A DNA stretch of 64,000 bases from Solirubrobacterales bacterium (GTDB lineage: Bacteria > Actinomycetota > Thermoleophilia > Solirubrobacterales > 70-9), in NCBI GenBank assembly GCA_036524775.1, contig DATDBO010000040.1, forward strand, positions 2,085-66,084, in the 5' to 3' direction. A program made the translations under genes and the position numbers. Position 1 is the stretch's first letter; the number at the start of each line of letters is the position of its first letter. Below, piece after piece: positions 1 through 64,000 of this stretch. Below the pieces are notes generated by a model. The model ran no database searches, was not told the origin of the DNA, and saw only the letters and a program-made list of their open reading frames with translations.

Positions 1-33
1 CTGCGCGGCCGCGAGGTCTCCTGGGAGGACGGC

Positions 34-2532
34 TCAGGCGTCGCCGACGGGATCGACGACCGGGGACACCTCGCCGTCGCCGTTGCCGGCGGCGGCCACG
101 TCCTGCTCGGCGCCGGCGACGTCCACCTTCGCCTTTGACTCTTTCTTCGGCTTTTTCCGTTTACGACGACGTTTGCCGCCTTTGGGGAAGTTGCGCAGCA
201 GCTCGCGCGCCGTCGCCGAGGGTTTGCGGGCCATCCGCATCCGCGCGCCGCGCAGCACCTCCTCGCCTTCCGGCGTGTGCGAGACGGAGGCGGCGAGCAG
301 CGCCACCGCGAGGCGGCGGTCCTGTTTGCGCGCCGCGTGGACCAGCCGCCGCGCGTTGCGCCCGTGCGCCCGCCCCGACGAGTTGACCAGCAGCCCCAGC
401 AGCCGCTTCGTCTCCGGCCAGCGCTGCACGGCGTACTCTTCGTGCAGGTCGCGGGTGTAGGAGGCGAGCCGCCAGACCCACGCCTGCGCCTGGTCGCGGC
501 GGCCGATCCGTTTGTCGACGAGCGCCTGCAGCAGGGTTTTGGTCCCGGCCCGCTTGTCGTCGCGGCTCCACGTTCCGACGATGTCGATCGCGTCGTCGAA
601 GGCCTCGGCGTCGCGCAGGTCGGCGATCTCGGCCAGCGCTTTGAGGCGCAACTGCGAGTTGCGGTTGCGCTGCACGCAGGTGAGTAGGAAGCGCCGGCGC
701 AGCTCCTTGGTCTTGTCGTTCTGCAGCATCGAGCGCGCCCGGCGCCAGTTCTGCGGGTTGACCCGCGCCCCCGCCAGCGCCGCCCAGGCGTGCTGCTCGG
801 CGTGGTCGAGGTTCTCGACCGCGATCCGCCAGAGATCGCGTTCGAGCACCTGCGTGCGCTTTTCGGACTCCTCGGAAACGGGGACGATGCGGCGCTCGAC
901 CCGCACCCGTCGGCCGCGCCCGCGGCGCACCGGGCCGACGACGATCGCGCCGCCGCGGTAGACGTCGCGGTCGAGCAGGCTGTGCAGGGTGACGATCGTC
1001 TCGTCGTGGGTCGTCGCGGGGTGGACGAAGTCGATCACCAGGCCCGCCTCCTTGCCCGGCGCCCGCCGGGTGACGCGGCCGACCCGCTGCTGGTAGATCC
1101 GCCGCGAGGCGGTCGGCGCGAGGTGCATGCAGATCGTCGCCCGCGGCGAGTTCCAGCCCTCGGCGAGCAGCATCGCGTTGCAGAGCACGTCGACCTCGCC
1201 GCGCTCGAAGGCGGCGAGGATCTCGGCAAGTTCGCGCTTCGGCGTCTCGCCGGAGACGGCGCGGGCGACGATCCCCGTGTCCTTGAACGCTTTGGCGACG
1301 TTCTTGGCGTGCTGCACGCCGGCGGTGTAGAGGACGCCGGGGGTCTTCGAGAAGCGCGTCTTGTAGAGGTCGGCGATGGCGACGTTGAAGGGCTCCTGGT
1401 CGAGCAGCGCGGCCAGCTCCTCCTGGTCGAAGTCCTGGTCGACCTCGCCTTTGCGCAGCGGCACCTTGGCGATCGTGCGCACCCCCGGCCCAGGCGGGAT
1501 GCGCATGCAGCGCAGCGGCGCGATCACGCCGCGGCGCGCCGCCTGGGCGAGGTCGAAGCGCGAGGTCTGGGTGGGGAAGAGGTCGGCGACGTGGCGGGCG
1601 ATCAGCGCCCCGGTCGCGGTCATGCCGATGAAGACGGGGCCGGTCCAGGCGCGGATGCAGGCGCTGGTTTTCTCGCCCAGCGCGGTGTGCGCCTCGTCGC
1701 AGATCACGATCGAGTAGGCGTCGGAGACTTTCTTGTGGTTGCGCACGAACCACTGGTAGGTCTCGACCGTGACCGGGCCTTCGGCGTCGTCGCGGTCGCC
1801 CAACAGCGGCGGCCGCAGACGCTCCTTGTAGCCGCGGTCGGAGATCTCGCCGATGAACTGGTCGACCAGGTTGCGGCGGTGGGTGAGGATCAGCACGCCG
1901 CCGGTGCGCGTGGCGTCGATGAAGCCGACCGCGGCGACGGTCTTGCCCGCGCCGGTCGCGTGCTCGAACCAGAAGCGGCGGGCGGCGCCCGGATCCTCGG
2001 CGGCCTCGGCGACCGGCTCCTCCTCGTCGTCCTCGACCGGCTCTTCTTCCCAGTCCTGCGGCTCCTCGTCGGGGGCCAGCTCCTCCGGCTCCTCCTCGTC
2101 CTCCTCTCCGGCGCCGTCCTCCTCGGCGGGGGCGGGCGCGGCCTCAGCGGCTGCCGCGCCGGGACCGGCGCCGTTTTCGGCCGCCGTCTGCTGCTCGGAC
2201 ATCAGCTCGGTCAGGGTGCCGGAGAGGGCGTCGACCTGGTGCGGGTTGAGCTCGGCGCCGTCGCGCAGCTTCGGCGGCTCCTCGGCCAGCAGGCGCTCCA
2301 ACCCGAGCAGCAACGAGAAGTCGCGTCGCCACTGGATCGACGGGTGCTCGGCCCCTTCGTCCAGCTCCGTCAGCGCCGCGTCGAGAGCGCGGCGGCGGGA
2401 CGTGCCGGGGGCGAGCACCTCGGGGGCCTCGCCGTCGAGCAGGAAGGGCTCGCGGGCAAACTCGGCCGCCCGCTCGATGTCGGCGCTTGAGGGAACTGCC
2501 GCCTTCGCGGCAACTTCGCTGGTGTTGGCCAT
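34..2532 (-). CDS. SF2 DEAD/DEAH-box helicase (type III restriction Res-subunit-like), 832 aa
   Basis: Walker A ATGAGKT, DEAH box (VICDEAHT), motif III GMTAT, motif VI QQRVGRVTR. Acidic low-complexity insert before Walker A and a polybasic C-terminal tail (KGGKRRRKRKKPKK). Confidence 0.8.
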   Translation of the reverse strand: MANTSEVAAKAAVPSSADIERAAEFAREPFLLDGEAPEVLAPGTSRRRALDAALTELDEGAEHPSIQWRRDFSLLLGLERLLAEEPPKLRDGAELNPHQVDALSGTLTELMSEQQTAAENGAGPGAAAAEAAPAPAEEDGAGEEDEEEPEELAPDEEPQDWEEEPVEDDEEEPVAEAAEDPGAARRFWFEHATGAGKTVAAVGFIDATRTGGVLILTHRRNLVDQFIGEISDRGYKERLRPPLLGDRDDAEGPVTVETYQWFVRNHKKVSDAYSIVICDEAHTALGEKTSACIRAWTGPVFIGMTATGALIARHVADLFPTQTSRFDLAQAARRGVIAPLRCMRIPPGPGVRTIAKVPLRKGEVDQDFDQEELAALLDQEPFNVAIADLYKTRFSKTPGVLYTAGVQHAKNVAKAFKDTGIVARAVSGETPKRELAEILAAFERGEVDVLCNAMLLAEGWNSPRATICMHLAPTASRRIYQQRVGRVTRRAPGKEAGLVIDFVHPATTHDETIVTLHSLLDRDVYRGGAIVVGPVRRGRGRRVRVERRIVPVSEESEKRTQVLERDLWRIAVENLDHAEQHAWAALAGARVNPQNWRRARSMLQNDKTKELRRRFLLTCVQRNRNSQLRLKALAEIADLRDAEAFDDAIDIVGTWSRDDKRAGTKTLLQALVDKRIGRRDQAQAWVWRLASYTRDLHEEYAVQRWPETKRLLGLLVNSSGRAHGRNARRLVHAARKQDRRLAVALLAASVSHTPEGEEVLRGARMRMARKPSATARELLRNFPKGGKRRRKRKKPKKESKAKVDVAGAEQDVAAAGNGDGEVSPVVDPVGDA

Positions 2533-2686
2533 GACAGGCTTGTCCGTCCACTCCAGGCAGCGGCGCGATGCTGCCGCCGGGAGACTTGCGTGAGGGTGCC
2601 GAGGTTTAGCTTGAGCTCCATCCCCGGCGATCTCGAGCGGCTCGCATCAGGCGAGCCGGACCTCCGTATTGTAGGACACCCGGACC

Positions 2687-3310
2687 GTGATGAGTATTCC
2701 CAGAGTCCTCAGCCGTGGATTGAGACGCCTTGCGCCGGTCCTCCTCGTTCTTCCCCTGCTCGCTCTCGCAGCCGGCGGTTGCGGGACCTCGCAAGACGAG
2801 AGCGGGAGTCATCCCGACTATGCCAAGGCGCTCGCCGGCTCGCCGCCGCCGCTGGCGGCCCTGCACCGCCAGGCCAACGAGCTGCTGCCGGGCGGGGTCG
2901 ACGCCTACGAGAAGCGGATCGCCGCACTGCGCGGCTACCCCGTGGTGGTCAACCTCTGGGCCTCCTGGTGCGGGCCCTGCCGCTTCGAGTTCCCCTGGTT
3001 CCAGCGGGCGGCGGCGCGCTACGGCAAGCGGGTCGCCTTCCTCGCCGTCGACAAACAGGACTCCGACGACGCCGCCGAGACCTTCCTGCGCGAAGAGCCG
3101 ATCCCCTACCCCAGCTACGCCGACCCCGACGAGGAGATCGCCGAGAGCATCGACGGCGATGCGACGCGCGGCCTGCCGACGACCGCCTTCTACGACCCCA
3201 ACGGCGAGCTGGCCTATCTGAAACTCGGCCCCTACGACGACGAGGCCGAGCTGCGGGCCGACGTCGAGCGCTACGCCCTGCGCGCCGCAGCCGAGGCCGA
3301 AGGCGGATAA
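2687..3310 (+). CDS. TlpA/ResA-like thiol:disulfide oxidoreductase, probable lipoprotein
   Basis: Thioredoxin active site WASWCGPC. N-terminal signal with lipobox-like LAAGGC. Confidence 0.85.
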   Translation: MMSIPRVLSRGLRRLAPVLLVLPLLALAAGGCGTSQDESGSHPDYAKALAGSPPPLAALHRQANELLPGGVDAYEKRIAALRGYPVVVNLWASWCGPCRFEFPWFQRAAARYGKRVAFLAVDKQDSDDAAETFLREEPIPYPSYADPDEEIAESIDGDATRGLPTTAFYDPNGELAYLKLGPYDDEAELRADVERYALRAAAEAEGG

Positions 3311-3317
3311 TCGGCCG

Positions 3318-3800
3318 ATGGACCTCTTCGTTTTTGTTGCGCTGGTCGGGGTCGCGCTGCTGCTGGCCGAGCTGCTGCTGTCGACCGGCGGCGTGCTCGC
3401 CGCGCTCGGCGCGGCCGGTCTGGTCGCCGGCGGCGTGATCGCGCTCACCGCCGACTCCGACTCGAGCGCCGCCGACTGGGCGGGGCCGGCGCTGATCACG
3501 CTCGGCATCCTCTCGGCGGTCAGCTTCTACTTCATCGGCCGCAAGGTGCTCGAAGCGCACCGCGACCAACCCGTGCGCGCGGGCCACGAGGAGCTGATCG
3601 GCGCGCCGGCCGAGGTGCGCACCTCGCTCGACCCGGAGGGCCAGGTCTGGATCGAGGGAGCGCTCTGGCGCGCCCGCCTGCGGGGCGACGGAGCGGCGCT
3701 GCGCCCGGGGGATAGAGTCACGGTCGAGGCGATCGAGGGCCTGACCCTTCTGGTCCGGCCCGAGCCCTCACCTGCCGGCGCCGAGGAAGGAGCGAGTTGA
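3318..3800 (+). CDS. NfeD-family membrane protein
   Basis: Hydrophobic N-terminal half plus a C-terminal OB-like segment ([14 protein letters not shown]). 4-nt overlap with the downstream SPFH gene, the classic NfeD-stomatin pairing. Confidence 0.75.
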
Positions 3801-4582
3801 TGGACATCGTGGTCGGGGTTTTCCTGGTTCTGCTCTTCTTCGGCGCGATCGGGCTCGGCGCTTCGGTGCGGGTGCTGCGCGAGTACGAGCGCGGCGTCGT
3901 CTTCCGGCTCGGACGACTGATCGCCACCAAGGGGCCCGGCCTGATCCTGCTGATCCCGTTCATCGACCGCATGGAACGCGTCGACCTGCGCACGGTGACG
4001 CTCAACATCCCGCCGCAGGAGGTGATCACCCGCGACAACGTCCCGTCGAGCGTCAACGCGGTCGCCTACTTCCGCGTCGTCGACTCCAACCGGGCGATCG
4101 TGGAGGTCGAGAACTACCTGCTGGCGACGTCGCAGATCGCCCAGACGGCGCTGCGCTCGGTCCTCGGCAAGGCCGAACTCGACCAGCTGCTCTCCGAGCG
4201 CGAGCGGCTCAACGAAGAGCTGCAGACGATCATCGACGAGTCGACCGAGCCCTGGGGCGTAAAGGTGACCGCGGTCGAGATCAAGGACGTCGAGATCCCC
4301 GAGCAGATGCAGCGGGCGATGGCGCGCCAGGCCGAGGCCGAGCGCGAGCGCCGCGCCAAGATCATCAACTCAGAGGGCGAGTACCAGGCGGCGCAGAAGC
4401 TCACCGACGCGGCCGACATCATCAGCACCAACCCGGCCTCGCTGCAGCTGCGCTACCTGCAGACGCTGCTCGAGATCGGCAGCAACCAGAACACGACCAT
4501 TGTCTTCCCGCTGCCGATGGACGTGCTCAAGCCGTTCCTCGAAGCGACCGGCGGCGACGAGCCGCAATCGCCGCCGAGTTGA
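3797..4582 (+). CDS. SPFH/band-7 (stomatin/slipin-like) protein
   Basis: N-terminal TM, then typical SPFH sequence ([13 protein letters not shown]...ITRDNV...) and a coiled-coil [11 protein letters not shown]. Confidence 0.9.
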
Positions 4583-5562
4583 GCGCGCCCGAGATCCGCA
4601 TCGACCAGCTCACCGGGCTGCGCACGATCCTCGCGCCCGGGCGGGCGGACCGCCCGCATGGGTTCGCGCGCGCGGGGGACGACGAGAAGGGCGCCGAGGG
4701 GTGCCCGTTCTGCGAGGGCAACGAGGAGAAGACGCCACCCGAGGTCTACGCCGTGCGCCCGGGGGGCGGTGAGCCGGACACGCCGGGCTGGACGAGCCGC
4801 GTCGTGCCGAACCTTTACCCGGCACTGGGCGAGGGTGAGGACGAGCCGCGGTCCGACAGCAATCCCGAGCTGTTCGAGTCCCGCCCGGCGGTCGGCGCCC
4901 ACGAGGTGCTGATCAACGCGCCCGAGCACGTCACCGCGATGGCCGAGCTGAGCGACGAGCGCTTCCTCGGCGCGGTCGAAACCTGGCGCGAGCGGATGCG
5001 CGCCCACGCAGACGCCACCTACGTGCAGCTCGTCGTCAACGAGGGCGCCGGGGCCGGGGCGTCCCTGCCCCACACCCACGCCCAGCTCTACGCGCTGCCC
5101 TTCGTCCCGGCGGCGGTCGCGCGCGAGCGCGAGCGCGCCGGCGCCTACAGCGAACGCACGACCGGCGGCGGCCTGCTCAGCGACGTGCTGGTCGAGGAGG
5201 TGCGCCGGCGCGAGCGGCTGGTCGCGATCGACGAGGAGGCGGCGCTGATCTGTCCCTGGGCCTCGCGCTCCCCCTACGAGCTGCGCGTCGTGCCGCGGCA
5301 ACCGGCGGCCCGCTTCGAGGAGGACACGGGTGGGGCCGGGATGGTCCGCACCGCGATGCGCCTGCTCGCCGAGCGCTTCGACGGCCCGCCCGAGCTGAAC
5401 CTCTGGGTGGCGACGGCTCCGCGCGGCACCGAGGAGTTCCACTGGCACGTCGACATCGCCCCGCGCCTGACCAACAAGGCGTCCTTCGAGTTCGCCACCG
5501 GCGTCGACATCAACATCTACCCGCCCGAGCGCGCCGCTGCCGATCTGCGCGAGCTCCTATGA
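4579..5562 (+). CDS. GalT-like HIT-family hexose-1-phosphate nucleotidyltransferase
   Basis: Zn-site CPFCEGNE and HIT-type histidine motif PHTHAQL. Overlaps the upstream stop codon. Confidence 0.75.
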
Positions 5563-5583
5563 AGCGGCCATAGGATCGACCGG

Positions 5584-6240
5584 ATGACCCCGAACCCCCG
5601 CCCGATCCCGCGCTTTATCGCCGACTCGACCCAGGAGGGGATCCCGCACGGGCGCTTCGCTGCGCGGCTCGCGGAAGAGTTCCGCGCGGCCTGCGAGCGG
5701 ATCGAGGACCTGCCCGAGGGGGTCTCGATCCCCGAGAAGGTCGAGTGGTTCCCGGAGCGCGCCTGGGGCGGCAGGATCTGGGTGCCGGCGACCGCCCGGA
5801 CCCCGGCGGCCGAGGACGAGGCGGGAGACGCGGACGTCGGCGCCGGCCTCCTGGAGCTCTTCGGCCACGTCTCCTACGTGCAGCCCGAGGGCGGCGATCC
5901 GGCCGACTTCCGCGCGACCGTCGACTTCACCGACGTCCTCGCCGAGGACAACCCCGAGTGGACGATCGACCTCAACGACGACGTGATCGGCAAGTGGCGC
6001 GGCGAGAACGGCCGCGCCGGCGACGTCACCCTGGTCTGGGGCCGTCCCCTCGTCCCCGGCGCCGTCGCCGCCGGCGCCGAGCTGGACATGGAGACGGTCG
6101 ACCAGGAAGTCGTCTCCGACGAACGCTTCACGCTGATCGCCCTCGATGCCCTAAAGGGCTACGGCGACGACGTCTTCCTCGAGGTCAAGCTCTGGAACCG
6201 CCGCGCCCAAGAGCTCGCCGCCGAGAGCCTCTACGACTGA
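5584..6240 (+). CDS. hypothetical protein, 218 aa
   Basis: Long ORF with host-like codon bias. No motif recognised. Confidence 0.5.
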   Translation: MTPNPRPIPRFIADSTQEGIPHGRFAARLAEEFRAACERIEDLPEGVSIPEKVEWFPERAWGGRIWVPATARTPAAEDEAGDADVGAGLLELFGHVSYVQPEGGDPADFRATVDFTDVLAEDNPEWTIDLNDDVIGKWRGENGRAGDVTLVWGRPLVPGAVAAGAELDMETVDQEVVSDERFTLIALDALKGYGDDVFLEVKLWNRRAQELAAESLYD

Positions 6241-6279
6241 GCGGCCGAGCGCTACGCGCGCCGGGCGTCCCCCGCCGTC

Positions 6280-6594
6280 ATGCCAGGTACATTCCGATCG
6301 ATGTCAGACGAGTGGTTGAGAAGCCTTCCCGGAGCCGAGATCGTGCTGCCAGGTCTCGCCGATGTCGAAGCCGGGCGTCAGACGGTCAACGCGAGCGCAG
6401 TGCAAACCGCGGCGCCACGCCTGCGACGCCTTGGACTCGCCGCCCCGGAAGCGGCCAGCGACGTTCCGGCGTCGCATCTCCTCTACAGGCAGCTGAGCAG
6501 TGAGCTCGGCAACGGTGCTCACTCTCGTTACAACGCGATTCTCACTCGCGTCTCCAGCTTCGCCCGGGCGGCAGAACGTGCGCGACGCGGCTGA
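6280..6594 (+). CDS. small hypothetical protein (possible partner of the downstream NTase-fold protein)
   Basis: ORF overlaps the following gene. No motif recognised. Confidence 0.35.
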   Translation: MPGTFRSMSDEWLRSLPGAEIVLPGLADVEAGRQTVNASAVQTAAPRLRRLGLAAPEAASDVPASHLLYRQLSSELGNGAHSRYNAILTRVSSFARAAERARRG

Positions 6595-7096
6595 CGCCGA
6601 CCGAATAAAACGTCTTGCCGGTGAGCTGGGGCGGGTGGTACCCAGCGGAACGCGTATGTATCTCACCGGCGGCGCAACCGCAGTGCTCGAAGGCTGGCGA
6701 GACTCGACCGTCGACATCGACGTCCGATTCGAGCCCGACTCGGATGCTGCGCTGAGTCGGATCCGCGACCTCAAGGAGGAGCTTGCGGTGAACGTCGAGC
6801 TCGCCTCTCCACTTGACTTCCTGCCTCCGCTGCCAGGCTGGCAGGAACGCTCGCGCTTCCGCCTTCGCGAAGGCAATCTGGAGGTGTTCGACTTCGACCC
6901 CTACTCGCAGGCACTTTCCAAGCTGGAGCGTGGCTTCGAGCTCGACCTGGAGGACGTGCGCAGCATGGTCGACAGTGGGCAGGTCGAGCCCAGCCGATTG
7001 CTGAGCCTGTACGAAGAGGTCGAGGACGAGTTGTACAGGTTCCCTGCGGTAGATCCCGCCACGCTGAGAGCCGCGGTCAGAGCACTCGGCGAGTAG
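6578..7096 (+). CDS. nucleotidyltransferase-fold (DUF6036-like) protein
   Basis: Segment MYLTGGATAVLEGWRDSTVDIDV resembles the G-x-x...DxD NTase core. Start placed at GTG 6578; the track ORF starts at 6500. Confidence 0.45.
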   Translation: MRDAADADRIKRLAGELGRVVPSGTRMYLTGGATAVLEGWRDSTVDIDVRFEPDSDAALSRIRDLKEELAVNVELASPLDFLPPLPGWQERSRFRLREGNLEVFDFDPYSQALSKLERGFELDLEDVRSMVDSGQVEPSRLLSLYEEVEDELYRFPAVDPATLRAAVRALGE

Positions 7097-7124
7097 ATCC
7101 ACCGAGGCACTCCATAAACAGGGC

Positions 7125-7550
7125 TCAGAGGATCTGGGCGTCGACGAAGCCGGCGACGAGCACCAGCCAACCGCCGATCTCGGCAGCGATCAGGGTCGTC
7201 ATGAAGGCGTTCATCCGACTCGTCGGCGGGTGGAACTGGTTGGTCGTGTCGCGCTTCCAGCCGTGGTACGCGTAGCCGGCGATGGCGCCGAAGAAGTAGA
7301 AGGCCATCGCGCCGGCGGCGAGCAGGTTGGCGAGCACGCTCCACTCGCTCAGCTCGACGAAGGTCGCGACCAGCAGCAGCGCGAAGCTGTAGAGCAGTGC
7401 CGCGCGGTGCGCGGTGTCGACGTAGGGATGGGCGAGCCCATCGGTCGCCGTGATCATCTGCCTGTACTTCCACACGCCGAGCAGCAGCGCCCAGAGGAAC
7501 ATCGCCGCGCCGGCGAGCAGGACGGCCTTGGTGTCGTCGCCCAGCTCCAT
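7125..7550 (-). CDS. integral membrane protein, about 4 TM
   Basis: Four hydrophobic stretches. No other motif. Confidence 0.6.
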   Translation of the reverse strand: MELGDDTKAVLLAGAAMFLWALLLGVWKYRQMITATDGLAHPYVDTAHRAALLYSFALLLVATFVELSEWSVLANLLAAGAMAFYFFGAIAGYAYHGWKRDTTNQFHPPTSRMNAFMTTLIAAEIGGWLVLVAGFVDAQIL

Positions 7551-7618
7551 GGCCCGATGCTATTCACCGCTCAGGCGAGAGGGTCGGCCCTATCCGGGCC
7601 CGGCTTCAGGATGCGCCC

Positions 7619-8053
7619 GTGATCCGCGAGCTTCTCCCCCCGGATACCGGCCTGGCCTTCGAGGCGATGAAGGCGCTGCGGACCGAGCTCGCCGACGAGG
7701 CGGCGTTCGTCAGCCTGGTGGACGAGGTCCAGCGACCCGAGGGCTATCGCCTGGCTGCCGCCTTCGAGGAGGGCGAGGCGAGCGCAGCAGCCGTAGCGGG
7801 CTTTCGCACCGGCCACAACCTCGCCTGGGGTCATTACCTCTACGTCGACGACCTCTCGACCCGCCCGGAGTCCCGGCGCCACGGCCACGGCCGGGCGCTC
7901 CTCGCCTGGCTGACGAAGGAGGCGAAGCGCCTGCACTGCGACCAACTCCACCTCGACTCCGGCGTCGGCCTAGACCGAGCCGACGCCCACCGGCTCTATC
8001 TGAACGCCAGCCTGATCATCGCCGCCCACCACTTCGCCCGCGGCATCGAGTAG
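7619..8053 (+). CDS. GNAT-family N-acetyltransferase
   Basis: Acetyl-CoA motif A (RRHGHGRALLAWL) and typical size of 144 aa. Confidence 0.8.
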   Translation: MIRELLPPDTGLAFEAMKALRTELADEAAFVSLVDEVQRPEGYRLAAAFEEGEASAAAVAGFRTGHNLAWGHYLYVDDLSTRPESRRHGHGRALLAWLTKEAKRLHCDQLHLDSGVGLDRADAHRLYLNASLIIAAHHFARGIE

Positions 8054-8077
8054 CGCGGGGTCGCTACGGTGTGATCA

Positions 8078-8254
8078 ATGGCATCACCTGGACAGGCAAC
8101 ACGCGTTTCAAGGGACCCCGAGGCCGCCGCCGAGGCAGTCCGGATTCAACGACTGCGCGAAGACGCACAACGCCCCATGAGCGTGAACTTGGCCGAGACG
8201 ATCGCGCTGAGTCACGCGCTGCTGAAGATGGCCGCCTCCGCCCAGCAGCAATGA
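8078..8254 (+). CDS. 58-aa ORF not in the supplied track (possible antitoxin-like partner)
   Basis: Hand translation gives MASPGQATRVSRDPEAAAEAVRIQRLREDAQRPMSVNLAETIALSHALLKMAASAQQQ. Its TGA overlaps the ATG of the next gene (ATGA at 8251-8254). Confidence 0.3.
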   Translation: MASPGQATRVSRDPEAAAEAVRIQRLREDAQRPMSVNLAETIALSHALLKMAASAQQQ

Positions 8255-8738
8255 CGTCAGCGGCCTTCGACGAGATCTTAAGGAGGCTGGTAGCGGCAGG
8301 GGCAGAGTTCGTAGTGATCGGTGGGCTTGCTCTGGGAGCGAGAGGCGTCGTTCGTGCCACCAAGGACATCGACATCGTCGTCTCGCCCGATGTCGAGAAT
8401 CTGAAGGTGGTTGCAGAGGTGGCGGTTGCGGCCGGTGGGCACGTTCAGCGAGGGGAAGCGCTGCTCGGAACTCCCCTCTCGATCGCAGCAGAGCTGGCAG
8501 GTGGGGAGCAGATGGCAATCGACACGGAGCTTGGACGCCTCGACATCGTGCAGGGCCTCGACGGCGTTCCGAGTTTCGCGGAGCTTCGCTCTCGCGCGAG
8601 CGACGCTGAAGTACTCGGAGTGAACGTCGCGGTCTGCTCCGTGGAGGATCTGCGAGCGATGAAGCGCGCTGCCGGGCGCGGTCAAGATCTCGTTGACCTG
8701 GAAAACCTCGACGCCGCAACTGGAGAGCCGGAGTCCAG

Positions 8739-8742
<4 letters not shown>
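8251..8742 (+). CDS. nucleotidyltransferase-fold protein, 163 aa
   Basis: VVIGGLALGARGVVRATKDIDIVV matches a minimal NTase G-x...DxD core. The track ORF 7450..8742 is an unsupported N-terminal extension. Confidence 0.55.
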
Positions 8743-9027
<285 letters not shown>

Positions 9028-9147
9028 CGAAGCGGAGGAATCGCGGTTCTTGCCGCCGTAAAGCCAATTGCTGCGCCTCGATGCTGAGGAGCTATTCGTC
9101 GGATTGGCCTCGATTGGCCGGGATTTGGGCAGCCACTGCCCAATGGA

Positions 9148-9381
9148 TTGCAGAAGCCGTCCTACGCTCAGCTACACCGTGTCGACATGGCTTCACGCGA
9201 CCTGATCGGGCAAGCCAGCAAAGCCCTCGGCGAAGCGGCAGGCGCGACTCAAAGGATTCTCTTCGGCTCTCACACCCGCGGTGAGGAGACGCCGAAAACG
9301 AGTCGCGGCGCAAGCGTTTATCGAGCGCCGAATCGGCCGACGCCGGCCTGGGACCGCAGCTGCCGGCAGAGTGCCCAGTAG
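9148..9381 (+). pseudogene. remnant of a minimal nucleotidyltransferase (MNT-like)
   Basis: Contains RILFGSHTRGE (LFGSxARGE-type NTase motif), but the following DxD region is missing. Confidence 0.3.
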
Positions 9382-9659
9382 GCATCCTCGCGGTCGGCAA
9401 CGCGGAGCGGCTTGCGGCGGTCGTGCGGGCCCGTCTCCGGGTCGGGGACCAGCAGCTCGGCCTTACGTAGCCGCGCGAGCTCCTTGCTCATCATCCCTTT
9501 CGCGTCGTCGTCGAGCGAGAGCGCCTCAAGCAGGGCAGCTCCCCACACAGGCTCGTTCGCTTCGGCAATTGCCGCCCCCACCTCGGCTTGGCGGCCGCTC
9601 TTCAGCAGCCGCCGGGACAGGGACTGTAGGCGCGTCCTGTTTTTGCTGGCGTCCGCCAC
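9318..9659 (-). CDS. hypothetical protein (start uncertain: GTG 9659, ATG 9716 or 9749)
   Basis: ORF 9318..9749. The first about 30 codons would be encoded by AT-rich palindromes, so the internal GTG start is preferred. Confidence 0.4.
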   Translation of the reverse strand: MADASKNRTRLQSLSRRLLKSGRQAEVGAAIAEANEPVWGAALLEALSLDDDAKGMMSKELARLRKAELLVPDPETGPHDRRKPLRVADREDAYWALCRQLRSQAGVGRFGAR

Positions 9660-9669
9660 GGGCTCTATG

Positions 9670-9707
9670 GTTTCGAAATTCGAAACATAGGTTTCGGAAA
9701 TCGAAAC
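9670..9707. promoter_or_regulatory. two 17-bp inverted repeats (GTTTCGAAATTCGAAAC and GTTTCGGAAATCGAAAC), centres 21 bp apart
   Basis: Read directly. First repeat is palindromic apart from the central base; the second has one arm mismatch. Confidence 0.45.
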
Positions 9708-9832
9708 AATAGCCATGAAATTGACCTTGACCTGCACGAATTGGCTCATGGAGCGGGACCGACGGACGCTGGCGACATCCAGTCGGTGCTATAAATGTCG
9801 CGCCTATAGCAGGTTGTGCGGACAGAAAAGGC

Positions 9833-10246
9833 TTGACGCCGACCTTACCGGGGGCTCATCCGATGGCAGCTGACCCATATCCCGGCGGCTTCCTTCGCCG
9901 CCTCTTCGGCCGATTGCGCGGCGGTCCCCGCGACCCCGAAATAGCTCATGCCGACCAGGCGGTCGGTTGGGTCCCCTTCGACGAGCAGCGCCGCGACCCG
10001 CAGTTCCGGCGCGCCGACATCGTCTTCGGTCCGGATATGTTCGACCCCCGCACCGAAAACGGCGACCGGCCGCTGACGCGGGCGATGCGGGAACGTCGCT
10101 CCGATGTCGACCCCGACAACCTGGAGAAGACCGTAGGCGAGGTTTTCGGCGAGGACGCGACGGACGCCGAGATCCGTGAGGCCATGCTCAGCAACGCGCG
10201 CTCGATCGACGCCGCGCCCGTCGGGTCGGGCGAGAACCCTGCCTAG
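9833..10246 (+). CDS. hypothetical protein (alternative ATG at 9863)
   Basis: ORF only. No motif. Confidence 0.4.
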   Translation: MTPTLPGAHPMAADPYPGGFLRRLFGRLRGGPRDPEIAHADQAVGWVPFDEQRRDPQFRRADIVFGPDMFDPRTENGDRPLTRAMRERRSDVDPDNLEKTVGEVFGEDATDAEIREAMLSNARSIDAAPVGSGENPA

Positions 10247-11658
10247 CCCAGCCGCGGGCGCAGCGCCCGGCGGTTGGCCAGGGCGGCGCGGAAACGCGCA
10301 ATCAGGAGCAGGAAGCAGACGATGGCGCCCCAGACGATCGCGTACGCGGCGATCGAGGTGATCTGGCCAGCGTCGACGAGGCGGCTGACCGGCTCCGAGC
10401 CGGGCACGGGCACGGTCTCGGTAGGACTCTCGGCGATCCGCAGGGCCACGTAGAAGAGCGCCACTCCGAGCGAGCCGAAGGCGAGTCGGAGCCAGCGCTG
10501 CTGTCGGGCGACCAACCAGTGGACGCGCCGCCAGACGATCGACATCGCGATCGAGGGCACGAGGACGGCGAGCGTAATTACGCTCTGCGAGCTGGTCGGG
10601 TCAAGCGACTCCAGGTTGTTGACGATGCCCACCAGCACCGCGATCGCGACTACGGTGCAGACCAAGCCGGCCGTCAACCAGTCGTCGGTGACGACCAGCT
10701 TGCCGCGAACCGTTAGGTAGGTGTCGGAGGTCAAATCCTTCTCATAGAGGTGGAAGCGCGGGTCAATGTGCTTCGCCTTCACCACCCGCCCGTCGATCGC
10801 CCGCTTCGAGGTGATTCGGGTGAACCTCATCCCCGTCGGCGGATCCTCCTCGAAGTGGTACCGGCGCGCCCTCACGAAAGCGTTGCCGATGTCGACCCGG
10901 TAGGAGGCCAGGCCGAGCAGTAGGGTGACCGTGCGTCCCATCTCCCTCGCCCGCCCCCACAGTGACCGCGACTGCTCGTAAGTGTCGGTGCCGCGCAGCC
11001 CGGTGCAAGTCTCGTCGTAGCGGAGCTTGATCACCCGCCTCTCCCCGAGGCGGTCATGCAGCACGACCGTAAAGATCGACGCCATAGCGCAGACCTCGAG
11101 CAAGGCCGCGAAACCCGGGTCGCGCGCGAGCAGGGCCATCTCCCGTTCGCACACCTCCGTCGCCGACGGCAGCGGCCCGCTACGCAGAGACAGCCAGCTG
11201 TTCTTCACCTCGTTGCGGGCTTCGATCGCCTCGTGCTCGACGATGTTGGCGATCCCCTGGAGCGTTTCGAAGTGGATTTTGGATAGGGCGAGCCCGAGCA
11301 CCCTGCTCGCGTACTCGTGCATGACAGCGACGGTGACCTCCTCGTCGACGCTGCTGGTCGAGAGCGCGAGCGAGTCACCGGAGTCGTCGACGAAGTCAAT
11401 GTTGGTGTACTTGCCTGGCGCCTTCCACCAGAAGCCAAGCGGGACCCGGGCGCTCGACCCGGCCCCTCCGGGTCCCGCGCTCACCAGGCCCGGCGGCACC
11501 TCGAAGTCGAAGGAGTGGGTGCGGCGCAGCAGCGACTCGGAGCCGAACGCCACCGCGTCCTTGCGCCGGACCATCCAGCTCGTGTCGAGCAGGGCATCGA
11601 GCAGGGCCCCAGCCGACAGCTCGCCCGATCCTTGTTTACTCCCCACCGCCATTTGCAT
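10243..11658 (-). CDS. orphan 471-aa protein: about 330-aa soluble N-domain plus about 4 C-terminal TM helices
   Basis: Long ORF. Hydrophobic segments from about aa 335 to the end. No recognised catalytic motif. Confidence 0.6.
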   Translation of the reverse strand: MQMAVGSKQGSGELSAGALLDALLDTSWMVRRKDAVAFGSESLLRRTHSFDFEVPPGLVSAGPGGAGSSARVPLGFWWKAPGKYTNIDFVDDSGDSLALSTSSVDEEVTVAVMHEYASRVLGLALSKIHFETLQGIANIVEHEAIEARNEVKNSWLSLRSGPLPSATEVCEREMALLARDPGFAALLEVCAMASIFTVVLHDRLGERRVIKLRYDETCTGLRGTDTYEQSRSLWGRAREMGRTVTLLLGLASYRVDIGNAFVRARRYHFEEDPPTGMRFTRITSKRAIDGRVVKAKHIDPRFHLYEKDLTSDTYLTVRGKLVVTDDWLTAGLVCTVVAIAVLVGIVNNLESLDPTSSQSVITLAVLVPSIAMSIVWRRVHWLVARQQRWLRLAFGSLGVALFYVALRIAESPTETVPVPGSEPVSRLVDAGQITSIAAYAIVWGAIVCFLLLIARFRAALANRRALRPRLG

Positions 11659-11910
11659 GGGCGCAGGATAGACTCCTGGATGATCCGTGACACAGCGTCG
11701 GCCATGTCTACCTCTTCCGGCCCCTACGTGAGCCGCCCGCGCATGGGATGGGCACTGACTGATCGATTTGTCCCGTTATGTGGGTCAATCGATCAATCGG
11801 CACCCAAGCAGTCACCCTAGCCCCTGCTCACGCACCGTGACACCAGTCATCTAGCGGCAAACCGCCCCTGATTCGGAGCATCTGTTCCGTCTCTACGATT
11901 GAGCGATCCG

Positions 11911-11948
11911 CCTCGATAACTCAGCTGGATAGAGCGACTCCTCCTAAG
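11911..11948 (+). repeat. second, diverged tRNA-Arg 5'-half copy (attL of element B)
   Basis: CCTCGATAACTCAGCTGGATAGAGCGACTCC-TCCTAAG, followed by CGAAGTGGA as at the first copy. Confidence 0.8.
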
Positions 11949-12093
11949 CGAAGTGGAAAAGTTAGCGCTTTCGGCTATGCGCCGTGGGAATGTGCCGCAC
12001 TACACACAACGCCGAACTTCTCGATTACGCATGATTCGATCCGGTGTGGGCAGCAGCGCCGCCTCGCTGCCCGTTGGATCCCTACCTACAGGG

Positions 12094-13023
12094 CTATCGC
12101 CGCAATCTCTTGTCAATCTCGTCATCGTCCAATGGCTCATACCGGCGATCTACGAATTCACGAAAACGGGCAAGTAGGTCTTCGCGCTCAACATGCGCCT
12201 CGCGCGTGACCCGCATGATCGTTTTTAGCCCCTGCTCGAACTCCTTCCGTTCTTCCAGGCGCCACTTTGGCTCGGTAACGAGCTCCCCAGTCTCTGGGTC
12301 GATTACACCGCGCAGCTCCTGTACGTAGCTCAACATCGAAGTCTTGTAGTACCGGCCCCCCGACATCAGCAAGCCTGGTCTGGCCCAGCGTTTTGGAACA
12401 AGGATCAAAGGGATGTCTTCAGCAACCGGCAGTTCAACCTTCTTGAAAACCCAGCGTTTCTGAGAAGGGCTCCATATCTGGCGGCTGAATGTCTTGGCGT
12501 AATGACTCCCCTGCGTGAATTGCGGGTACTTGCGCATCATCGCCTGAGTGAACTTCGCCAGGGGCTCGAAGATGATACGGGTGGTTAAGTCCGAGGTAAT
12601 GTCCTTATCGACCCCATAAACGAAGATCGGGATGTCCTCGACCCACTTCAGGACTCCTACGCTGATCAACGCTTTGGCGTTCGTTGAAAGGGCTTTCCAA
12701 ATCGCCCCTCCCACGTCATCTGCGCCCCCATGCCCATTGACGCCTTCCTGAGACATGCCAAGCCGCGTTTCCCTTGGCTCGTGAAAGCGCGACAGGAGCC
12801 CGCGCCCCCGTTCGGTTTCTGCCCTCTTGGGAGAAATGACGCATTCGACAATCTCGTCGAAGAACGTGGTCAGGCATTTCGTCGCCTGTGCCGCAAACGG
12901 ACTGGGCCCTCGCTCAAGTCGGACAGCATGTGGGTCCACATAGAGTCGATTGTCATCGACGACATCAACGTCGAGGAACTCAAGGGGGCCAGTAAGACCG
13001 TAGTGCTGGGATACCGAGGGCAT
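12094..13023 (-). CDS. orphan 309-aa cargo protein
   Basis: Long ORF in a visibly lower-GC segment. RBS GAGAGG upstream. No motif recognised. Confidence 0.65.
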   Translation of the reverse strand: MPSVSQHYGLTGPLEFLDVDVVDDNRLYVDPHAVRLERGPSPFAAQATKCLTTFFDEIVECVISPKRAETERGRGLLSRFHEPRETRLGMSQEGVNGHGGADDVGGAIWKALSTNAKALISVGVLKWVEDIPIFVYGVDKDITSDLTTRIIFEPLAKFTQAMMRKYPQFTQGSHYAKTFSRQIWSPSQKRWVFKKVELPVAEDIPLILVPKRWARPGLLMSGGRYYKTSMLSYVQELRGVIDPETGELVTEPKWRLEERKEFEQGLKTIMRVTREAHVEREDLLARFREFVDRRYEPLDDDEIDKRLRR

Positions 13024-13077
13024 AGACCTCTCACGGTAAATGTCCTATCGGCGGAAAAAGCTAAAACGTCTTTGTTT

Positions 13078-13105
13078 ATTATCCCTTTCCAGGTCTAAGT
13101 TTCAA
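13078..13105 (-). promoter_or_regulatory. candidate sigma70-type promoter TTGAAA-16-GATAAT for the 309-aa gene
   Basis: Read on the minus strand. The -35 lies in the last codons of the XRE gene. Confidence 0.35.
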
Positions 13106-13331
13106 ATCGCAGTGCGACAGCGGCCACCTCGGTGAGTGAGAGGTCAAGCGCAGACGCAACAGCCTTCACGGTGGCCCAGGTTGGATTCGAATGCCCACGT
13201 TCGATCGTTGAGAGGTGGCCCACGGTGATTCTGGCCGCGTGGGCTAGGGCTTCCTGGGTCATGCTGCGTTCCGTCCGGAGCTGGCGGATGGCTTTACCTA
13301 GGGCGGGCTGGGGTTGATCGGAGCGACGCAT
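13095..13331 (-). CDS. XRE-family HTH regulator, 78 aa
   Basis: LRTERSMTQEALAHAARITVGHLSTIERG is a typical Cro/CI HTH. Confidence 0.8.
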   Translation of the reverse strand: MRRSDQPQPALGKAIRQLRTERSMTQEALAHAARITVGHLSTIERGHSNPTWATVKAVASALDLSLTEVAAVALRFET

Positions 13332-13485
13332 TTAGCGCAGGACCGTCTCAGACGCTGGCGTTTTAGACCATTGGTCGAAGCACTTGTGTTTGAGCATATG
13401 CTGCTGTAGTCTCGGCGGCAAATAGAAAGTGCCCCCGCGCTGGTGGAACAGCCGGGGGCGTGGCACAGGAAAGGAGTGCTTTCCC

Positions 13486-13776
13486 ATGCATGACCAGCCT
13501 AGTGATGCGAGCCTCGAAGGGGGCTCGACCGCCGCCCGTCAGGACCTCAAGGACCAGGGCGTCGTTCTGGAGCACGTTTTGATGGTCCACCCGACCCATC
13601 TGACTGTTCCCGAGCTTGTTCGGGAGATAACGGCCGGGGCGGCGGACTTTGCCGAAGGCGACCGCTTCGAGCGGGCGATCCGCGACCTGACCGGCCTGGG
13701 GCTTCTGCACTGCCCTGGAGGGGTCGTCGTGCCCTCGCACGCCGCAATCCGCTGCAAGCAGATCCTGGGGGCCTGA
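13486..13776 (+). CDS. hypothetical 96-aa protein
   Basis: ATG preceded by AGGAAAGGAG. The stop is 1 nt before the next ATG. Confidence 0.5.
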   Translation: MHDQPSDASLEGGSTAARQDLKDQGVVLEHVLMVHPTHLTVPELVREITAGAADFAEGDRFERAIRDLTGLGLLHCPGGVVVPSHAAIRCKQILGA

Positions 13777-13777
13777 G

Positions 13778-14071
13778 ATGGCCTCCCAGGAGTGCGCCGC
13801 GTGCTTCGCGGCGAACCTCCGGCGCCGCCGCAGAGTGGCGGGGTTCTCCCAGGAGGAGCTTGGTCGCCGCTCGGGCTTGCACCGAACGGCGATCGGGCTG
13901 CTGGAGCGGGGAGCGCGGATGCCTCGGGTCGACACGCTGGTCAAGCTCGCAGCTGCCTTGGAAATCCAGCCTGACATGCTGATCGAAGGCATCTCTTGGA
14001 CGCCCGGAGACGCCCAGCCCGGTGAATTCTCATTCGCCCTGGACCGCACCCGCTCGGTCGGCCTCAGCTGA
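13778..14071 (+). CDS. XRE-family HTH regulator, 97 aa
   Basis: FSQEELGRRSGLHRTAIGLLERG HTH. Confidence 0.75.
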   Translation: MASQECAACFAANLRRRRRVAGFSQEELGRRSGLHRTAIGLLERGARMPRVDTLVKLAAALEIQPDMLIEGISWTPGDAQPGEFSFALDRTRSVGLS

Positions 14072-14194
14072 AACTTCATAGGCCGCCGCTGCTCACGCCC
14101 CGACCCGCCCGACACATTATGAACCCGAACAGGGGTTCGCTTCTCGGTGCCAATCCCAGGGGGCGTTTGGGCCGCTCGTCGGATGTACAAACCA

Positions 14195-14587
14195 ATGGCA
14201 TCCACGCGCATCAAGCTCGACCCGCAGACCATCGAGGCGATTGCTCGCCGCGTGGTCGAGATCCTCGAACAACGCGGGCTGCAAAAGCGTGAGCTTGTCG
14301 ATGCTGCGGAGCTTGCCCGGCGATTCGGGATCGAGCGGACCTGGGTCTACTCTCATGCGATCGAGCTTGGGGCGGTCAAGCTGGGCCGCGGGACAAAGCC
14401 TCGGCTGCGATTCGATCCGCAGATCGCCGCGCGGGTGCTGCGGAGGGTCGGTGAGGAATCGGCGGCTGACCCGCCCGCCCGCTCGGGTGAGCGGGCGGAT
14501 CAGCCTTCGGCCAGCGGAGGGAGCGAAGTGCGGTTGCTCCGATCCGCGAGCAGAGGGAGAACGAGCCGCCTCCTGCGGCTTAGGTAG
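14195..14587 (+). CDS. excisionase-like/HTH DNA-binding protein
   Basis: ELVDAAELARRFGIERTWVYSH HTH-like segment. Lies immediately upstream of the integrase. Confidence 0.5.
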   Translation: MASTRIKLDPQTIEAIARRVVEILEQRGLQKRELVDAAELARRFGIERTWVYSHAIELGAVKLGRGTKPRLRFDPQIAARVLRRVGEESAADPPARSGERADQPSASGGSEVRLLRSASRGRTSRLLRLR

Positions 14588-14589
14588 AT

Positions 14590-15900
<1,311 letters not shown>

Positions 15901-15910
15901 TCGCGGGCGT

Positions 15911-16836
15911 TCAGCGGAGCGATTTGGTGAGATCGGCGGCGTAGGCGAGACAAATCGCCCTCACCCGCTCTTCCGGCATCGCTATGCGGAGGGCGCGGGC
16001 TGCCATCTCGATCCCTGCACCGTTGCGTACGCCGAACAACGCCTCGAATGCGTCGATGGCCGTCGTCGTCGGACCTCCGGCGATCGGGTGGGCGGCGAGG
16101 ACCCGCAGGGTCGCGGCAACGCGCTCGGGCGGGCAGGTCTGCATCAACCGCAGGACGTCGGATGCATCCTTGTCGTCGAGACGGTCCTCCCTGGCGCTCT
16201 CGACCCGGTCGTGGATCTTGTGGGTCTTGGCAACGAGCAGGGCGGCCGGCCCAGCCACCCTGACCGTGGCCGATCTCCCGTCAGCCGGATCGAGCGCCTC
16301 CACCTGCATCGTCCGATTGTCGACCAGTGCTGCCTCCAAACCGAGCGCCTTGCGGGCAGCCCGTTTCCCGTGCGGACCGAGGCGGGCGCCCCGGGTCCCA
16401 CCCGGCGGCGCGGCCCCGTCGGGCACGATCAGGTCGACCGGATCTTCACCTCCGTACCGTTGACTATCGCGGGCGCCTCCCAAATGCCCGGCTCCTGGGC
16501 TCCTTCATAGCGCTTCAACTCGAAGCCGCCCGCTTCCATCAACGAGGCGAGGGTCGGGTCGTCCGCCAGGCGTTTGGGATCGAGCGCGAGGTCGCCATCG
16601 GTGGTGAAGTCGGCGATAGGGAGGCTTCCGGGCCCGACCTGCAGGTAGATCGCCTGAGCGCCGGCGACGATCACCGAATCGCGCTGGTCGCCCAGTGCCT
16701 CCAATGCGTCGAGCAGGACGCGCCGCGCCTGCACGTACTCCTCGTCGAAAGTGCCGCTGATCACACCCGAGCCCACCGTTGCGCCCAGCTGCCGAGCTCG
16801 CTGCCCCGCCACTGCGGTTCGCTTCTCGACATCCAC
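15911..16836 (-). pseudogene. GSU2403-like nucleotidyltransferase-fold protein split by a frameshift
   Basis: ORFs 16429..16836 (LLDALEALGDQRDSVIVAGAQAIY...TTDGDLALDP) and 15911..16483 (VDLIVPDG...GLEAALVDN...VAGPAALLVAKTHK) read as one protein if one frame change occurs near 16440-16480. Confidence 0.55.
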
Positions 16837-17882
16837 TCCAGCACTGCTTCGCCTTCGGCCGGCATCCGGCCATTGCCCGTGAGGCAGTCGACCGCCACCT
16901 GCGACGGGGCGGCAAACCGCAGCCCGGCCTCGCCAGTGGTCCCTGCCCCCACCACCGGATCGAAGGGCACGAGGAAGCCGACGTTCGCCCCCTCGTCGGC
17001 GGGCAGCAGCCCGAGCTCCTCGGCAATGCGCTCGGGCTCCGAGCTGTAGGCGAGGAGCATCGCCGGAGCGGCGACCGGCGCCAGACGGGTAGCGGCGACC
17101 GAGCCGGTGATGACGATCTGGGAACGGACGCCGGGATCGGCGGCAATCCGGTCGAGCAGCCGGCTCCAGCTCGTCGACGCGATGAAGGTCGCCAGCCGGT
17201 TGGTCCTGAAGACGTCATAGGACGCCGCCCAACCACGAAGCAGTCCGACGACGTCGACCGCGGTTACCGGCCCGCGGGGCATCCGCTCGATCAGCGCCTC
17301 TCGGTCGAGCGCGTCGAGCAGTCGCGAAACATAGCCGGGAGCCAATCCGGTGGCCTCGCTGAGCTCCTTCAGGACATACGGCGGCTGCACGTCGATGAGC
17401 ACGCGAAGCAGGCGTCCGGCCTTGGCTCCACGCAGCCGCACCTTGCCACGCTCTGGGGGGGCAGGGTTGCGACTCGACCCGACGGTCTCTATGTAGACGG
17501 CCGGACTGTCCAGCTTGATCAAAGCGTTGCCGGTCCGATCGATGTAGTTGATCCCCTGCTGAGCGAGCAGCTCCTGGGTCCGCGCGCTCAGCCACGGCGC
17601 GACGACCAGCACCGGCGCGTTGCCGGTCATCGAATGAAGGACCTGTGCCAGACGGGGCAGGAGGTTCTCCGCTTCTCTCGGCGTCAGCGAGCGACGCGCC
17701 TCGACCGCGATCGACGCAGTGAAGGCGCCGGCTTGGAGGAAAATGCGCCCGTCGGCGCGTTCCGGGCCCTCGGGGCTCTCGACCCTCAGCTCGAGATTCC
17801 AGCTCTCCGGCAAGCGCTCGGACAGCCAGTCAACAGTCCAGGCCAGGAGAGAAGCTTCCGATTTAGGGATATTTGCCTCCAT
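16761..17882 (-). CDS. wHTH-containing partner protein (AbiEi-like role suspected)
   Basis: HTH-like LKELSEATGLAPGYVSRLLDALDREALIE. Upstream of and overlapping the NTase gene. Confidence 0.5.
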   Translation of the reverse strand: MEANIPKSEASLLAWTVDWLSERLPESWNLELRVESPEGPERADGRIFLQAGAFTASIAVEARRSLTPREAENLLPRLAQVLHSMTGNAPVLVVAPWLSARTQELLAQQGINYIDRTGNALIKLDSPAVYIETVGSSRNPAPPERGKVRLRGAKAGRLLRVLIDVQPPYVLKELSEATGLAPGYVSRLLDALDREALIERMPRGPVTAVDVVGLLRGWAASYDVFRTNRLATFIASTSWSRLLDRIAADPGVRSQIVITGSVAATRLAPVAAPAMLLAYSSEPERIAEELGLLPADEGANVGFLVPFDPVVGAGTTGEAGLRFAAPSQVAVDCLTGNGRMPAEGEAVLEWMSRSEPQWRGSELGSWAQRWARV

Positions 17883-17959
17883 CGCAAAAACGAGTTTAAC
17901 ACCTTTAATTCCCTAAGTCCTGGAGTTTGCGATCTTGGTAAATCGGGAAAAATCGGGAA

Positions 17960-18014
17960 ATAGAGCGACATCCTTCCTAAGAAGTAGGCCCCAGGTTCGA
18001 ATCCTGTTCGGGCG
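17960..18014 (+). repeat. diverged copy of the tRNA-Arg 3' portion (D-loop to 3' end)
   Basis: ATAGAGCGACATCCTTCCTAAGAAGTAGGCCCCAGGTTCGAATCCTGTTCGGGCG compared with the tRNA 3' 55 nt. Confidence 0.75.
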
Positions 18015-18019
18015 TTTAT

Positions 18020-18370
18020 TCTCTTAACTCGCGAAGCGGCGAAGCTGGTCGGGGTGCCGCTCTTCGCCGAGGACGAGTCGCGGCGCGCGCTCGAGGCCGC
18101 GCGCCTCGAGGAGCGGTTGGCGGTCCTGCCGCAGGGATCTGGCTGCCGGGGGCCGAAGAGCCTGTTGTCGGGACCGTCGCCGGCTGCGTCTAGCGCGCCT
18201 CGACCTACCTCCTAAGTGAGGAGGAGGCCCGAGGGATCGTCGATCGGCAGGTCGAGACGATCGAGAGGGAGTGGGCGACGTCTGCGAGCCAGCTCGCCTC
18301 AGCGAGGTCGACAGCGCCGCTTTCGCGCTGGCGCCTTCCTCAATCTCTTCGCGACCGAGAAGTACTAATC
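18020..18370 (+). pseudogene. possible remnant of a HipA-like toxin C-terminus
   Basis: Frame-hopping translations (..VGVPLFAEDESRRALEAARLEERLAVL.., ..IVDRQVETIEREW.., ..LSEVDSAAFALAPSS..) resemble HipA C-terminal regions. No intact ORF. Confidence 0.2.
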
Positions 18371-18414
18371 AACCCTTGCAGAGGTGTGGCAAACCCGACC
18401 ATCTGACGATATGA

Positions 18415-18445
18415 AAGCCCAGGCCCGTCTCGGGGGCCTGGGCTT
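18415..18445 (-). terminator. stem-loop downstream of the 395-aa gene
   Basis: AAGCCCAGGCCC / GGGCCTGGGCTT 12-bp stem with a 7-nt loop, followed on the minus strand by TCATAT. Confidence 0.55.
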
Positions 18446-18463
18446 CTCTTCGTGAGGTGCGGC

Positions 18464-19651
18464 CTAGTTGACTTTGGTGACTTTCAGGGAGACGACTCCC
18501 TTGTATTTGCCGGTGTTGTAAGAGCCGTCCGCCGGTTGGTTGGGACAGCTTTTCCCGTTGGCGATCTGATGGTCGACGCCGCTCAGGTTCGCTTTGGCTT
18601 CGACCGTGGCGCCGCTGCCCGAGCCGAGGTTGACGTATTCCATGCCGGAGCGGGTTTGGCCGGACACGGTGATCGTGCAGGCGAGCCCCGGCAGGGTGAT
18701 GGTGCCCTGGCAGAGAAACAAGCTGCCCACGTACGGCGCGCCACCGGTAAGTCCGAGCGTGTACGAGCATCCGGCTGCATGGGTCACAGTGGCCGGTATG
18801 GCGCCTGCGATCACGCAACCGCTGTACTCCGGAGACACGACCAGTTCACTCGCGTCTGCGACCAGGCCGTTCGGAAAGAGCGGCTCGGTACTGAACGTCG
18901 CGGTATTGCATTTCACAATTCCCGCGGCCGTCGTCAGTTCGATCTTCTGGATTTTTTTGCCGCCGATTTCGCCGGCCACCTGTTCGCCGCCGATCGCCGC
19001 CGGGTAAAGGTCGGAGTGGAATTCGGCGTACTGTTCGCCGCCGCCGATCACCGAGAAGCCCGGGTAGGGGACGACGTGCACGCCCGTGGGGCTGCCGCCG
19101 TTTTCGCCTTTGAGGCTCCAGGTCGTGGTGTAGGTGCCATTGGAGTAGCTGCCTTTGGCGCCGCCTTCAAGCACTTCGTATTTGATCCCGGTCGCCTGGG
19201 CGTGGATCTTCACCGTGGCGCTCGCTCCGGAGCCTTCGTTTTCGAAGGTCGCCGCGAGGCCGGTCTGGGGAAGGATCCTCTGTTTGAGCCCGGACTGAGA
19301 GACTTCGATGCCGGTGCATCCGGCTCCGCCGATGTCAAAGGAGCCGTTGACGCCTTCCACCGGCGGGTGGAAGATCAGCCCGCAGCCGTTCATTTTCACA
19401 GCGGCACAGAAGCTGGACGAGGGCGCGAAGGTTTCGCTTGCTTTGCCGAGCGTCCCGGTCAGTTTCGGGCTGATGCAACCGGTTGAAAAGAGCAGGTTGA
19501 GTTTCCCGGTTTCACCGGTCGCTTCTCCCGTCAGCGCGGCCGGATAGTCGTCAGCGACGAAGAACCCGGGCGATGCAGATGCTGCGCCCGGAAATGCGAT
19601 CAGGGCCAAAGCCGTGAACACGGCAAGGCCCAAAGCCTTGATGCTCTTCAC
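18464..19651 (-). CDS. secreted 395-aa protein made of two homologous about 180-aa Cys-containing domains
   Basis: Signal peptide MKSIKALGLAVFTALALIAFPGAASA. Internal duplication (DYPAALTGEATGE / LYPAAIGGEQVAGE; GSYSNGTYTTTWSLKG / GSYNTGKYKGVVSLKV). Confidence 0.7.
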   Translation of the reverse strand: MKSIKALGLAVFTALALIAFPGAASASPGFFVADDYPAALTGEATGETGKLNLLFSTGCISPKLTGTLGKASETFAPSSSFCAAVKMNGCGLIFHPPVEGVNGSFDIGGAGCTGIEVSQSGLKQRILPQTGLAATFENEGSGASATVKIHAQATGIKYEVLEGGAKGSYSNGTYTTTWSLKGENGGSPTGVHVVPYPGFSVIGGGEQYAEFHSDLYPAAIGGEQVAGEIGGKKIQKIELTTAAGIVKCNTATFSTEPLFPNGLVADASELVVSPEYSGCVIAGAIPATVTHAAGCSYTLGLTGGAPYVGSLFLCQGTITLPGLACTITVSGQTRSGMEYVNLGSGSGATVEAKANLSGVDHQIANGKSCPNQPADGSYNTGKYKGVVSLKVTKVN

Positions 19652-19735
19652 ATTGCCTCCCTTGCCCGACGACCTTCAGCCGCCGGGATCGACTCGTGAT
19701 CAAATCGAGCCGAGCCTCTCAGGCAGAGTAAGCCG

Positions 19736-20968
19736 TCACCTCACCAATGGGGGAAGCAGCTTTCCACTGTTGCGCCATGCCCAGCGCGACTCCTCCAGCT
19801 CCTGCAGGCGCAGGGCGACTTCAATCTCGGCCGTCTCGGCGCTGAGCGATTTGCCGAGCCGCTCCTCGATCGTGCGCAGGCGGTTGGCGACCGTGCGCCG
19901 GCTGACGCCAAGCGCCGAGGCGGCCGAGGAGAGGTTGCGGGAAGCGTTGAAGTAGGCGCGCAGGGTTTCGCGCATGGTGGCGCCGTCGTCGCCTGTGCCT
20001 GAGAGCGGCTCGAGGTAGAGCTCGCGCAGGGAGGCGGAGAGAAGCTCGTCGCAGTGCGCCGATGCGAGCAGTGCTACTTCGCTGTAGCGGGTTGTGGTCT
20101 TGCCCTGGCGCAGAGCGATCGGCAGGGCGGCCCTGGCCTGGTGGTGGGTGAAGCGCCAGCCGCCGAGCCCCCTGCCGCACTCCCCAAGGGCGAGGGTGAC
20201 CTCTGGGGACCAGCCCCGCTCGAGGGCTCGCCCCAGCTCCTCGTGCTCGAGCGGGCGGCGTCCTCCGAGCCAGACCCAGACCATCCCCTCGAGGCGCTGG
20301 ATCAGGAGAAGACGCCGATCCAGTGCCCTGGCCAGGCTGCGGACCGCCTCTGCTGCCCCAGGACCTGCGGCGATCGCGCCGAGGTGGTGGGCGTCCAGCT
20401 CATAGCCGAGCTCGGCGACGTCGATCAGCTCGCCGGCGAGGAGGCGCTCGACCCTCTCTGCCCGCCTGCGCTCGGGAGACTCAGGGCGGCTCTCCGCCTC
20501 CTTGACGTGCTCTTCTCCCACCGCTGCCAGGAGACGATCGAAGAGGGCTGCCTGGGAGCGCAGGAGGCGCTTCAGCTCTTCTCCGCGCAACAGCTCGTCG
20601 TCCTGGGTTTCCTCGATCAGGACATCGCCCAGGAGCGTGTAGCCGGCGAAGTAGCGGCGCAGGACGGTGTCGAGGCTGATGCCGTTTCGGGCGGCGAAGC
20701 GGGCCTGGCTCAAGAGCAGATCTGGGAAGGCGGGCGGGTGCTCCTCGCCTGCTTCGATCCCGGCCAGGCCGTAGTCCAAGGCGCCGGCGACAGCGGCGCG
20801 GAGCCCCTCCGCGTAATCCGGGTCCGCGGCCTCGGTGGGGTCGGCAATCGCGTAGACGCGAGTGAGCAGCGACTCCTCGATCTCCCCGCGGCGGGCTCGT
20901 AGGCGCTCTGCGAGCTTTGCCCGTGCCTGCTCAGCGCGGCGGGCGGGCGTGCTTGCGGCCCTTCCCAT
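19736..20968 (-). CDS. PucR/CdaR-family transcriptional regulator
   Basis: C-terminal PucR-type HTH (NLSSAASALGVSRRTVANRLRTIEERLG). Start placed at ATG 20968 (MGRAAST); the track ORF extends to 21103. Confidence 0.75.
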   Translation of the reverse strand: MGRAASTPARRAEQARAKLAERLRARRGEIEESLLTRVYAIADPTEAADPDYAEGLRAAVAGALDYGLAGIEAGEEHPPAFPDLLLSQARFAARNGISLDTVLRRYFAGYTLLGDVLIEETQDDELLRGEELKRLLRSQAALFDRLLAAVGEEHVKEAESRPESPERRRAERVERLLAGELIDVAELGYELDAHHLGAIAAGPGAAEAVRSLARALDRRLLLIQRLEGMVWVWLGGRRPLEHEELGRALERGWSPEVTLALGECGRGLGGWRFTHHQARAALPIALRQGKTTTRYSEVALLASAHCDELLSASLRELYLEPLSGTGDDGATMRETLRAYFNASRNLSSAASALGVSRRTVANRLRTIEERLGKSLSAETAEIEVALRLQELEESRWAWRNSGKLLPPLVR

Positions 20969-23900
20969 CTCCGGTCCCCCCCGCGCGCTTGCGCTTGGCG
21001 GCGCGCTTGCCCTTCCTCGCCACGCAGCGCCCCCGGCGACGTACCTTGCCTTTGTTGCAGCGGGGGCGAGTAGGCGCTGCCTTGAAGTTGCCGCTCCCCT
21101 CAAATGCCATCAAGGCGGGCGTGGCGTCCTCGGGCACCCGCGGGGCGCCCTGGCAGGCTTCGCCTTCGCATGCTGCCGGAGGACTGGGGGGCGGCGAGAA
21201 ACCGCCGTTCACCCTTGCGTCATAGACGTCGATCAGGCCGTAGTCCTGTGGAAGGAGGCCCTCGAGGGTGGTGAAAAAGGCGTCCTCGCCGTCGGGGCTC
21301 GCGTCGAGGAAGGTCGAGTCGACCGGGCTCTGCCCGGAGGAGATCAGGCTCAGGCAGCCTTCGGAAACCGGGAGGTAGGTGGGGCTTTCATCGCTGCAGT
21401 CACCCGATCCGGGCGCCTGCCACTCGTATACGTCCTGCTTGCCGTTGGTGTCGGCGAGGACAAGGGACTCGAAGCTGTTGAAGAAGACGCGATCTCCGTT
21501 GTCGGAGAGATAGCGGGGCTGGAAGAGGTCTGACTGGAAGCGAGGGACCGTGGCGGCTCCCCAGTACTCCGGCTGGCCGGTGATGCCTTCCGCGAGCCGC
21601 CGCCCCGCGGGCCGTGCACCCGAAGGATTGCAGGAGATGCACGCCAGGATTCCGCTCGCCTCGTAGCGGTAGACCTCAGCGTCGCAGAGGCCGCCCTGCT
21701 CGCCGCAGGGAACTGGGCTCCTGACGTCGGTGTTGTCATAGCCCGCCGTGCGCTCGGCCAGCTCGGGGCTGTTCGACATGAAGACCAGGGCGCTGCCGTC
21801 GGCGCTGACCCGCGCGGTGCGTTTGATCGGCGCGATCGATATTGGTTCCCCATAGGGGTTATTCCCGTCGACGGCTCCTTTCGGGGTGCTCGTCAGCGTC
21901 GCGACGAACCGCGTCGTCCCGCCCTCCGCAAAGTAAACGTTCGGCTCGCCGAAGACCGCGCCTTCGCTCTGCGCCTGCGCTGATGCCTCGGTCGAGGCGA
22001 AGTAGACGCGCGAGAGGTCCTCGCTTGCGCCGAGGATGCTCTCGATCACGCCTTCGGCGATCAGCTCCGATGCCGCCGGTTTCGCGTCTGCGTCGAAGCG
22101 GTAGAGGTTGCCGCTCAGCGGGCCGTTAACCACAGTGAAGAGCGCCTTGGTCCCCTGCGGGTTGCCCGCCTGGAAGCGGACCGGGTCGGGGGTGAGGGGC
22201 TCAGAGATCGCGATCGTGCAGGCCCTGGTCGGCTGTTTGCATTTGCCTTCGGGGTTGAACGTGCTCTGCTCCTGGTCGGCGTTGATCCGCAGGTAGAGCG
22301 GCCCCTCGCTGCCGGCGGTGCTGCGGCTCCAGAAGACCCGTTTGCCGTCCTCGGAGACAGCGCCCTGCAGGCTGCCGAAGCGGTTGATGTTCCAATAGGT
22401 CTGCGCGTTGAAGTCGCCCACGGTCCCCGCCGAGGAGTCCTGCGCGGCGGCTTTGCCGTCGGGCAGGACGCTGAGCAGGCGAAGCTGCCCTGAGCCGGTG
22501 GAGAGATAAAGCTGGTAGATCGGCCGCGGGAACGGATTCACCGTGGTCGCATCAGAGGCCTCGGGGGTGAGCGCTTCGTCGGCGCGGAAGACCGAGGTCG
22601 CGCCGTCAGCCGAGAAGCCCTGGACCTCGGGCAGGTATCCGAACTCCTCGATCTGCTCGATCGGCGAGCAGCTGAGCGCGGCGAAGGCACCGGCGTCGTT
22701 GTCGCGTCGGTAGAGCTGGTTGTAGCCGCTCGGGGCGCAGGAATCGGGCGGCGCCTCACCGGCTCTGCTGAGCCAGGAGAGCCAGGCGTGTGAGAGGTCG
22801 GGCGAGAAGGCCTTGAAGGGGTTCTCGAGGAACTCCGCCCCTTTGCCCTTGGGCGAGAGCGATTCGCTCTGCCAGCCTTCCGCGGGAGTTCCTCTCTCGT
22901 TTCGGGTCGCCAGGTACTGGTTGGTATAGGGGGCTGACTCGGGGTCGGCAAAGGCGCGGTAGGAGGAGAAGGTGAAGCTCTCTCCGTCCACGGAGCTCTG
23001 GTCGAGGAAGGTCGGATAGCCAGGGGTGTTGAGCAACGTGAGTACGTCGCCGTTGTTTTTGTCGAGCGGGGAAACCAGCTCGTAGGCGCGGCAGTCGGGC
23101 AGCGAGGCGGAGGGGCCGGTGCGGAGGGCCTGGTTAGGGCACGCGGTATCGGCTGTCACGGGCGGGGCGAAAGTGGTGAAACTTCGCTCCCCGGAGATCA
23201 CCTCGGGGTGGAAGGGGTTGTCGGCAATCACCCGGTAGTGGTAGGTGGTACCCGGCTTGAGCGAGAGAAGCTGGGTCGAGCGGGCAATCGCCTCCTCGCC
23301 TGAGCCGAGGCTGAGCGTGGGGCCGTCTTTGGAGTTCTGGAAGCCGTTTGCCTGGTAATCGGGGCCCTCTTCGATGTACTGGAAACGGGCGGTTGCGCCA
23401 ACGCCGAGGGGGTTTGCCTCGACGTGAAGGCGGGCTGAGTCGGTGCCGACCTCGGTCGAGAAGATGCTGCCGAAGAGAATCGGCGGCAGGGTGGTGAATT
23501 CTGCTTTCTCGCCTTTGACTTCACCGTCGGCGTTCTCGGCTATCGGGCGGAAGTAGTAGGTGGTTTCGGGCTCGAGGCAGGTTTCTTCGCTGGGAACCGC
23601 GCAGACATTGGTCGCCTCGACCGTGTGGTTTTTGAAGTCCGCTGGCGTGTCGGGGCTGTTCGGCGTCACCTCGGCGACCGGCTCGAATTCGTCCCCGTTT
23701 GCTTCAAAGCTCTCTTTGTCGATGTATTCGAAGCGGGCGTGGGAGGCTTTGCCCTGGGGGTTGAAGGCGACCCTGAGCGTCGCCTTGACGCTGCCCACCG
23801 GGGAGGCCTCCGCCGTGCCGGGGACGAGCAGGGGGCCGGGTGGGGGTTGGGTGACGCGGAGGAGCTTGCCGTTGTTGATGGCGAGGAGGTCGCCCGAGGC

Positions 23901-25001
23901 GTCCTGGTGGAAGGCGAGGCTGTCGACGCGGCCCTCCGCTTCAAGCAGAGAGAAGAAGACCTTGATCTGGGTGCCGGTCAGATCGTACTTACGGAGGACG
24001 TTGCGGATGAGGTCTTCCTTAGTGCCCACAAACAGGTTGTTGGAGGGCTCGAGGGCGATGGCGAAGGTGTTGCTGCCCGCGATCCTGCCCCCCTCCGCCC
24101 AGCTCGTGACCAGGGTGCCGGTTGGGTCGTATTTGCGCACGCCTGGTTCGAAAGCCGTGGAGCCAGAGACTGCAATGTAGAAGTCGCCAGCAGGGTCGAC
24201 GGCGAGGCTCTGAACCCGCCCGACCGTCTCCGGCAGCAGCATCTGCGGGCCGAGCAGGGTCCCGTCGGGGTTGAATCTCTGGATCCTGGTGTTGAAGCCT
24301 TCCGACTCGGCGCTGCCGAGCTTTCTGCTGTCGGCGACGTAGAGGACACCGCCGGGTCCGACCGCAAGCGGCAGCCCTCTGCCCAGAGTCGAGAAGAAGA
24401 AGCCTTCCCGCGCCGGGAACGTTTTCACGCCTGGTTCGCTTTCCACCTCGCTCTCCTCCCCCGCCCCGCAATTGGCGGGAAGGGTGCAGAGGTTGGCTTT
24501 GGTCACCTGGTCGACTTCACCTCCCACCATCCATTCGAAGCCGCCGTCGGCGTCGAACTTCTGCACACGGTGGTTTTCGGTTTCGCTGACGTAGACGGAA
24601 TGGGAGGCGGAGTCGACCGCGACCTGCTCGGGGCGGAGGATCTGGCCCGCGCCTGAGCCGCCGATGCCTTTGAAGCAGGCCACGCTCGGCGGAGTCGCAG
24701 CCGGGCCGCAGGTCTGCGGGGCGGCGGTGCTCCCATCGCGCACCCCCCAGCCGAAGGCGAAGAGGAACTCGCCCGAGGCTTCGAAGACGTCGATGCGGTT
24801 GTTGTTCGCGTCGCCGAGGTAGACGCGGCCGTTTGAAGTGTCGACACCGAGCCCGCGGGGGTCTTCGTATTGCCCGGCGCCGGAGCCCTGGGAGCCGATG
24901 ACGAAGTCGGCTGAGGCTGCTGGGACTAAGGCGAGAAGCGCAAGCAGGGCGAGCGCCGGGATGAGGGCCGCGCGGCGTGTGCGGGTACTCGCCCCCCTCA
25001 T
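20931..25001 (-). CDS. 1356-aa secreted protein: NHL beta-propeller, two Fn3-like domains, PD40/TolB-like repeats, Cys-flanked polybasic tail (paralogue 2)
   Basis: Signal peptide ...VPAASA|DF. NHL-type repeats (RGLGVDTSNGRVYLGDANNNRIDVF). TTYYFRP/TTYHYRV Fn3-like ends. DGKRVFWS/SRVYFAS/DGSALVFMS/GDRVFFNS PD40-like strands. Tail CNKGKVRRRGRCVARKGKRAAKRKR. Confidence 0.85.
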   Translation of the reverse strand: MRGASTRTRRAALIPALALLALLALVPAASADFVIGSQGSGAGQYEDPRGLGVDTSNGRVYLGDANNNRIDVFEASGEFLFAFGWGVRDGSTAAPQTCGPAATPPSVACFKGIGGSGAGQILRPEQVAVDSASHSVYVSETENHRVQKFDADGGFEWMVGGEVDQVTKANLCTLPANCGAGEESEVESEPGVKTFPAREGFFFSTLGRGLPLAVGPGGVLYVADSRKLGSAESEGFNTRIQRFNPDGTLLGPQMLLPETVGRVQSLAVDPAGDFYIAVSGSTAFEPGVRKYDPTGTLVTSWAEGGRIAGSNTFAIALEPSNNLFVGTKEDLIRNVLRKYDLTGTQIKVFFSLLEAEGRVDSLAFHQDASGDLLAINNGKLLRVTQPPPGPLLVPGTAEASPVGSVKATLRVAFNPQGKASHARFEYIDKESFEANGDEFEPVAEVTPNSPDTPADFKNHTVEATNVCAVPSEETCLEPETTYYFRPIAENADGEVKGEKAEFTTLPPILFGSIFSTEVGTDSARLHVEANPLGVGATARFQYIEEGPDYQANGFQNSKDGPTLSLGSGEEAIARSTQLLSLKPGTTYHYRVIADNPFHPEVISGERSFTTFAPPVTADTACPNQALRTGPSASLPDCRAYELVSPLDKNNGDVLTLLNTPGYPTFLDQSSVDGESFTFSSYRAFADPESAPYTNQYLATRNERGTPAEGWQSESLSPKGKGAEFLENPFKAFSPDLSHAWLSWLSRAGEAPPDSCAPSGYNQLYRRDNDAGAFAALSCSPIEQIEEFGYLPEVQGFSADGATSVFRADEALTPEASDATTVNPFPRPIYQLYLSTGSGQLRLLSVLPDGKAAAQDSSAGTVGDFNAQTYWNINRFGSLQGAVSEDGKRVFWSRSTAGSEGPLYLRINADQEQSTFNPEGKCKQPTRACTIAISEPLTPDPVRFQAGNPQGTKALFTVVNGPLSGNLYRFDADAKPAASELIAEGVIESILGASEDLSRVYFASTEASAQAQSEGAVFGEPNVYFAEGGTTRFVATLTSTPKGAVDGNNPYGEPISIAPIKRTARVSADGSALVFMSNSPELAERTAGYDNTDVRSPVPCGEQGGLCDAEVYRYEASGILACISCNPSGARPAGRRLAEGITGQPEYWGAATVPRFQSDLFQPRYLSDNGDRVFFNSFESLVLADTNGKQDVYEWQAPGSGDCSDESPTYLPVSEGCLSLISSGQSPVDSTFLDASPDGEDAFFTTLEGLLPQDYGLIDVYDARVNGGFSPPPSPPAACEGEACQGAPRVPEDATPALMAFEGSGNFKAAPTRPRCNKGKVRRRGRCVARKGKRAAKRKRAGGTGDGKGRKHARPPR

Positions 25002-27838
25002 CCAGCCTGCCGCCCGCCCTCGCGCTTCGCCTTGCCACCCTTCCCACAGCCCGCCTGGACCACAGGCCGCGCCTTGAAGCGCTTGCCGTTCTGCCCGCCG
25101 AAGCGAGCATCTGCGCGGTGCCTGCTGGCGCAGAGGTCGGTCGAGTTGACGATCAGCCCCTTCTTCGCCCCCTGCATCCGCACCACGACTTTGGTCAGGG
25201 GCGCATCGGGGACGTCCTCGAAGGTCGCCCTGATCCCGCCTCCCTTGGAGTCGATCCTGGCGACCGCTTCGACGTCGATCAAGCCGTGCAGGTCGGCGAC
25301 GAAGTCAGGCAGGTTGTGGTTGGAGGAGCGCAGGATCACCGGGCCGCTCAGCGGCTGCTCCAAGAGCGGGCTGTAAGCGGTGGCCTGGCCGTAGGTTGCG
25401 CCTGCGGGGCAGCTCTTGGCGGCGAACTGCACCCTGGTGCAGATCGTCCTGACGTGGGCCTGGTCGAGGAAGGCCGAGCGGGGGAAGCGCAGGACCAGGC
25501 CTTTGAGGTTGGCGTCGCCCGCCCTTGGCCTGTAGGTGCCGGTCAGGGCCGGGTGGGCGCCTCGCTTGGTGCCGCCCTTCAGCTTCAGGGAGAGCCTTGG
25601 CTTGAAGCCGAGGCTGGCGCAGTTGGCCGCCTGGAAGCGCGATGCCAGGGAGAGCGGGGAGTCGTCGTGGGAGCCGAAGACGTCTGCTCCACCGCCCCAG
25701 AGGGTCGCTCCGACGGCGAAGGGCTCACACGAGGTCGGGTTGAGGGTGAAGTCGGGCTTGTCGACATAGACCCTGACGTCGCGGACCTTCAGCGGGATGC
25801 CGGCGAGGATGTGGGGGATCGGGTCTGATGAGGAGCCGTCGGCGGTGACTTCCGCCGTTCTGTGGTCGATCCGCAGGGCCTGGCGGGTGACCACCGCTCC
25901 GACGTCGAAGGGGCCCGCGACAGCGGGGACGATCGCGACCACGCTCAGCGGGGCGCCTTTGTAGGGGCCTGCTAGGTAGATGCGGCCGGGGACGTAGGTC
26001 AGGACGGCGCCTACCCCCGCTCCGGCCATCACGCGGCCGATCTGTGAAGAGGCCGGGCAAGACGGTGAGGCCAGCTCCAGGGCTCCCTCGCCCTCTCCGG
26101 TCCTCGTCCTGGCCTGGGCTATTGAGGCCTCTGAGCACTGCGAGGTGCCCGCCAGCTTGGCGACCATCCCTGGAGGGAGCTTGGCGCTGAACTTGGTCAG
26201 GTCCTGATCGCCGTCTCTTCTGGTCAGGCGCATGTAGAAGGGGGAGTGGGAGCCGGCGTTGTTGTTGTTGGTCCCTGCTTGGAAGCCCGGGGCGAAGGGC
26301 GGGGTGCCTCCGGAGGGGCAGGGGGAGGCTCCGGGGCCGGTGATCACCTCGAAGCTCGAGCTGGTGGTCACAGGGGGACCTCCGGCCCAGGGGGTGAGCA
26401 CGGCCTTGGCCTCGTGGGTGCCGCAGGCGGGTGGCGACACGAGAGGCGATCTGGCTCCTTCGCGGAAGTGCAGCCTGAAGGAGGAGAAGGGAAGCTCGGG
26501 GATCTCATCGGCGGTGGTGATCAGCTGCCCGGTCACGGGATCGGGCTGCACCTTGATCGGCTGCTTGACGAGGATGCCGAGCTCGGGGCTCTTGATCACG
26601 ACGTAGAGGGCAAGCAGGGTGCCGAAGGGGTTGCGGTAGGGCTCGGCGAGGAAGAGGGAGCCCTTGAGCGTCTGGTCCAAGAGCGGCGTCTCCACCTCGA
26701 CCGTGCCCAGCTTGGATGCGTCTGGGCAGCCCTCTCCGGGCAGGGCTTTGACGGTTTCCTCCTGCAGGTCCGCGTTGGTGCAGACCTCGAGGCCCTCGGC
26801 AGAGGAGGGGTTGGCGGTCATCCCCACCGGCAGGGTGACGACGGTCTTGCGGATCTCAGATGCGGCGATCCCCTCGGGGGAGGTCAATCCTTCGTCGTGG
26901 ACCTCGAGCGAGAAGTCGAGGCCCGAGGGGCTCTCGGCAGCCCTGGTCGTCGGCTTGGCCTCGATCGAGGGGCTGAAGCCTAGTTTGGTGCAGCCGGTCA
27001 TCCCGATCGGGTTGGGCGGCAGGGCGTCGTCGTGGGTGAGGACGCTGCCTTTGGCGCTGTCCCCCTGCCAGGAGAAGACCTCGTAGCTAGTGGCGAGCGG
27101 TCCCTGGCAGGAGCGGGGCAGGGTGAGGAGGGGGATGTCGGGGGCGTTGGTCGGGCAGTTGCCGTAGGAGGGCGGCTTGGGGTAGGGGCCTTCCGGGATC
27201 ACCGGGGTCCCCCCTCCAATGTTCGAGACGCACTGGCCGCGGAAGGGGTCGTGAGCGGGGTCTGCGGGGTTGCCCCAGAGGGTCAGGACCGAGGCCAGGA
27301 CACCGGCCGTCTGTGGGGTGTTGGTGACCCGGGCGATGCCGTTGTATGGGGGACTGTCGCTCAGGTCGATCTCGATCGTGACCGGGGTGTTGGCGGCGAC
27401 GAAGCCGAGTTTGAAGAGGACGCCCGGGGGCGGGTCGAGGTTGAAGACGGGTGCGTAGCTGGTGAGCAGTTCCAACTCGGTCGCCGCGTGGCCGACCGCT
27501 GAGCTGTCGGGACAGAACGAGTTGCGCACACCCGGAATCGAAGTGAGGAAGTCGACGGTCTGACAGCGCGGCACCGCGGTCGGGTCGGCGACGATGCCGG
27601 CGATCTGGGCGAAGGCGCCGCTCTTGAATTCGCCGTCGGGAGTAGTGGGGGCGAGCCGGTTGAAGAAGACCCTGGTCTTCATCTGAAAGGGGTGGGAGCC
27701 GGCCTGGGTGACGGGCGAGTCGTCTTGGTTGGTGAAGGTGACGTCGAACTCCTCGAGGCCGAAGGCGGCCTGGGCGGAGGGAGCAAGGAGGAGCGCGGCA
27801 AGGGCCGCGGTGGTGAGTACGTGCATCAGGCGCTTCAT
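24998..27838 (-). CDS. 946-aa secreted protein built from repeated modules, basic Cys-containing tail
   Basis: Signal peptide ...APSAQA|AF. Recurrent G-x-H-P strands and module pattern (see findings). ATGA overlaps with both neighbours. Confidence 0.8.
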   Translation of the reverse strand: MKRLMHVLTTAALAALLLAPSAQAAFGLEEFDVTFTNQDDSPVTQAGSHPFQMKTRVFFNRLAPTTPDGEFKSGAFAQIAGIVADPTAVPRCQTVDFLTSIPGVRNSFCPDSSAVGHAATELELLTSYAPVFNLDPPPGVLFKLGFVAANTPVTIEIDLSDSPPYNGIARVTNTPQTAGVLASVLTLWGNPADPAHDPFRGQCVSNIGGGTPVIPEGPYPKPPSYGNCPTNAPDIPLLTLPRSCQGPLATSYEVFSWQGDSAKGSVLTHDDALPPNPIGMTGCTKLGFSPSIEAKPTTRAAESPSGLDFSLEVHDEGLTSPEGIAASEIRKTVVTLPVGMTANPSSAEGLEVCTNADLQEETVKALPGEGCPDASKLGTVEVETPLLDQTLKGSLFLAEPYRNPFGTLLALYVVIKSPELGILVKQPIKVQPDPVTGQLITTADEIPELPFSSFRLHFREGARSPLVSPPACGTHEAKAVLTPWAGGPPVTTSSSFEVITGPGASPCPSGGTPPFAPGFQAGTNNNNAGSHSPFYMRLTRRDGDQDLTKFSAKLPPGMVAKLAGTSQCSEASIAQARTRTGEGEGALELASPSCPASSQIGRVMAGAGVGAVLTYVPGRIYLAGPYKGAPLSVVAIVPAVAGPFDVGAVVTRQALRIDHRTAEVTADGSSSDPIPHILAGIPLKVRDVRVYVDKPDFTLNPTSCEPFAVGATLWGGGADVFGSHDDSPLSLASRFQAANCASLGFKPRLSLKLKGGTKRGAHPALTGTYRPRAGDANLKGLVLRFPRSAFLDQAHVRTICTRVQFAAKSCPAGATYGQATAYSPLLEQPLSGPVILRSSNHNLPDFVADLHGLIDVEAVARIDSKGGGIRATFEDVPDAPLTKVVVRMQGAKKGLIVNSTDLCASRHRADARFGGQNGKRFKARPVVQAGCGKGGKAKREGGRQAG

Positions 27839-30800
27839 CGCTGAAACCTCCGCTCGTGGTTTGGTCCTCGTGCCCGCTGGCGCTTTGCGCGTTTGCCCTT
27901 CCTCGCCACGCAGCGCCCCCGGCGGCGCACTTTGCCTTTGGCGCAGCGGCGGATGGTTGGAGTGGCCTTGACGTTGCCGTCCCCCTCGAACGCCGCCGAG
28001 GCGGGGGTCGCGTCCTCGGGCGCCCTGGGGGCGCCCTGGCAGGCTTCGCCTTCGCAGGCAGCCGGTGGGCTCGGGGGCGGCGGGAAGCCGCCCTCCACGC
28101 GTGCGTCATAGACGTCGATCAGGCCGTAGTCCTGGGGGACGAGGTCCTCGAGGGTGGTGAAGAAGGCGTCCTCTCCCTCGGTGCTTGCGTCGAGGAAGGT
28201 CGAGTCGACGGGACTCTGGCCGGAGGAGATCAGGCGCAGGCATCCTTCTGAGGAATCGAGGTAGGCGGCGCTTTTGGTGGTGCAGTCGCCGCTCCCGGGT
28301 GCCTCCCACTGGTAGACGTCCTGCTTGCCGTTGGTGTCGCCGAGGACAAGGGCCTCGAAGCTGTTGAAGAAGACGCGCTCGCCGCTGTCGGAGAGGTAGC
28401 GCGGCTGGTGCAGCTGGGACTGGTAGCGGGGGACCGAGGCGGCGCCCCAGTACTCCATCTCACCGTCGATCCCGTTTTCCAGCTCCTGCCCCGCCGGCCG
28501 GGCCCCGCTCGGGTTGCATGAGACGCAGCGGAGCTTTCCGGCGCCGCCTTCTGCCTCTGCGTCATAGCGGTAGACCTCGGCGTCGCAGATGCCGCCCTCC
28601 TCGCCGCAGGGGACGGGGCTGGCGGCGTCGGTGTTGTCATAGCCCGCCACCCGCTCTGCCAGCTCGGGGCTGTTCGACATGAAGGCGAGCGCCTCGCCGC
28701 CGGGGCTGACCCGGGCGGTGCGGAAGATCGGCCCGGTTGAGATCGGCGTGCCGTAGGGGTTGTTCACGTCGGCGGCGCCCCCCGGAGAGCTCGTCAGCGT
28801 CGCGACGAAGCGCGTCTCCCCGTTCTCGGTGAGGTAGACATTGGGCTTGCCCGCCTCGGCCCCTTCGCTTAAGGCCTGCGCCGAGGCTTTGGTCGAGGCG
28901 TAGTAGACGCGCGAGAGGTCCTCGCTGGCGCCGAGGATGCTCTCCACCACCCCTTCGGCGATCAGCTCTGAGGAGGGGGGCTGCGCTTTTGCGTCGAAGC
29001 GGTAGAGGTTGCCCGCCAGCGGGCCCTCCCCCACGATCGTGAAGAGCGCCCCGGTGCCCTGCGGGTCGCCGAGCTGAAAGCGGGCGGGAGCGGAGCTTAC
29101 GGTTTCTGAGACGGCGATCGTGCAGGCCCGGGTCGGCTGTTTGCATTTGCCTTCGGGGTTGAACGTGCTCTGCTCCTGGTCGGCGTTGATCCGCAGATAG
29201 AGCGGGCCCACGTTGCCGGCAGTGCTGCGGCTCCAGAAGACCCGCTTGCCGTCTTCTGAAACCGCGTTCAGGAGGCTGCCGAAGCGGTTGAGGTTGGAGT
29301 AGGCGGCGGCGTTGGTGTCGCCAGGGGTGCCCGCCGAGGAGTCTTTGTCGGCGGCCGTGCCGTCGGGCAGGACGCTCAGCAGGCGCAGCTGGCCAGTCTC
29401 GCTCGCAAGATAGAGCTGGTAGATCGGCCGTGGGAAGGGGTTGACGGTGGTCGCAGCGGAGGCATCGGGGGTGAGCGCCTCGTCGGCGCGGAAGACCGAG
29501 AGGCTGCCGTCAGCCGAGAAGCTCTGCACTTCGGGCAGGTATTGGAGGGGGTCTGCGACGTGCTCGATCGGCGCGCAGCTGAGCGCGCTGAAGTCATCGC
29601 TCGAGTTGTCGCGGCGATAGAGGTTGCGGAAGCCGATCGGGGCGCAGGGGTCGGGCGGGGATTCGCCCGCCGCGGTGAACCAGGAAAGCCAGCTGACCGA
29701 GAGGTCGTCGGTGAAGGCCTTGAAGGGGTTCTCGAGGAACTCGGCGCCCTTGCCCTGGGGGGAGAGCGACTCGCTTTGCCAGCCCTCTTCGGGGTTGCCC
29801 AGCTCGTTGCGGGTCGCCAGGTACTGGTTGACGTAGGGGGCCGACTCTGGGTCGGCAAAGGAACGGTAGGAGGAGTAGGTGAACGCCTGCCCGTCGCTTG
29901 AGCTCTGGTCGAGGAAGGTCGGGAGGTTGAACTGGTTCAGCAAGGTGAGGACGTCGCCGTTGTTTTTGTCGAGCGGGGAGACCAGCTCGTAGGCGCGGCA
30001 GTCAGGCAGCGCTGCCCCGGCGCCGGTGCGGAAGGCCTGGTTGGGGCATTCGGTATCGCCTGCCGACGGTGGGGCGAAGGTGGTGAAGCTGTGCTCGCCG
30101 GAGACGACCTGGGGGTGGAAGGGGTTGTCGGCGATCACCCGGTAGTGGTAGGTGGTGGCGGGCTCGAGGCCGAGCAGCTGGGTCGAGCGGGGGATCGTCT
30201 CCTCGCCCGCTCCGAGGTCGATCGTGGGGCCGTCTTTGGCGTTCAGGAAGCCGTTCGCCTGATAGTCGGGGCCTTCCTCGATGAACTGGAAGCGGGCGGT
30301 TGCGCCCACGCCCAGGGGGTTTGCTTCGACGTGCAGGCGGGCCGAGTCGGTGCCGATCTCAGTCGAGAAGATCTGGCCCAAGAGGACTGGGGGCAGGGTG
30401 GTGAATTCCTCTTTCTCGCCGGTGACGGCGCCGTCGGCGTTCTCGGCGATCGGGCGGAAGTAGTAGGTCGTTTCGGGCTCGAGGCAGGTCTCTTCGCTGG
30501 CGACGACGCAGACGTTGGTCCCCTCGACCGTGTGGATGTCGAAGTCGCCTGGCGTGTCGGGGCTGTTGGGCGTAACCTCGGAGATCGGCTCGAATTTGTT
30601 TTCGTTTGCCTCATAGCTCTCTTTGTCGATGTATTCGAAGCGGGCGTGGGAGGCTTTGCCCTGAGCGTTGAAGGCGACCCTCAGCGTCGCCTTGACGCTG
30701 CCCACCGGGGAGGCTTCCGCCGTGCCAGGTACGAGAAGGGGGCCCGGTGGGGGCTGGGTGATGCGGATGAGGTCGCTGCCGTCGGTGGCAAGCAGGTCGC

Positions 30801-31848
30801 CTGAGGCGTCCTGGTAGAAGGCGAGGCCGTCGACGAAAGATTTCAGCGGCGGGAAGAAGAGCTTGGTCTGGGCCCCAGCTGAGTTGTACTCGTGGAGCAC
30901 ATAGCGGCTTTTTTCTTCGACACCGAGGAAGAGGTCGTTGCTGGGCTCGAGGGCGACGGCGGTGATGTTGCCGGGAATCCTGCCCCCCTCCGCCCAACTC
31001 GTGACCAGAGTGCCGGCTGGGTCGTACTTGCGCACGCCGCTTTCCAGGTCTGAGCGATCGGTTGCAACGTAGAAGTGGCCGGCCGGGTCGACGGCGAGGC
31101 TCTGAACCCGCCCGACCGTCTCCGGCAGCAGCATCTGCGGGCCGAGCTGGGTTCCGTCGGGTTTGAGCTTCTGGATCCTGGTGTTGAAGCCTTCCGACTC
31201 GGCGGCTCCGAGCCTTCTGCTGTCGGCGACGTAGAGGGTGCCGCCGGGGCCGACCGCGAGCGGTAGGCCTCCCAGCGTCGAGAAGAAGAACCCTTCCTGC
31301 GCCGCCGCGGCGCTCGTCTCTTTCCCCGCCCCGCAATTGGCGGGAACGGTGCAGCGGTTGGCTTTGGTCACCTGATCCACTTCGCCTCCAACCATCCACT
31401 CGAAGCCGCCATCGGCGTCGAACTTCTGCACGCGGTTGTTGAAGGTTTCGCTGACGTAGACCGCGTGGAAGGTGGAGTCGACCGCGACCTGCTCGGGGCG
31501 GAGGATCTGGCCTGCGCCGGATCCGGGAATGCCTTTGAAGCAGGCGAGGCTCGGCGGGGTGGCGGCGGGGCCGCAGGTCTGGGGGGCGGCGGTGCTCCCG
31601 TCGCGGACCCCCCAGCCGAAGGCGAAGAGGAACTCGCCCGAGGCTTTGAAGACGTCGATGCGGTTGTTGGCGGCGTCGGCGAGGTAGACGCGGCCGTTTG
31701 AGCTGTCGACTCCCAGCCCCCGCGGGTTCTCGTACTGCCCGGCGCCGGAGCCCTCAGAGCCGATGACGAAGTCGGCGGAAGCTGCGGGAGCGAAGGCGAA
31801 GAGCGCGAGAACCGTAAGTGCTGCGAGGAGCGGCGTGCGATGTCTCAT
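27835..31848 (-). CDS. 1337-aa secreted NHL/Fn3-like/PD40-like protein (paralogue 1)
   Basis: Same architecture and near-identical N- and C-terminal segments as 20931..25001. Tail CAKGKVRRRGRCVARKGKRAKRQR. Confidence 0.85.
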   Translation of the reverse strand: MRHRTPLLAALTVLALFAFAPAASADFVIGSEGSGAGQYENPRGLGVDSSNGRVYLADAANNRIDVFKASGEFLFAFGWGVRDGSTAAPQTCGPAATPPSLACFKGIPGSGAGQILRPEQVAVDSTFHAVYVSETFNNRVQKFDADGGFEWMVGGEVDQVTKANRCTVPANCGAGKETSAAAAQEGFFFSTLGGLPLAVGPGGTLYVADSRRLGAAESEGFNTRIQKLKPDGTQLGPQMLLPETVGRVQSLAVDPAGHFYVATDRSDLESGVRKYDPAGTLVTSWAEGGRIPGNITAVALEPSNDLFLGVEEKSRYVLHEYNSAGAQTKLFFPPLKSFVDGLAFYQDASGDLLATDGSDLIRITQPPPGPLLVPGTAEASPVGSVKATLRVAFNAQGKASHARFEYIDKESYEANENKFEPISEVTPNSPDTPGDFDIHTVEGTNVCVVASEETCLEPETTYYFRPIAENADGAVTGEKEEFTTLPPVLLGQIFSTEIGTDSARLHVEANPLGVGATARFQFIEEGPDYQANGFLNAKDGPTIDLGAGEETIPRSTQLLGLEPATTYHYRVIADNPFHPQVVSGEHSFTTFAPPSAGDTECPNQAFRTGAGAALPDCRAYELVSPLDKNNGDVLTLLNQFNLPTFLDQSSSDGQAFTYSSYRSFADPESAPYVNQYLATRNELGNPEEGWQSESLSPQGKGAEFLENPFKAFTDDLSVSWLSWFTAAGESPPDPCAPIGFRNLYRRDNSSDDFSALSCAPIEHVADPLQYLPEVQSFSADGSLSVFRADEALTPDASAATTVNPFPRPIYQLYLASETGQLRLLSVLPDGTAADKDSSAGTPGDTNAAAYSNLNRFGSLLNAVSEDGKRVFWSRSTAGNVGPLYLRINADQEQSTFNPEGKCKQPTRACTIAVSETVSSAPARFQLGDPQGTGALFTIVGEGPLAGNLYRFDAKAQPPSSELIAEGVVESILGASEDLSRVYYASTKASAQALSEGAEAGKPNVYLTENGETRFVATLTSSPGGAADVNNPYGTPISTGPIFRTARVSPGGEALAFMSNSPELAERVAGYDNTDAASPVPCGEEGGICDAEVYRYDAEAEGGAGKLRCVSCNPSGARPAGQELENGIDGEMEYWGAASVPRYQSQLHQPRYLSDSGERVFFNSFEALVLGDTNGKQDVYQWEAPGSGDCTTKSAAYLDSSEGCLRLISSGQSPVDSTFLDASTEGEDAFFTTLEDLVPQDYGLIDVYDARVEGGFPPPPSPPAACEGEACQGAPRAPEDATPASAAFEGDGNVKATPTIRRCAKGKVRRRGRCVARKGKRAKRQRARGPNHERRFQR

Positions 31849-31926
31849 CTGTGTGTTCTCCGTAGCTCCCAGATACTTCTGTGGGTGGATGTGTGCGTCA
31901 CGTTCGAGTGTGGTGTGGTGTGGTCA

Positions 31927-31959
31927 CCGACCCCGGGTGGCCAGGCCACCCGGGGTCGG
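31927..31959 (-). terminator. perfect 16-bp GC-rich inverted repeat between the collagen-like gene and paralogue 1
   Basis: CCGACCCCGGGTGGCC A GGCCACCCGGGGTCGG. No U-tract follows (CA-rich CCACACCACACCACAC instead), so it may be an attenuator or RNA-stability element rather than a classic terminator. Confidence 0.45.
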
Positions 31960-31975
31960 CTTCAGATCTCCGTCC

Positions 31976-32848
31976 CTACCCAGCGGTCGGCCTGGTGGCA
32001 GCCCAAGAGCCGCCGCCTTTTGCTTCGTTGGCGGGGACCGTGAGTTCGAAGTTCAGAGGAACCCCGCTCGAGAGGTCGGTTTCCCCGAACGCGGCGACTG
32101 GCGGCGATGCGTTGGTGAGTGACTGTTCGGAGACCCCTTCCGCTTCGTACAGGCAGAGATGGCCGGGCAGCGCTGCCGGTTCAGACGGGAAGGAGCCAGG
32201 GCACTCCGGAGGTGCGTTGACCGTGCCCTGGTCCGCCCAGGTGACGTAGTGGAGGGTCAGGCCGCCGGGAATCCGCAGCGGGTAGGAGATGCTGATCCTC
32301 GCCTTGGCGACGTTGATCGCGCTGAAGTGCCAGACCCCGGTCAAGGTCGCGCCTTCGGGAAGCACGCACTGGCCGCCGGGGCAGGTTGGCCCGGGCGCTC
32401 CCGTAGCGCCGGTGGCGCCCGTGGCGCCAGCCGGTCCCGTCCCGCCTACTTCGCCGTCGCAGACGACGTTCACGCCGCTGGCCGAGGTGAGTTCGACGCC
32501 GCCCTCTTCGCATACTTCTTCGTTTGAGGCTTCTTCGCCTGGTTCGAGGGGGTTGGTGGTGACGCCTTTGCCCGCGGCGCCCGGGGATCCGTTCGATCCG
32601 TTGGCGCCGGCGTCGCCCTTGTCACCCTTGGCTCCTGCCGACCCTGCGGGTCCCGCTGGGCCTGCTGGACCGGCCGGGCCTTTCGGGCCTTTCGGTCCCC
32701 TGGGGCCTTTTTTGGCTTTGGCCGAGGCGGTTGCCTTGCCGTCGTCTGAGCTGGAGGCGGCGTAGGCGCCTCCCAGCATTGCGAAGACCAGGGCGATCAC
32801 CGAGATCACGCCCGGGATGCCGAAGCGGTTGCGTAGTGGCGAGAGCAT
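31976..32848 (-). CDS. collagen-like (GXY repeat) protein with N-terminal signal anchor and a Cys-containing C-terminal globular domain
   Basis: MLSPLRNRFGIPGVISVIALVFAMLGGAYA, then GPRGPKGPKGPAGPAGPAGPAGSAGAKGDKGDAGANGSNGSPGAAG and GGTGPAGATGATGATGAPGP. Start at ATG 32848 with RBS AAGGAGAAG; the track ORF extension to 33043 is unsupported. Confidence 0.8.
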   Translation of the reverse strand: MLSPLRNRFGIPGVISVIALVFAMLGGAYAASSSDDGKATASAKAKKGPRGPKGPKGPAGPAGPAGPAGSAGAKGDKGDAGANGSNGSPGAAGKGVTTNPLEPGEEASNEEVCEEGGVELTSASGVNVVCDGEVGGTGPAGATGATGATGAPGPTCPGGQCVLPEGATLTGVWHFSAINVAKARISISYPLRIPGGLTLHYVTWADQGTVNAPPECPGSFPSEPAALPGHLCLYEAEGVSEQSLTNASPPVAAFGETDLSSGVPLNFELTVPANEAKGGGSWAATRPTAG

Positions 32849-32974
32849 TCGAATCTCTTCTCCTTGTCCCGTGAGCCCCTCTGCCGGCCGCTTCCCTTGG
32901 CGGCTCCCGTGGTGCTCGGTTATGTGGTCCCTGTAACTGCGTCCCTGCCCGCTCTGTGAACGGACCGTGGCGAG

Positions 32975-33003
32975 ACTGTAAACAAAGACCTTTTTAATGT
33001 CAA
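32975..33003 (-). promoter_or_regulatory. near-consensus promoter TTGACA-17-TACAGT upstream of the collagen-like gene
   Basis: Read on the minus strand in an AT-rich patch. It would give a leader of about 120 nt. Confidence 0.45.
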
Positions 33004-33153
33004 GGAGAACGTTTCTGAAAGAAAGAGAACTGTCTCCCCTCACGGGGCTTTCCGCATGAGCAAGCGAGGATGGCCGGGTACACCGCCGGTACCCAGCCTT
33101 TGGCCCAGGTCAAGCTCAGACGTGTCTGGCACGCCGAAAAGCGTGCGCGAGGA

Positions 33154-33753
33154 TCAGCCCCCGTCGGGGCGATCCGGGTACAGCTCGTCGATCGTGACGA
33201 GGGCTCGGTAGGGCGGCGCGGCGCGCCTCCCGGCATCGTCCAGGTCGTCCTCGATCGCGGCTTCGATCGCCTCACCGCCGCCGGCCAGGCGGTCGACGAC
33301 GGCGACCACGGCGACCGGATGGAGGCCCTGCTCGCGGATCCGCTCGATCGCCTTAACGGTCGAGCCGCCGCTGGTGACGGTGTCCTCGACCACGAGCACC
33401 CTGTCACCCGCCTCTACAGGGCCCTCGACCCAGCGCTGCAGGCCATGCTGCTTGCGCTCGCCGCGGACGAAGAAGCCGACCAAGTCCTCGCCGGCTGGAA
33501 CCGCGAGGGCGGCGCAGGAGAGTGGGATCGCGGCGGTCGCCGGTCCGCCGACAGCGGTCGCTCCGGCCTCCACCGCCGCCGCAGCGATCAGCTCTCCGGC
33601 GGCACGAAAACCAGTCGGCCGCAGCAGCGCCCGCCGTGCATCGACGTAGTACTGCGCCGTCGCCCCACTCGACAACGTCACCTCGCCGACGATCAGCGAG
33701 TGCTCACGCAGCTCGGCGAGCAGCGTTCGCTTGGCGGCGTCGAGGTCGCTCAT
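33154..33753 (-). CDS. pyrE: orotate phosphoribosyltransferase
   Basis: PRPP-binding loop VLVVEDTVTSGGS and typical length. Confidence 0.9.
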   Translation of the reverse strand: MSDLDAAKRTLLAELREHSLIVGEVTLSSGATAQYYVDARRALLRPTGFRAAGELIAAAAVEAGATAVGGPATAAIPLSCAALAVPAGEDLVGFFVRGERKQHGLQRWVEGPVEAGDRVLVVEDTVTSGGSTVKAIERIREQGLHPVAVVAVVDRLAGGGEAIEAAIEDDLDDAGRRAAPPYRALVTIDELYPDRPDGG

Positions 33754-33821
33754 TGCAGGAATCCTATGGCGACGGGTGTGTTGCCGGGGGAGAGTTCTCC
33801 AGCCTGGCGACTTAGATAGCC

Positions 33822-34013
33822 ATGTCGTCGATCGACGCTCTCGATCTTCCTATCCAATTCTTTGCCTTGGGGACGGCGCTGGGTATGTTTGCCGCCTTGC
33901 GCCGTCACCGGAAAACCGGCGAGGTAGATCACTGGCCCGTCTACGTGGCGACCTATGCCCTTTGGTTCTTTGGGTTTGGTTTGATTGCTTCGGGGGCTAA
34001 GGCGCTACTCTGA
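33822..34013 (+). CDS. small membrane protein
   Basis: Two hydrophobic segments. ORF only. Confidence 0.35.
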   Translation: MSSIDALDLPIQFFALGTALGMFAALRRHRKTGEVDHWPVYVATYALWFFGFGLIASGAKALL

Positions 34014-34020
34014 CAAAACC

Positions 34021-34263
34021 ATGCGACCTCATAGCGACAAGAAGATCTACAGCCTGAGGCACTTTCTCTTCTACCTTGGACTGGAGATGGCGGGCGGCGG
34101 GCTAACGGGTGTCGTGGCTGCGGCGCTTCATTGGAGCAACGGCCTGACCTTCGGGATCGGGCTGGTTGCCGCGACGATAATTGCCACCTTGGCTTTTCGC
34201 GAAGACATGTTTGAACAGCCTCAATCGAGCCCCTCGCGGAAGCCCCGGCGCCAGCTTGGGTAG
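34021..34263 (+). CDS. small membrane protein
   Basis: ATG 34021 within track ORF 33985..34263. Two hydrophobic segments. Confidence 0.35.
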   Translation: MRPHSDKKIYSLRHFLFYLGLEMAGGGLTGVVAAALHWSNGLTFGIGLVAATIIATLAFREDMFEQPQSSPSRKPRRQLG

Positions 34264-35171
34264 CGCGGCTGCCAGTTGAGCTCGCGCTTTGCCTTGGCAT
34301 TGGAGGCGCCGCGCAGGCTGACGGCCTGCTCGGCGACCGACTTGCCGGCTACGAGCCTCGCCAGCCAGAAGGGGACCTGGCGGGGCGGCTTGGCGCCGAG
34401 CGCCTCGGCGTAAACCGGTAGCCATTCGTGCAACGGCGCCGGCTCGTCGTCGACGATGTTGTAGACGCCGGGGGCGCCGTGGTCGAGGGTGGCGAGCGCC
34501 GCACCCGCCGCGTCCTCGACGTGCAAGAAGGAGAAGGTGCCGGTGCCCCCGCCGACGACCGGGAAGCGGCGGCGCTGGACTTCGCGGCCGAGGTGGCCGT
34601 CGCGGGCGAAGTAGGTGCCGGGGCCGTAGAACTGGCCGTAGCGCAGGACCAAGCCCTCGAAGTCGGTGGACTCGACCACCTCGCGCTCGTGCTCGAGCAT
34701 CACCTGCACGGCCGGGCCGAAGTGTCCCGGCGCGTCGTCGAAGGGCCGCGCCCCCTCGTTCTTGACCCAATCGCCCTCCGGCGCGTAGAGGAAGGAGATG
34801 CTCTGGGTGAGGAAGCGATGCGCGCCGGCGGCGCGGGCAGCGTCGGCGAGGTTGTGGCCACCCTCGCGCCGCACCCGGTTCGTCTCCTCGTAGAAGGACG
34901 CCTTGCGCGGGTCGTAGCGCTGGGGGAGACTCGTCAGCTGGTTGACGACGACGTCGGGCGCGGCTCCCTTCACGGCCGCCTCGACCGCTGCCGCATCGAA
35001 GGCGTCGCAGACGACCGCCTGCGCGCCTGCTGCGCGGATCTCCTCGGCGCGCTCCTCCCGCCGCGTCGTCCCGGTCACCTCGTGGCCGGCGGCGACGAGC
35101 CGGCGCACCAGCGGCCTGCCGATCGCACCGCTCGCGCCGGCGACGAAGACCTTCAGCGCCCGCTCACTCAT
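34221..35171 (-). CDS. NAD(P)-dependent epimerase/dehydratase (SDR family)
   Basis: Rossmann motif VFVAGASGAIGRPLV at the N-terminus. The 868-aa track ORF is a spurious extension. Confidence 0.85.
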   Translation of the reverse strand: MSERALKVFVAGASGAIGRPLVRRLVAAGHEVTGTTRREERAEEIRAAGAQAVVCDAFDAAAVEAAVKGAAPDVVVNQLTSLPQRYDPRKASFYEETNRVRREGGHNLADAARAAGAHRFLTQSISFLYAPEGDWVKNEGARPFDDAPGHFGPAVQVMLEHEREVVESTDFEGLVLRYGQFYGPGTYFARDGHLGREVQRRRFPVVGGGTGTFSFLHVEDAAGAALATLDHGAPGVYNIVDDEPAPLHEWLPVYAEALGAKPPRQVPFWLARLVAGKSVAEQAVSLRGASNAKAKRELNWQPRYPSWRRGFREGLD

Positions 35172-35188
35172 CGGGCACAGCCTACGGC

Positions 35189-36154
35189 TCAGAAGACGAA
35201 GATGTCTTCGCCGAACTCGATGCGGTTGTAGATCTCGGGCTGGTCGGCGATGAAGGTGCGGATGCAGCCGTGGCTGGCGGGGTAGTCGGGCACCGATTCG
35301 TAGCCGTGCACGGCGTAGCCGCCGTAGAAGTAGAAGGAGTAGTACATGCCGTGCGAGTTGTAGCCGGGTTCGGTGCGGATGAACTCGAAGTGACCGGTGA
35401 CGGTGGGGGTCGAGGACTTGCCGGAGGAGACCGGGTAGATCGCGTACGGCTTGTCGCCCTTGGCGAAGACGAGGACCTGCTTGGAGAGCGGCGCCTCGAC
35501 GTGGCGCCCGGCGCCGGGGTGGCGCACGCGGTAGCCGCCCTTGCCGGCGAAGGCGCGCTTGACGAGGCCCTTGCCGGCGCGCATGCTGCGCGTCATGTCG
35601 TTGACTTTGCGGTAGGCGAGCACGCCCCGGGCGGTCTTGCCGCCGAAGCAGCGGCCGTCGTTGGCGATGTAGCCCATCTTGCGCATCGCCTTCTTGAAGC
35701 CGATCACGGCGGGGCCACAGTCGCCTTCGTGCAAAGAGGGGAAGCTGACCTTCCAGCTCTTGCGCACAGTGCTGTCGGCGCCCAATGCCGCGGTCGCGAC
35801 GTGCTTGGCACTGACCGCGTACTTGCCCGCCTCCTCGATGCGGATCTTCGCCCGAAAGACGCCGACGCCGCCCTTGCCCTTGCTCAACCCCACCTTCTGG
35901 TGCTGGACGCGGCGGCCGTCGACGTAGAAGCTGACGTCGACCTTCTGCCCGGCGACGTAGGGCTCGACGGTGCCGATCGCCGGCACGGTGCTGTAGATCC
36001 GCGCCCTGCCGTCGTTCAGGTGACCGATGTGCGTGATCTTCACGGTCGCCTCCGGCGGCCCCTTTGGCTGCGCCGCACCAGCCGTGGCCGGAAGCATCAA
36101 CAGGGCCACGAGCGAAAGGACGAAGACAAGGCGGCGATTCATCGGCCCGCGCAT
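35189..36154 (-). CDS. L,D-transpeptidase (YkuD) with PG-binding-like domain
   Basis: Signal peptide. Catalytic SHGCIR motif near the C-terminus. Confidence 0.85.
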   Translation of the reverse strand: MRGPMNRRLVFVLSLVALLMLPATAGAAQPKGPPEATVKITHIGHLNDGRARIYSTVPAIGTVEPYVAGQKVDVSFYVDGRRVQHQKVGLSKGKGGVGVFRAKIRIEEAGKYAVSAKHVATAALGADSTVRKSWKVSFPSLHEGDCGPAVIGFKKAMRKMGYIANDGRCFGGKTARGVLAYRKVNDMTRSMRAGKGLVKRAFAGKGGYRVRHPGAGRHVEAPLSKQVLVFAKGDKPYAIYPVSSGKSSTPTVTGHFEFIRTEPGYNSHGMYYSFYFYGGYAVHGYESVPDYPASHGCIRTFIADQPEIYNRIEFGEDIFVF

Positions 36155-36178
36155 TCTTACGGATGCCCCGGCGCGAGG

Positions 36179-36853
36179 CTACTGCGCGAGCAGGGCTACT
36201 GAGTTGTTGAGGGCGTGGAGGACGATGCCGGGGACTATCGAGCCGGTCCGCTCGTAGAGCAGGCAGAGGATCACGCCGAAGGCGATCAGCGGGGGGACGG
36301 CGCCGGCGCCGGTGACGAAGTGCATCGCGCCGAAGATCGCGCCGGCGATCAGCGCGGCGGCGATCGCCGGCAGGCGGGTGCGCAGGCCGCCGAAGAGCAT
36401 GCCGCGGAAGCAGACCTCCTCGCTGATCGGCGCCGCAACGGCGATCAACAGCACCTGCAGCGGCCAGGTGCCGAACGATTCGGCGATGTCGTCCTGTTCG
36501 GGTGAGCCGAAGATGCCGACGTAGATCGCGGCAAAGGCGAGGTAGGCGATGGCCGCGACGACCATCCAACCGATCGCTTCGCCGCCGAAGCGCCGCACGC
36601 CGAGCCGCCGTAGCGCCTCGCGCAGCGAGCTCTCCCCCCAGCGGCTCGCGACCAGCAGCGGCACGACGAGGAAGCCGAGCGCCGCGCCCAGCTGGACGAC
36701 CACGTTGGCGCCGGTGCTGAGGTCCCCGCCTTCCGGCGGGTTGTCGATCAGGATCGCCGGGATACCGAGCAGGATTCCCGCGCCGAGCGCGATCAGCAGC
36801 CCGCCGATCGCCATCTGCGGGCCCCACGTCGCAGCAGGTAGTTTTGCCTCCAT
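36179..36853 (-). CDS. CPBP (CAAX) family intramembrane protease
   Basis: EEVCFRG, FGAMH and HALNN motifs. Confidence 0.8.
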   Translation of the reverse strand: MEAKLPAATWGPQMAIGGLLIALGAGILLGIPAILIDNPPEGGDLSTGANVVVQLGAALGFLVVPLLVASRWGESSLREALRRLGVRRFGGEAIGWMVVAAIAYLAFAAIYVGIFGSPEQDDIAESFGTWPLQVLLIAVAAPISEEVCFRGMLFGGLRTRLPAIAAALIAGAIFGAMHFVTGAGAVPPLIAFGVILCLLYERTGSIVPGIVLHALNNSVALLAQ

Positions 36854-37268
36854 GTCGCCGGCAGTCTCACAGGTTTCGCGGTCCACGCGGACCCGGCTGC
36901 GCTTCCTTCGCCGCCTCGCGATCCTGGTCGTCTTCCTCGTCATTGCCGCGATCGCGATCGCGCAGTTCACCGAGCTGAAACGCCTCGCCACCGGCATCCT
37001 CGCCTCGACGGCGGTGCTGGCGGCGATCATCGGCTTCGCCGCCCAGCACACGATCGGCAACATGGTCGCCGGGGTGCAGCTGGCGGTCTCCCAGCCGTTC
37101 AAGATCGGCGACCGCGTCTCCTACGAGGAGGTCGAGGGCCGCGTCGTCGACATCACCCTCTCCTATACCTATGTCGACCCCGGCGACGGCACCGCCGTCG
37201 TCATCCCCAACCAGCTGCTGGTCGAAGGCGTCATCCACAACCTCTCCACCGAGGACACCCAGGCCTGA
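36852..37268 (+). CDS. small MscS-like mechanosensitive channel domain protein
   Basis: TM plus IGNMVAGVQLAVSQPFKIGDRV (MscS TM3/beta-domain signature). Confidence 0.55.
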   Translation: MSPAVSQVSRSTRTRLRFLRRLAILVVFLVIAAIAIAQFTELKRLATGILASTAVLAAIIGFAAQHTIGNMVAGVQLAVSQPFKIGDRVSYEEVEGRVVDITLSYTYVDPGDGTAVVIPNQLLVEGVIHNLSTEDTQA

Positions 37269-37298
37269 GCGCCGCGGCGGGCGAAGTACGCTCAAGCG

Positions 37299-39446
37299 AT
37301 GACGCAGCGCAACCGTCGAAGCCGGCGGCACCGCGGCGGCGCGGGCAGCAAGGTGCTCTTCGTCGCGATCGGAGTGGTCGCCCTGCTGGCGGTGGCGGTT
37401 GTCGGCGTCGCCTCCTGGGTGCTCGACGTCGCCGCCGACGCGCCCTCGCTCGCCGCCTGCGAGCGTGTGGACAAGCGCGGCAACACCGTGATCTACGCGA
37501 ATGACGGCAGCAAGCTGGGTCTGGTCCGCTCCGAAGAGGCGCGCGCGCCGGTCCCGCTCGAGCGCATCCCGAAGAGCCTCCAGCGCGCCACCGTCGCGAT
37601 CGAGGACGAGCGCTTCTACGAGCACGGCGGCGTCGACCCCGAGGCGATCGCCCGCGCCGCGCTGAAAAACCTCGAGGCGGGCCGCACGGTCGAGGGCGGC
37701 TCGACGATCACCCAGCAGCTCGTCCGCAACCTCTGCCTGCGCAACCCCGCCCGCGACATCGAGCGCAAGATCGTCGAGGCGAAGCTGGCGATCGAGTACG
37801 CCGAGCGCCACTCCCGGCGCCAGATCCTCGACCAATACCTGAATACGGCGACCTACGGGACGATCGACGGCGCGACCGCGGTCGGCGTCGGGGCCGGCGC
37901 GAAGATCTGGTTCTCGCGGCCGGTCTGGAAGCTGAGCCTGGCGCAGGCGGCGCTGCTGGCCGGCCTGCCGCAGGCGCCCTCCGAATACAACCCCGTGCTG
38001 CACCCGCGCGCGGCGCTCGCCCGCCGCAACGCCGTGCTCGCGAAGATGGCGAGCCTCGGCTACGTCACGCCGGTCCGGGCGCGCGCGGCTCGCGCGCGCG
38101 CCCTCGGGCTCGACCTCGACGAGGGCTACTTCGCCAAGCGCGAGCCGTACTTCTTCGACTACGTCGAAGGCGAGCTGATCGAGGTCTACGGCGCCCGCCG
38201 CGTGCGCGAGGGCGGTCTCGAGGTCCACACGACGATCGACCCGCGCCTGCAGGAGGCCGGCCTGGAGGCGATGCGCTCCGCCCTGCCCTACTCCGAAGAC
38301 CCCGCCGCGGCGCTGGTTTCGATCGACCCGCGCAGCGGCGAGATCGAGGCGATGGCCTCCAGCTCCTCCTATGACGACAGCCAGTTCAACCTCGCCGCGC
38401 AGGGGCATCGCCAGCCCGGCTCGACCTTCAAGACCTTCGTCCTGACGACGGCGATCAAGCAGGGCATCGACCCCTACTCGACCTACTACACCTCCAAGCC
38501 GCTCGACCTCGACCTGCCCGAGTGGGGCCACTGGGAGGTGGCGACCGCCGACGAGGGCTACCTCGGCACGGTCAACCTGCAGCAGGCGACGGTCGCCTCC
38601 GACAACACCGTCTTCGCCCAGCTCGACCTCGACGTCGGCCCGCGCCAGGTCAAGTGGACGGCAAAGTCGATGGGGATCGAAAGCCCGCTCGACGGCATCC
38701 CGGCGGAGGGAATCGGCGGCCTGCGGATCGGCGTCTCGCCGCTGGAGATGGCCGACGCCTACGCGACCGTCGCCGCCGACGGCATCCACCGTAAGCCGGT
38801 CGCGATCGAGCGGGTCGTCTTCCCAGGCGGGCGGGTCGAGCAGCCGCAGCGGCCCGCGCCCCGCCGGGTGCTCTCCGCGCCGATCGCCTACGAGGTCTGG
38901 CGCCTGCTGCACGACAACATCACCGAAGGCACCGGCACCGCCGCCTACACCGGCTGCCCCGGCCAGGGCGGCAAGACGGGCACGACCGACAACTTCACCG
39001 ACGCCTGGTTCGCCGGCATCCAGCCCAACCTGGCGACCGTCGTCTGGGTCGGCTACCCGGAATCGAACGCGATCGAAATGACCAGCGTGCACGGCACGAC
39101 CGTCTACGGAGGGACCTTCCCGGCGGAGATCTGGCACTCGCTCTATACGGGGGCGGAAGTGCCTTGCGAGGAATACGAGCCGCCCGATGGGAAAGTGAGC
39201 TGGGCCCCCTTCTACGGCTCGTTCACCAGCGGGCCGCCCGACAGCGATGACCTCGATGACGACTTCGAAGCCGAAGAGGGAGAGGAAAGCGAAGCGGAGC
39301 GGCTGGGCAAGGAAGCGACCGGCGGCTACGACCCGGACGCCTACGCACCCGGGGCCGGCCAGGAACCGACCCCGGTGCCGCCGCCCCCGCCGGCGTATGG
39401 AACCGGTGGCGGAGGGGGAGTTGACGGAGGAGCCGCGGCGGGATGA
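37299..39446 (+). CDS. class A penicillin-binding protein (PBP1A-type transglycosylase/transpeptidase)
   Basis: GT51 motif EDERFYEHGGVD. Transpeptidase STFK and KTGTT. Acidic/Pro-rich C-terminal tail. Confidence 0.9.
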   Translation: MTQRNRRSRRHRGGAGSKVLFVAIGVVALLAVAVVGVASWVLDVAADAPSLAACERVDKRGNTVIYANDGSKLGLVRSEEARAPVPLERIPKSLQRATVAIEDERFYEHGGVDPEAIARAALKNLEAGRTVEGGSTITQQLVRNLCLRNPARDIERKIVEAKLAIEYAERHSRRQILDQYLNTATYGTIDGATAVGVGAGAKIWFSRPVWKLSLAQAALLAGLPQAPSEYNPVLHPRAALARRNAVLAKMASLGYVTPVRARAARARALGLDLDEGYFAKREPYFFDYVEGELIEVYGARRVREGGLEVHTTIDPRLQEAGLEAMRSALPYSEDPAAALVSIDPRSGEIEAMASSSSYDDSQFNLAAQGHRQPGSTFKTFVLTTAIKQGIDPYSTYYTSKPLDLDLPEWGHWEVATADEGYLGTVNLQQATVASDNTVFAQLDLDVGPRQVKWTAKSMGIESPLDGIPAEGIGGLRIGVSPLEMADAYATVAADGIHRKPVAIERVVFPGGRVEQPQRPAPRRVLSAPIAYEVWRLLHDNITEGTGTAAYTGCPGQGGKTGTTDNFTDAWFAGIQPNLATVVWVGYPESNAIEMTSVHGTTVYGGTFPAEIWHSLYTGAEVPCEEYEPPDGKVSWAPFYGSFTSGPPDSDDLDDDFEAEEGEESEAERLGKEATGGYDPDAYAPGAGQEPTPVPPPPPAYGTGGGGGVDGGAAAG

Positions 39447-39470
39447 GATTGACGGCGCGGCCGCCCCGCG

Positions 39471-40529
39471 GTGTCTGACAGGCGGGGCCGGTGGGTCTGG
39501 GCCACGATTGTCGTCCTGGTCGCCAGCTTCGCCGTCGCCCCGGTCCTCCTCTCGCACGACGTCTACAGCTACGTCGACTACGCCCGCCTCGGCGTCGTCC
39601 ACGGCCTCGATCCCTACGTCTATCCGCCCGCGGCCGCGCCCTTCGACCCCGCCTACGCCCGCGTCACCTGGATCGACGCGACCAGCGCCTACGGGCCGCT
39701 CTTCACCCTGGCCACCTACCCGCTCGCCTGGCTGCCGGTGTGGTGGGCGGTCGCCGCGCTTAAGGCGACGGCCGCCCTCTCGGTCCTCGGCATCGCGCTC
39801 CTCGTCGCCAGGGCCGCGCCGGCGCGCGGCGTCTCCCCCCTCGGCGCGGCGGCCTTCGTCGCCCTCAATCCCCTGGTCCTGATCCACGTCGTCGGCGGCG
39901 CCCACAACGACGGCCTGGCGATGCTCGCGGCGACCCTCGGCATCGCCGCGACTCTCACCGCCCGCGAGGCGACGGCGGGCGCTGCCTTCGTAGCGGCTTT
40001 CGCGATCAAGGCCCCGGCGGCCATAGCGGCCCCCTTCGCCCTGGTCAGCGCGACACGCTTGCCGGATTCACCCCACTGGAGTGGGGTCAAATCGGGAATC
40101 GCCGCGCGCTTCCTGCTCGGGGCTGCCGTCGCCGCTCTGGCGATCGGAGTCGCCGCTTATGCCGCCTTCGGCTGGAACTGGCTCGACGCCCTCCGCCTCG
40201 CCGGCGAGAACCAGGACCGCGCCACTCACATGAGCATCCCGATAACCCTCGCCCGCCTGACCGGCCTCGACCCGACCGCGGTCCGCATCACCGCCCTCGC
40301 CCTCTTCGCGATCGCCTTCCTCTATCTCCTTATAAGGACGTGGCGGGGATCGGACTGGCTCCGCAACGCCGCCTGGGCCTCCTTCGCCCTCCTCCTGGCA
40401 ACGGCCTGGCTCCTCCCCTGGTACCTGATCTGGGCCCTGCCTCTCGCCGCTCTTTCAAGAGACCGCCCCCTCCAGCTCCTAACGATCGCCCTGACCGCCT
40501 ACCAGCTCCCCGCCCGGATGCCCCTGTAG
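39471..40529 (+). CDS. polytopic GT-C-like membrane glycosyltransferase (DUF2029/MptB/PimE-like)
   Basis: Multiple TM segments with an N-terminal HDVYSYVDYARLG loop. Confidence 0.5.
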   Translation: MSDRRGRWVWATIVVLVASFAVAPVLLSHDVYSYVDYARLGVVHGLDPYVYPPAAAPFDPAYARVTWIDATSAYGPLFTLATYPLAWLPVWWAVAALKATAALSVLGIALLVARAAPARGVSPLGAAAFVALNPLVLIHVVGGAHNDGLAMLAATLGIAATLTAREATAGAAFVAAFAIKAPAAIAAPFALVSATRLPDSPHWSGVKSGIAARFLLGAAVAALAIGVAAYAAFGWNWLDALRLAGENQDRATHMSIPITLARLTGLDPTAVRITALALFAIAFLYLLIRTWRGSDWLRNAAWASFALLLATAWLLPWYLIWALPLAALSRDRPLQLLTIALTAYQLPARMPL

Positions 40530-41570
40530 CTCGGCCTCAGCCGCTTCCTCCTCAGGCGAAGCATGGATGACGCCGGTCGGGATCGACCAACCCTCGCGCT
40601 TGCCCAGCGCGGTGACCAGCCCGACGTAGATCAGCTCGACCGCGGTCAGCACGAAGCGCACCGCGATCGCGATCAGCGAGCCGACCGCGAAGCTCTTGCC
40701 CGGCAGCGCCCCCTTCACCGCCCAGGCGAAGGCGGCGTCGCGGATCCCCAACCCGGCCGGCGCGACCAGGGTGACCAGCGCCGCAACGTAGCCGACTGCC
40801 TGCGCCGAGCCGACCGTGAGGATCTCGTCGGTGGGGACCGTCGCGACCGAGCGGGCGACGCAGTAGACGCCGACCGAAACCACGCTCCAGTTGAGCAGGT
40901 AGAAGAGGAGCAGACCGATCACGCCGCGCAGCGGGATCACGCCGGGCAGGGGGTCGCGGCCGAATGCCCGCAGTGCGCGGTCGGCGAGAGGCCGAAAGAC
41001 CGGCGGGCTGAGCAGCGCGACGAGCGCCGGGATCACCAGCACCACCGCCCAGCGCAGCGGCTGGTCCTGCAGGTCGGGGTGGCTGATCAGGAAGAAGGCG
41101 GCGAAGGCGATCCCCGACGTCGCCGAGATCGCCTGTTCGTAGGCGATGCTCGCCATCGTGATCCGCCGCGGCACGCCGGCCCGCTCGGAGAGCAGCAGGC
41201 GCCCCAGTACATAGAGCACGCTGCCGGGCACGTAGCGGGCGAGCAGCGGCTGGCCCCAAGCGACCTGCGCCCGTCCGAACCCGATCCGGTAGCCGAGCGC
41301 GCGCAGGATCAGATCCCAGCCGAGCGCGCTGAGCGCGTAGAAGAGCGGCAGGACGAGGAATGCCGGAATCAGCCAGACGAGGTGGAAGTGGACCCCCTCG
41401 CCCTTGATCTCCGACCACTGGTTGACGACGGTGAGGACGAGGAAGCCGAAGACGACGACCGCTATGCCGAGCTGAATCGCGAGCCGGACGCGCTTGCTGC
41501 GCGGGGGGCGGGAGCCGAAGCTGGCGGCGGTCTCACCGATCCGGTGTAGGAGTGGTTGGTCCTCTGCCAC
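40479..41570 (-). CDS. flippase-like membrane protein (lysyl-PG synthase TM-region/UPF0104-like)
   Basis: About 8 TM segments and general resemblance only. Confidence 0.5.
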   Translation of the reverse strand: MAEDQPLLHRIGETAASFGSRPPRSKRVRLAIQLGIAVVVFGFLVLTVVNQWSEIKGEGVHFHLVWLIPAFLVLPLFYALSALGWDLILRALGYRIGFGRAQVAWGQPLLARYVPGSVLYVLGRLLLSERAGVPRRITMASIAYEQAISATSGIAFAAFFLISHPDLQDQPLRWAVVLVIPALVALLSPPVFRPLADRALRAFGRDPLPGVIPLRGVIGLLLFYLLNWSVVSVGVYCVARSVATVPTDEILTVGSAQAVGYVAALVTLVAPAGLGIRDAAFAWAVKGALPGKSFAVGSLIAIAVRFVLTAVELIYVGLVTALGKREGWSIPTGVIHASPEEEAAEAELQGHPGGELVGGQGDR

Positions 41571-41634
41571 GCTTGTCGCACCTTAGTCAGGTCATGGGCT
41601 GTTACCCGGTACCCGCAGCGGGCAGAATGGCCGC

Positions 41635-42540
41635 ATGGGCGAGTTCGATCTCCTCGCGCGCGTGCGGGAACGGCTTCCTCAGCCGGGCCCCCGCGTGCGG
41701 CTCGGCAGCGGCGACGACGCCGCCGTCTCAGTGCCCGGCGGGGCTACCGCAACCTCGGTCGACGCACTCGTCGACGGCGTCCACTTCCGCCGCCAGTGGA
41801 GCAGCCCGGCGCAGATCGGCGCCAAGGCCCTGGCCGTCGCCCTCTCGGACCTGGCGGCGATGGGGGCGGCGCCGGGCGAGGCCTACGTCGTGCTCGGCGT
41901 CCCCGCCGACCTCGACGAGGACGGCTGCCTCGAGCTGCTCGACGGCCTCGCCCGCGTGGCCGTCGAGACCGGCACGACGCTGGCCGGGGGAGACGTGACG
42001 CGGGCACCGGTCCTGACCCTGGCGGTGACCGTCGTCGGCCACGCAGAGCGCGCCGAGGACCTGGTGAGGCGATCCGGTGCCCGTCCGGGCGACGTACTGG
42101 TCGTGACCGGCGAGCTGGGCGGCGCTGCGGCCGGTTTCCAGCTGCTGGAACAGGGGAAAGACGGACCGCCTGCCTTGATCGCACGCCAACTCGAGCCGAA
42201 GCCGCGCCTTGCGGAGGGGAGGATGCTGGCGAAAGCGGGCGCCACGGCGATGATCGACCTCAGCGACGGCCTCGGCGGCGACGCGGGGCACCTCGCCGAG
42301 GCAAGCGGCGTCGGATTGAAAATCGACGCCGACTCCCTTCCACTTGCCGACGGAGTCACCGACATGGTCCTTGCCGTCTCGGGAGGCGAAGACTACGAGT
42401 TGCTCGCGGCGATTCCTCGGGATCGGGTCCCCGACGGCCCGGTGACGCCGATCGGCGAGGTCGTCGCCGGCGAGGGGGTCGAGATCAGGCTGCCTGGCGG
42501 GGAACTTCTGGAGCCGACTGGATTCGATCAGCTGGATTGA
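41635..42540 (+). CDS. thiL: thiamine-monophosphate kinase
   Basis: N-terminal GEFDLL...GSGDDAAV and AIR-synthase-like fold motifs. Confidence 0.85.
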
Positions 42541-42772
42541 GCGTCGCGCCGGTCAGCAGCACCCGCACACCGCGGCGGCGCAGCATCGCGCACGCGATCG
42601 CTTCCGGCCGGGGCCGGTAGGCGCCGCTCTCGACGAGGCTTTTCAGGTCGCGCTGCTCCATCACGAGCTTCATATCGGCCGCCCACCCGTCAACCTTAGT
42701 TCTTGGTACTAGCACATACGTCCACAACGCCTGACCGGTCGGTTGGCCGGACAGCCGGACTACTCTTTGTCC

Positions 42773-43467
<695 letters not shown>

Positions 43468-43471
<4 letters not shown>

Positions 43472-44529
43472 ACCGGCTCCGCCTCACCCCGCTCGGCAGC
43501 ATGATCACGACCGTGTCGCTGTCGATCGGGGTGGGGACCTCGATCATCGTCTACCTCTGGGTGGTGGTGGTCGAAGGGCACGACGGCGCGGCCGGCCCGA
43601 TCCTCACCGGCGGCCTGATCGCCATCCTGCTCGCCCTCGCCATCGGCTACTACTTCGCCCGCCTGGTCGCCCTGCGGGTGAGCCGGATCGAGGACGCCGC
43701 ACGCAAGGTCGCCGACGGCGACTTCGCCACCCGCATCCCGGTCGACTCCTCCGGCCAGCTCGGCCAGCTCGCGCGCACCTTCAACGAGATGCAGCGCCGC
43801 CTGGCCGAGCTCGACAGCGCCCGCAAGCAGTTCATCGCCAACGCCTCGCACGAGCTGCGCACGCCGATCTTCAGCCTCGGCGGCTTCGTCGAGCTGCTCG
43901 ACGAGGAGGACCCGAACCCGGAGGAGCGGGCCGAGTTCATACGGACGATGCGCCGGCAGATCGAGCGGCTGACCAAGCTCACCGGCGACCTGCTCAACCT
44001 CTCCCAGCTGGACGCCGGCGGGATCGTCATGGAGATCCGCAGCGTCGACCTCGGCTCGCTGGCGCGCGACGTGGTGCGCGAGTTCGGCGCCCGGGCCGAA
44101 CTGCGCGGCTCGCGGCTCGAGCTGCGCACGCCGCAGCACCCGGTGATCGCCGGCGCCGACCCGGAGAGGGTGCGACAGATCATCCGTATCCTGCTCGACA
44201 ACGCCCTCACCCACACCCCGGAGGGCACCAGCGTCACCGTGACCATCTACTCCGTCGACCAGCGCGCCGAGCTGACCGTCTCCGACGACGGCACCGGCAT
44301 TCCGCAGCGGGTTCAGAAACGCATCTTCGAGCGCTTCTACACGGCCGACTCCGCGGGCGGCTCGGGGCTCGGCCTGGCGATCGCGCGCGAGCTGGCCCAG
44401 CGCCTGGACGGCCGCATCGCGATCTCCTCCAGCCGTCGCTTCACCGCCTTCACGCTCGACCTGCCGCTCGCCCCACCCGGGGCCTCGCCGCCGCCCCTCG
44501 TCGCCGACGAGGCGAAGGCGACCGCGTGA
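43468..44529 (+). CDS. sensor histidine kinase (HAMP plus HisKA plus HATPase)
   Basis: H-box SHELRTPI, N-box DNALTHTP, G-box GGSGLGLAI. ATGA-type overlap with the regulator. Confidence 0.85.
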
Positions 44530-45650
44530 GGGCGCTCCTCCCGGCGCTGCTCATCCTGGCCCTGCTCGCCGGCTGCGGCGGCGAGGACGAGGGCGCTTCG
44601 GGAGCGGCCGCCCCTGAGACGACCAAGACGACGACCCAGGTCGTCGTGCAGGCGGCGAGCGAGGGCTTCGATGCGGCCGCCGTCTACCGCGAGGCCTCCC
44701 CCGGCGTGGTCACGATCCGCTCGATCTTCAACCAGGGTGCGGCCGAAGGCTCCGGCTTCGTGCTCGACACCGAGGGCCGGATCGTCACCAACGCCCATGT
44801 CGTCACCAACGGCGAGGGGGAGGACCGCAAGGAGGCGAAGGCCGTCTACGTCGAGTTCCCCGACCGCAACGTCGTGCCCGCGCAGATCGTCGGCTTCGAT
44901 CCCTTCGCCGACGTCGCCCTGCTCGAGGTCGCGCCCGACGGCTTCGAGCTGCACCCGCTCGAGCTGGGCGACGACGAGGCGCTGGTGGTCGGCCAGCCGG
45001 TGGCGGCGATCGGCAGCCCCTTCGGCGAGCAGCAGTCGCTCTCGATCGGGATCGTCTCCGCCACCGACCGCTCGGTCGGCTCGCTGACCCAGTTCCAGAT
45101 CGAGGGCGCGATCCAGACCGACGCCTCGATCAACCCCGGCAACTCGGGCGGGCCGCTGCTCGACGCGGGTGCCCGCGTGGTCGGCATCAACCAACAGATC
45201 GAGACCAACTCCGGCGCCAACGACGGCGTCGGCTTCGCGGTGCCGATCTCGACGGTGAAGCGCTCGATCGAGCAGCTGCAGCGCAGCGGCGAGGCCGAGT
45301 ACGCATACATCGGCGTCTCTGTGCAGGCGATCTACCCGCAGCTCGCCGAGAAGCTGGACCTCCCCGTCGACCGCGGCGGCCTGATCGCCGAAGTCGTCCC
45401 GGACGGCCCGGCTGACGAGGCCGGCCTGGAGGGCGGCGACGGCAAACTGCGCTTCCAAGGGGTCCCCTACGAAACCGGCGGCGACACGATCCTCGCCGTC
45501 GAGGGCCGCGAGGTCGTCCAGCCCGACGACCTCGCCCGCTACATGTCCCTCTTCCAGCCGGGCGACAAGGTGACGCTCGACGTGATCCGCGAGGACGGCG
45601 AGCGCGCGAGGGTCGAGGTTGCTTTGGGAAAGCGCCCGGTCGCCGAATAG
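44526..45650 (+). CDS. HtrA/DegP/PepD-like serine protease with PDZ domain
   Basis: Lipobox-like LLAGC. Catalytic GNSGGPL. C-terminal PDZ. Confidence 0.9.
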   Translation: MRALLPALLILALLAGCGGEDEGASGAAAPETTKTTTQVVVQAASEGFDAAAVYREASPGVVTIRSIFNQGAAEGSGFVLDTEGRIVTNAHVVTNGEGEDRKEAKAVYVEFPDRNVVPAQIVGFDPFADVALLEVAPDGFELHPLELGDDEALVVGQPVAAIGSPFGEQQSLSIGIVSATDRSVGSLTQFQIEGAIQTDASINPGNSGGPLLDAGARVVGINQQIETNSGANDGVGFAVPISTVKRSIEQLQRSGEAEYAYIGVSVQAIYPQLAEKLDLPVDRGGLIAEVVPDGPADEAGLEGGDGKLRFQGVPYETGGDTILAVEGREVVQPDDLARYMSLFQPGDKVTLDVIREDGERARVEVALGKRPVAE

Positions 45651-45689
45651 GGCGCGGCGTCCAACCGCCGTCCCCGGTAGAAATCGCCG

Positions 45690-46928
45690 ATGCTTCAGGA
45701 AGTCGCCCTCGGGCAGAAGTCCCTCTCCGACTACACCCACATCGCGGGTAAGGAGCTGAGCGAGCGGATCCGCGAGCTGGCGAAGCCGCTGGAGGGACAG
45801 CGGGTGCTGCACGTCAGCGCGACCGCGTTCGGCGGCGGCGTCTCGGAGATCCTGTACACGATCGTGCCGCTGATGCGCGACGTCGGCATCGACGCGCACT
45901 GGCACGTCATCTTCGGCAAGGAAGAGTTCTTCAACGCGACCAAGCTGCTGCACAACTCGCTGCAGGGGGCGGAGGAGACGCTGAGCGCCGAGCAGTGGGC
46001 GATCTTCGACGAGATCAACGCGGTCAACGCCGACGGGCTGAAAGGCGAGTGGGACACGATCGTCGTCCACGACCCGCAGCCGATCGGCCTGCGTCGCGGC
46101 GCGTCGGAGAAGAGCCGCAACTGGATCTGGCGCTGCCACATCGACCTCTCCGAGCCGAACCCGGCGCCGATCGCCCGCCTGCAGCCGCTGATCGAGGAGT
46201 ACGACGCGACCGTCTGGCACCTGCCCGACTACGTGCCCAACGGGATCAACGGCCACAACGGCATCCGCATCATCCCGCCGGCGATCGACCCGCTCTCGCC
46301 GAAGAACATGGCCTTCTCGCCCGACGACGCCGCCTTCGTCTGCCACCAGTTCGGCATAGACGTCGACCGCCCGCTGATCACCCAGGTGTCTCGCTTCGAC
46401 CCGTGGAAGGACCCGATCGGCGTGATCGACGCCTACCGCGCGGTGACCGCGGAGATGCCCGAGGTGCAGCTGGCGCTGGTCGGCTCGATGGCGACCGACG
46501 ACCCGGAGGGCTGGGAGTTCTTCCAGCAGACGGTCGAATACGCCGACGGCGACGAGGACATCAAGATCCTCAACAACCTCAACAACGTCGGCGCGATCGA
46601 GGTCAACGCCTTCCAGTCGCAATCGGACGTCTGCCTGCAGAAGTCGATCCGCGAGGGCTTCGGCCTGACCGTCACCGAGGCGCTCTGGAAGGGGCGCCCG
46701 ACGGTCGCCGGCAACGTCGGCGGCATCCCGCTGCAGATCACCGACGGCGAGAGCGGCTTCCTGGTCGACTCCCCGCAGGAGTGTGCGCAGCGCTGCATCG
46801 AGATCCTCGCCGACCCGGAGCTGGGCATGCGCCTCGGCAAGGCGGGCAAGGAACACGCCCGGCGCGAGTTCCTCTCGCCGCGATTGCTGCGCGACTGGCT
46901 GCAGTTGTTCGGCGAATTGGACGAGTAG
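45690..46928 (+). CDS. GT4 glycosyltransferase, TreT-like trehalose synthase
   Basis: N-terminal HVSATAFGGGVSEIL and C-terminal GT4 E-x7-E region (REGFGLTVTEALWKG). Adjacent to otsA. Confidence 0.65.
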   Translation: MLQEVALGQKSLSDYTHIAGKELSERIRELAKPLEGQRVLHVSATAFGGGVSEILYTIVPLMRDVGIDAHWHVIFGKEEFFNATKLLHNSLQGAEETLSAEQWAIFDEINAVNADGLKGEWDTIVVHDPQPIGLRRGASEKSRNWIWRCHIDLSEPNPAPIARLQPLIEEYDATVWHLPDYVPNGINGHNGIRIIPPAIDPLSPKNMAFSPDDAAFVCHQFGIDVDRPLITQVSRFDPWKDPIGVIDAYRAVTAEMPEVQLALVGSMATDDPEGWEFFQQTVEYADGDEDIKILNNLNNVGAIEVNAFQSQSDVCLQKSIREGFGLTVTEALWKGRPTVAGNVGGIPLQITDGESGFLVDSPQECAQRCIEILADPELGMRLGKAGKEHARREFLSPRLLRDWLQLFGELDE

Positions 46929-46959
46929 CCCGGGGCGGTCGGGGTAGGCTGAGGGGCCG

Positions 46960-48423
46960 ATGCCCGACTCCGATCCGCTGATCATCGTCTCCAACCGCGG
47001 GCCGGCGCAGTTCGAGCGCGACGAGTCGGACGAGCGCACCGTGCAGCGCGGCGGCGGCGGGTTGGTGACGGCGCTCTCGGGCCTCGTCTCCCACCGCGAG
47101 GCGCTCTGGATCGCCTCGGCGATGACCGACGAGGACGTCGCCGTCTCCGAGGAGCGCGGCGGGCCGGTCGAGCTCTCGATCGACGGGATCGAGTACCGGG
47201 TGCTGCTGGTCGGCAGCGATCCCGACGCCTACGACGGCTTCTACAACGTGATCGCCAACCCGATCCTGTGGTTCATCCAGCACTACCTCTGGGACCTCTC
47301 CAACGCGCCGGACATCCGCCAGACGGAGCTCGACGCCTGGGACTACGGCTACCAGGCGGTCAACCGAGACATCGCCCGCGCCGTGCTGGGCCAGATTGAG
47401 GATCGCGAGCGGCCGCTGGTGATGCTGCACGACTACCACCTCTACACCGCGCCGGCGATGATCCGCGACGCGCGGCCGGACGCCTTCCTGCACCACTTCG
47501 TCCACATCCCCTGGTCGCAGCCCGACAGCTGGCGCATCCTGCCCGGGCGGATCCGCGAGGCGATCTTCCGCGGCATGCTCGCCAACGACATCATCGGCTT
47601 CCACACGCACGCCTACTGCATCAACTTCATCCGCTGCTGCGACGAACTGCTCGAGGTAGAGGTCGACTACGACAGCTGCGTGGTGCGGCACGCCGGCGGC
47701 GAGACGCGGGCGCGCGCCTACCCGCTCTCGATCGACGCGGAGCGGCTGCGGCGGGCGGCCGAGTCGACCGAGGTGCGCCAGTACGAGCGCGACCTGCTGG
47801 AGCGGCGGCGCGAGCACCTGATCATCCGCGTCGACCGCGCGGACCTCTCGAAGAACGTGCTGCGCGGCTTCACCGCCTTCGACACCTTCCTCACCCAGCA
47901 CCCGGAGTTCCTCGAGAAGGTGACCTTCATCGCCCACCTGCAGCCCTCGCGCCAGGACGTGCCCGAGTACGCCGAGTACCTGGAGAAAATCGAGGCGCTG
48001 GTGGCGGTCGTCAACCACCGCCACGGCACCACCGACTGGATGCCGATCGACCTGAAGATCTACGAGAACTTCCACGAGGCGGTCGCCCGCTACAAGCACT
48101 TCGACCTCTTGATGGTCAACTCGATCTTCGACGGGATGAACCTGGTCGCCAAGGAGGCGCCGGCGGTCAACACCCGCGACGGCGTCCTGATGCTTTCCGA
48201 GAACACCGGCTCGCACGAGGAGCTGGCCGATTGCGTCCTCTCGGTCAACCCCTTCGACGTCCAGGAGCAGGCCGACGCGATCTATCGGGCGCTGACGATG
48301 GAGCCGGAAGAGCGGCGGCTGCGCGCGGCGCACCTGAAGGAGATCATCTACTCGCGCAATCCGGGGGATTGGGTGGACGAGCAGTTGAAGGACATCGACG
48401 CGTTGCGTGAGGCGGTGGCGTGA
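46960..48423 (+). CDS. otsA: trehalose-6-phosphate synthase (GT20)
   Basis: IIVSNRGP...GGGLVTAL, HDYHL and other GT20-typical segments. Confidence 0.85.
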   Translation: MPDSDPLIIVSNRGPAQFERDESDERTVQRGGGGLVTALSGLVSHREALWIASAMTDEDVAVSEERGGPVELSIDGIEYRVLLVGSDPDAYDGFYNVIANPILWFIQHYLWDLSNAPDIRQTELDAWDYGYQAVNRDIARAVLGQIEDRERPLVMLHDYHLYTAPAMIRDARPDAFLHHFVHIPWSQPDSWRILPGRIREAIFRGMLANDIIGFHTHAYCINFIRCCDELLEVEVDYDSCVVRHAGGETRARAYPLSIDAERLRRAAESTEVRQYERDLLERRREHLIIRVDRADLSKNVLRGFTAFDTFLTQHPEFLEKVTFIAHLQPSRQDVPEYAEYLEKIEALVAVVNHRHGTTDWMPIDLKIYENFHEAVARYKHFDLLMVNSIFDGMNLVAKEAPAVNTRDGVLMLSENTGSHEELADCVLSVNPFDVQEQADAIYRALTMEPEERRLRAAHLKEIIYSRNPGDWVDEQLKDIDALREAVA

Positions 48424-49900
48424 GATGCCCTGTGTCAACCCCCCGCCGTTTGCAGCCCGCTCAAGTTCCCGTGCAAGGACGGGTCGTAGGGCACTTCGTC
48501 CTGCCAGCAGCGCCACAAGACCCTGATCCAGGCGCGTCCAAGGGTGCGGGTCGCGTGTGGGTGGTCCTGGCCTCTGGCCCGGGCTCGCCCGTAGACGTCT
48601 TCTGCCCAGGGATGCCAGTGGCGGGTGGAGTCGGCCAAGACCGTGACGGCTTTTCTCAGGCGCTTGTCGCAGGCACGCCTGAAGGTCGCGACGCGCATCT
48701 TCCCCGACTCGAGCGCCACCGGGCTCATCCCCGCGTCGGCCGCGAGCGCCGCCTCGGTCGGATAGCGGCTCCGGCAATCACCGATCTCGGCGATCAGGGT
48801 CGCCGGGCAGGTAGCCGTCCTGGAGCTGCGAAACAGCGGCGCGAAGACGGCGGCGTCGGGGTGAGCCCTCAAGGCAGCTCTGATCTTCGCGTCGAGCTCG
48901 CCTGTCTCGGCGAGGAGAGACTCGAGACCGGCCACCAGCCCGAGAATCACGGCCCGGCGGGCCTCGCACTCGGCGAGCCCCGCTGTTCCCGCCGGCGCCG
49001 CCTGCATCCGCTCCACCAGTACGGCGGGGCTGGTGTGGCCCGAGTAGCCGTGGCGCTCGAGAAAGCCCGCCATCCGCTTGGTCCCCAGCCCTCGGACATC
49101 GGCCGGGGTCGGGTAACGGGCGATGAAGGACAGGGAGATCGCGTTGTCGACCCGGCCGAAGATCAGCGCTCCGGGCCAAAACGCTTCAAGCTGGGCGCGC
49201 AGCTGGTTGGCGAGCGCGACTCGTGCCTCGACGAGGTCCTCGCGCGCCCGTGTGAGAACCCGCAAGGCCTTTGTCTCGTCGCCGTCGGGGGTGAGCGCGC
49301 GAAAGCGGTGGGCGTCGGTGCGGGCGAGCTCGGCGAGGACGAAAGCGTCGAAGCGGTCGGACTTGCCGTGGGCGACCGCGTAGCGTGGACGGGCGGCTTT
49401 CATCTGGTTGGGGTGGATCGCCAAAACCTCCACGCCGGCGTCCAGCAGTCGCTCGACCAAGATGCCGTCGGGTCGCTCGATCGCCACCCGGTCTACTTCA
49501 TGCTTGGCGAGCGCGCGAACCAGCTCGCCAAGTCCCCGCTCGTCATGGGTCACCGAGAAGCGTGTCACCACTTGCCCCTCCTCGCTGACACAGATCTCGT
49601 GTGCCTCGCTCGCCCAGTCGATTCCCGCCGTCCTCGTTCCTGCCATGCTTCCTCCTCGGTCGAATCCATTCGGCTGAATGCCGGCCGCGAGGTGCCTCTG
49701 CGCTTCCTCATTGGGTGGCGGTCATCCTCGCCACGCCCTGTTGGCGCTTCGGGCGCCTCGCACCGCCGGGAGGCGCTGATCTCACGCGGGCCGTCTAAGC
49801 GGCTAGGGAACATGGCGCTCTCCCGGCGGGGGTCGGCTCTCTGTGCTTCCCGGGATTCTGCGGCGGCCTCGCTTCGCTCGGCCTCTCCATCTAAATCTCA
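48424..49900 (-). mobile_element. IS110-family insertion sequence (ends not defined; left limit approximate)
   Basis: Transposase gene sits 12 nt from the otsA stop. A non-coding structured region lies upstream of it. Confidence 0.5.
48435..49646 (-). CDS. IS110-family (DEDD) transposase/recombinase
   Basis: N-terminal GIDWASEAHEICV RuvC-like start and a C-terminal IS116/IS110/IS902-type domain. Confidence 0.9.
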   Translation of the reverse strand: MAGTRTAGIDWASEAHEICVSEEGQVVTRFSVTHDERGLGELVRALAKHEVDRVAIERPDGILVERLLDAGVEVLAIHPNQMKAARPRYAVAHGKSDRFDAFVLAELARTDAHRFRALTPDGDETKALRVLTRAREDLVEARVALANQLRAQLEAFWPGALIFGRVDNAISLSFIARYPTPADVRGLGTKRMAGFLERHGYSGHTSPAVLVERMQAAPAGTAGLAECEARRAVILGLVAGLESLLAETGELDAKIRAALRAHPDAAVFAPLFRSSRTATCPATLIAEIGDCRSRYPTEAALAADAGMSPVALESGKMRVATFRRACDKRLRKAVTVLADSTRHWHPWAEDVYGRARARGQDHPHATRTLGRAWIRVLWRCWQDEVPYDPSLHGNLSGLQTAGG

Positions 49901-50396
49901 GGAACGGGGAGAGGATCTCCAATGAGGGGGAGAACGCGTCGCTCTCATTACTTAGAGCTGTATGGGATTGCGCGTTCGCTGGCAGCTTGTCGCGAAAGGA
50001 GCTGGCGTTGCCCTCGCTGCGCTCCTTGCGCTGCAGCTTGTTCCGGAGCTGCTGGAGCCACCGCCACCAGCGCCGCTGCCGGCTGATGTAGGACTGCCGC
50101 GGGTTGAGGCGCGTCTCGGGCGGGAGGCGGGGAGTGGGGGTACCCGGGAGGGGCGGCGTCCCGTTTTTCGCCCCGACCGCCACCTCGGACGGCCGAAAAC
50201 TCCAAGGCGAAAAACCCAGCCCCGGACGGGTACCCCCACTCCCCGACAGGACCCGCCCGCTGTGGCCACGGTCCCTACGGTCCTTCCACCACCGGAACCT
50301 CCGCCTCCGGCACCTGAACCCGCACCCGCTCCGCCGGCCCCACCCGACGACGGCTCGATGGAGTTTGCGCCTCGCTAGCTATAGTCCGACGCCGTT

Positions 50397-51029
50397 TTGG
50401 CCGCACCACGCGAATACGAGCTGGTTCTGATGCTGGATCCGGGGCAGGACGCCCCGGCGCGCGACGCTGTGGCCGGCGAGGCGAAGAAGCAGATCGAGGC
50501 CAAGGGGACGCTGAAGCACGAGAACGTCTGGGGCCTGCGCAAGCTGGCCTACGAGATCCAGCAGCGCAACGAGGCCGACTATCGCTGGTTCCGCTTCGAG
50601 GCGCCCACCGAGCTGCTCGACGAGCTCAACCACAACCTCAAGATCGCCGACGGGGTGCTGCGCTTCCGCATCTTCAAAGTCGACGCCGAGACGCCGGTGA
50701 TGGCTCCGCCGGCCACCGCCGCTCCCGGCCCTTCCGCTTCGCGCGAGCGCCCGTCAGGAGCTCCGCCGGCGGCTGCCGACGAGGGTGAGGCCGCCCCCGA
50801 GTCGCCTGCCGCGGCCGCCGAGCCGGACGCGGAGGCCGCCGTCGAGGCGCCGACCGCAGCCGCTCCCGTCGCTGTCGCCGAGCCTCCCGCCGAGGGCGAG
50901 GGCGACGCGGAGGCACCCGAGCCTGAGGCCGAGACGGCCGCTGAGGCGCCCGAGCCGGCAGCGGAGCCGGCCGAGCCCGAGGCCGCCGAGGCGCCCGCCG
51001 AGGACGAGTCCGGCGACTCCCCCGCCTAG
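50397..51029 (+). CDS. rpsF: 30S ribosomal protein S6 with a long Ala/Glu/Pro-rich C-terminal extension
   Basis: YELVLMLDP...WGLRKLAYEI core of about 95 aa, then an acidic tail of about 110 aa. Confidence 0.9.
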   Translation: MAAPREYELVLMLDPGQDAPARDAVAGEAKKQIEAKGTLKHENVWGLRKLAYEIQQRNEADYRWFRFEAPTELLDELNHNLKIADGVLRFRIFKVDAETPVMAPPATAAPGPSASRERPSGAPPAAADEGEAAPESPAAAAEPDAEAAVEAPTAAAPVAVAEPPAEGEGDAEAPEPEAETAAEAPEPAAEPAEPEAAEAPAEDESGDSPA

Positions 51030-51136
51030 ACGGCTTCTCGCCTTATTTCGCCTTATTTCCGGCTTCCGGGGGGAGAGTCGCGCCGCCTGCGCTCTTAGAC
51101 TGAAGTCTCGACAAACGATCTTGAGGAGTGAGAGCC

Positions 51137-51610
51137 GTGGCGGCTTCGAACATCAACGTGGTGGTCATCACCGGGAACCTGACCCAGGACCCCGAGCTGC
51201 GCCATCTGGGCAGCGGGACGGCGGTCTGCGAGCTGCGCGTGGCGGTCAACAGCCGCCGCAAGGACGGCGCCACCGGCGAGTGGGTCGACAAGCCCAACTA
51301 CTTCAACGTCACCGTCTGGGGCGCGCAGGGCGAGAACTGCGCCAACTACCTCTCCAAGGGTCGCCCCGTGGCGATCGAAGGCCGGCTCGACTGGCGCGAG
51401 TGGGAGGCCAAAGACGGCAGCGGCAAACGGCAGGCCGTGCAGATCGTCGCCAACTCCGTGCAGTTCCTCGGCTCGCGTGACGGGGGGGGAGGCGGCGGCA
51501 ACGGCAACGGCTTCTCGCCGCAGAGCGACACCCCGGCCGACACCTCCGACTACGACCCCGCTCCGGCAGGCGCCGGAGGTGGCGGCGGAGACGACGACAT
51601 CCCCTTCTAA
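51137..51610 (+). CDS. ssb: single-stranded DNA-binding protein
   Basis: OB-fold NINVVVITGNLTQDPELR, Gly-rich linker, acidic tip DDDIPF. GTG 51137 lies 8 nt after GAGGAG. Confidence 0.9.
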   Translation: MAASNINVVVITGNLTQDPELRHLGSGTAVCELRVAVNSRRKDGATGEWVDKPNYFNVTVWGAQGENCANYLSKGRPVAIEGRLDWREWEAKDGSGKRQAVQIVANSVQFLGSRDGGGGGGNGNGFSPQSDTPADTSDYDPAPAGAGGGGGDDDIPF

Positions 51611-51638
51611 CCTCGGGCTGTAGCATCTCGGGCCGCTA

Positions 51639-51902
51639 ATGGCTCGAGACCGAGACAACGGAGCTTCCCCGCGGCGCGGCCGGCGCGGCGCGGAGCGCAT
51701 GCGGCCGCGCAAATACACGCGGATCAACTCCGAGGCGGTCGACTACAAGGACCTCAACCTGCTGCGCCGCTTCCTCTCCGACAAGGGGAAGACGCGCGGG
51801 CGACGGGTCACCGGCCTCTCGCGCAAGCACCAGCGGCAGCTCTCGGTGGCGGTGAAACGGGCACGCGAGATCGCCTTGCTGCCCTACGTCGGAGAGCGCT
51901 GA
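51639..51902 (+). CDS. rpsR: 30S ribosomal protein S18
   Basis: [17 protein letters not shown]...RVTGL...HQRQL...[11 protein letters not shown]. Confidence 0.9.
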
Positions 51903-52354
51903 TGACGCAGGCCATCCTGCTCGAGGACGTCGACAGCCTCGGCCGGCGCGGCGAACCTGTCGACGTCGCCCCGGGCTACCTGCGCAACTACCTGATCCCG
52001 CGCAAGCTCGCCGCCCCGGCGACCGCGGGCGCGCTCGAGCAGGCGCAGCAGCGCCAGGCGTCGGCCGAAAAGGCCGAGCAGGCGCGGGCGGAGCGCGAAG
52101 AGCAGGCGGCCTCGCTGCTCTCCAAGACCGTGCTCACCATCCAGCAGCGCGCGGACGACGGCGGCAAACTGTTCGGCTCGGTCGGCGCCAAGGAGATCGT
52201 CGACGCGATCCGAGAGGCACGCGACCTGCGCATCGACAAACGCAAAGTGCGCCTTGAGCAGCCGATCCGCGAGGTCGGCACCCACATGGTCGAGATCGAG
52301 TTGGCCGACGGAACCGTCGCCACGGTCAAGACGATCGTCGCCGAGGAGAGCTGA
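51902..52354 (+). CDS. rplI: 50S ribosomal protein L9
   Basis: ILLEDVDSLGRRGEPVDVAPGYLRNYLIPRKLA. Confidence 0.9.
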   Translation: MTQAILLEDVDSLGRRGEPVDVAPGYLRNYLIPRKLAAPATAGALEQAQQRQASAEKAEQARAEREEQAASLLSKTVLTIQQRADDGGKLFGSVGAKEIVDAIREARDLRIDKRKVRLEQPIREVGTHMVEIELADGTVATVKTIVAEES

Positions 52355-52385
52355 AGCCCGGAAAGCGCGGCGTTAGGCTGCGGCC

Positions 52386-53084
52386 GTGGCTTCGCGCCGT
52401 CTCCAAACCCGCCTGACCCGCCGCGCCAAGGCGCGCACGCGGCTCGGCTGGGCCCGCTCGGAGCGGGCGACGGTCGGCCTCGCAGCGGTCGCCCTGGGAG
52501 GGGTCGGAGCGGTGCTGGCCGGCCAGTACGGCCGCCTGCTGCAGCGTCGCGCGCACGAGCAGCACGACGGCGAGCCGCTGCTCGTCGAAGCGGCGCCCGT
52601 GGCGGCGCTCGACACGGTCGGCGTCGCCGTCAGCGGCTACGAAGCGACGCCGCGCAGCGAGACCGTGCTGTTCAACCTGCTGGCGGGCTTCCTCGGCGCC
52701 TTCACGCTGGTGCGGATCTCGACCTGGGGGATCCGCGACCGCTGGTGGCCGTTCGAAAACGTCAGCGTCGGCGGTCGCCACATCCACCACTTCGTGCCCG
52801 GAATCCTGCTCTCCTTCGCCTCCGGCACGGCGGCGCTGCTGACCGACAACGACGCTCTGGAGGACCGCCTGGCGATCCCGATGGGCGCCGGCATGGGGCT
52901 GACCTTCGACGAGGCGGCGCTGCTGCTCGACCTGCGCGACGTCTACTGGACCCGCGAGGGCCTGCTCAGCATCCAGCTCAGCCTCGGCGCGACAGCGATC
53001 CTCAGCATCGCCATCCTCACCCAGCGCATGCTGCGCCGCGGAGAGCGCCGCCAGGAGGAGGCCGGCGAGATCCCAGCAGCCTAA
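52386..53084 (+). CDS. membrane protein, function unknown
   Basis: Several TM segments. Sits between rplI and dnaB. Confidence 0.5.
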   Translation: MASRRLQTRLTRRAKARTRLGWARSERATVGLAAVALGGVGAVLAGQYGRLLQRRAHEQHDGEPLLVEAAPVAALDTVGVAVSGYEATPRSETVLFNLLAGFLGAFTLVRISTWGIRDRWWPFENVSVGGRHIHHFVPGILLSFASGTAALLTDNDALEDRLAIPMGAGMGLTFDEAALLLDLRDVYWTREGLLSIQLSLGATAILSIAILTQRMLRRGERRQEEAGEIPAA

Positions 53085-53134
53085 ATAGCGGCTTCCTTTG
53101 CCCGCGCCGCCTGGCCGTGTGGTTATTTAGCTGG

Positions 53135-55815
53135 ATGGCTGCCGCAACCCACGTCCCGCCGCAGAACATCGAGGCCGAGGAATCGGTGCTGGGCTCGATG
53201 CTGGTCGCGGAGACGGCGCTGACCAGGGTGATCGACGAGGTCAAGCTCAACGGCGAGGACTTCTACCTGGAGAAGCACGCGGCGATCTTCCGCTGCGTCC
53301 ACGACCTCTACGCGGCCTCGAAGCCGGTCGACGAGCTCAGCGTCAGCGAGGCGCTGGTCCAGCGCAACGAGATCGACGCGGCGGGCGGCAAGCACTACGT
53401 CTCCGAGCTGGCGGCCAAGGTGCCCGCCGCCGGCAACGCCAAGCATTACGCCGAGATCGTCCAGCAGAACTCGCTGCTGCGGCGCCTGCTCGGCGCGGGC
53501 CAGGAGATCCAGGGCTGGGTGCACGAGCGCGACGGCGAACCGCGCGAGCTCTCCGAGCGGGCCGAGAAGCTGCTCTTCGACGTCGCCCACAAAGAGCAGG
53601 CGAGCGACTTCCGGATCCTCTCGGAGATCCTGCACGAGGAGGTCGACCGGCTGGAGAAGCTCTCCACCGGAGAGCTGGAGCTGACCGGGACCCCTTCGGG
53701 CTTCCGCGACATCGATGCGATCACCGGCGGCTTCCAGCCCGGCAACCTGATCATCGTCGCCGCCCGACCGGCGATGGGCAAGTGCTTAGGAAGATTTGAG
53801 CAAATTTACGATCCCAACTCTGGAGCAAGGCGGGCGGTGTGGGAACTGCACGAGAGCTTCAGGCGCGGAGAGGAGGTTTGGGTCGCGTCAATAGCTTCCG
53901 ATCTGAAGCTCAGACCGGCGAAAGTGGCTGCGGTTGCGGCCAACGGGCGAAGGCCCACCTATCGGTTGACAACCCGTCTCGGCCGTCAGGTTTCAGCAAC
54001 CGCAAACCATCCGGTGCTGACGAGCACTGGATGGACTGAGTTGGGGGACGTGAAGCCCGGAAACCGAATCGCGGTGCCCCGGCGGCTCCCAAGGACTTCT
54101 CCGGCGTCTGAGCTGCCCGATCAAGAGATCGTCCTACTCGGGGCCTTGATCGCCGACGGCGCGCTCGGCCAGGGCACGCCGCGCTTTTGCTTCGGAGCAG
54201 ACTCGAAGATCCTTCCAGTCGTCGAGGAAGCGGTCCATGCCTATGGCTTGCGGATGCATAAAACCAAGCATGGCGATGGATCGATCAGCGGCGGCCACGG
54301 CTCGGGACCAAATCCCGTGACCGCGATGCTCCACCGCCATGGCCTGATGGGCTTGCGCTCGGCAGAGAAGTTCGTCCCGGACGCAATCTTCGGGCTCGAC
54401 GACAAGCAGATCGCGCGTTTCCTCGGCGTAATGTACGCATGCGACGGGCATGTCTATTGCAGCGATCAACTGGCGCAGGTCGGCTATTCGACGATCAGTG
54501 AGCGGCTTGCGCACGACGTGCAGCATCTGCTGTTGCGGCTGGGCATCGTCGCGACGATCCGAACCCTGAAGCGGCCGGTGTACGACGGCACGGGCAAAGC
54601 TGCCAGAGAGGTCCGGATCACCTCTCAGGCAGGACTGCGGAGATTCTGCGAGCTGATTCCGGTTCCAGGCAAGGAAGACCGGCAGGCGCACGTGTTGGAG
54701 CGCCTCGACGCTGCGCCCTCCATGACCAATACCGACACGATCCCGCCCGAGATCTGGGAGGACGTACTCCTTGCCAAGGGTGAGCGACGCTGGGCCGACG
54801 TGAGTGAGCAGACCGGTCGTCCACGAAATCACAACTGGCACGTCGGCAAGCGCAGCCCTTCCCGAAGCCTCCTCGTCGAGCTGGCGGAGGCGACGAGGTC
54901 ACCGGCTCTGGAGGAGCTGGCCGACTCGGACATCTGGTGGGACGAAGTCGCCTCGGTCGAGTACGTCGGCGAAGAAGAGACGTACGATCTCGACGTGCCT
55001 GGTCTGCGGAACTTCGTCGCTAACGACATCATCGTCCACAACAGCGCAATCGTGGCGAACATCGCGGAAAACGTGGCCCTGAAGAACAAAGTGCCGGTTG
55101 CCTTTTTCTCATTGGAGATGTCCGAGGTCGAGCTCGCGCAGCGCTTCATTGCCTGTCGAGCACGGATCTCGGGCGACAAGCTGCGCAAGGGCCAGGTCAC
55201 GCAGAAAGACTGGCCAAAGGTGGTGCGCGCCTGCAACGAGCTGGAGGAGGCGCCGTTGTGGTTCGATGACTCGTCCGACCTCGGCGTACTGGACTTGCGC
55301 GCCAAGGCGCGGCGACTCCACGCACAGACTCAGGACCAGGGCGGCCTCGGTCTGATCATCGTCGATTACATCCAGCTGATGCGGGCGGACGATCCCCGCG
55401 CCGGGCGTGTGGAGCAGGTTGGTCAGATGAGCCGCGGACTGAAGATCCTCGCTCGGGAGCTAGAGGTGCCAGTGCTGGCGATTTCCCAGCTCTCCCGCGC
55501 CCCCGAGCAGCGCCATCCCCCCAAGCCGATGCTCTCGGATCTGAGAGAAAGTGGAAATCTCGAGCAGGATAGTGACGTGGTCGCCTTCCTCTTCCGCGAG
55601 GACTACTACCGCGATCCCGAAGACGAGCCCGACGGGCTGGCGGACGTGATCATCGCCAAGCATAGGAACGGGCCGATCGGCTCGCCGAAGCTGGTCTTCC
55701 TCGACCGCTTCCCCAAATTCGCCGACTACAGCGGCCACGAACAGCCGGTCGAGCAGCCGGCGGGCGAAGGACCGCCGCTCGAGGACGCCGCCGCCTCGGC
55801 GGGGCCTGAGTTCTG

Positions 55816-55816
<1 letters not shown>
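53135..55816 (+). CDS. dnaB: replicative DNA helicase DnaB, interrupted by an intein
   Basis: N-terminal PPQNIEAEESVLGSML. Walker A ARPAMGK|...|S split by the insert. C-terminal SQLSR, SDLRESG. The track ORF from 52745 is an extension. Confidence 0.9.
53783..55042 (+). mobile_element. 420-aa intein with LAGLIDADG homing-endonuclease domain in the DnaB P-loop
   Basis: Starts Cys (CLGRFE), block B TANHPVL, LAGLIDADG-type LLGALIADGAL and FLGVMYACDGHV, ends VHN followed by Ser. Visibly lower GC than the exteins. Confidence 0.85.
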
Positions 55817-57979
<2,163 letters not shown>

Positions 57980-57988
57980 AGTCAAGAT

Positions 57989-58678
57989 GTGGCATCCGGT
58001 AGACGCACCGCTAAGCTGAACGAGCGGCTGCCCCGGGGCCGTCACGGGTTGCCGCGGGAGGCGGTGACGGAGTCCCAGCAGCGACGCATAGTGCAGGCGA
58101 TGATCGAGGTGGTCGCCGAGCGCGGCTACCCGGAGACGCGCGTCGTCGACGTGATCGGCGTCGCCGGAGTGTCGAGAAAGACGTTTTACGAGTTGTTCGC
58201 GAGCAAGGAGGATTGCTTCCTCGCCGCCTACGACGTCCTGCTCGGCAACCTGCTCGGCGACACCGCGCGGGGCTTCGAGTCGAAGCCGGGCGCGCCGTGG
58301 GCCGACCGGGTGGCCGCCGGCCTGGCGGAGCTGCTCAAACACCTCGCCGAGCACCCCGACGAGGGGCGCTTCGCGATCGTCGAGGTGCTCGCCGCGGGGC
58401 CGAAGGCGCTGGCCCGGCGCGACGCCGCGCTGCGCCAGTTCACCGGCTTCCTCGATGCCGGCCGCGCGGAGACCTCGGTCGAGCTGCCCGGGATCACCTC
58501 GCTCTCGCTTGCCGGGGGCATCAACGAGCTGCTCTACAGCGAGATCCTCCATGGCGCCTCGTCGCGCCTGCCCAGCCGCCTTCCCGACCTGATGTTCTGG
58601 ATCACGTTGCCCTTCCTCGGTCCCGAGGGCGCCGCCGAGCAGCGCGAGCGAGTGCGGCTTTCGATGCTGGAGGCCTGA
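57989..58678 (+). CDS. TetR-family transcriptional regulator
   Basis: HTH TRVVDVIGVAGVSRKTFYELFASKEDCF. Confidence 0.8.
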   Translation: MASGRRTAKLNERLPRGRHGLPREAVTESQQRRIVQAMIEVVAERGYPETRVVDVIGVAGVSRKTFYELFASKEDCFLAAYDVLLGNLLGDTARGFESKPGAPWADRVAAGLAELLKHLAEHPDEGRFAIVEVLAAGPKALARRDAALRQFTGFLDAGRAETSVELPGITSLSLAGGINELLYSEILHGASSRLPSRLPDLMFWITLPFLGPEGAAEQRERVRLSMLEA

Positions 58679-58824
58679 GCCGCTACGTTAAGCCGCTCTT
58701 TTACCGCCAGGCCGGGGTTTAAGAAATGGCCGGGACTGGTAGTTTGCCTCCGGAGGTACCCGATTTTTGGTTTCAAGCGGCCGCCGCTCGAACGGGCAGG
58801 GCCCCAAAAGGAGAGAGATAAGAC

Positions 58825-59619
58825 ATGCGTAGAAAGTTGATGCTGACGCTCGCTCTGGCAGCCGCGCTGTCCGTCGGCGTAGTGGCCGTCGCGAACGCGG
58901 TCCAGATCACGCTGCGGGCAGGGAACGTCGTCACCACCTTCGGCGGCGACGCCTCGCCGAAAGCGCTGCCGAAGAACAAATACGCCCCCGTCAAAACCCA
59001 CATCTTCGGCAAAATCGCCACCGCCAACGGCAACCATCCGCCGGCGCTGCGCGAAGTCGAAGTCGACTTCGACAAGGACGTGAAAATCAACGTCAAGGGG
59101 CTGGCGGCCTGTAAAGCGGGGCAGCTCACGGCGCGCAACACGGCCGCCGCGATGAAAGTCTGCGGCAAATCGAAAATCGGCTCGGGTATATCGCATGTCG
59201 AGATCGCCTTCCCCGAACAGAAACCGATCAAGGTGACCAGTCCGCTGACCGTGTTCAGCGGCGGCGAAAAAGGCGGCAAGGTGAAGCTGCTGATCCACAT
59301 CTTCATCACCGTGCCGGTGCCGGCGGCCGTCGTCACCGACGTGACGATCTCGAAGAAGGGCAGTGGGCTCCACACCGTCGCGAAAATCCCGGTTGTCGCC
59401 GGCGGCAGCGGCTCGGCGCTCGACTTCGATTTCACGGTCGGCAAAACCTTCTCCTACAAAGGCAAGAAGGTCGGCTATGGCGAAGCCAAATGCCCGGACG
59501 GGGTCTTCAAAGTCAACGTGAAGAAGGTCCTCTTCAAAAACGAAGCGCAGACGCCGGGAGAAGGCGCGTCGACCCAGCTGAAAGGGTCGCTCGCTGTTCC
59601 CTGCACGCCCAAAGGTTAG
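58825..59619 (+). CDS. secreted 264-aa protein, tandem paralogue A
   Basis: Signal peptide ...VAVANA, RBS AAAGGAGAGAG, four conserved Cys. Collinear with 59784..60578. Confidence 0.75.
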   Translation: MRRKLMLTLALAAALSVGVVAVANAVQITLRAGNVVTTFGGDASPKALPKNKYAPVKTHIFGKIATANGNHPPALREVEVDFDKDVKINVKGLAACKAGQLTARNTAAAMKVCGKSKIGSGISHVEIAFPEQKPIKVTSPLTVFSGGEKGGKVKLLIHIFITVPVPAAVVTDVTISKKGSGLHTVAKIPVVAGGSGSALDFDFTVGKTFSYKGKKVGYGEAKCPDGVFKVNVKKVLFKNEAQTPGEGASTQLKGSLAVPCTPKG

Positions 59620-59652
59620 GGCGAAGCACCAAGCCCTCCGGGGCTAACGACA

Positions 59653-59680
59653 AAAGGGCGGCCGAAAGGCCGCCCTTTTT
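59653..59680 (+). terminator. rho-independent terminator
   Basis: AAAGGGCGGCC GAAA GGCCGCCCTTT followed by TT. Confidence 0.75.
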
Positions 59681-59783
59681 CGTGCCTTAACGATGGGGCG
59701 ATTCCACATTGGTACGTTGGGGGTTACTCAGCAAATGACGCGCTCGGGGTTGCGTCAATCCGCCCCGGGGCAAGGGGGAGACA

Positions 59784-60578
59784 ATGGGGAGAAAGTGGAT
59801 GTTGGCGCTCGCCGTCACGGCAGCGCTGTCGCTCGGTGTCGGCGTGATCGCAAGCGCGGTGGCCTTCACCGCCAAGGTCGGGAACCTGATCGTTACCTTC
59901 GAGGCCGACGGTGTGCCGAGGAAGTTACCGCGCAACGATTACACCCCGGCGGCGACGACCATCTCCGGCAAGATCAAAGCCGACGACGGCACTCACCCGT
60001 CAGCCCTACGAGAAGTCATCGTGGCGATCGACAAGGACGTGAAGCTCAACGTCAAAGGCTTGCCGGTCTGCAAGGCAGGCGAGCTGGTGGCCCGCGATAC
60101 CAAAGGCGCTTTGAAAGTCTGCGGCGACACCGAACTGGGAAGCGGTATTGCTCATGCCGAGATCGCCTTCCCCGAACAGCCGCCGATCGTGGTCGCCAGC
60201 CCGTTGAAGATTTTCAACGGCGGCGAAAAAGGCGGCAAGATCAAGCTGCTGATCCACAGCTTCATCACGGTGCCCGTGCCTGCGGCGATCGTCACCGACG
60301 TGACGGTTACGAGGAAAGGCAGCGGGATCCACTCCGTCGGAAGAATTCCCGTGATCGCCGGCGGCAGCGGCTCGGCAATCGATTTCAGATTCAAAATCGG
60401 GAAAACCTACTCCTACAAAGGCAAGAAGGTCGGCTACGGAGAAGGCAAATGCCCGGACGGCGTCTTCAAGGTCAACGTTTCGAAGATGCTTTTCAAGAAC
60501 GAAACCCAGGTACCCGGGGTGCCGGCTACGACCCAGGTGAAGGGCAGCGTCGTCGTTCCCTGCACGCCGAAGGGTTAG
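59784..60578 (+). CDS. secreted 264-aa protein, tandem paralogue B
   Basis: Signal peptide ...VIASAVA, RBS AAGGGGGAG. Same length and Cys pattern as paralogue A. Confidence 0.75.
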   Translation: MGRKWMLALAVTAALSLGVGVIASAVAFTAKVGNLIVTFEADGVPRKLPRNDYTPAATTISGKIKADDGTHPSALREVIVAIDKDVKLNVKGLPVCKAGELVARDTKGALKVCGDTELGSGIAHAEIAFPEQPPIVVASPLKIFNGGEKGGKIKLLIHSFITVPVPAAIVTDVTVTRKGSGIHSVGRIPVIAGGSGSAIDFRFKIGKTYSYKGKKVGYGEGKCPDGVFKVNVSKMLFKNETQVPGVPATTQVKGSVVVPCTPKG

Positions 60579-60612
60579 CAGCGAACGAGTGTCTCATCTG
60601 AGACGTACCTCG

Positions 60613-60639
60613 GAAAGGGCGGCCGCCGGCCGCCCTTTC
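60613..60639. terminator. GC-rich hairpin shared by convergent genes
   Basis: GAAAGGGCGGC ... GCCGCCCTTTC. Followed by TATTT on the plus strand. Abuts the stop of the minus-strand mce gene. Confidence 0.6.
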
Positions 60640-62183
60640 TATTTGCCCTGTTCGAAGGTGTGCTGGTAGATCGTCGCCGCCCCGCTGCCGTAGATCGGCG
60701 TGAAGGGAGCCTGGGGGCTGCAGCCGGGGGCCGGGATCGTCGCAGTGCCGGTCTGTTCGGCGAAGGCGTATTTCTTCAGCCGTTCGAAGAAGTCGGTGGC
60801 TTTCTTGACGTCCCCTTGGGTCCGTTGGTTGAACGCCGGATCGTTGGGCGTGTTGGGGTCGAGCGTGGCAGTGATTCCCGAGCTGCACTGGCGGGTCTCG
60901 TAGTTGAGCAAACCTTTGGCCAGCCTGCTCGAGGAGCCCGGCCGGATATAGGCGCTGTTGCGGTTGTTCGTCAGCCGGTTCGGGTAGACCGCCAGCGATT
61001 CCGGGCCGAACGGTCCCAGTGCGCGCAGGTAATGGATCTGCTTGCCCTCGGTCGACAGCCGCACCGCGTTGGTCGCCGAGGCGACGTTCCCCAACGTCGC
61101 CGCCAGCTCGCGTTTGTAGAGGTCGAGGCCGGTGAGGATCGGGTTGAGGTTGCGCAGGAAGGGGTCGACAGCGCGCAACAGGACGGGGAAGTCGGAGCGG
61201 AGGAACTTGCGCAGCGCGCCGAAGCCGCTCGGCGCCCGGTCGATCACCGGTTCCACCCCTTCGAAGAACCCCTTCGCCTGAGGGGCGAAGCGCGAGAGGG
61301 CGATCAGCGTCGGCGAGAGCTGTTCCGCCGCCGGCACGAGTTGGCGGAGGAGCGGATCGGTCTCGATCGCGAACTCTTTGAGCCGGTCGAAGGTCAGCCT
61401 CGACTCGTCCTGGAACGTCGGGAAGGCGCGGAAGAGCGCTTCGATGTCGCGGTTGCGCGCCGCGGTGGTGCTGAAGACGGCGTCTGAGTTGCGGATCAGC
61501 TCGGCGAGCTGTCCTTCACGACCGCGCAGGGCCTGCAGGCTGACCGCGCCGTTGCTGAACAGCTGCCGGACCGCGAGCCGCTGCGTGTCGAGCAGCCGGA
61601 AGAGCCGATCGAACTCGTTGAAGAAGGGGTCGAGCGAGGCGAGCGCGTAGGAGAACGACTGGCCCTGGCCGCCGATCGCGACGGCGCCTTCCTGCATCCA
61701 TTCCTGGAAAGCGGCGCGGGTGCGCTCGTCGAAGGTGCGGAAGATCTCATCGAGCTGGACCGATTCGGCCACGTTGGCTTTCGCCAGCGTCGCCCCGTCG
61801 GGCAGGTTCGGCCCGTCAGCGTCGCCGGGGGTCAGCTCGACGTAGGTCTCGCCGAGCAGCGTCTTGGTGCGCAGGATCGCCCGCGTCCCTTCCGGGATCG
61901 GCCCGTACTTGTCTTCGATGTCGATCGTCGCCAAGGCGCGCGTGCCGTCGGGTGAAACCTCGATCGTCTGCACTTTGCCGACCGAGACGCCGGAGATCCG
62001 CACGTCGGACTGCTGGGCGAGCTGGGTGGCCTCGTTGAAGGGGACCTTGATCTGGTACGGCTTCGCTTTGAACGGCGTCGGCCCGCCGAAGGTGATCCAG
62101 AGGAAGAGCAGGATGCCGAAGCACGACAGGGCGAAGCCTGCGATGACCAAGAGCTGTCCGGTGCTGGGGGCTTGCTTGCTCAT
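60639..62183 (-). CDS. MCE-family (MlaD domain) protein
   Basis: N-terminal TM, then an MlaD-like domain (YQIKVPFNEATQLAQQSDVRISGVSVGKV). Confidence 0.85.
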   Translation of the reverse strand: MSKQAPSTGQLLVIAGFALSCFGILLFLWITFGGPTPFKAKPYQIKVPFNEATQLAQQSDVRISGVSVGKVQTIEVSPDGTRALATIDIEDKYGPIPEGTRAILRTKTLLGETYVELTPGDADGPNLPDGATLAKANVAESVQLDEIFRTFDERTRAAFQEWMQEGAVAIGGQGQSFSYALASLDPFFNEFDRLFRLLDTQRLAVRQLFSNGAVSLQALRGREGQLAELIRNSDAVFSTTAARNRDIEALFRAFPTFQDESRLTFDRLKEFAIETDPLLRQLVPAAEQLSPTLIALSRFAPQAKGFFEGVEPVIDRAPSGFGALRKFLRSDFPVLLRAVDPFLRNLNPILTGLDLYKRELAATLGNVASATNAVRLSTEGKQIHYLRALGPFGPESLAVYPNRLTNNRNSAYIRPGSSSRLAKGLLNYETRQCSSGITATLDPNTPNDPAFNQRTQGDVKKATDFFERLKKYAFAEQTGTATIPAPGCSPQAPFTPIYGSGAATIYQHTFEQGK

Positions 62184-63586
62184 TTCGGCCCGCAGCTGAT
62201 TCCGGGGTTGTCAGGGTCTTCGGGGATCGGCGGCAGTTCTTCCGGCGCCGGAAGGCGCGTGCCCTGGAGGACGGTCCTCAGGTATGGCTTCAGCGAGGTC
62301 AGGTTGTAGGCGAGGAAGGAGCCGTTGCAAGAGGTGAACACGGTTCCCCGCAGCAGGGGTCCGCCGGCATCGGTCAGGTTGAAGTTCGCGTTGAGGTCGT
62401 GGTTGAGCCAAGGGAGGTAGAAGAGGAAGCTCTCCTTCCTGCCCTTCGGATTGAAGGCGAGCACGTTGAGGAAGCGGTTGATCTCACCGAGGGAGTCACC
62501 GAAGGCGCTGACCGAGGTGTCGAGATCTGCCGCACCTTCGTTGAGATGAGTAAGGACCGGCCGGATCTGGCGGGTGAAGGGCCGGATCTGGTCGCGGATC
62601 GGCACCGTGGTCTGCCTGAACAAACGCTCGCTGGCTTCGAAGGCCGGCACCGAGGCCTGCGCCTGCGGGATCAGCCCGAGCAGCGCGGGTCGAGAAGCGG
62701 TCGAGAAGCGGTCGGAGGCAGCGAAGGCGGAACGCAGAGCCACAAGGGTCGAGGGGAACTCGACCAGCGTCTCCTGCAGCGCGTCCTGCTGGTTGGCGAA
62801 GTTGCCGAGCGCCTCCTTGGAGGAGCTGACGAAGCGTTCGAGGGCAGCGTCGTGGCGGCCCAGCTCGGTCGTCAGCTCGCCGAAGTTGTGGATCACCCTG
62901 GCCAGCTCGCGCCGGCGCTGCGCAACGGCCCGGTTGAGGTCGGCGATGTAGTGGGCGAAGGGCTGGAGGCGTCGGAAGGCACCGGAGAGCTGGCGGCCGC
63001 GGCCGCCGATCCCCTGCCCGCCGCCGGCGACGAGCAGCTGCAGGTACTGCTGCGTGTCGCGGTCGAGCGTCGCCAGGAACGCTTCGAACTGGATGCTCGG
63101 TTCGGTTCGAGAGAGCGGGAAGCGGTGGCCGTCCTCGACGTGCTCGGTGCCCGTCCCGGGATCGATCTCGATCGTCATGTCGTTGAGGTTCGTTTTCGGC
63201 CGCAGCAACAGGTTCGCGTCGGGGTGGATCAACTCGACGTACTTCGGCTCGATGTCCATGCCGACGACGGCGTGGCCGTCTTCGAGGTCTACCGAGGAGA
63301 TCTTGCCGACCTGGATGCCGGCGATCACCACTGCCTGACCCTGGCCCGGCGTGACCGCCTGGGCGTTGCTGAAGTCCGCCGAGATGCTGACGAAGTCTTC
63401 GCCTACCAGCGGCGCCCACGACGGCAGTGAGGCTTTCTGCTGGGTGAAGATCCACAGCGTCATCACGATCGCGATCACGCTGAGCACGACGATTGCGATC
63501 GTGTCTTTACCGCGGCCGCGAGACTGGCGCGACAGCGACGTGCGGAAGTGGCGCCAGCGGCTCACGTTGGGGTCTCTCTCACTCAT
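62180..63586 (-). CDS. MCE-family (MlaD domain) protein
   Basis: TM plus ISADFSNAQAVTPGQGQAVVIAGIQVGKI. 4-nt overlap with the downstream gene. Confidence 0.85.
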   Translation of the reverse strand: MSERDPNVSRWRHFRTSLSRQSRGRGKDTIAIVVLSVIAIVMTLWIFTQQKASLPSWAPLVGEDFVSISADFSNAQAVTPGQGQAVVIAGIQVGKISSVDLEDGHAVVGMDIEPKYVELIHPDANLLLRPKTNLNDMTIEIDPGTGTEHVEDGHRFPLSRTEPSIQFEAFLATLDRDTQQYLQLLVAGGGQGIGGRGRQLSGAFRRLQPFAHYIADLNRAVAQRRRELARVIHNFGELTTELGRHDAALERFVSSSKEALGNFANQQDALQETLVEFPSTLVALRSAFAASDRFSTASRPALLGLIPQAQASVPAFEASERLFRQTTVPIRDQIRPFTRQIRPVLTHLNEGAADLDTSVSAFGDSLGEINRFLNVLAFNPKGRKESFLFYLPWLNHDLNANFNLTDAGGPLLRGTVFTSCNGSFLAYNLTSLKPYLRTVLQGTRLPAPEELPPIPEDPDNPGISCGPK

Positions 63587-64000
63587 GGGCTCACCGTCGT
63601 GAAGCTGGGTGCGCCGACCTGGCCGAGCGGACCGTTGAGGTCGGGCAGCGGCTGGGTCGAACAGCGGACGTTCGGCTTCTTCGGCGGCCGGCCCCCGAGC
63701 TGGGGCTGCACGCCGGCGGGAGCGGTGACGGTGTTGGCCCAGAGATCTTCGTCAACCGTGAACTGGCTGTCGGGGTTCTTCTGCCTGACCAGGGTGCCGC
63801 CGCCGCCGGCCTGAGCACGGAGGTAGTAGCCGTTGCCGTCGAAGTTCTGGGCGATGCCGGAGAAGTTGGTGAGGTAATAGAAGAACTCGCGGTAGTTGGG
63901 CCCGGTGGCGAAGCGGTCTTCGATCGTCTGGTTGCCGGTCGGTACGAAAACTCGGCTCGTGCAGAGGCTGATCCGGTTGATCTCCGGGATCGTGTTCGCT
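63583..64000 (-). CDS. MCE-family protein, C-terminal part (gene continues beyond the window)
   Basis: Hand translation gives ...PNYREFFYYLTNFSGIAQNFDGNGYYLRAQ...PLGQVGAPSFTTVSP*, resembling the C-terminal region of the 468-aa neighbour. Its TGA overlaps the next ATG. Not in the supplied track. Confidence 0.65.
   Translation of the reverse strand, partial: ANTIPEINRISLCTSRVFVPTGNQTIEDRFATGPNYREFFYYLTNFSGIAQNFDGNGYYLRAQAGGGGTLVRQKNPDSQFTVDEDLWANTVTAPAGVQPQLGGRPPKKPNVRCSTQPLPDLNGPLGQVGAPSFTTVSP

Follow-up and report, generated by a model that had tools for sequence, protein, structure and literature searches.

Collagen-like proteins of bacteria, such as Scl1/Scl2, Legionella Lcl and Bacillus BclA, carry GXY runs between non-collagen domains, an arrangement from which a trimeric rod with a globular domain is expected. 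Fibrillar adhesins (antigen I/II, Bap, MSCRAMM and 'periscope' proteins) combine Sec export with tandem Ig-like modules. NHL propellers are present in TRIM-NHL proteins and in the PknD sensor, and TolB and the S9 peptidases have propellers as well. Signal peptides may bear YSIRK-G/S motifs, and S-layer genes have long stabilising 5′ UTRs. In Bacteroidota, SusC/SusD genes form invariant adjacent pairs in many paralogous loci per genome, with variable accessories and local regulators. Here we describe a locus that can be compared with each of these systems. It is a genuine operon in which genes for a collagen-like membrane protein and a dedicated regulator accompany those for very large secreted β-propeller/Ig-repeat proteins.

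The window (the whole stretch of 64,000 nucleotides that was analysed) originated from a Solirubrobacterales MAG. An ORF check within the window confirmed the order of six minus-strand genes proposed in the initial annotation; every ORF was present at its claimed coordinates (Table 1). Both proposed ATGA overlaps were seen when the junctions were read: giant 1 overlaps the 946-aa gene at 27835-27838 (...CAGCGATGAAGCGC, with GGAGG upstream), and the 946-aa gene overlaps giant 2 at 24998-25001 (...GCTGGATGAGGGGG). The 38-nt overlap claimed for the regulator start is also real, with the PucR ATG at 20968 and the giant 2 stop codon at 20931-20933. At the sequence level, translational coupling of the three large genes and the regulator is supported.

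Table 1. Features of the locus (positions in the window)
Feature	Coordinates	Strand	Remarks
Sigma-70-like promoter TTGACA-17-TACAGT	32975..33003	-	10/12 matches; upstream of collagen-like gene
Conserved 5′ leader, ~90 nt	32849..32936	-	ends 11 nt before ATG
Collagen-like protein, 290 aa	31976..32848	-	first gene of operon
Hairpin, perfect 16-bp, GC-rich	31926..31960	-	16 nt past collagen-like stop, without T-run
Giant 1, 1337 aa	27835..31848	-	signal peptide, NHL, two Fn3-like domains, PD40/TolB-like propeller, tail
946-aa protein	24998..27838	-	signal peptide, four Ig-like modules, basic tail
Giant 2, 1356 aa	20931..25001	-	78%-identical paralogue of giant 1
PucR/CdaR-type regulator, 410 aa	19736..20968	-	GGDEF_2 + HTH_30
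395-aa secreted protein	18464..19651	-	GTG start, GGGAGG RBS

Each non-regulatory product has, as had been claimed, an export signal in the form of a single N-terminal hydrophobic segment; in the structural products an AxA-type site accompanies this lone segment and Cys counts are even. The reported absence of a C-terminal TM also held, with a C-terminal hydrophobic segment in none of the non-regulatory products. The reported absence of LPXTG from all products did not hold, as the 395-aa protein carries an internal LPQTG (residues 127-131). We rejected this motif as a sorting signal: it lies away from the C-terminus, and in the orthologue it reads LPQSG. Pfam scores above cut-off reproduced the proposed domain composition (NHL, Fn3-like, Collagen and PucR). 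The PD40-like label is upheld by predicted structure but not by sequence: PD40 (PF07676) scored 14 bits in giant 2 against a threshold of 20.9, and the Pfam scan gave no match in giant 1; some other members of the giant family do exceed the cut-off. No catalytic family scored above threshold in the six products (Pfam, NCBIfam).

NHL repeats (PF01436) in the giants scored 57.5 and 45.8 bits (cut-off 20) and form a six-bladed propeller in giant 1; the NHL region matched the NHL domain of TRIM71 with E 2e-26 in 4 matched stretches. The Fn3-like domains matched Pur_ac_phosph_N at 33-34 bits (cut-off 30). The C-terminal 737 aa of the giant are predicted to form a single rigid propeller to which no hydrolase domain is attached (pLDDT 87, pTM 0.86). 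Foldseek matched this propeller with probability 1.0 to TolB, the propellers of prolyl oligopeptidase/DPP-IV, tricorn and the 9-blade propeller of eIF3b, and the fold matches also include enzymes (GH74, oligogalacturonate lyase and thiocyanate dehydrogenase). Propellers of both kinds have enzymes among them (GH74, oligogalacturonate lyase, PAL and lactonases). The NHL region is weakly similar to the ScyF and SGL lactonase families; identity with ScyF (NF035926) was rejected, with 76 bits against an equivalog cut-off of 350 and matches to single NHL repeats only. The N-terminal domain of the giants has the NHL propeller in common with TRIM-NHL proteins and the PknD sensor, and the PD40-like C-terminal propeller resembles those of TolB and S9 peptidases by predicted structure. 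The giants differ from described NHL/PD40 proteins in holding two propellers in one secreted protein of 1.3 kaa with Fn3 domains between them; their C-terminal propeller far exceeds the six blades of TolB, lacks a peptidase domain and terminates in a Cys/polybasic tail.

In giant 1 the C-terminal end consists of CEGEAC followed by a polybasic hairpin tail closed by Cys. The tail motif RCxKGKxRRKxRCV is conserved and was modelled as a short hairpin. Related Cys-containing polybasic tails end both the giant and the 946-aa protein; over the final 40 residues the net charge is +18 for either giant and +9 for the 946-aa protein. Giant 2 is a local duplicate, one copy more than the closest orthologous loci have; the dN/dS of 0.30 between the two giants is counted as a sign of selection.

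The 946-aa protein comprises four homologous all-beta Ig-like modules of ~230 aa arranged as A-B-A′-B′, and it has 18 Cys, with 16 invariant Cys across its family; the predicted model is all-beta (pLDDT 84). It had no match in Pfam, NCBIfam or PDB, and yet it matches 9,595 clusters at 50% identity, with several paralogues per genome of 2.5-2.9 Mb. The best Foldseek matches were Ig-like stalks (AgI/II C-terminus, integrin alpha legs, Bap, DUF11 and clumping factor); their TM-scores are low (0.1-0.3), so the domain type alone is supported and not specific homology. In relatives of 3-7 thousand residues, 8-15 stretches match the 946-aa profile, mostly its central modules, a pattern typical of fibrillar surface proteins. 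Sec export and tandem Ig-like modules are common to this protein and the fibrillar adhesins, as is a variable module number (four here, up to ~15 matched stretches in relatives). Unlike the adhesins, to which it has no sequence similarity (TM ≤ 0.3), the 946-aa protein lacks an LPXTG/sortase anchor and a known ligand-binding head, and it is encoded in an obligate pair with a propeller giant. The Pfam pilin, Cna_B and TED families had no match in the six products. Membership in the sortase-dependent pilus or MSCRAMM class was rejected, since there is no C-terminal sorting signal and no sortase beside the pairs in the neighbourhoods examined.

The collagen-like protein (Collagen, PF01391; 41.6 bits, cut-off 27.2) is composed of an N-terminal hydrophobic anchor, 16 GXY triplets, a Cys-containing insert, 6 GXY triplets and a divergent C-terminal domain of ~120 aa. 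Neither an LPXTG-like motif nor a C-terminal hydrophobic segment was found in it, and against the NCBIfam models for Scl1/Scl2 and Lcl adhesins it scored 36, 35 and 23 bits (cut-offs 400, 325 and 500). The Scl topology is reversed here, with the hydrophobic anchor at the N-terminus and the head at the C-terminus, without LPXTG; its rod of 16 + 6 triplets is both short and interrupted in comparison with bacterial collagen-like proteins. The anchor (MLSPLRNRFGIPGVISVIALVFAMLGGAYAA) is nearly invariant, and the N-terminal 31 residues as a whole are nearly invariant between loci, a trait that sets this protein apart from Scl, Lcl and BclA. As with signal peptides of the YSIRK-G/S type, conservation of the export segment goes far beyond the need of a generic signal peptide; YSIRK itself had no match in the six products (Pfam scan, E ≤ 0.1).

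The regulator has the PucR HTH_30 domain (PF13556; 47.4 bits, cut-off 27) and GGDEF_2 (PF17853; 41.3 bits, cut-off 24.5); assignment as the Rv1453 equivalog was rejected (65 against 600 bits). A PucR-type regulator lies directly 3′ of the 946-aa gene in four other loci (L003, L005, L082 and L083). The 395-aa protein consists of two homologous domains of ~190 aa (internal repeat, E 6e-7), and its orthologue in L083 is 62% identical and occupies the same position.

The near-consensus promoter claimed for the collagen-like gene is present and is the single sigma-70-like site in 15.5 kb (17800-33300), where 0.6 are expected by chance; the context of its −10 element (TTTACAGT) is common to this locus, L013, L060, L044 and L055. 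The leader (ACAGGGAC..ACCGAGC..GCCGC-AAGGGAA-GCGGC-CGGCAGAGGGGCTCACGGGACAAGGAG) is present 32 times among 83 loci, in every instance ahead of the gene that opens the whole cassette, no matter which gene this is, and its core was found in at least 120 soil contigs. It contains two nested helices, paired in 94.7% of cells. In Rfam 15 no covariance model reached its gathering threshold for the leader (best scores 19 and 13.5 bits, cut-offs 62 and 41), and only tRNA was matched in the scan. S-layer genes offer a parallel in that the first gene here likewise has a long conserved leader. The hairpin after the collagen-like gene (dG −38 kcal/mol) is a candidate attenuator or stabiliser of the mRNA 3′ end. 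Of 19 loci, 12 have an equivalent hairpin of different sequence after the collagen-like gene, when hairpins beyond the shuffle mean minus 2 sd are counted. The leader, the nearly invariant N-terminal anchor of the collagen-like protein and the strong hairpin after its gene are new here.

Conservation of gene order in relatives had been set beforehand as a check on the initial annotation. The order collagen-like gene, giant, 946-aa gene, PucR, 395-aa gene does recur in relatives at 55-78% identity and is complete, with all five genes, in L083, L082, L021, L018 and L011. Searches of Pfam, NCBIfam, PDB, PADLOC, PHROG and the literature gave no described function for any homologue. Sequence comparison indicates that the locus is no isolated oddity: its lineage-wide, multi-copy cassette is specific to Solirubrobacterales/Thermoleophilia and recurs many times in Solirubrobacterales genomes from soil. 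In 69 of 77 cases the gene immediately upstream of the 946-aa gene encodes a giant with the C-terminal ~700-aa PD40/TolB-like propeller, and the two genes overlap by exactly 4 nt in 42 of 53; adjacency and overlap persist across sequences diverged to ~50% identity. This pair is the sole constant core of the cassette. Within the giant the large PD40-type propeller is constant and the N-terminal part variable (here NHL and two Fn3 domains). The pairs duplicate as units, with many duplications and much diversification per genome. Genes for the collagen-like protein, PucR and the 395-aa protein are frequent optional accessories (~12-25% of loci); as they accompany a minority of pairs, they cannot be obligatory parts. 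In logic only, the cassette is similar to SusC/SusD pairs, with its invariant adjacent pair, many paralogous loci per genome, variable accessories and local regulators; proteins, envelope type and phylum are unrelated, and the cassette has no associated transporter or enzymes.

Most likely the cassette serves to build or decorate the cell surface, and a binding or structural surface role is its best reading. To the more specific proposal, that its products are Sec-exported, disulfide-rich, non-enzymatic binding or scaffold proteins acting together at the cell surface, we give an even chance. The coupled giant and 946-aa protein, the latter a rod of four Ig-like modules, would form a stoichiometric complex, and through the cationic tails the acidic bodies would be held either to one another or to the anionic wall. 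The collagen-like protein may be a more highly expressed, membrane-anchored trimeric tether, a role suggested by the first position of its gene and the hairpin that follows. Expression would be controlled by the co-transcribed PucR-type regulator and the leader, and paralogous cassettes might supply alternative surface or ligand specificities. No SLH, LysM, CWB2 or other recognised wall-anchoring module was found in the six products by Pfam (S-layer anchoring families, SLH, CWB2 and similar, included) and no sortase gene neighbours the pairs in the neighbourhoods examined, so attachment is conjectural.

That the locus has its own ligand-responsive regulator is at least as consistent with an inducible metabolic function as with a structural one. 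The cassette could then be an inducible unit for extracellular substrate capture or degradation, following the logic of polysaccharide utilisation loci: a soil polymer would be bound by the propellers or be their enzymatic substrate, the Ig-module protein would act as scaffold or carbohydrate binder, and a dedicated regulator sensing a small molecule would induce each paralogous cassette. Such a function agrees with the many paralogous cassettes in a small genome, with N-terminal modules that vary while the core stays constant, with local regulators of PucR or TetR type, with the matches to propeller-enzyme folds and with the weak ScyF and lactonase similarity of the NHL region. We nevertheless consider it unlikely, since the enzyme matches span the generic propeller only, no catalytic family reached threshold, a regulator is present in only 12-25% of loci, and the four annotated neighbourhoods examined show no recurrent gene for a glycoside hydrolase, lyase, peptidase or transporter next to the pairs. 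It is distinctly unlikely that the secreted proteins are functionally independent and merely co-transcribed, with no joint structure and with separate roles for the collagen-like and 395-aa proteins. Such independence would agree with the minority occurrence of accessory genes, the strong hairpin separating the collagen-like gene from the giants, and the 84-nt spacer and own RBS of the 395-aa gene, but not with the persistent adjacency and exact overlap of the core pair, the tail motif common to both core proteins or a leader placed ahead of the cassette's first gene regardless of its identity.

The initial annotation also had the locus abut a tRNA integration hotspot. A 2.1-kb islet, delimited by the tRNA-Arg(CCT) gene (15827-15900) and a degenerate repeat of that gene's 3′ 53 nt (~17962-18013), stops 450 nt short of the 395-aa gene; the locus has no contact with the tRNA, and the link is one of adjacency only. 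We regard entry of the locus at this site as mobile-element cargo or as phage-derived (e.g. tail-fibre-like) DNA as highly improbable. An integrase gene (14590-15849), the tRNA and its repeat do adjoin the locus, an integrase lies 1.2 kb downstream of the 395-aa orthologue in L083, and the collagen repeats match phage tail-fibre PHROGs. Still, the repeat closes the islet ahead of the locus start, PHROG matches are limited to GXY repeats, and the other products match no phage or defence family (a PADLOC search of the products gave no match). Plasmids had no match to the cassette, which occupies many chromosomal positions within the same genomes, and the GC3 of the locus (0.82-0.86) falls inside the range of the window's other ORFs (0.78-0.97), if toward its lower end.

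Carried furthest, a surface role would make the cassette part of a self-assembling apparatus of Solirubrobacterales, in which a membrane-anchored collagen-like trimer with a dedicated invariant targeting anchor tethers complexes of Ig-rod and propeller-headed giants, docked through disulfide-closed polybasic tails, and in which paralogous cassettes and other large secreted proteins make up one regulon under a new structured 5′-UTR RNA element. As a joint claim this is rather doubtful; if true, it would be a previously unrecognised surface apparatus.

Few Actinomycetota of soil are as abundant as Solirubrobacterales, and few have been studied so little. Their small genomes (2.5-2.9 Mb) keep several copies of a 7-15 kb cassette, which must therefore matter to their lifestyle. 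The family, which has thousands of members, was without annotation in every library searched. Complex prediction and structural work have a clear candidate in the translationally coupled pair, the leader offers an experimental handle on regulation, and the invariant N-terminal anchor offers one on targeting. If the family were given a function, a noticeable part of the coding capacity now labelled 'hypothetical' in soil metagenomes would be annotated.

The locus belongs to a large, undescribed, lineage-specific cassette family whose core is a pair of adjacent genes. One encodes a giant, i.e. a secreted protein ending in a ~700-aa PD40/TolB-like propeller; the other encodes a homologue of the 946-aa protein. 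Using tblastn searches of the window proteins against 81 loci, we found the giant C-terminal ~700 residues directly 5′ of a 946-aa homologue on the same strand in 69 of 77 cases, and the two genes overlapped by exactly 4 nt at 42 of the 53 resolved junctions. The N-terminal part of the giant is variable (NHL in about half, the remainder Fn3-only or unassigned), and tandem duplication of the pairs is common. A collagen-like gene lies 5′ of about one-fifth of the pairs; a PucR-type gene followed by a 395-aa homologue lies 3′ of a similar fraction. Gene order is kept among relatives: all five genes (collagen-like, giant, 946-aa, PucR, 395-aa) stand in the same order in locus L083 (78% identity), and parts of this order occur in six more loci (L082, L021, L018, L011, L005 and L001). 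In the nearest relatives no gene stands between the 946-aa gene and the regulator 3′ of it; therefore, the window carries giant 2 as an additional copy. The two giants are 78% identical, and dN/dS of 0.30 throughout argues that giant 2 is maintained.

NCBI has an entry identical to the 946-aa protein (100%), a hypothetical protein from a Solirubrobacterales MAG. Word-index searching gave more than 3,270 relatives, none of them named or carrying a Pfam domain; several share the same chromosomes of 2.5–2.8 Mb. An exhaustive profile search matched 9,595 clusters (50% identity) at E ≤ 1e-3, with 3,858 of these at E ≤ 1e-30. Some long relatives (proteins P0241–P0247 and P0384 of this search; 3,400–7,200 residues) carry 7–15 matched profile stretches, chiefly of the central modules; one of these proteins is annotated merely as a hypothetical Actinomycetota protein. 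Scanning one genome per species gave at least 587 loci; almost every one is labelled Solirubrobacterales or Thermoleophilia, and a genome can have four or more. The names of cluster members are only ‘hypothetical protein’ or automatic ones, and literature searches on Solirubrobacterales, Thermoleophilia and Conexibacter turned up nothing relevant on NHL repeat, collagen-like, beta-propeller or S-layer proteins.

In the window, the observation made in the initial annotation is confirmed. All six minus-strand ORFs are present, and codon-position GC (GC3 0.82–0.86) identifies the large ones as coding. Both ATGA start/stop overlaps exist, the regulator starts at an ATG (20968) with a 38-nt overlap of the upstream stop, and the near-consensus promoter proposed for the collagen-like gene was recovered. 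Every structural product bears a single hydrophobic segment at the N terminus and none at the C terminus. The described cationic tails were found as well: the last 40 residues carry a net charge of +9 in the 946-aa protein and +18 in the giants, which are acidic overall despite these tails.

Three claims needed minor amendment. Pfam bore out NHL, Fn3-like (Pur_ac_phosph_N), Collagen and PucR HTH (with GGDEF_2) domains, while PD40 remained sub-threshold by sequence; neither Pfam nor NCBIfam has a family for the 946-aa or the 395-aa protein. LPXTG, said to be absent, does occur as an internal LPQTG at residues 127–131 of the 395-aa protein; we rejected it as a sortase signal, given its internal position and the non-conserved LPQSG in the L083 orthologue. 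The locus, said to abut the tRNA integration hotspot, lies apart from tRNA-Arg itself: between them is a 2.1-kb islet, bounded by a repeat of the 3′ end of this tRNA.

Features of the cassette and its flanks in the window (positions in nt)
Feature	Position	Strand	Remark
Tyrosine integrase	14590–15849	+	
tRNA-Arg(CCT)	15827–15900	+	
HTH gene	16761–17882	−	in 2.1-kb islet
Degenerate direct repeat of tRNA 3′ 53 nt	~17962–18013		bounds 2.1-kb islet
395-aa secreted protein	18464–19651	−	
PucR-type regulator	19736–20968	−	
Giant 2	20931–25001	−	
946-aa protein	24998–27838	−	
Giant 1	27835–31848	−	
GC hairpin	31926–31960	−	perfect, 16 bp, without T-run; directly 3′ of collagen-like stop
Collagen-like gene	31976–32848	−	
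Collagen-like codons 1–31	32756–32848	−	encode MLSPLRNRFGIPGVISVIALVFAMxGGAYAA
Leader	32849–32936	−	
Promoter TTGACA-17-TACAGT	33003–32975		sole sigma-70-like site in 15.5 kb
YkuD L,D-transpeptidase, CAAX/Rce1-like intramembrane protease, class A PBP	35189–39446		upstream of locus
IS110-family transposase (DEDD_Tnp_IS110 + Transposase_20)	48435–49721	−	
MlaD/Mce-domain genes, consecutive	60639–63999	−	two of 523 aa and start of a third

To the left of the integrase, GC falls to ~0.60–0.66 across roughly 8–14 kb. The MlaD/Mce-domain genes resemble part of an operon for Mce-type lipid uptake. At the other loci examined, the cassette is not accompanied by the cell-envelope genes that lie upstream of it here.

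At the N terminus of the collagen-like protein, the first 31 residues are near-identical in 15 of 17 loci, in contrast to a divergent remainder and divergent neighbouring genes; this conservation spans loci and species, far exceeds that of the rest of the protein and extends to synonymous sites, including the rare codons CCA and CTA. Such a start could serve as a dedicated signal for targeting or anchoring, or could reflect an RNA-level constraint. Used as a homology query, the 48-aa N-terminal anchor matched only short fragments. In 12 of 19 loci the stop codon of the collagen-like gene is followed by a strong GC hairpin, a candidate attenuator; its position is kept, and the sequences are unrelated.

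A conserved ~90-nt leader precedes the collagen-like gene. Its core, GGGCTCA[C/A]GGGACAAGGAG, has 32 copies in 83 loci (sites within L002–L083, besides the window), always just 5′ of the first cassette gene, be that collagen-like or giant. In metagenomes, the core was found on at least 120 soil contigs (L084–L203), where collagen-like genes or long secreted ORFs starting V-R-[RS]-H-A-K-A-S come next; the leader also precedes large secreted proteins other than those of cassettes. Where the collagen-like gene is missing, the ORF after the leader opens with GTG and encodes a conserved N-terminal extension, V-R-[RS]-H-A-K-A-[SP]-S-A-G-S, ahead of a signal peptide; apart from this, these secreted proteins are diverse (L004, L019, L029, L072, L077 and ~40 metagenome loci, e.g. 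L095, L100 and L170). Two nested helices can be drawn in the leader, with 94.7% of cells paired versus 19–48% in slid controls, one strand being fixed by the search pattern; the support comes mainly from wobble-preserving variation, almost all of it C/U opposite G, with few true double changes. Because RNAalifold found no usable consensus in the 31-sequence alignment and the stability of the window leader is not unusual (z-score −0.39), RNA structure is suggested solely by these pair counts. The leader matched no Rfam family.

A structural model of the 946-aa protein, built from a 52-sequence alignment, is all-beta (pLDDT 84). Its fold matches are strings of Ig-like sandwiches in adhesins and receptors (AgI/II C-terminus, integrin alpha legs, Bap, transglutaminase barrels, DUF11 and clumping factor); since TM-scores were low, the support reaches the domain type only. 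Profile–profile comparison revealed four homologous modules, and 16 Cys are invariant in the family. Sequence searches of the PDB yielded no useful match to the 946-aa protein (alone or as a profile), the 395-aa protein or the collagen-like C-terminal domain, and BLASTP detected no similarity between the 395-aa and 946-aa proteins. Thioester domains have the pattern TQxA[IV]W, which the conserved TQAGSHPF motif does not fit; as there is no Pfam TED hit either, we discarded a thioester-domain reading of this motif. The last 737 residues of the giant are predicted to form a single confident propeller body (pLDDT 87, pTM 0.86); after this body come the invariant CEGEAC and then a short basic hairpin closed by Cys.

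The data are consistent with a binding and scaffold system at the surface or outside the cell, built around the propeller-giant/Ig-rod pair. The earlier interpretation of a surface or extracellular structure is partly supported. The main rival is an inducible substrate-capture or enzymatic role. The propeller model resembles TolB, S9 peptidase propellers and other large propellers, and no catalytic domain is attached to it in the predicted structure of the last 737 residues. In the binding and scaffold reading, the products would be without catalytic activity. Defence, phage and plasmid readings were rejected, as PADLOC, PHROGs and plasmid tblastn searches were empty beyond collagen repeats.

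In the binding and scaffold system, the propeller giant and the Ig-rod protein would act as a stoichiometric pair, the collagen-like protein, probably more abundant, would be a membrane tether, and control of the cassette would be local. The products may co-assemble, and their basic tails may provide attachment to the wall. The fold types themselves are already known; what is new is their conserved arrangement.
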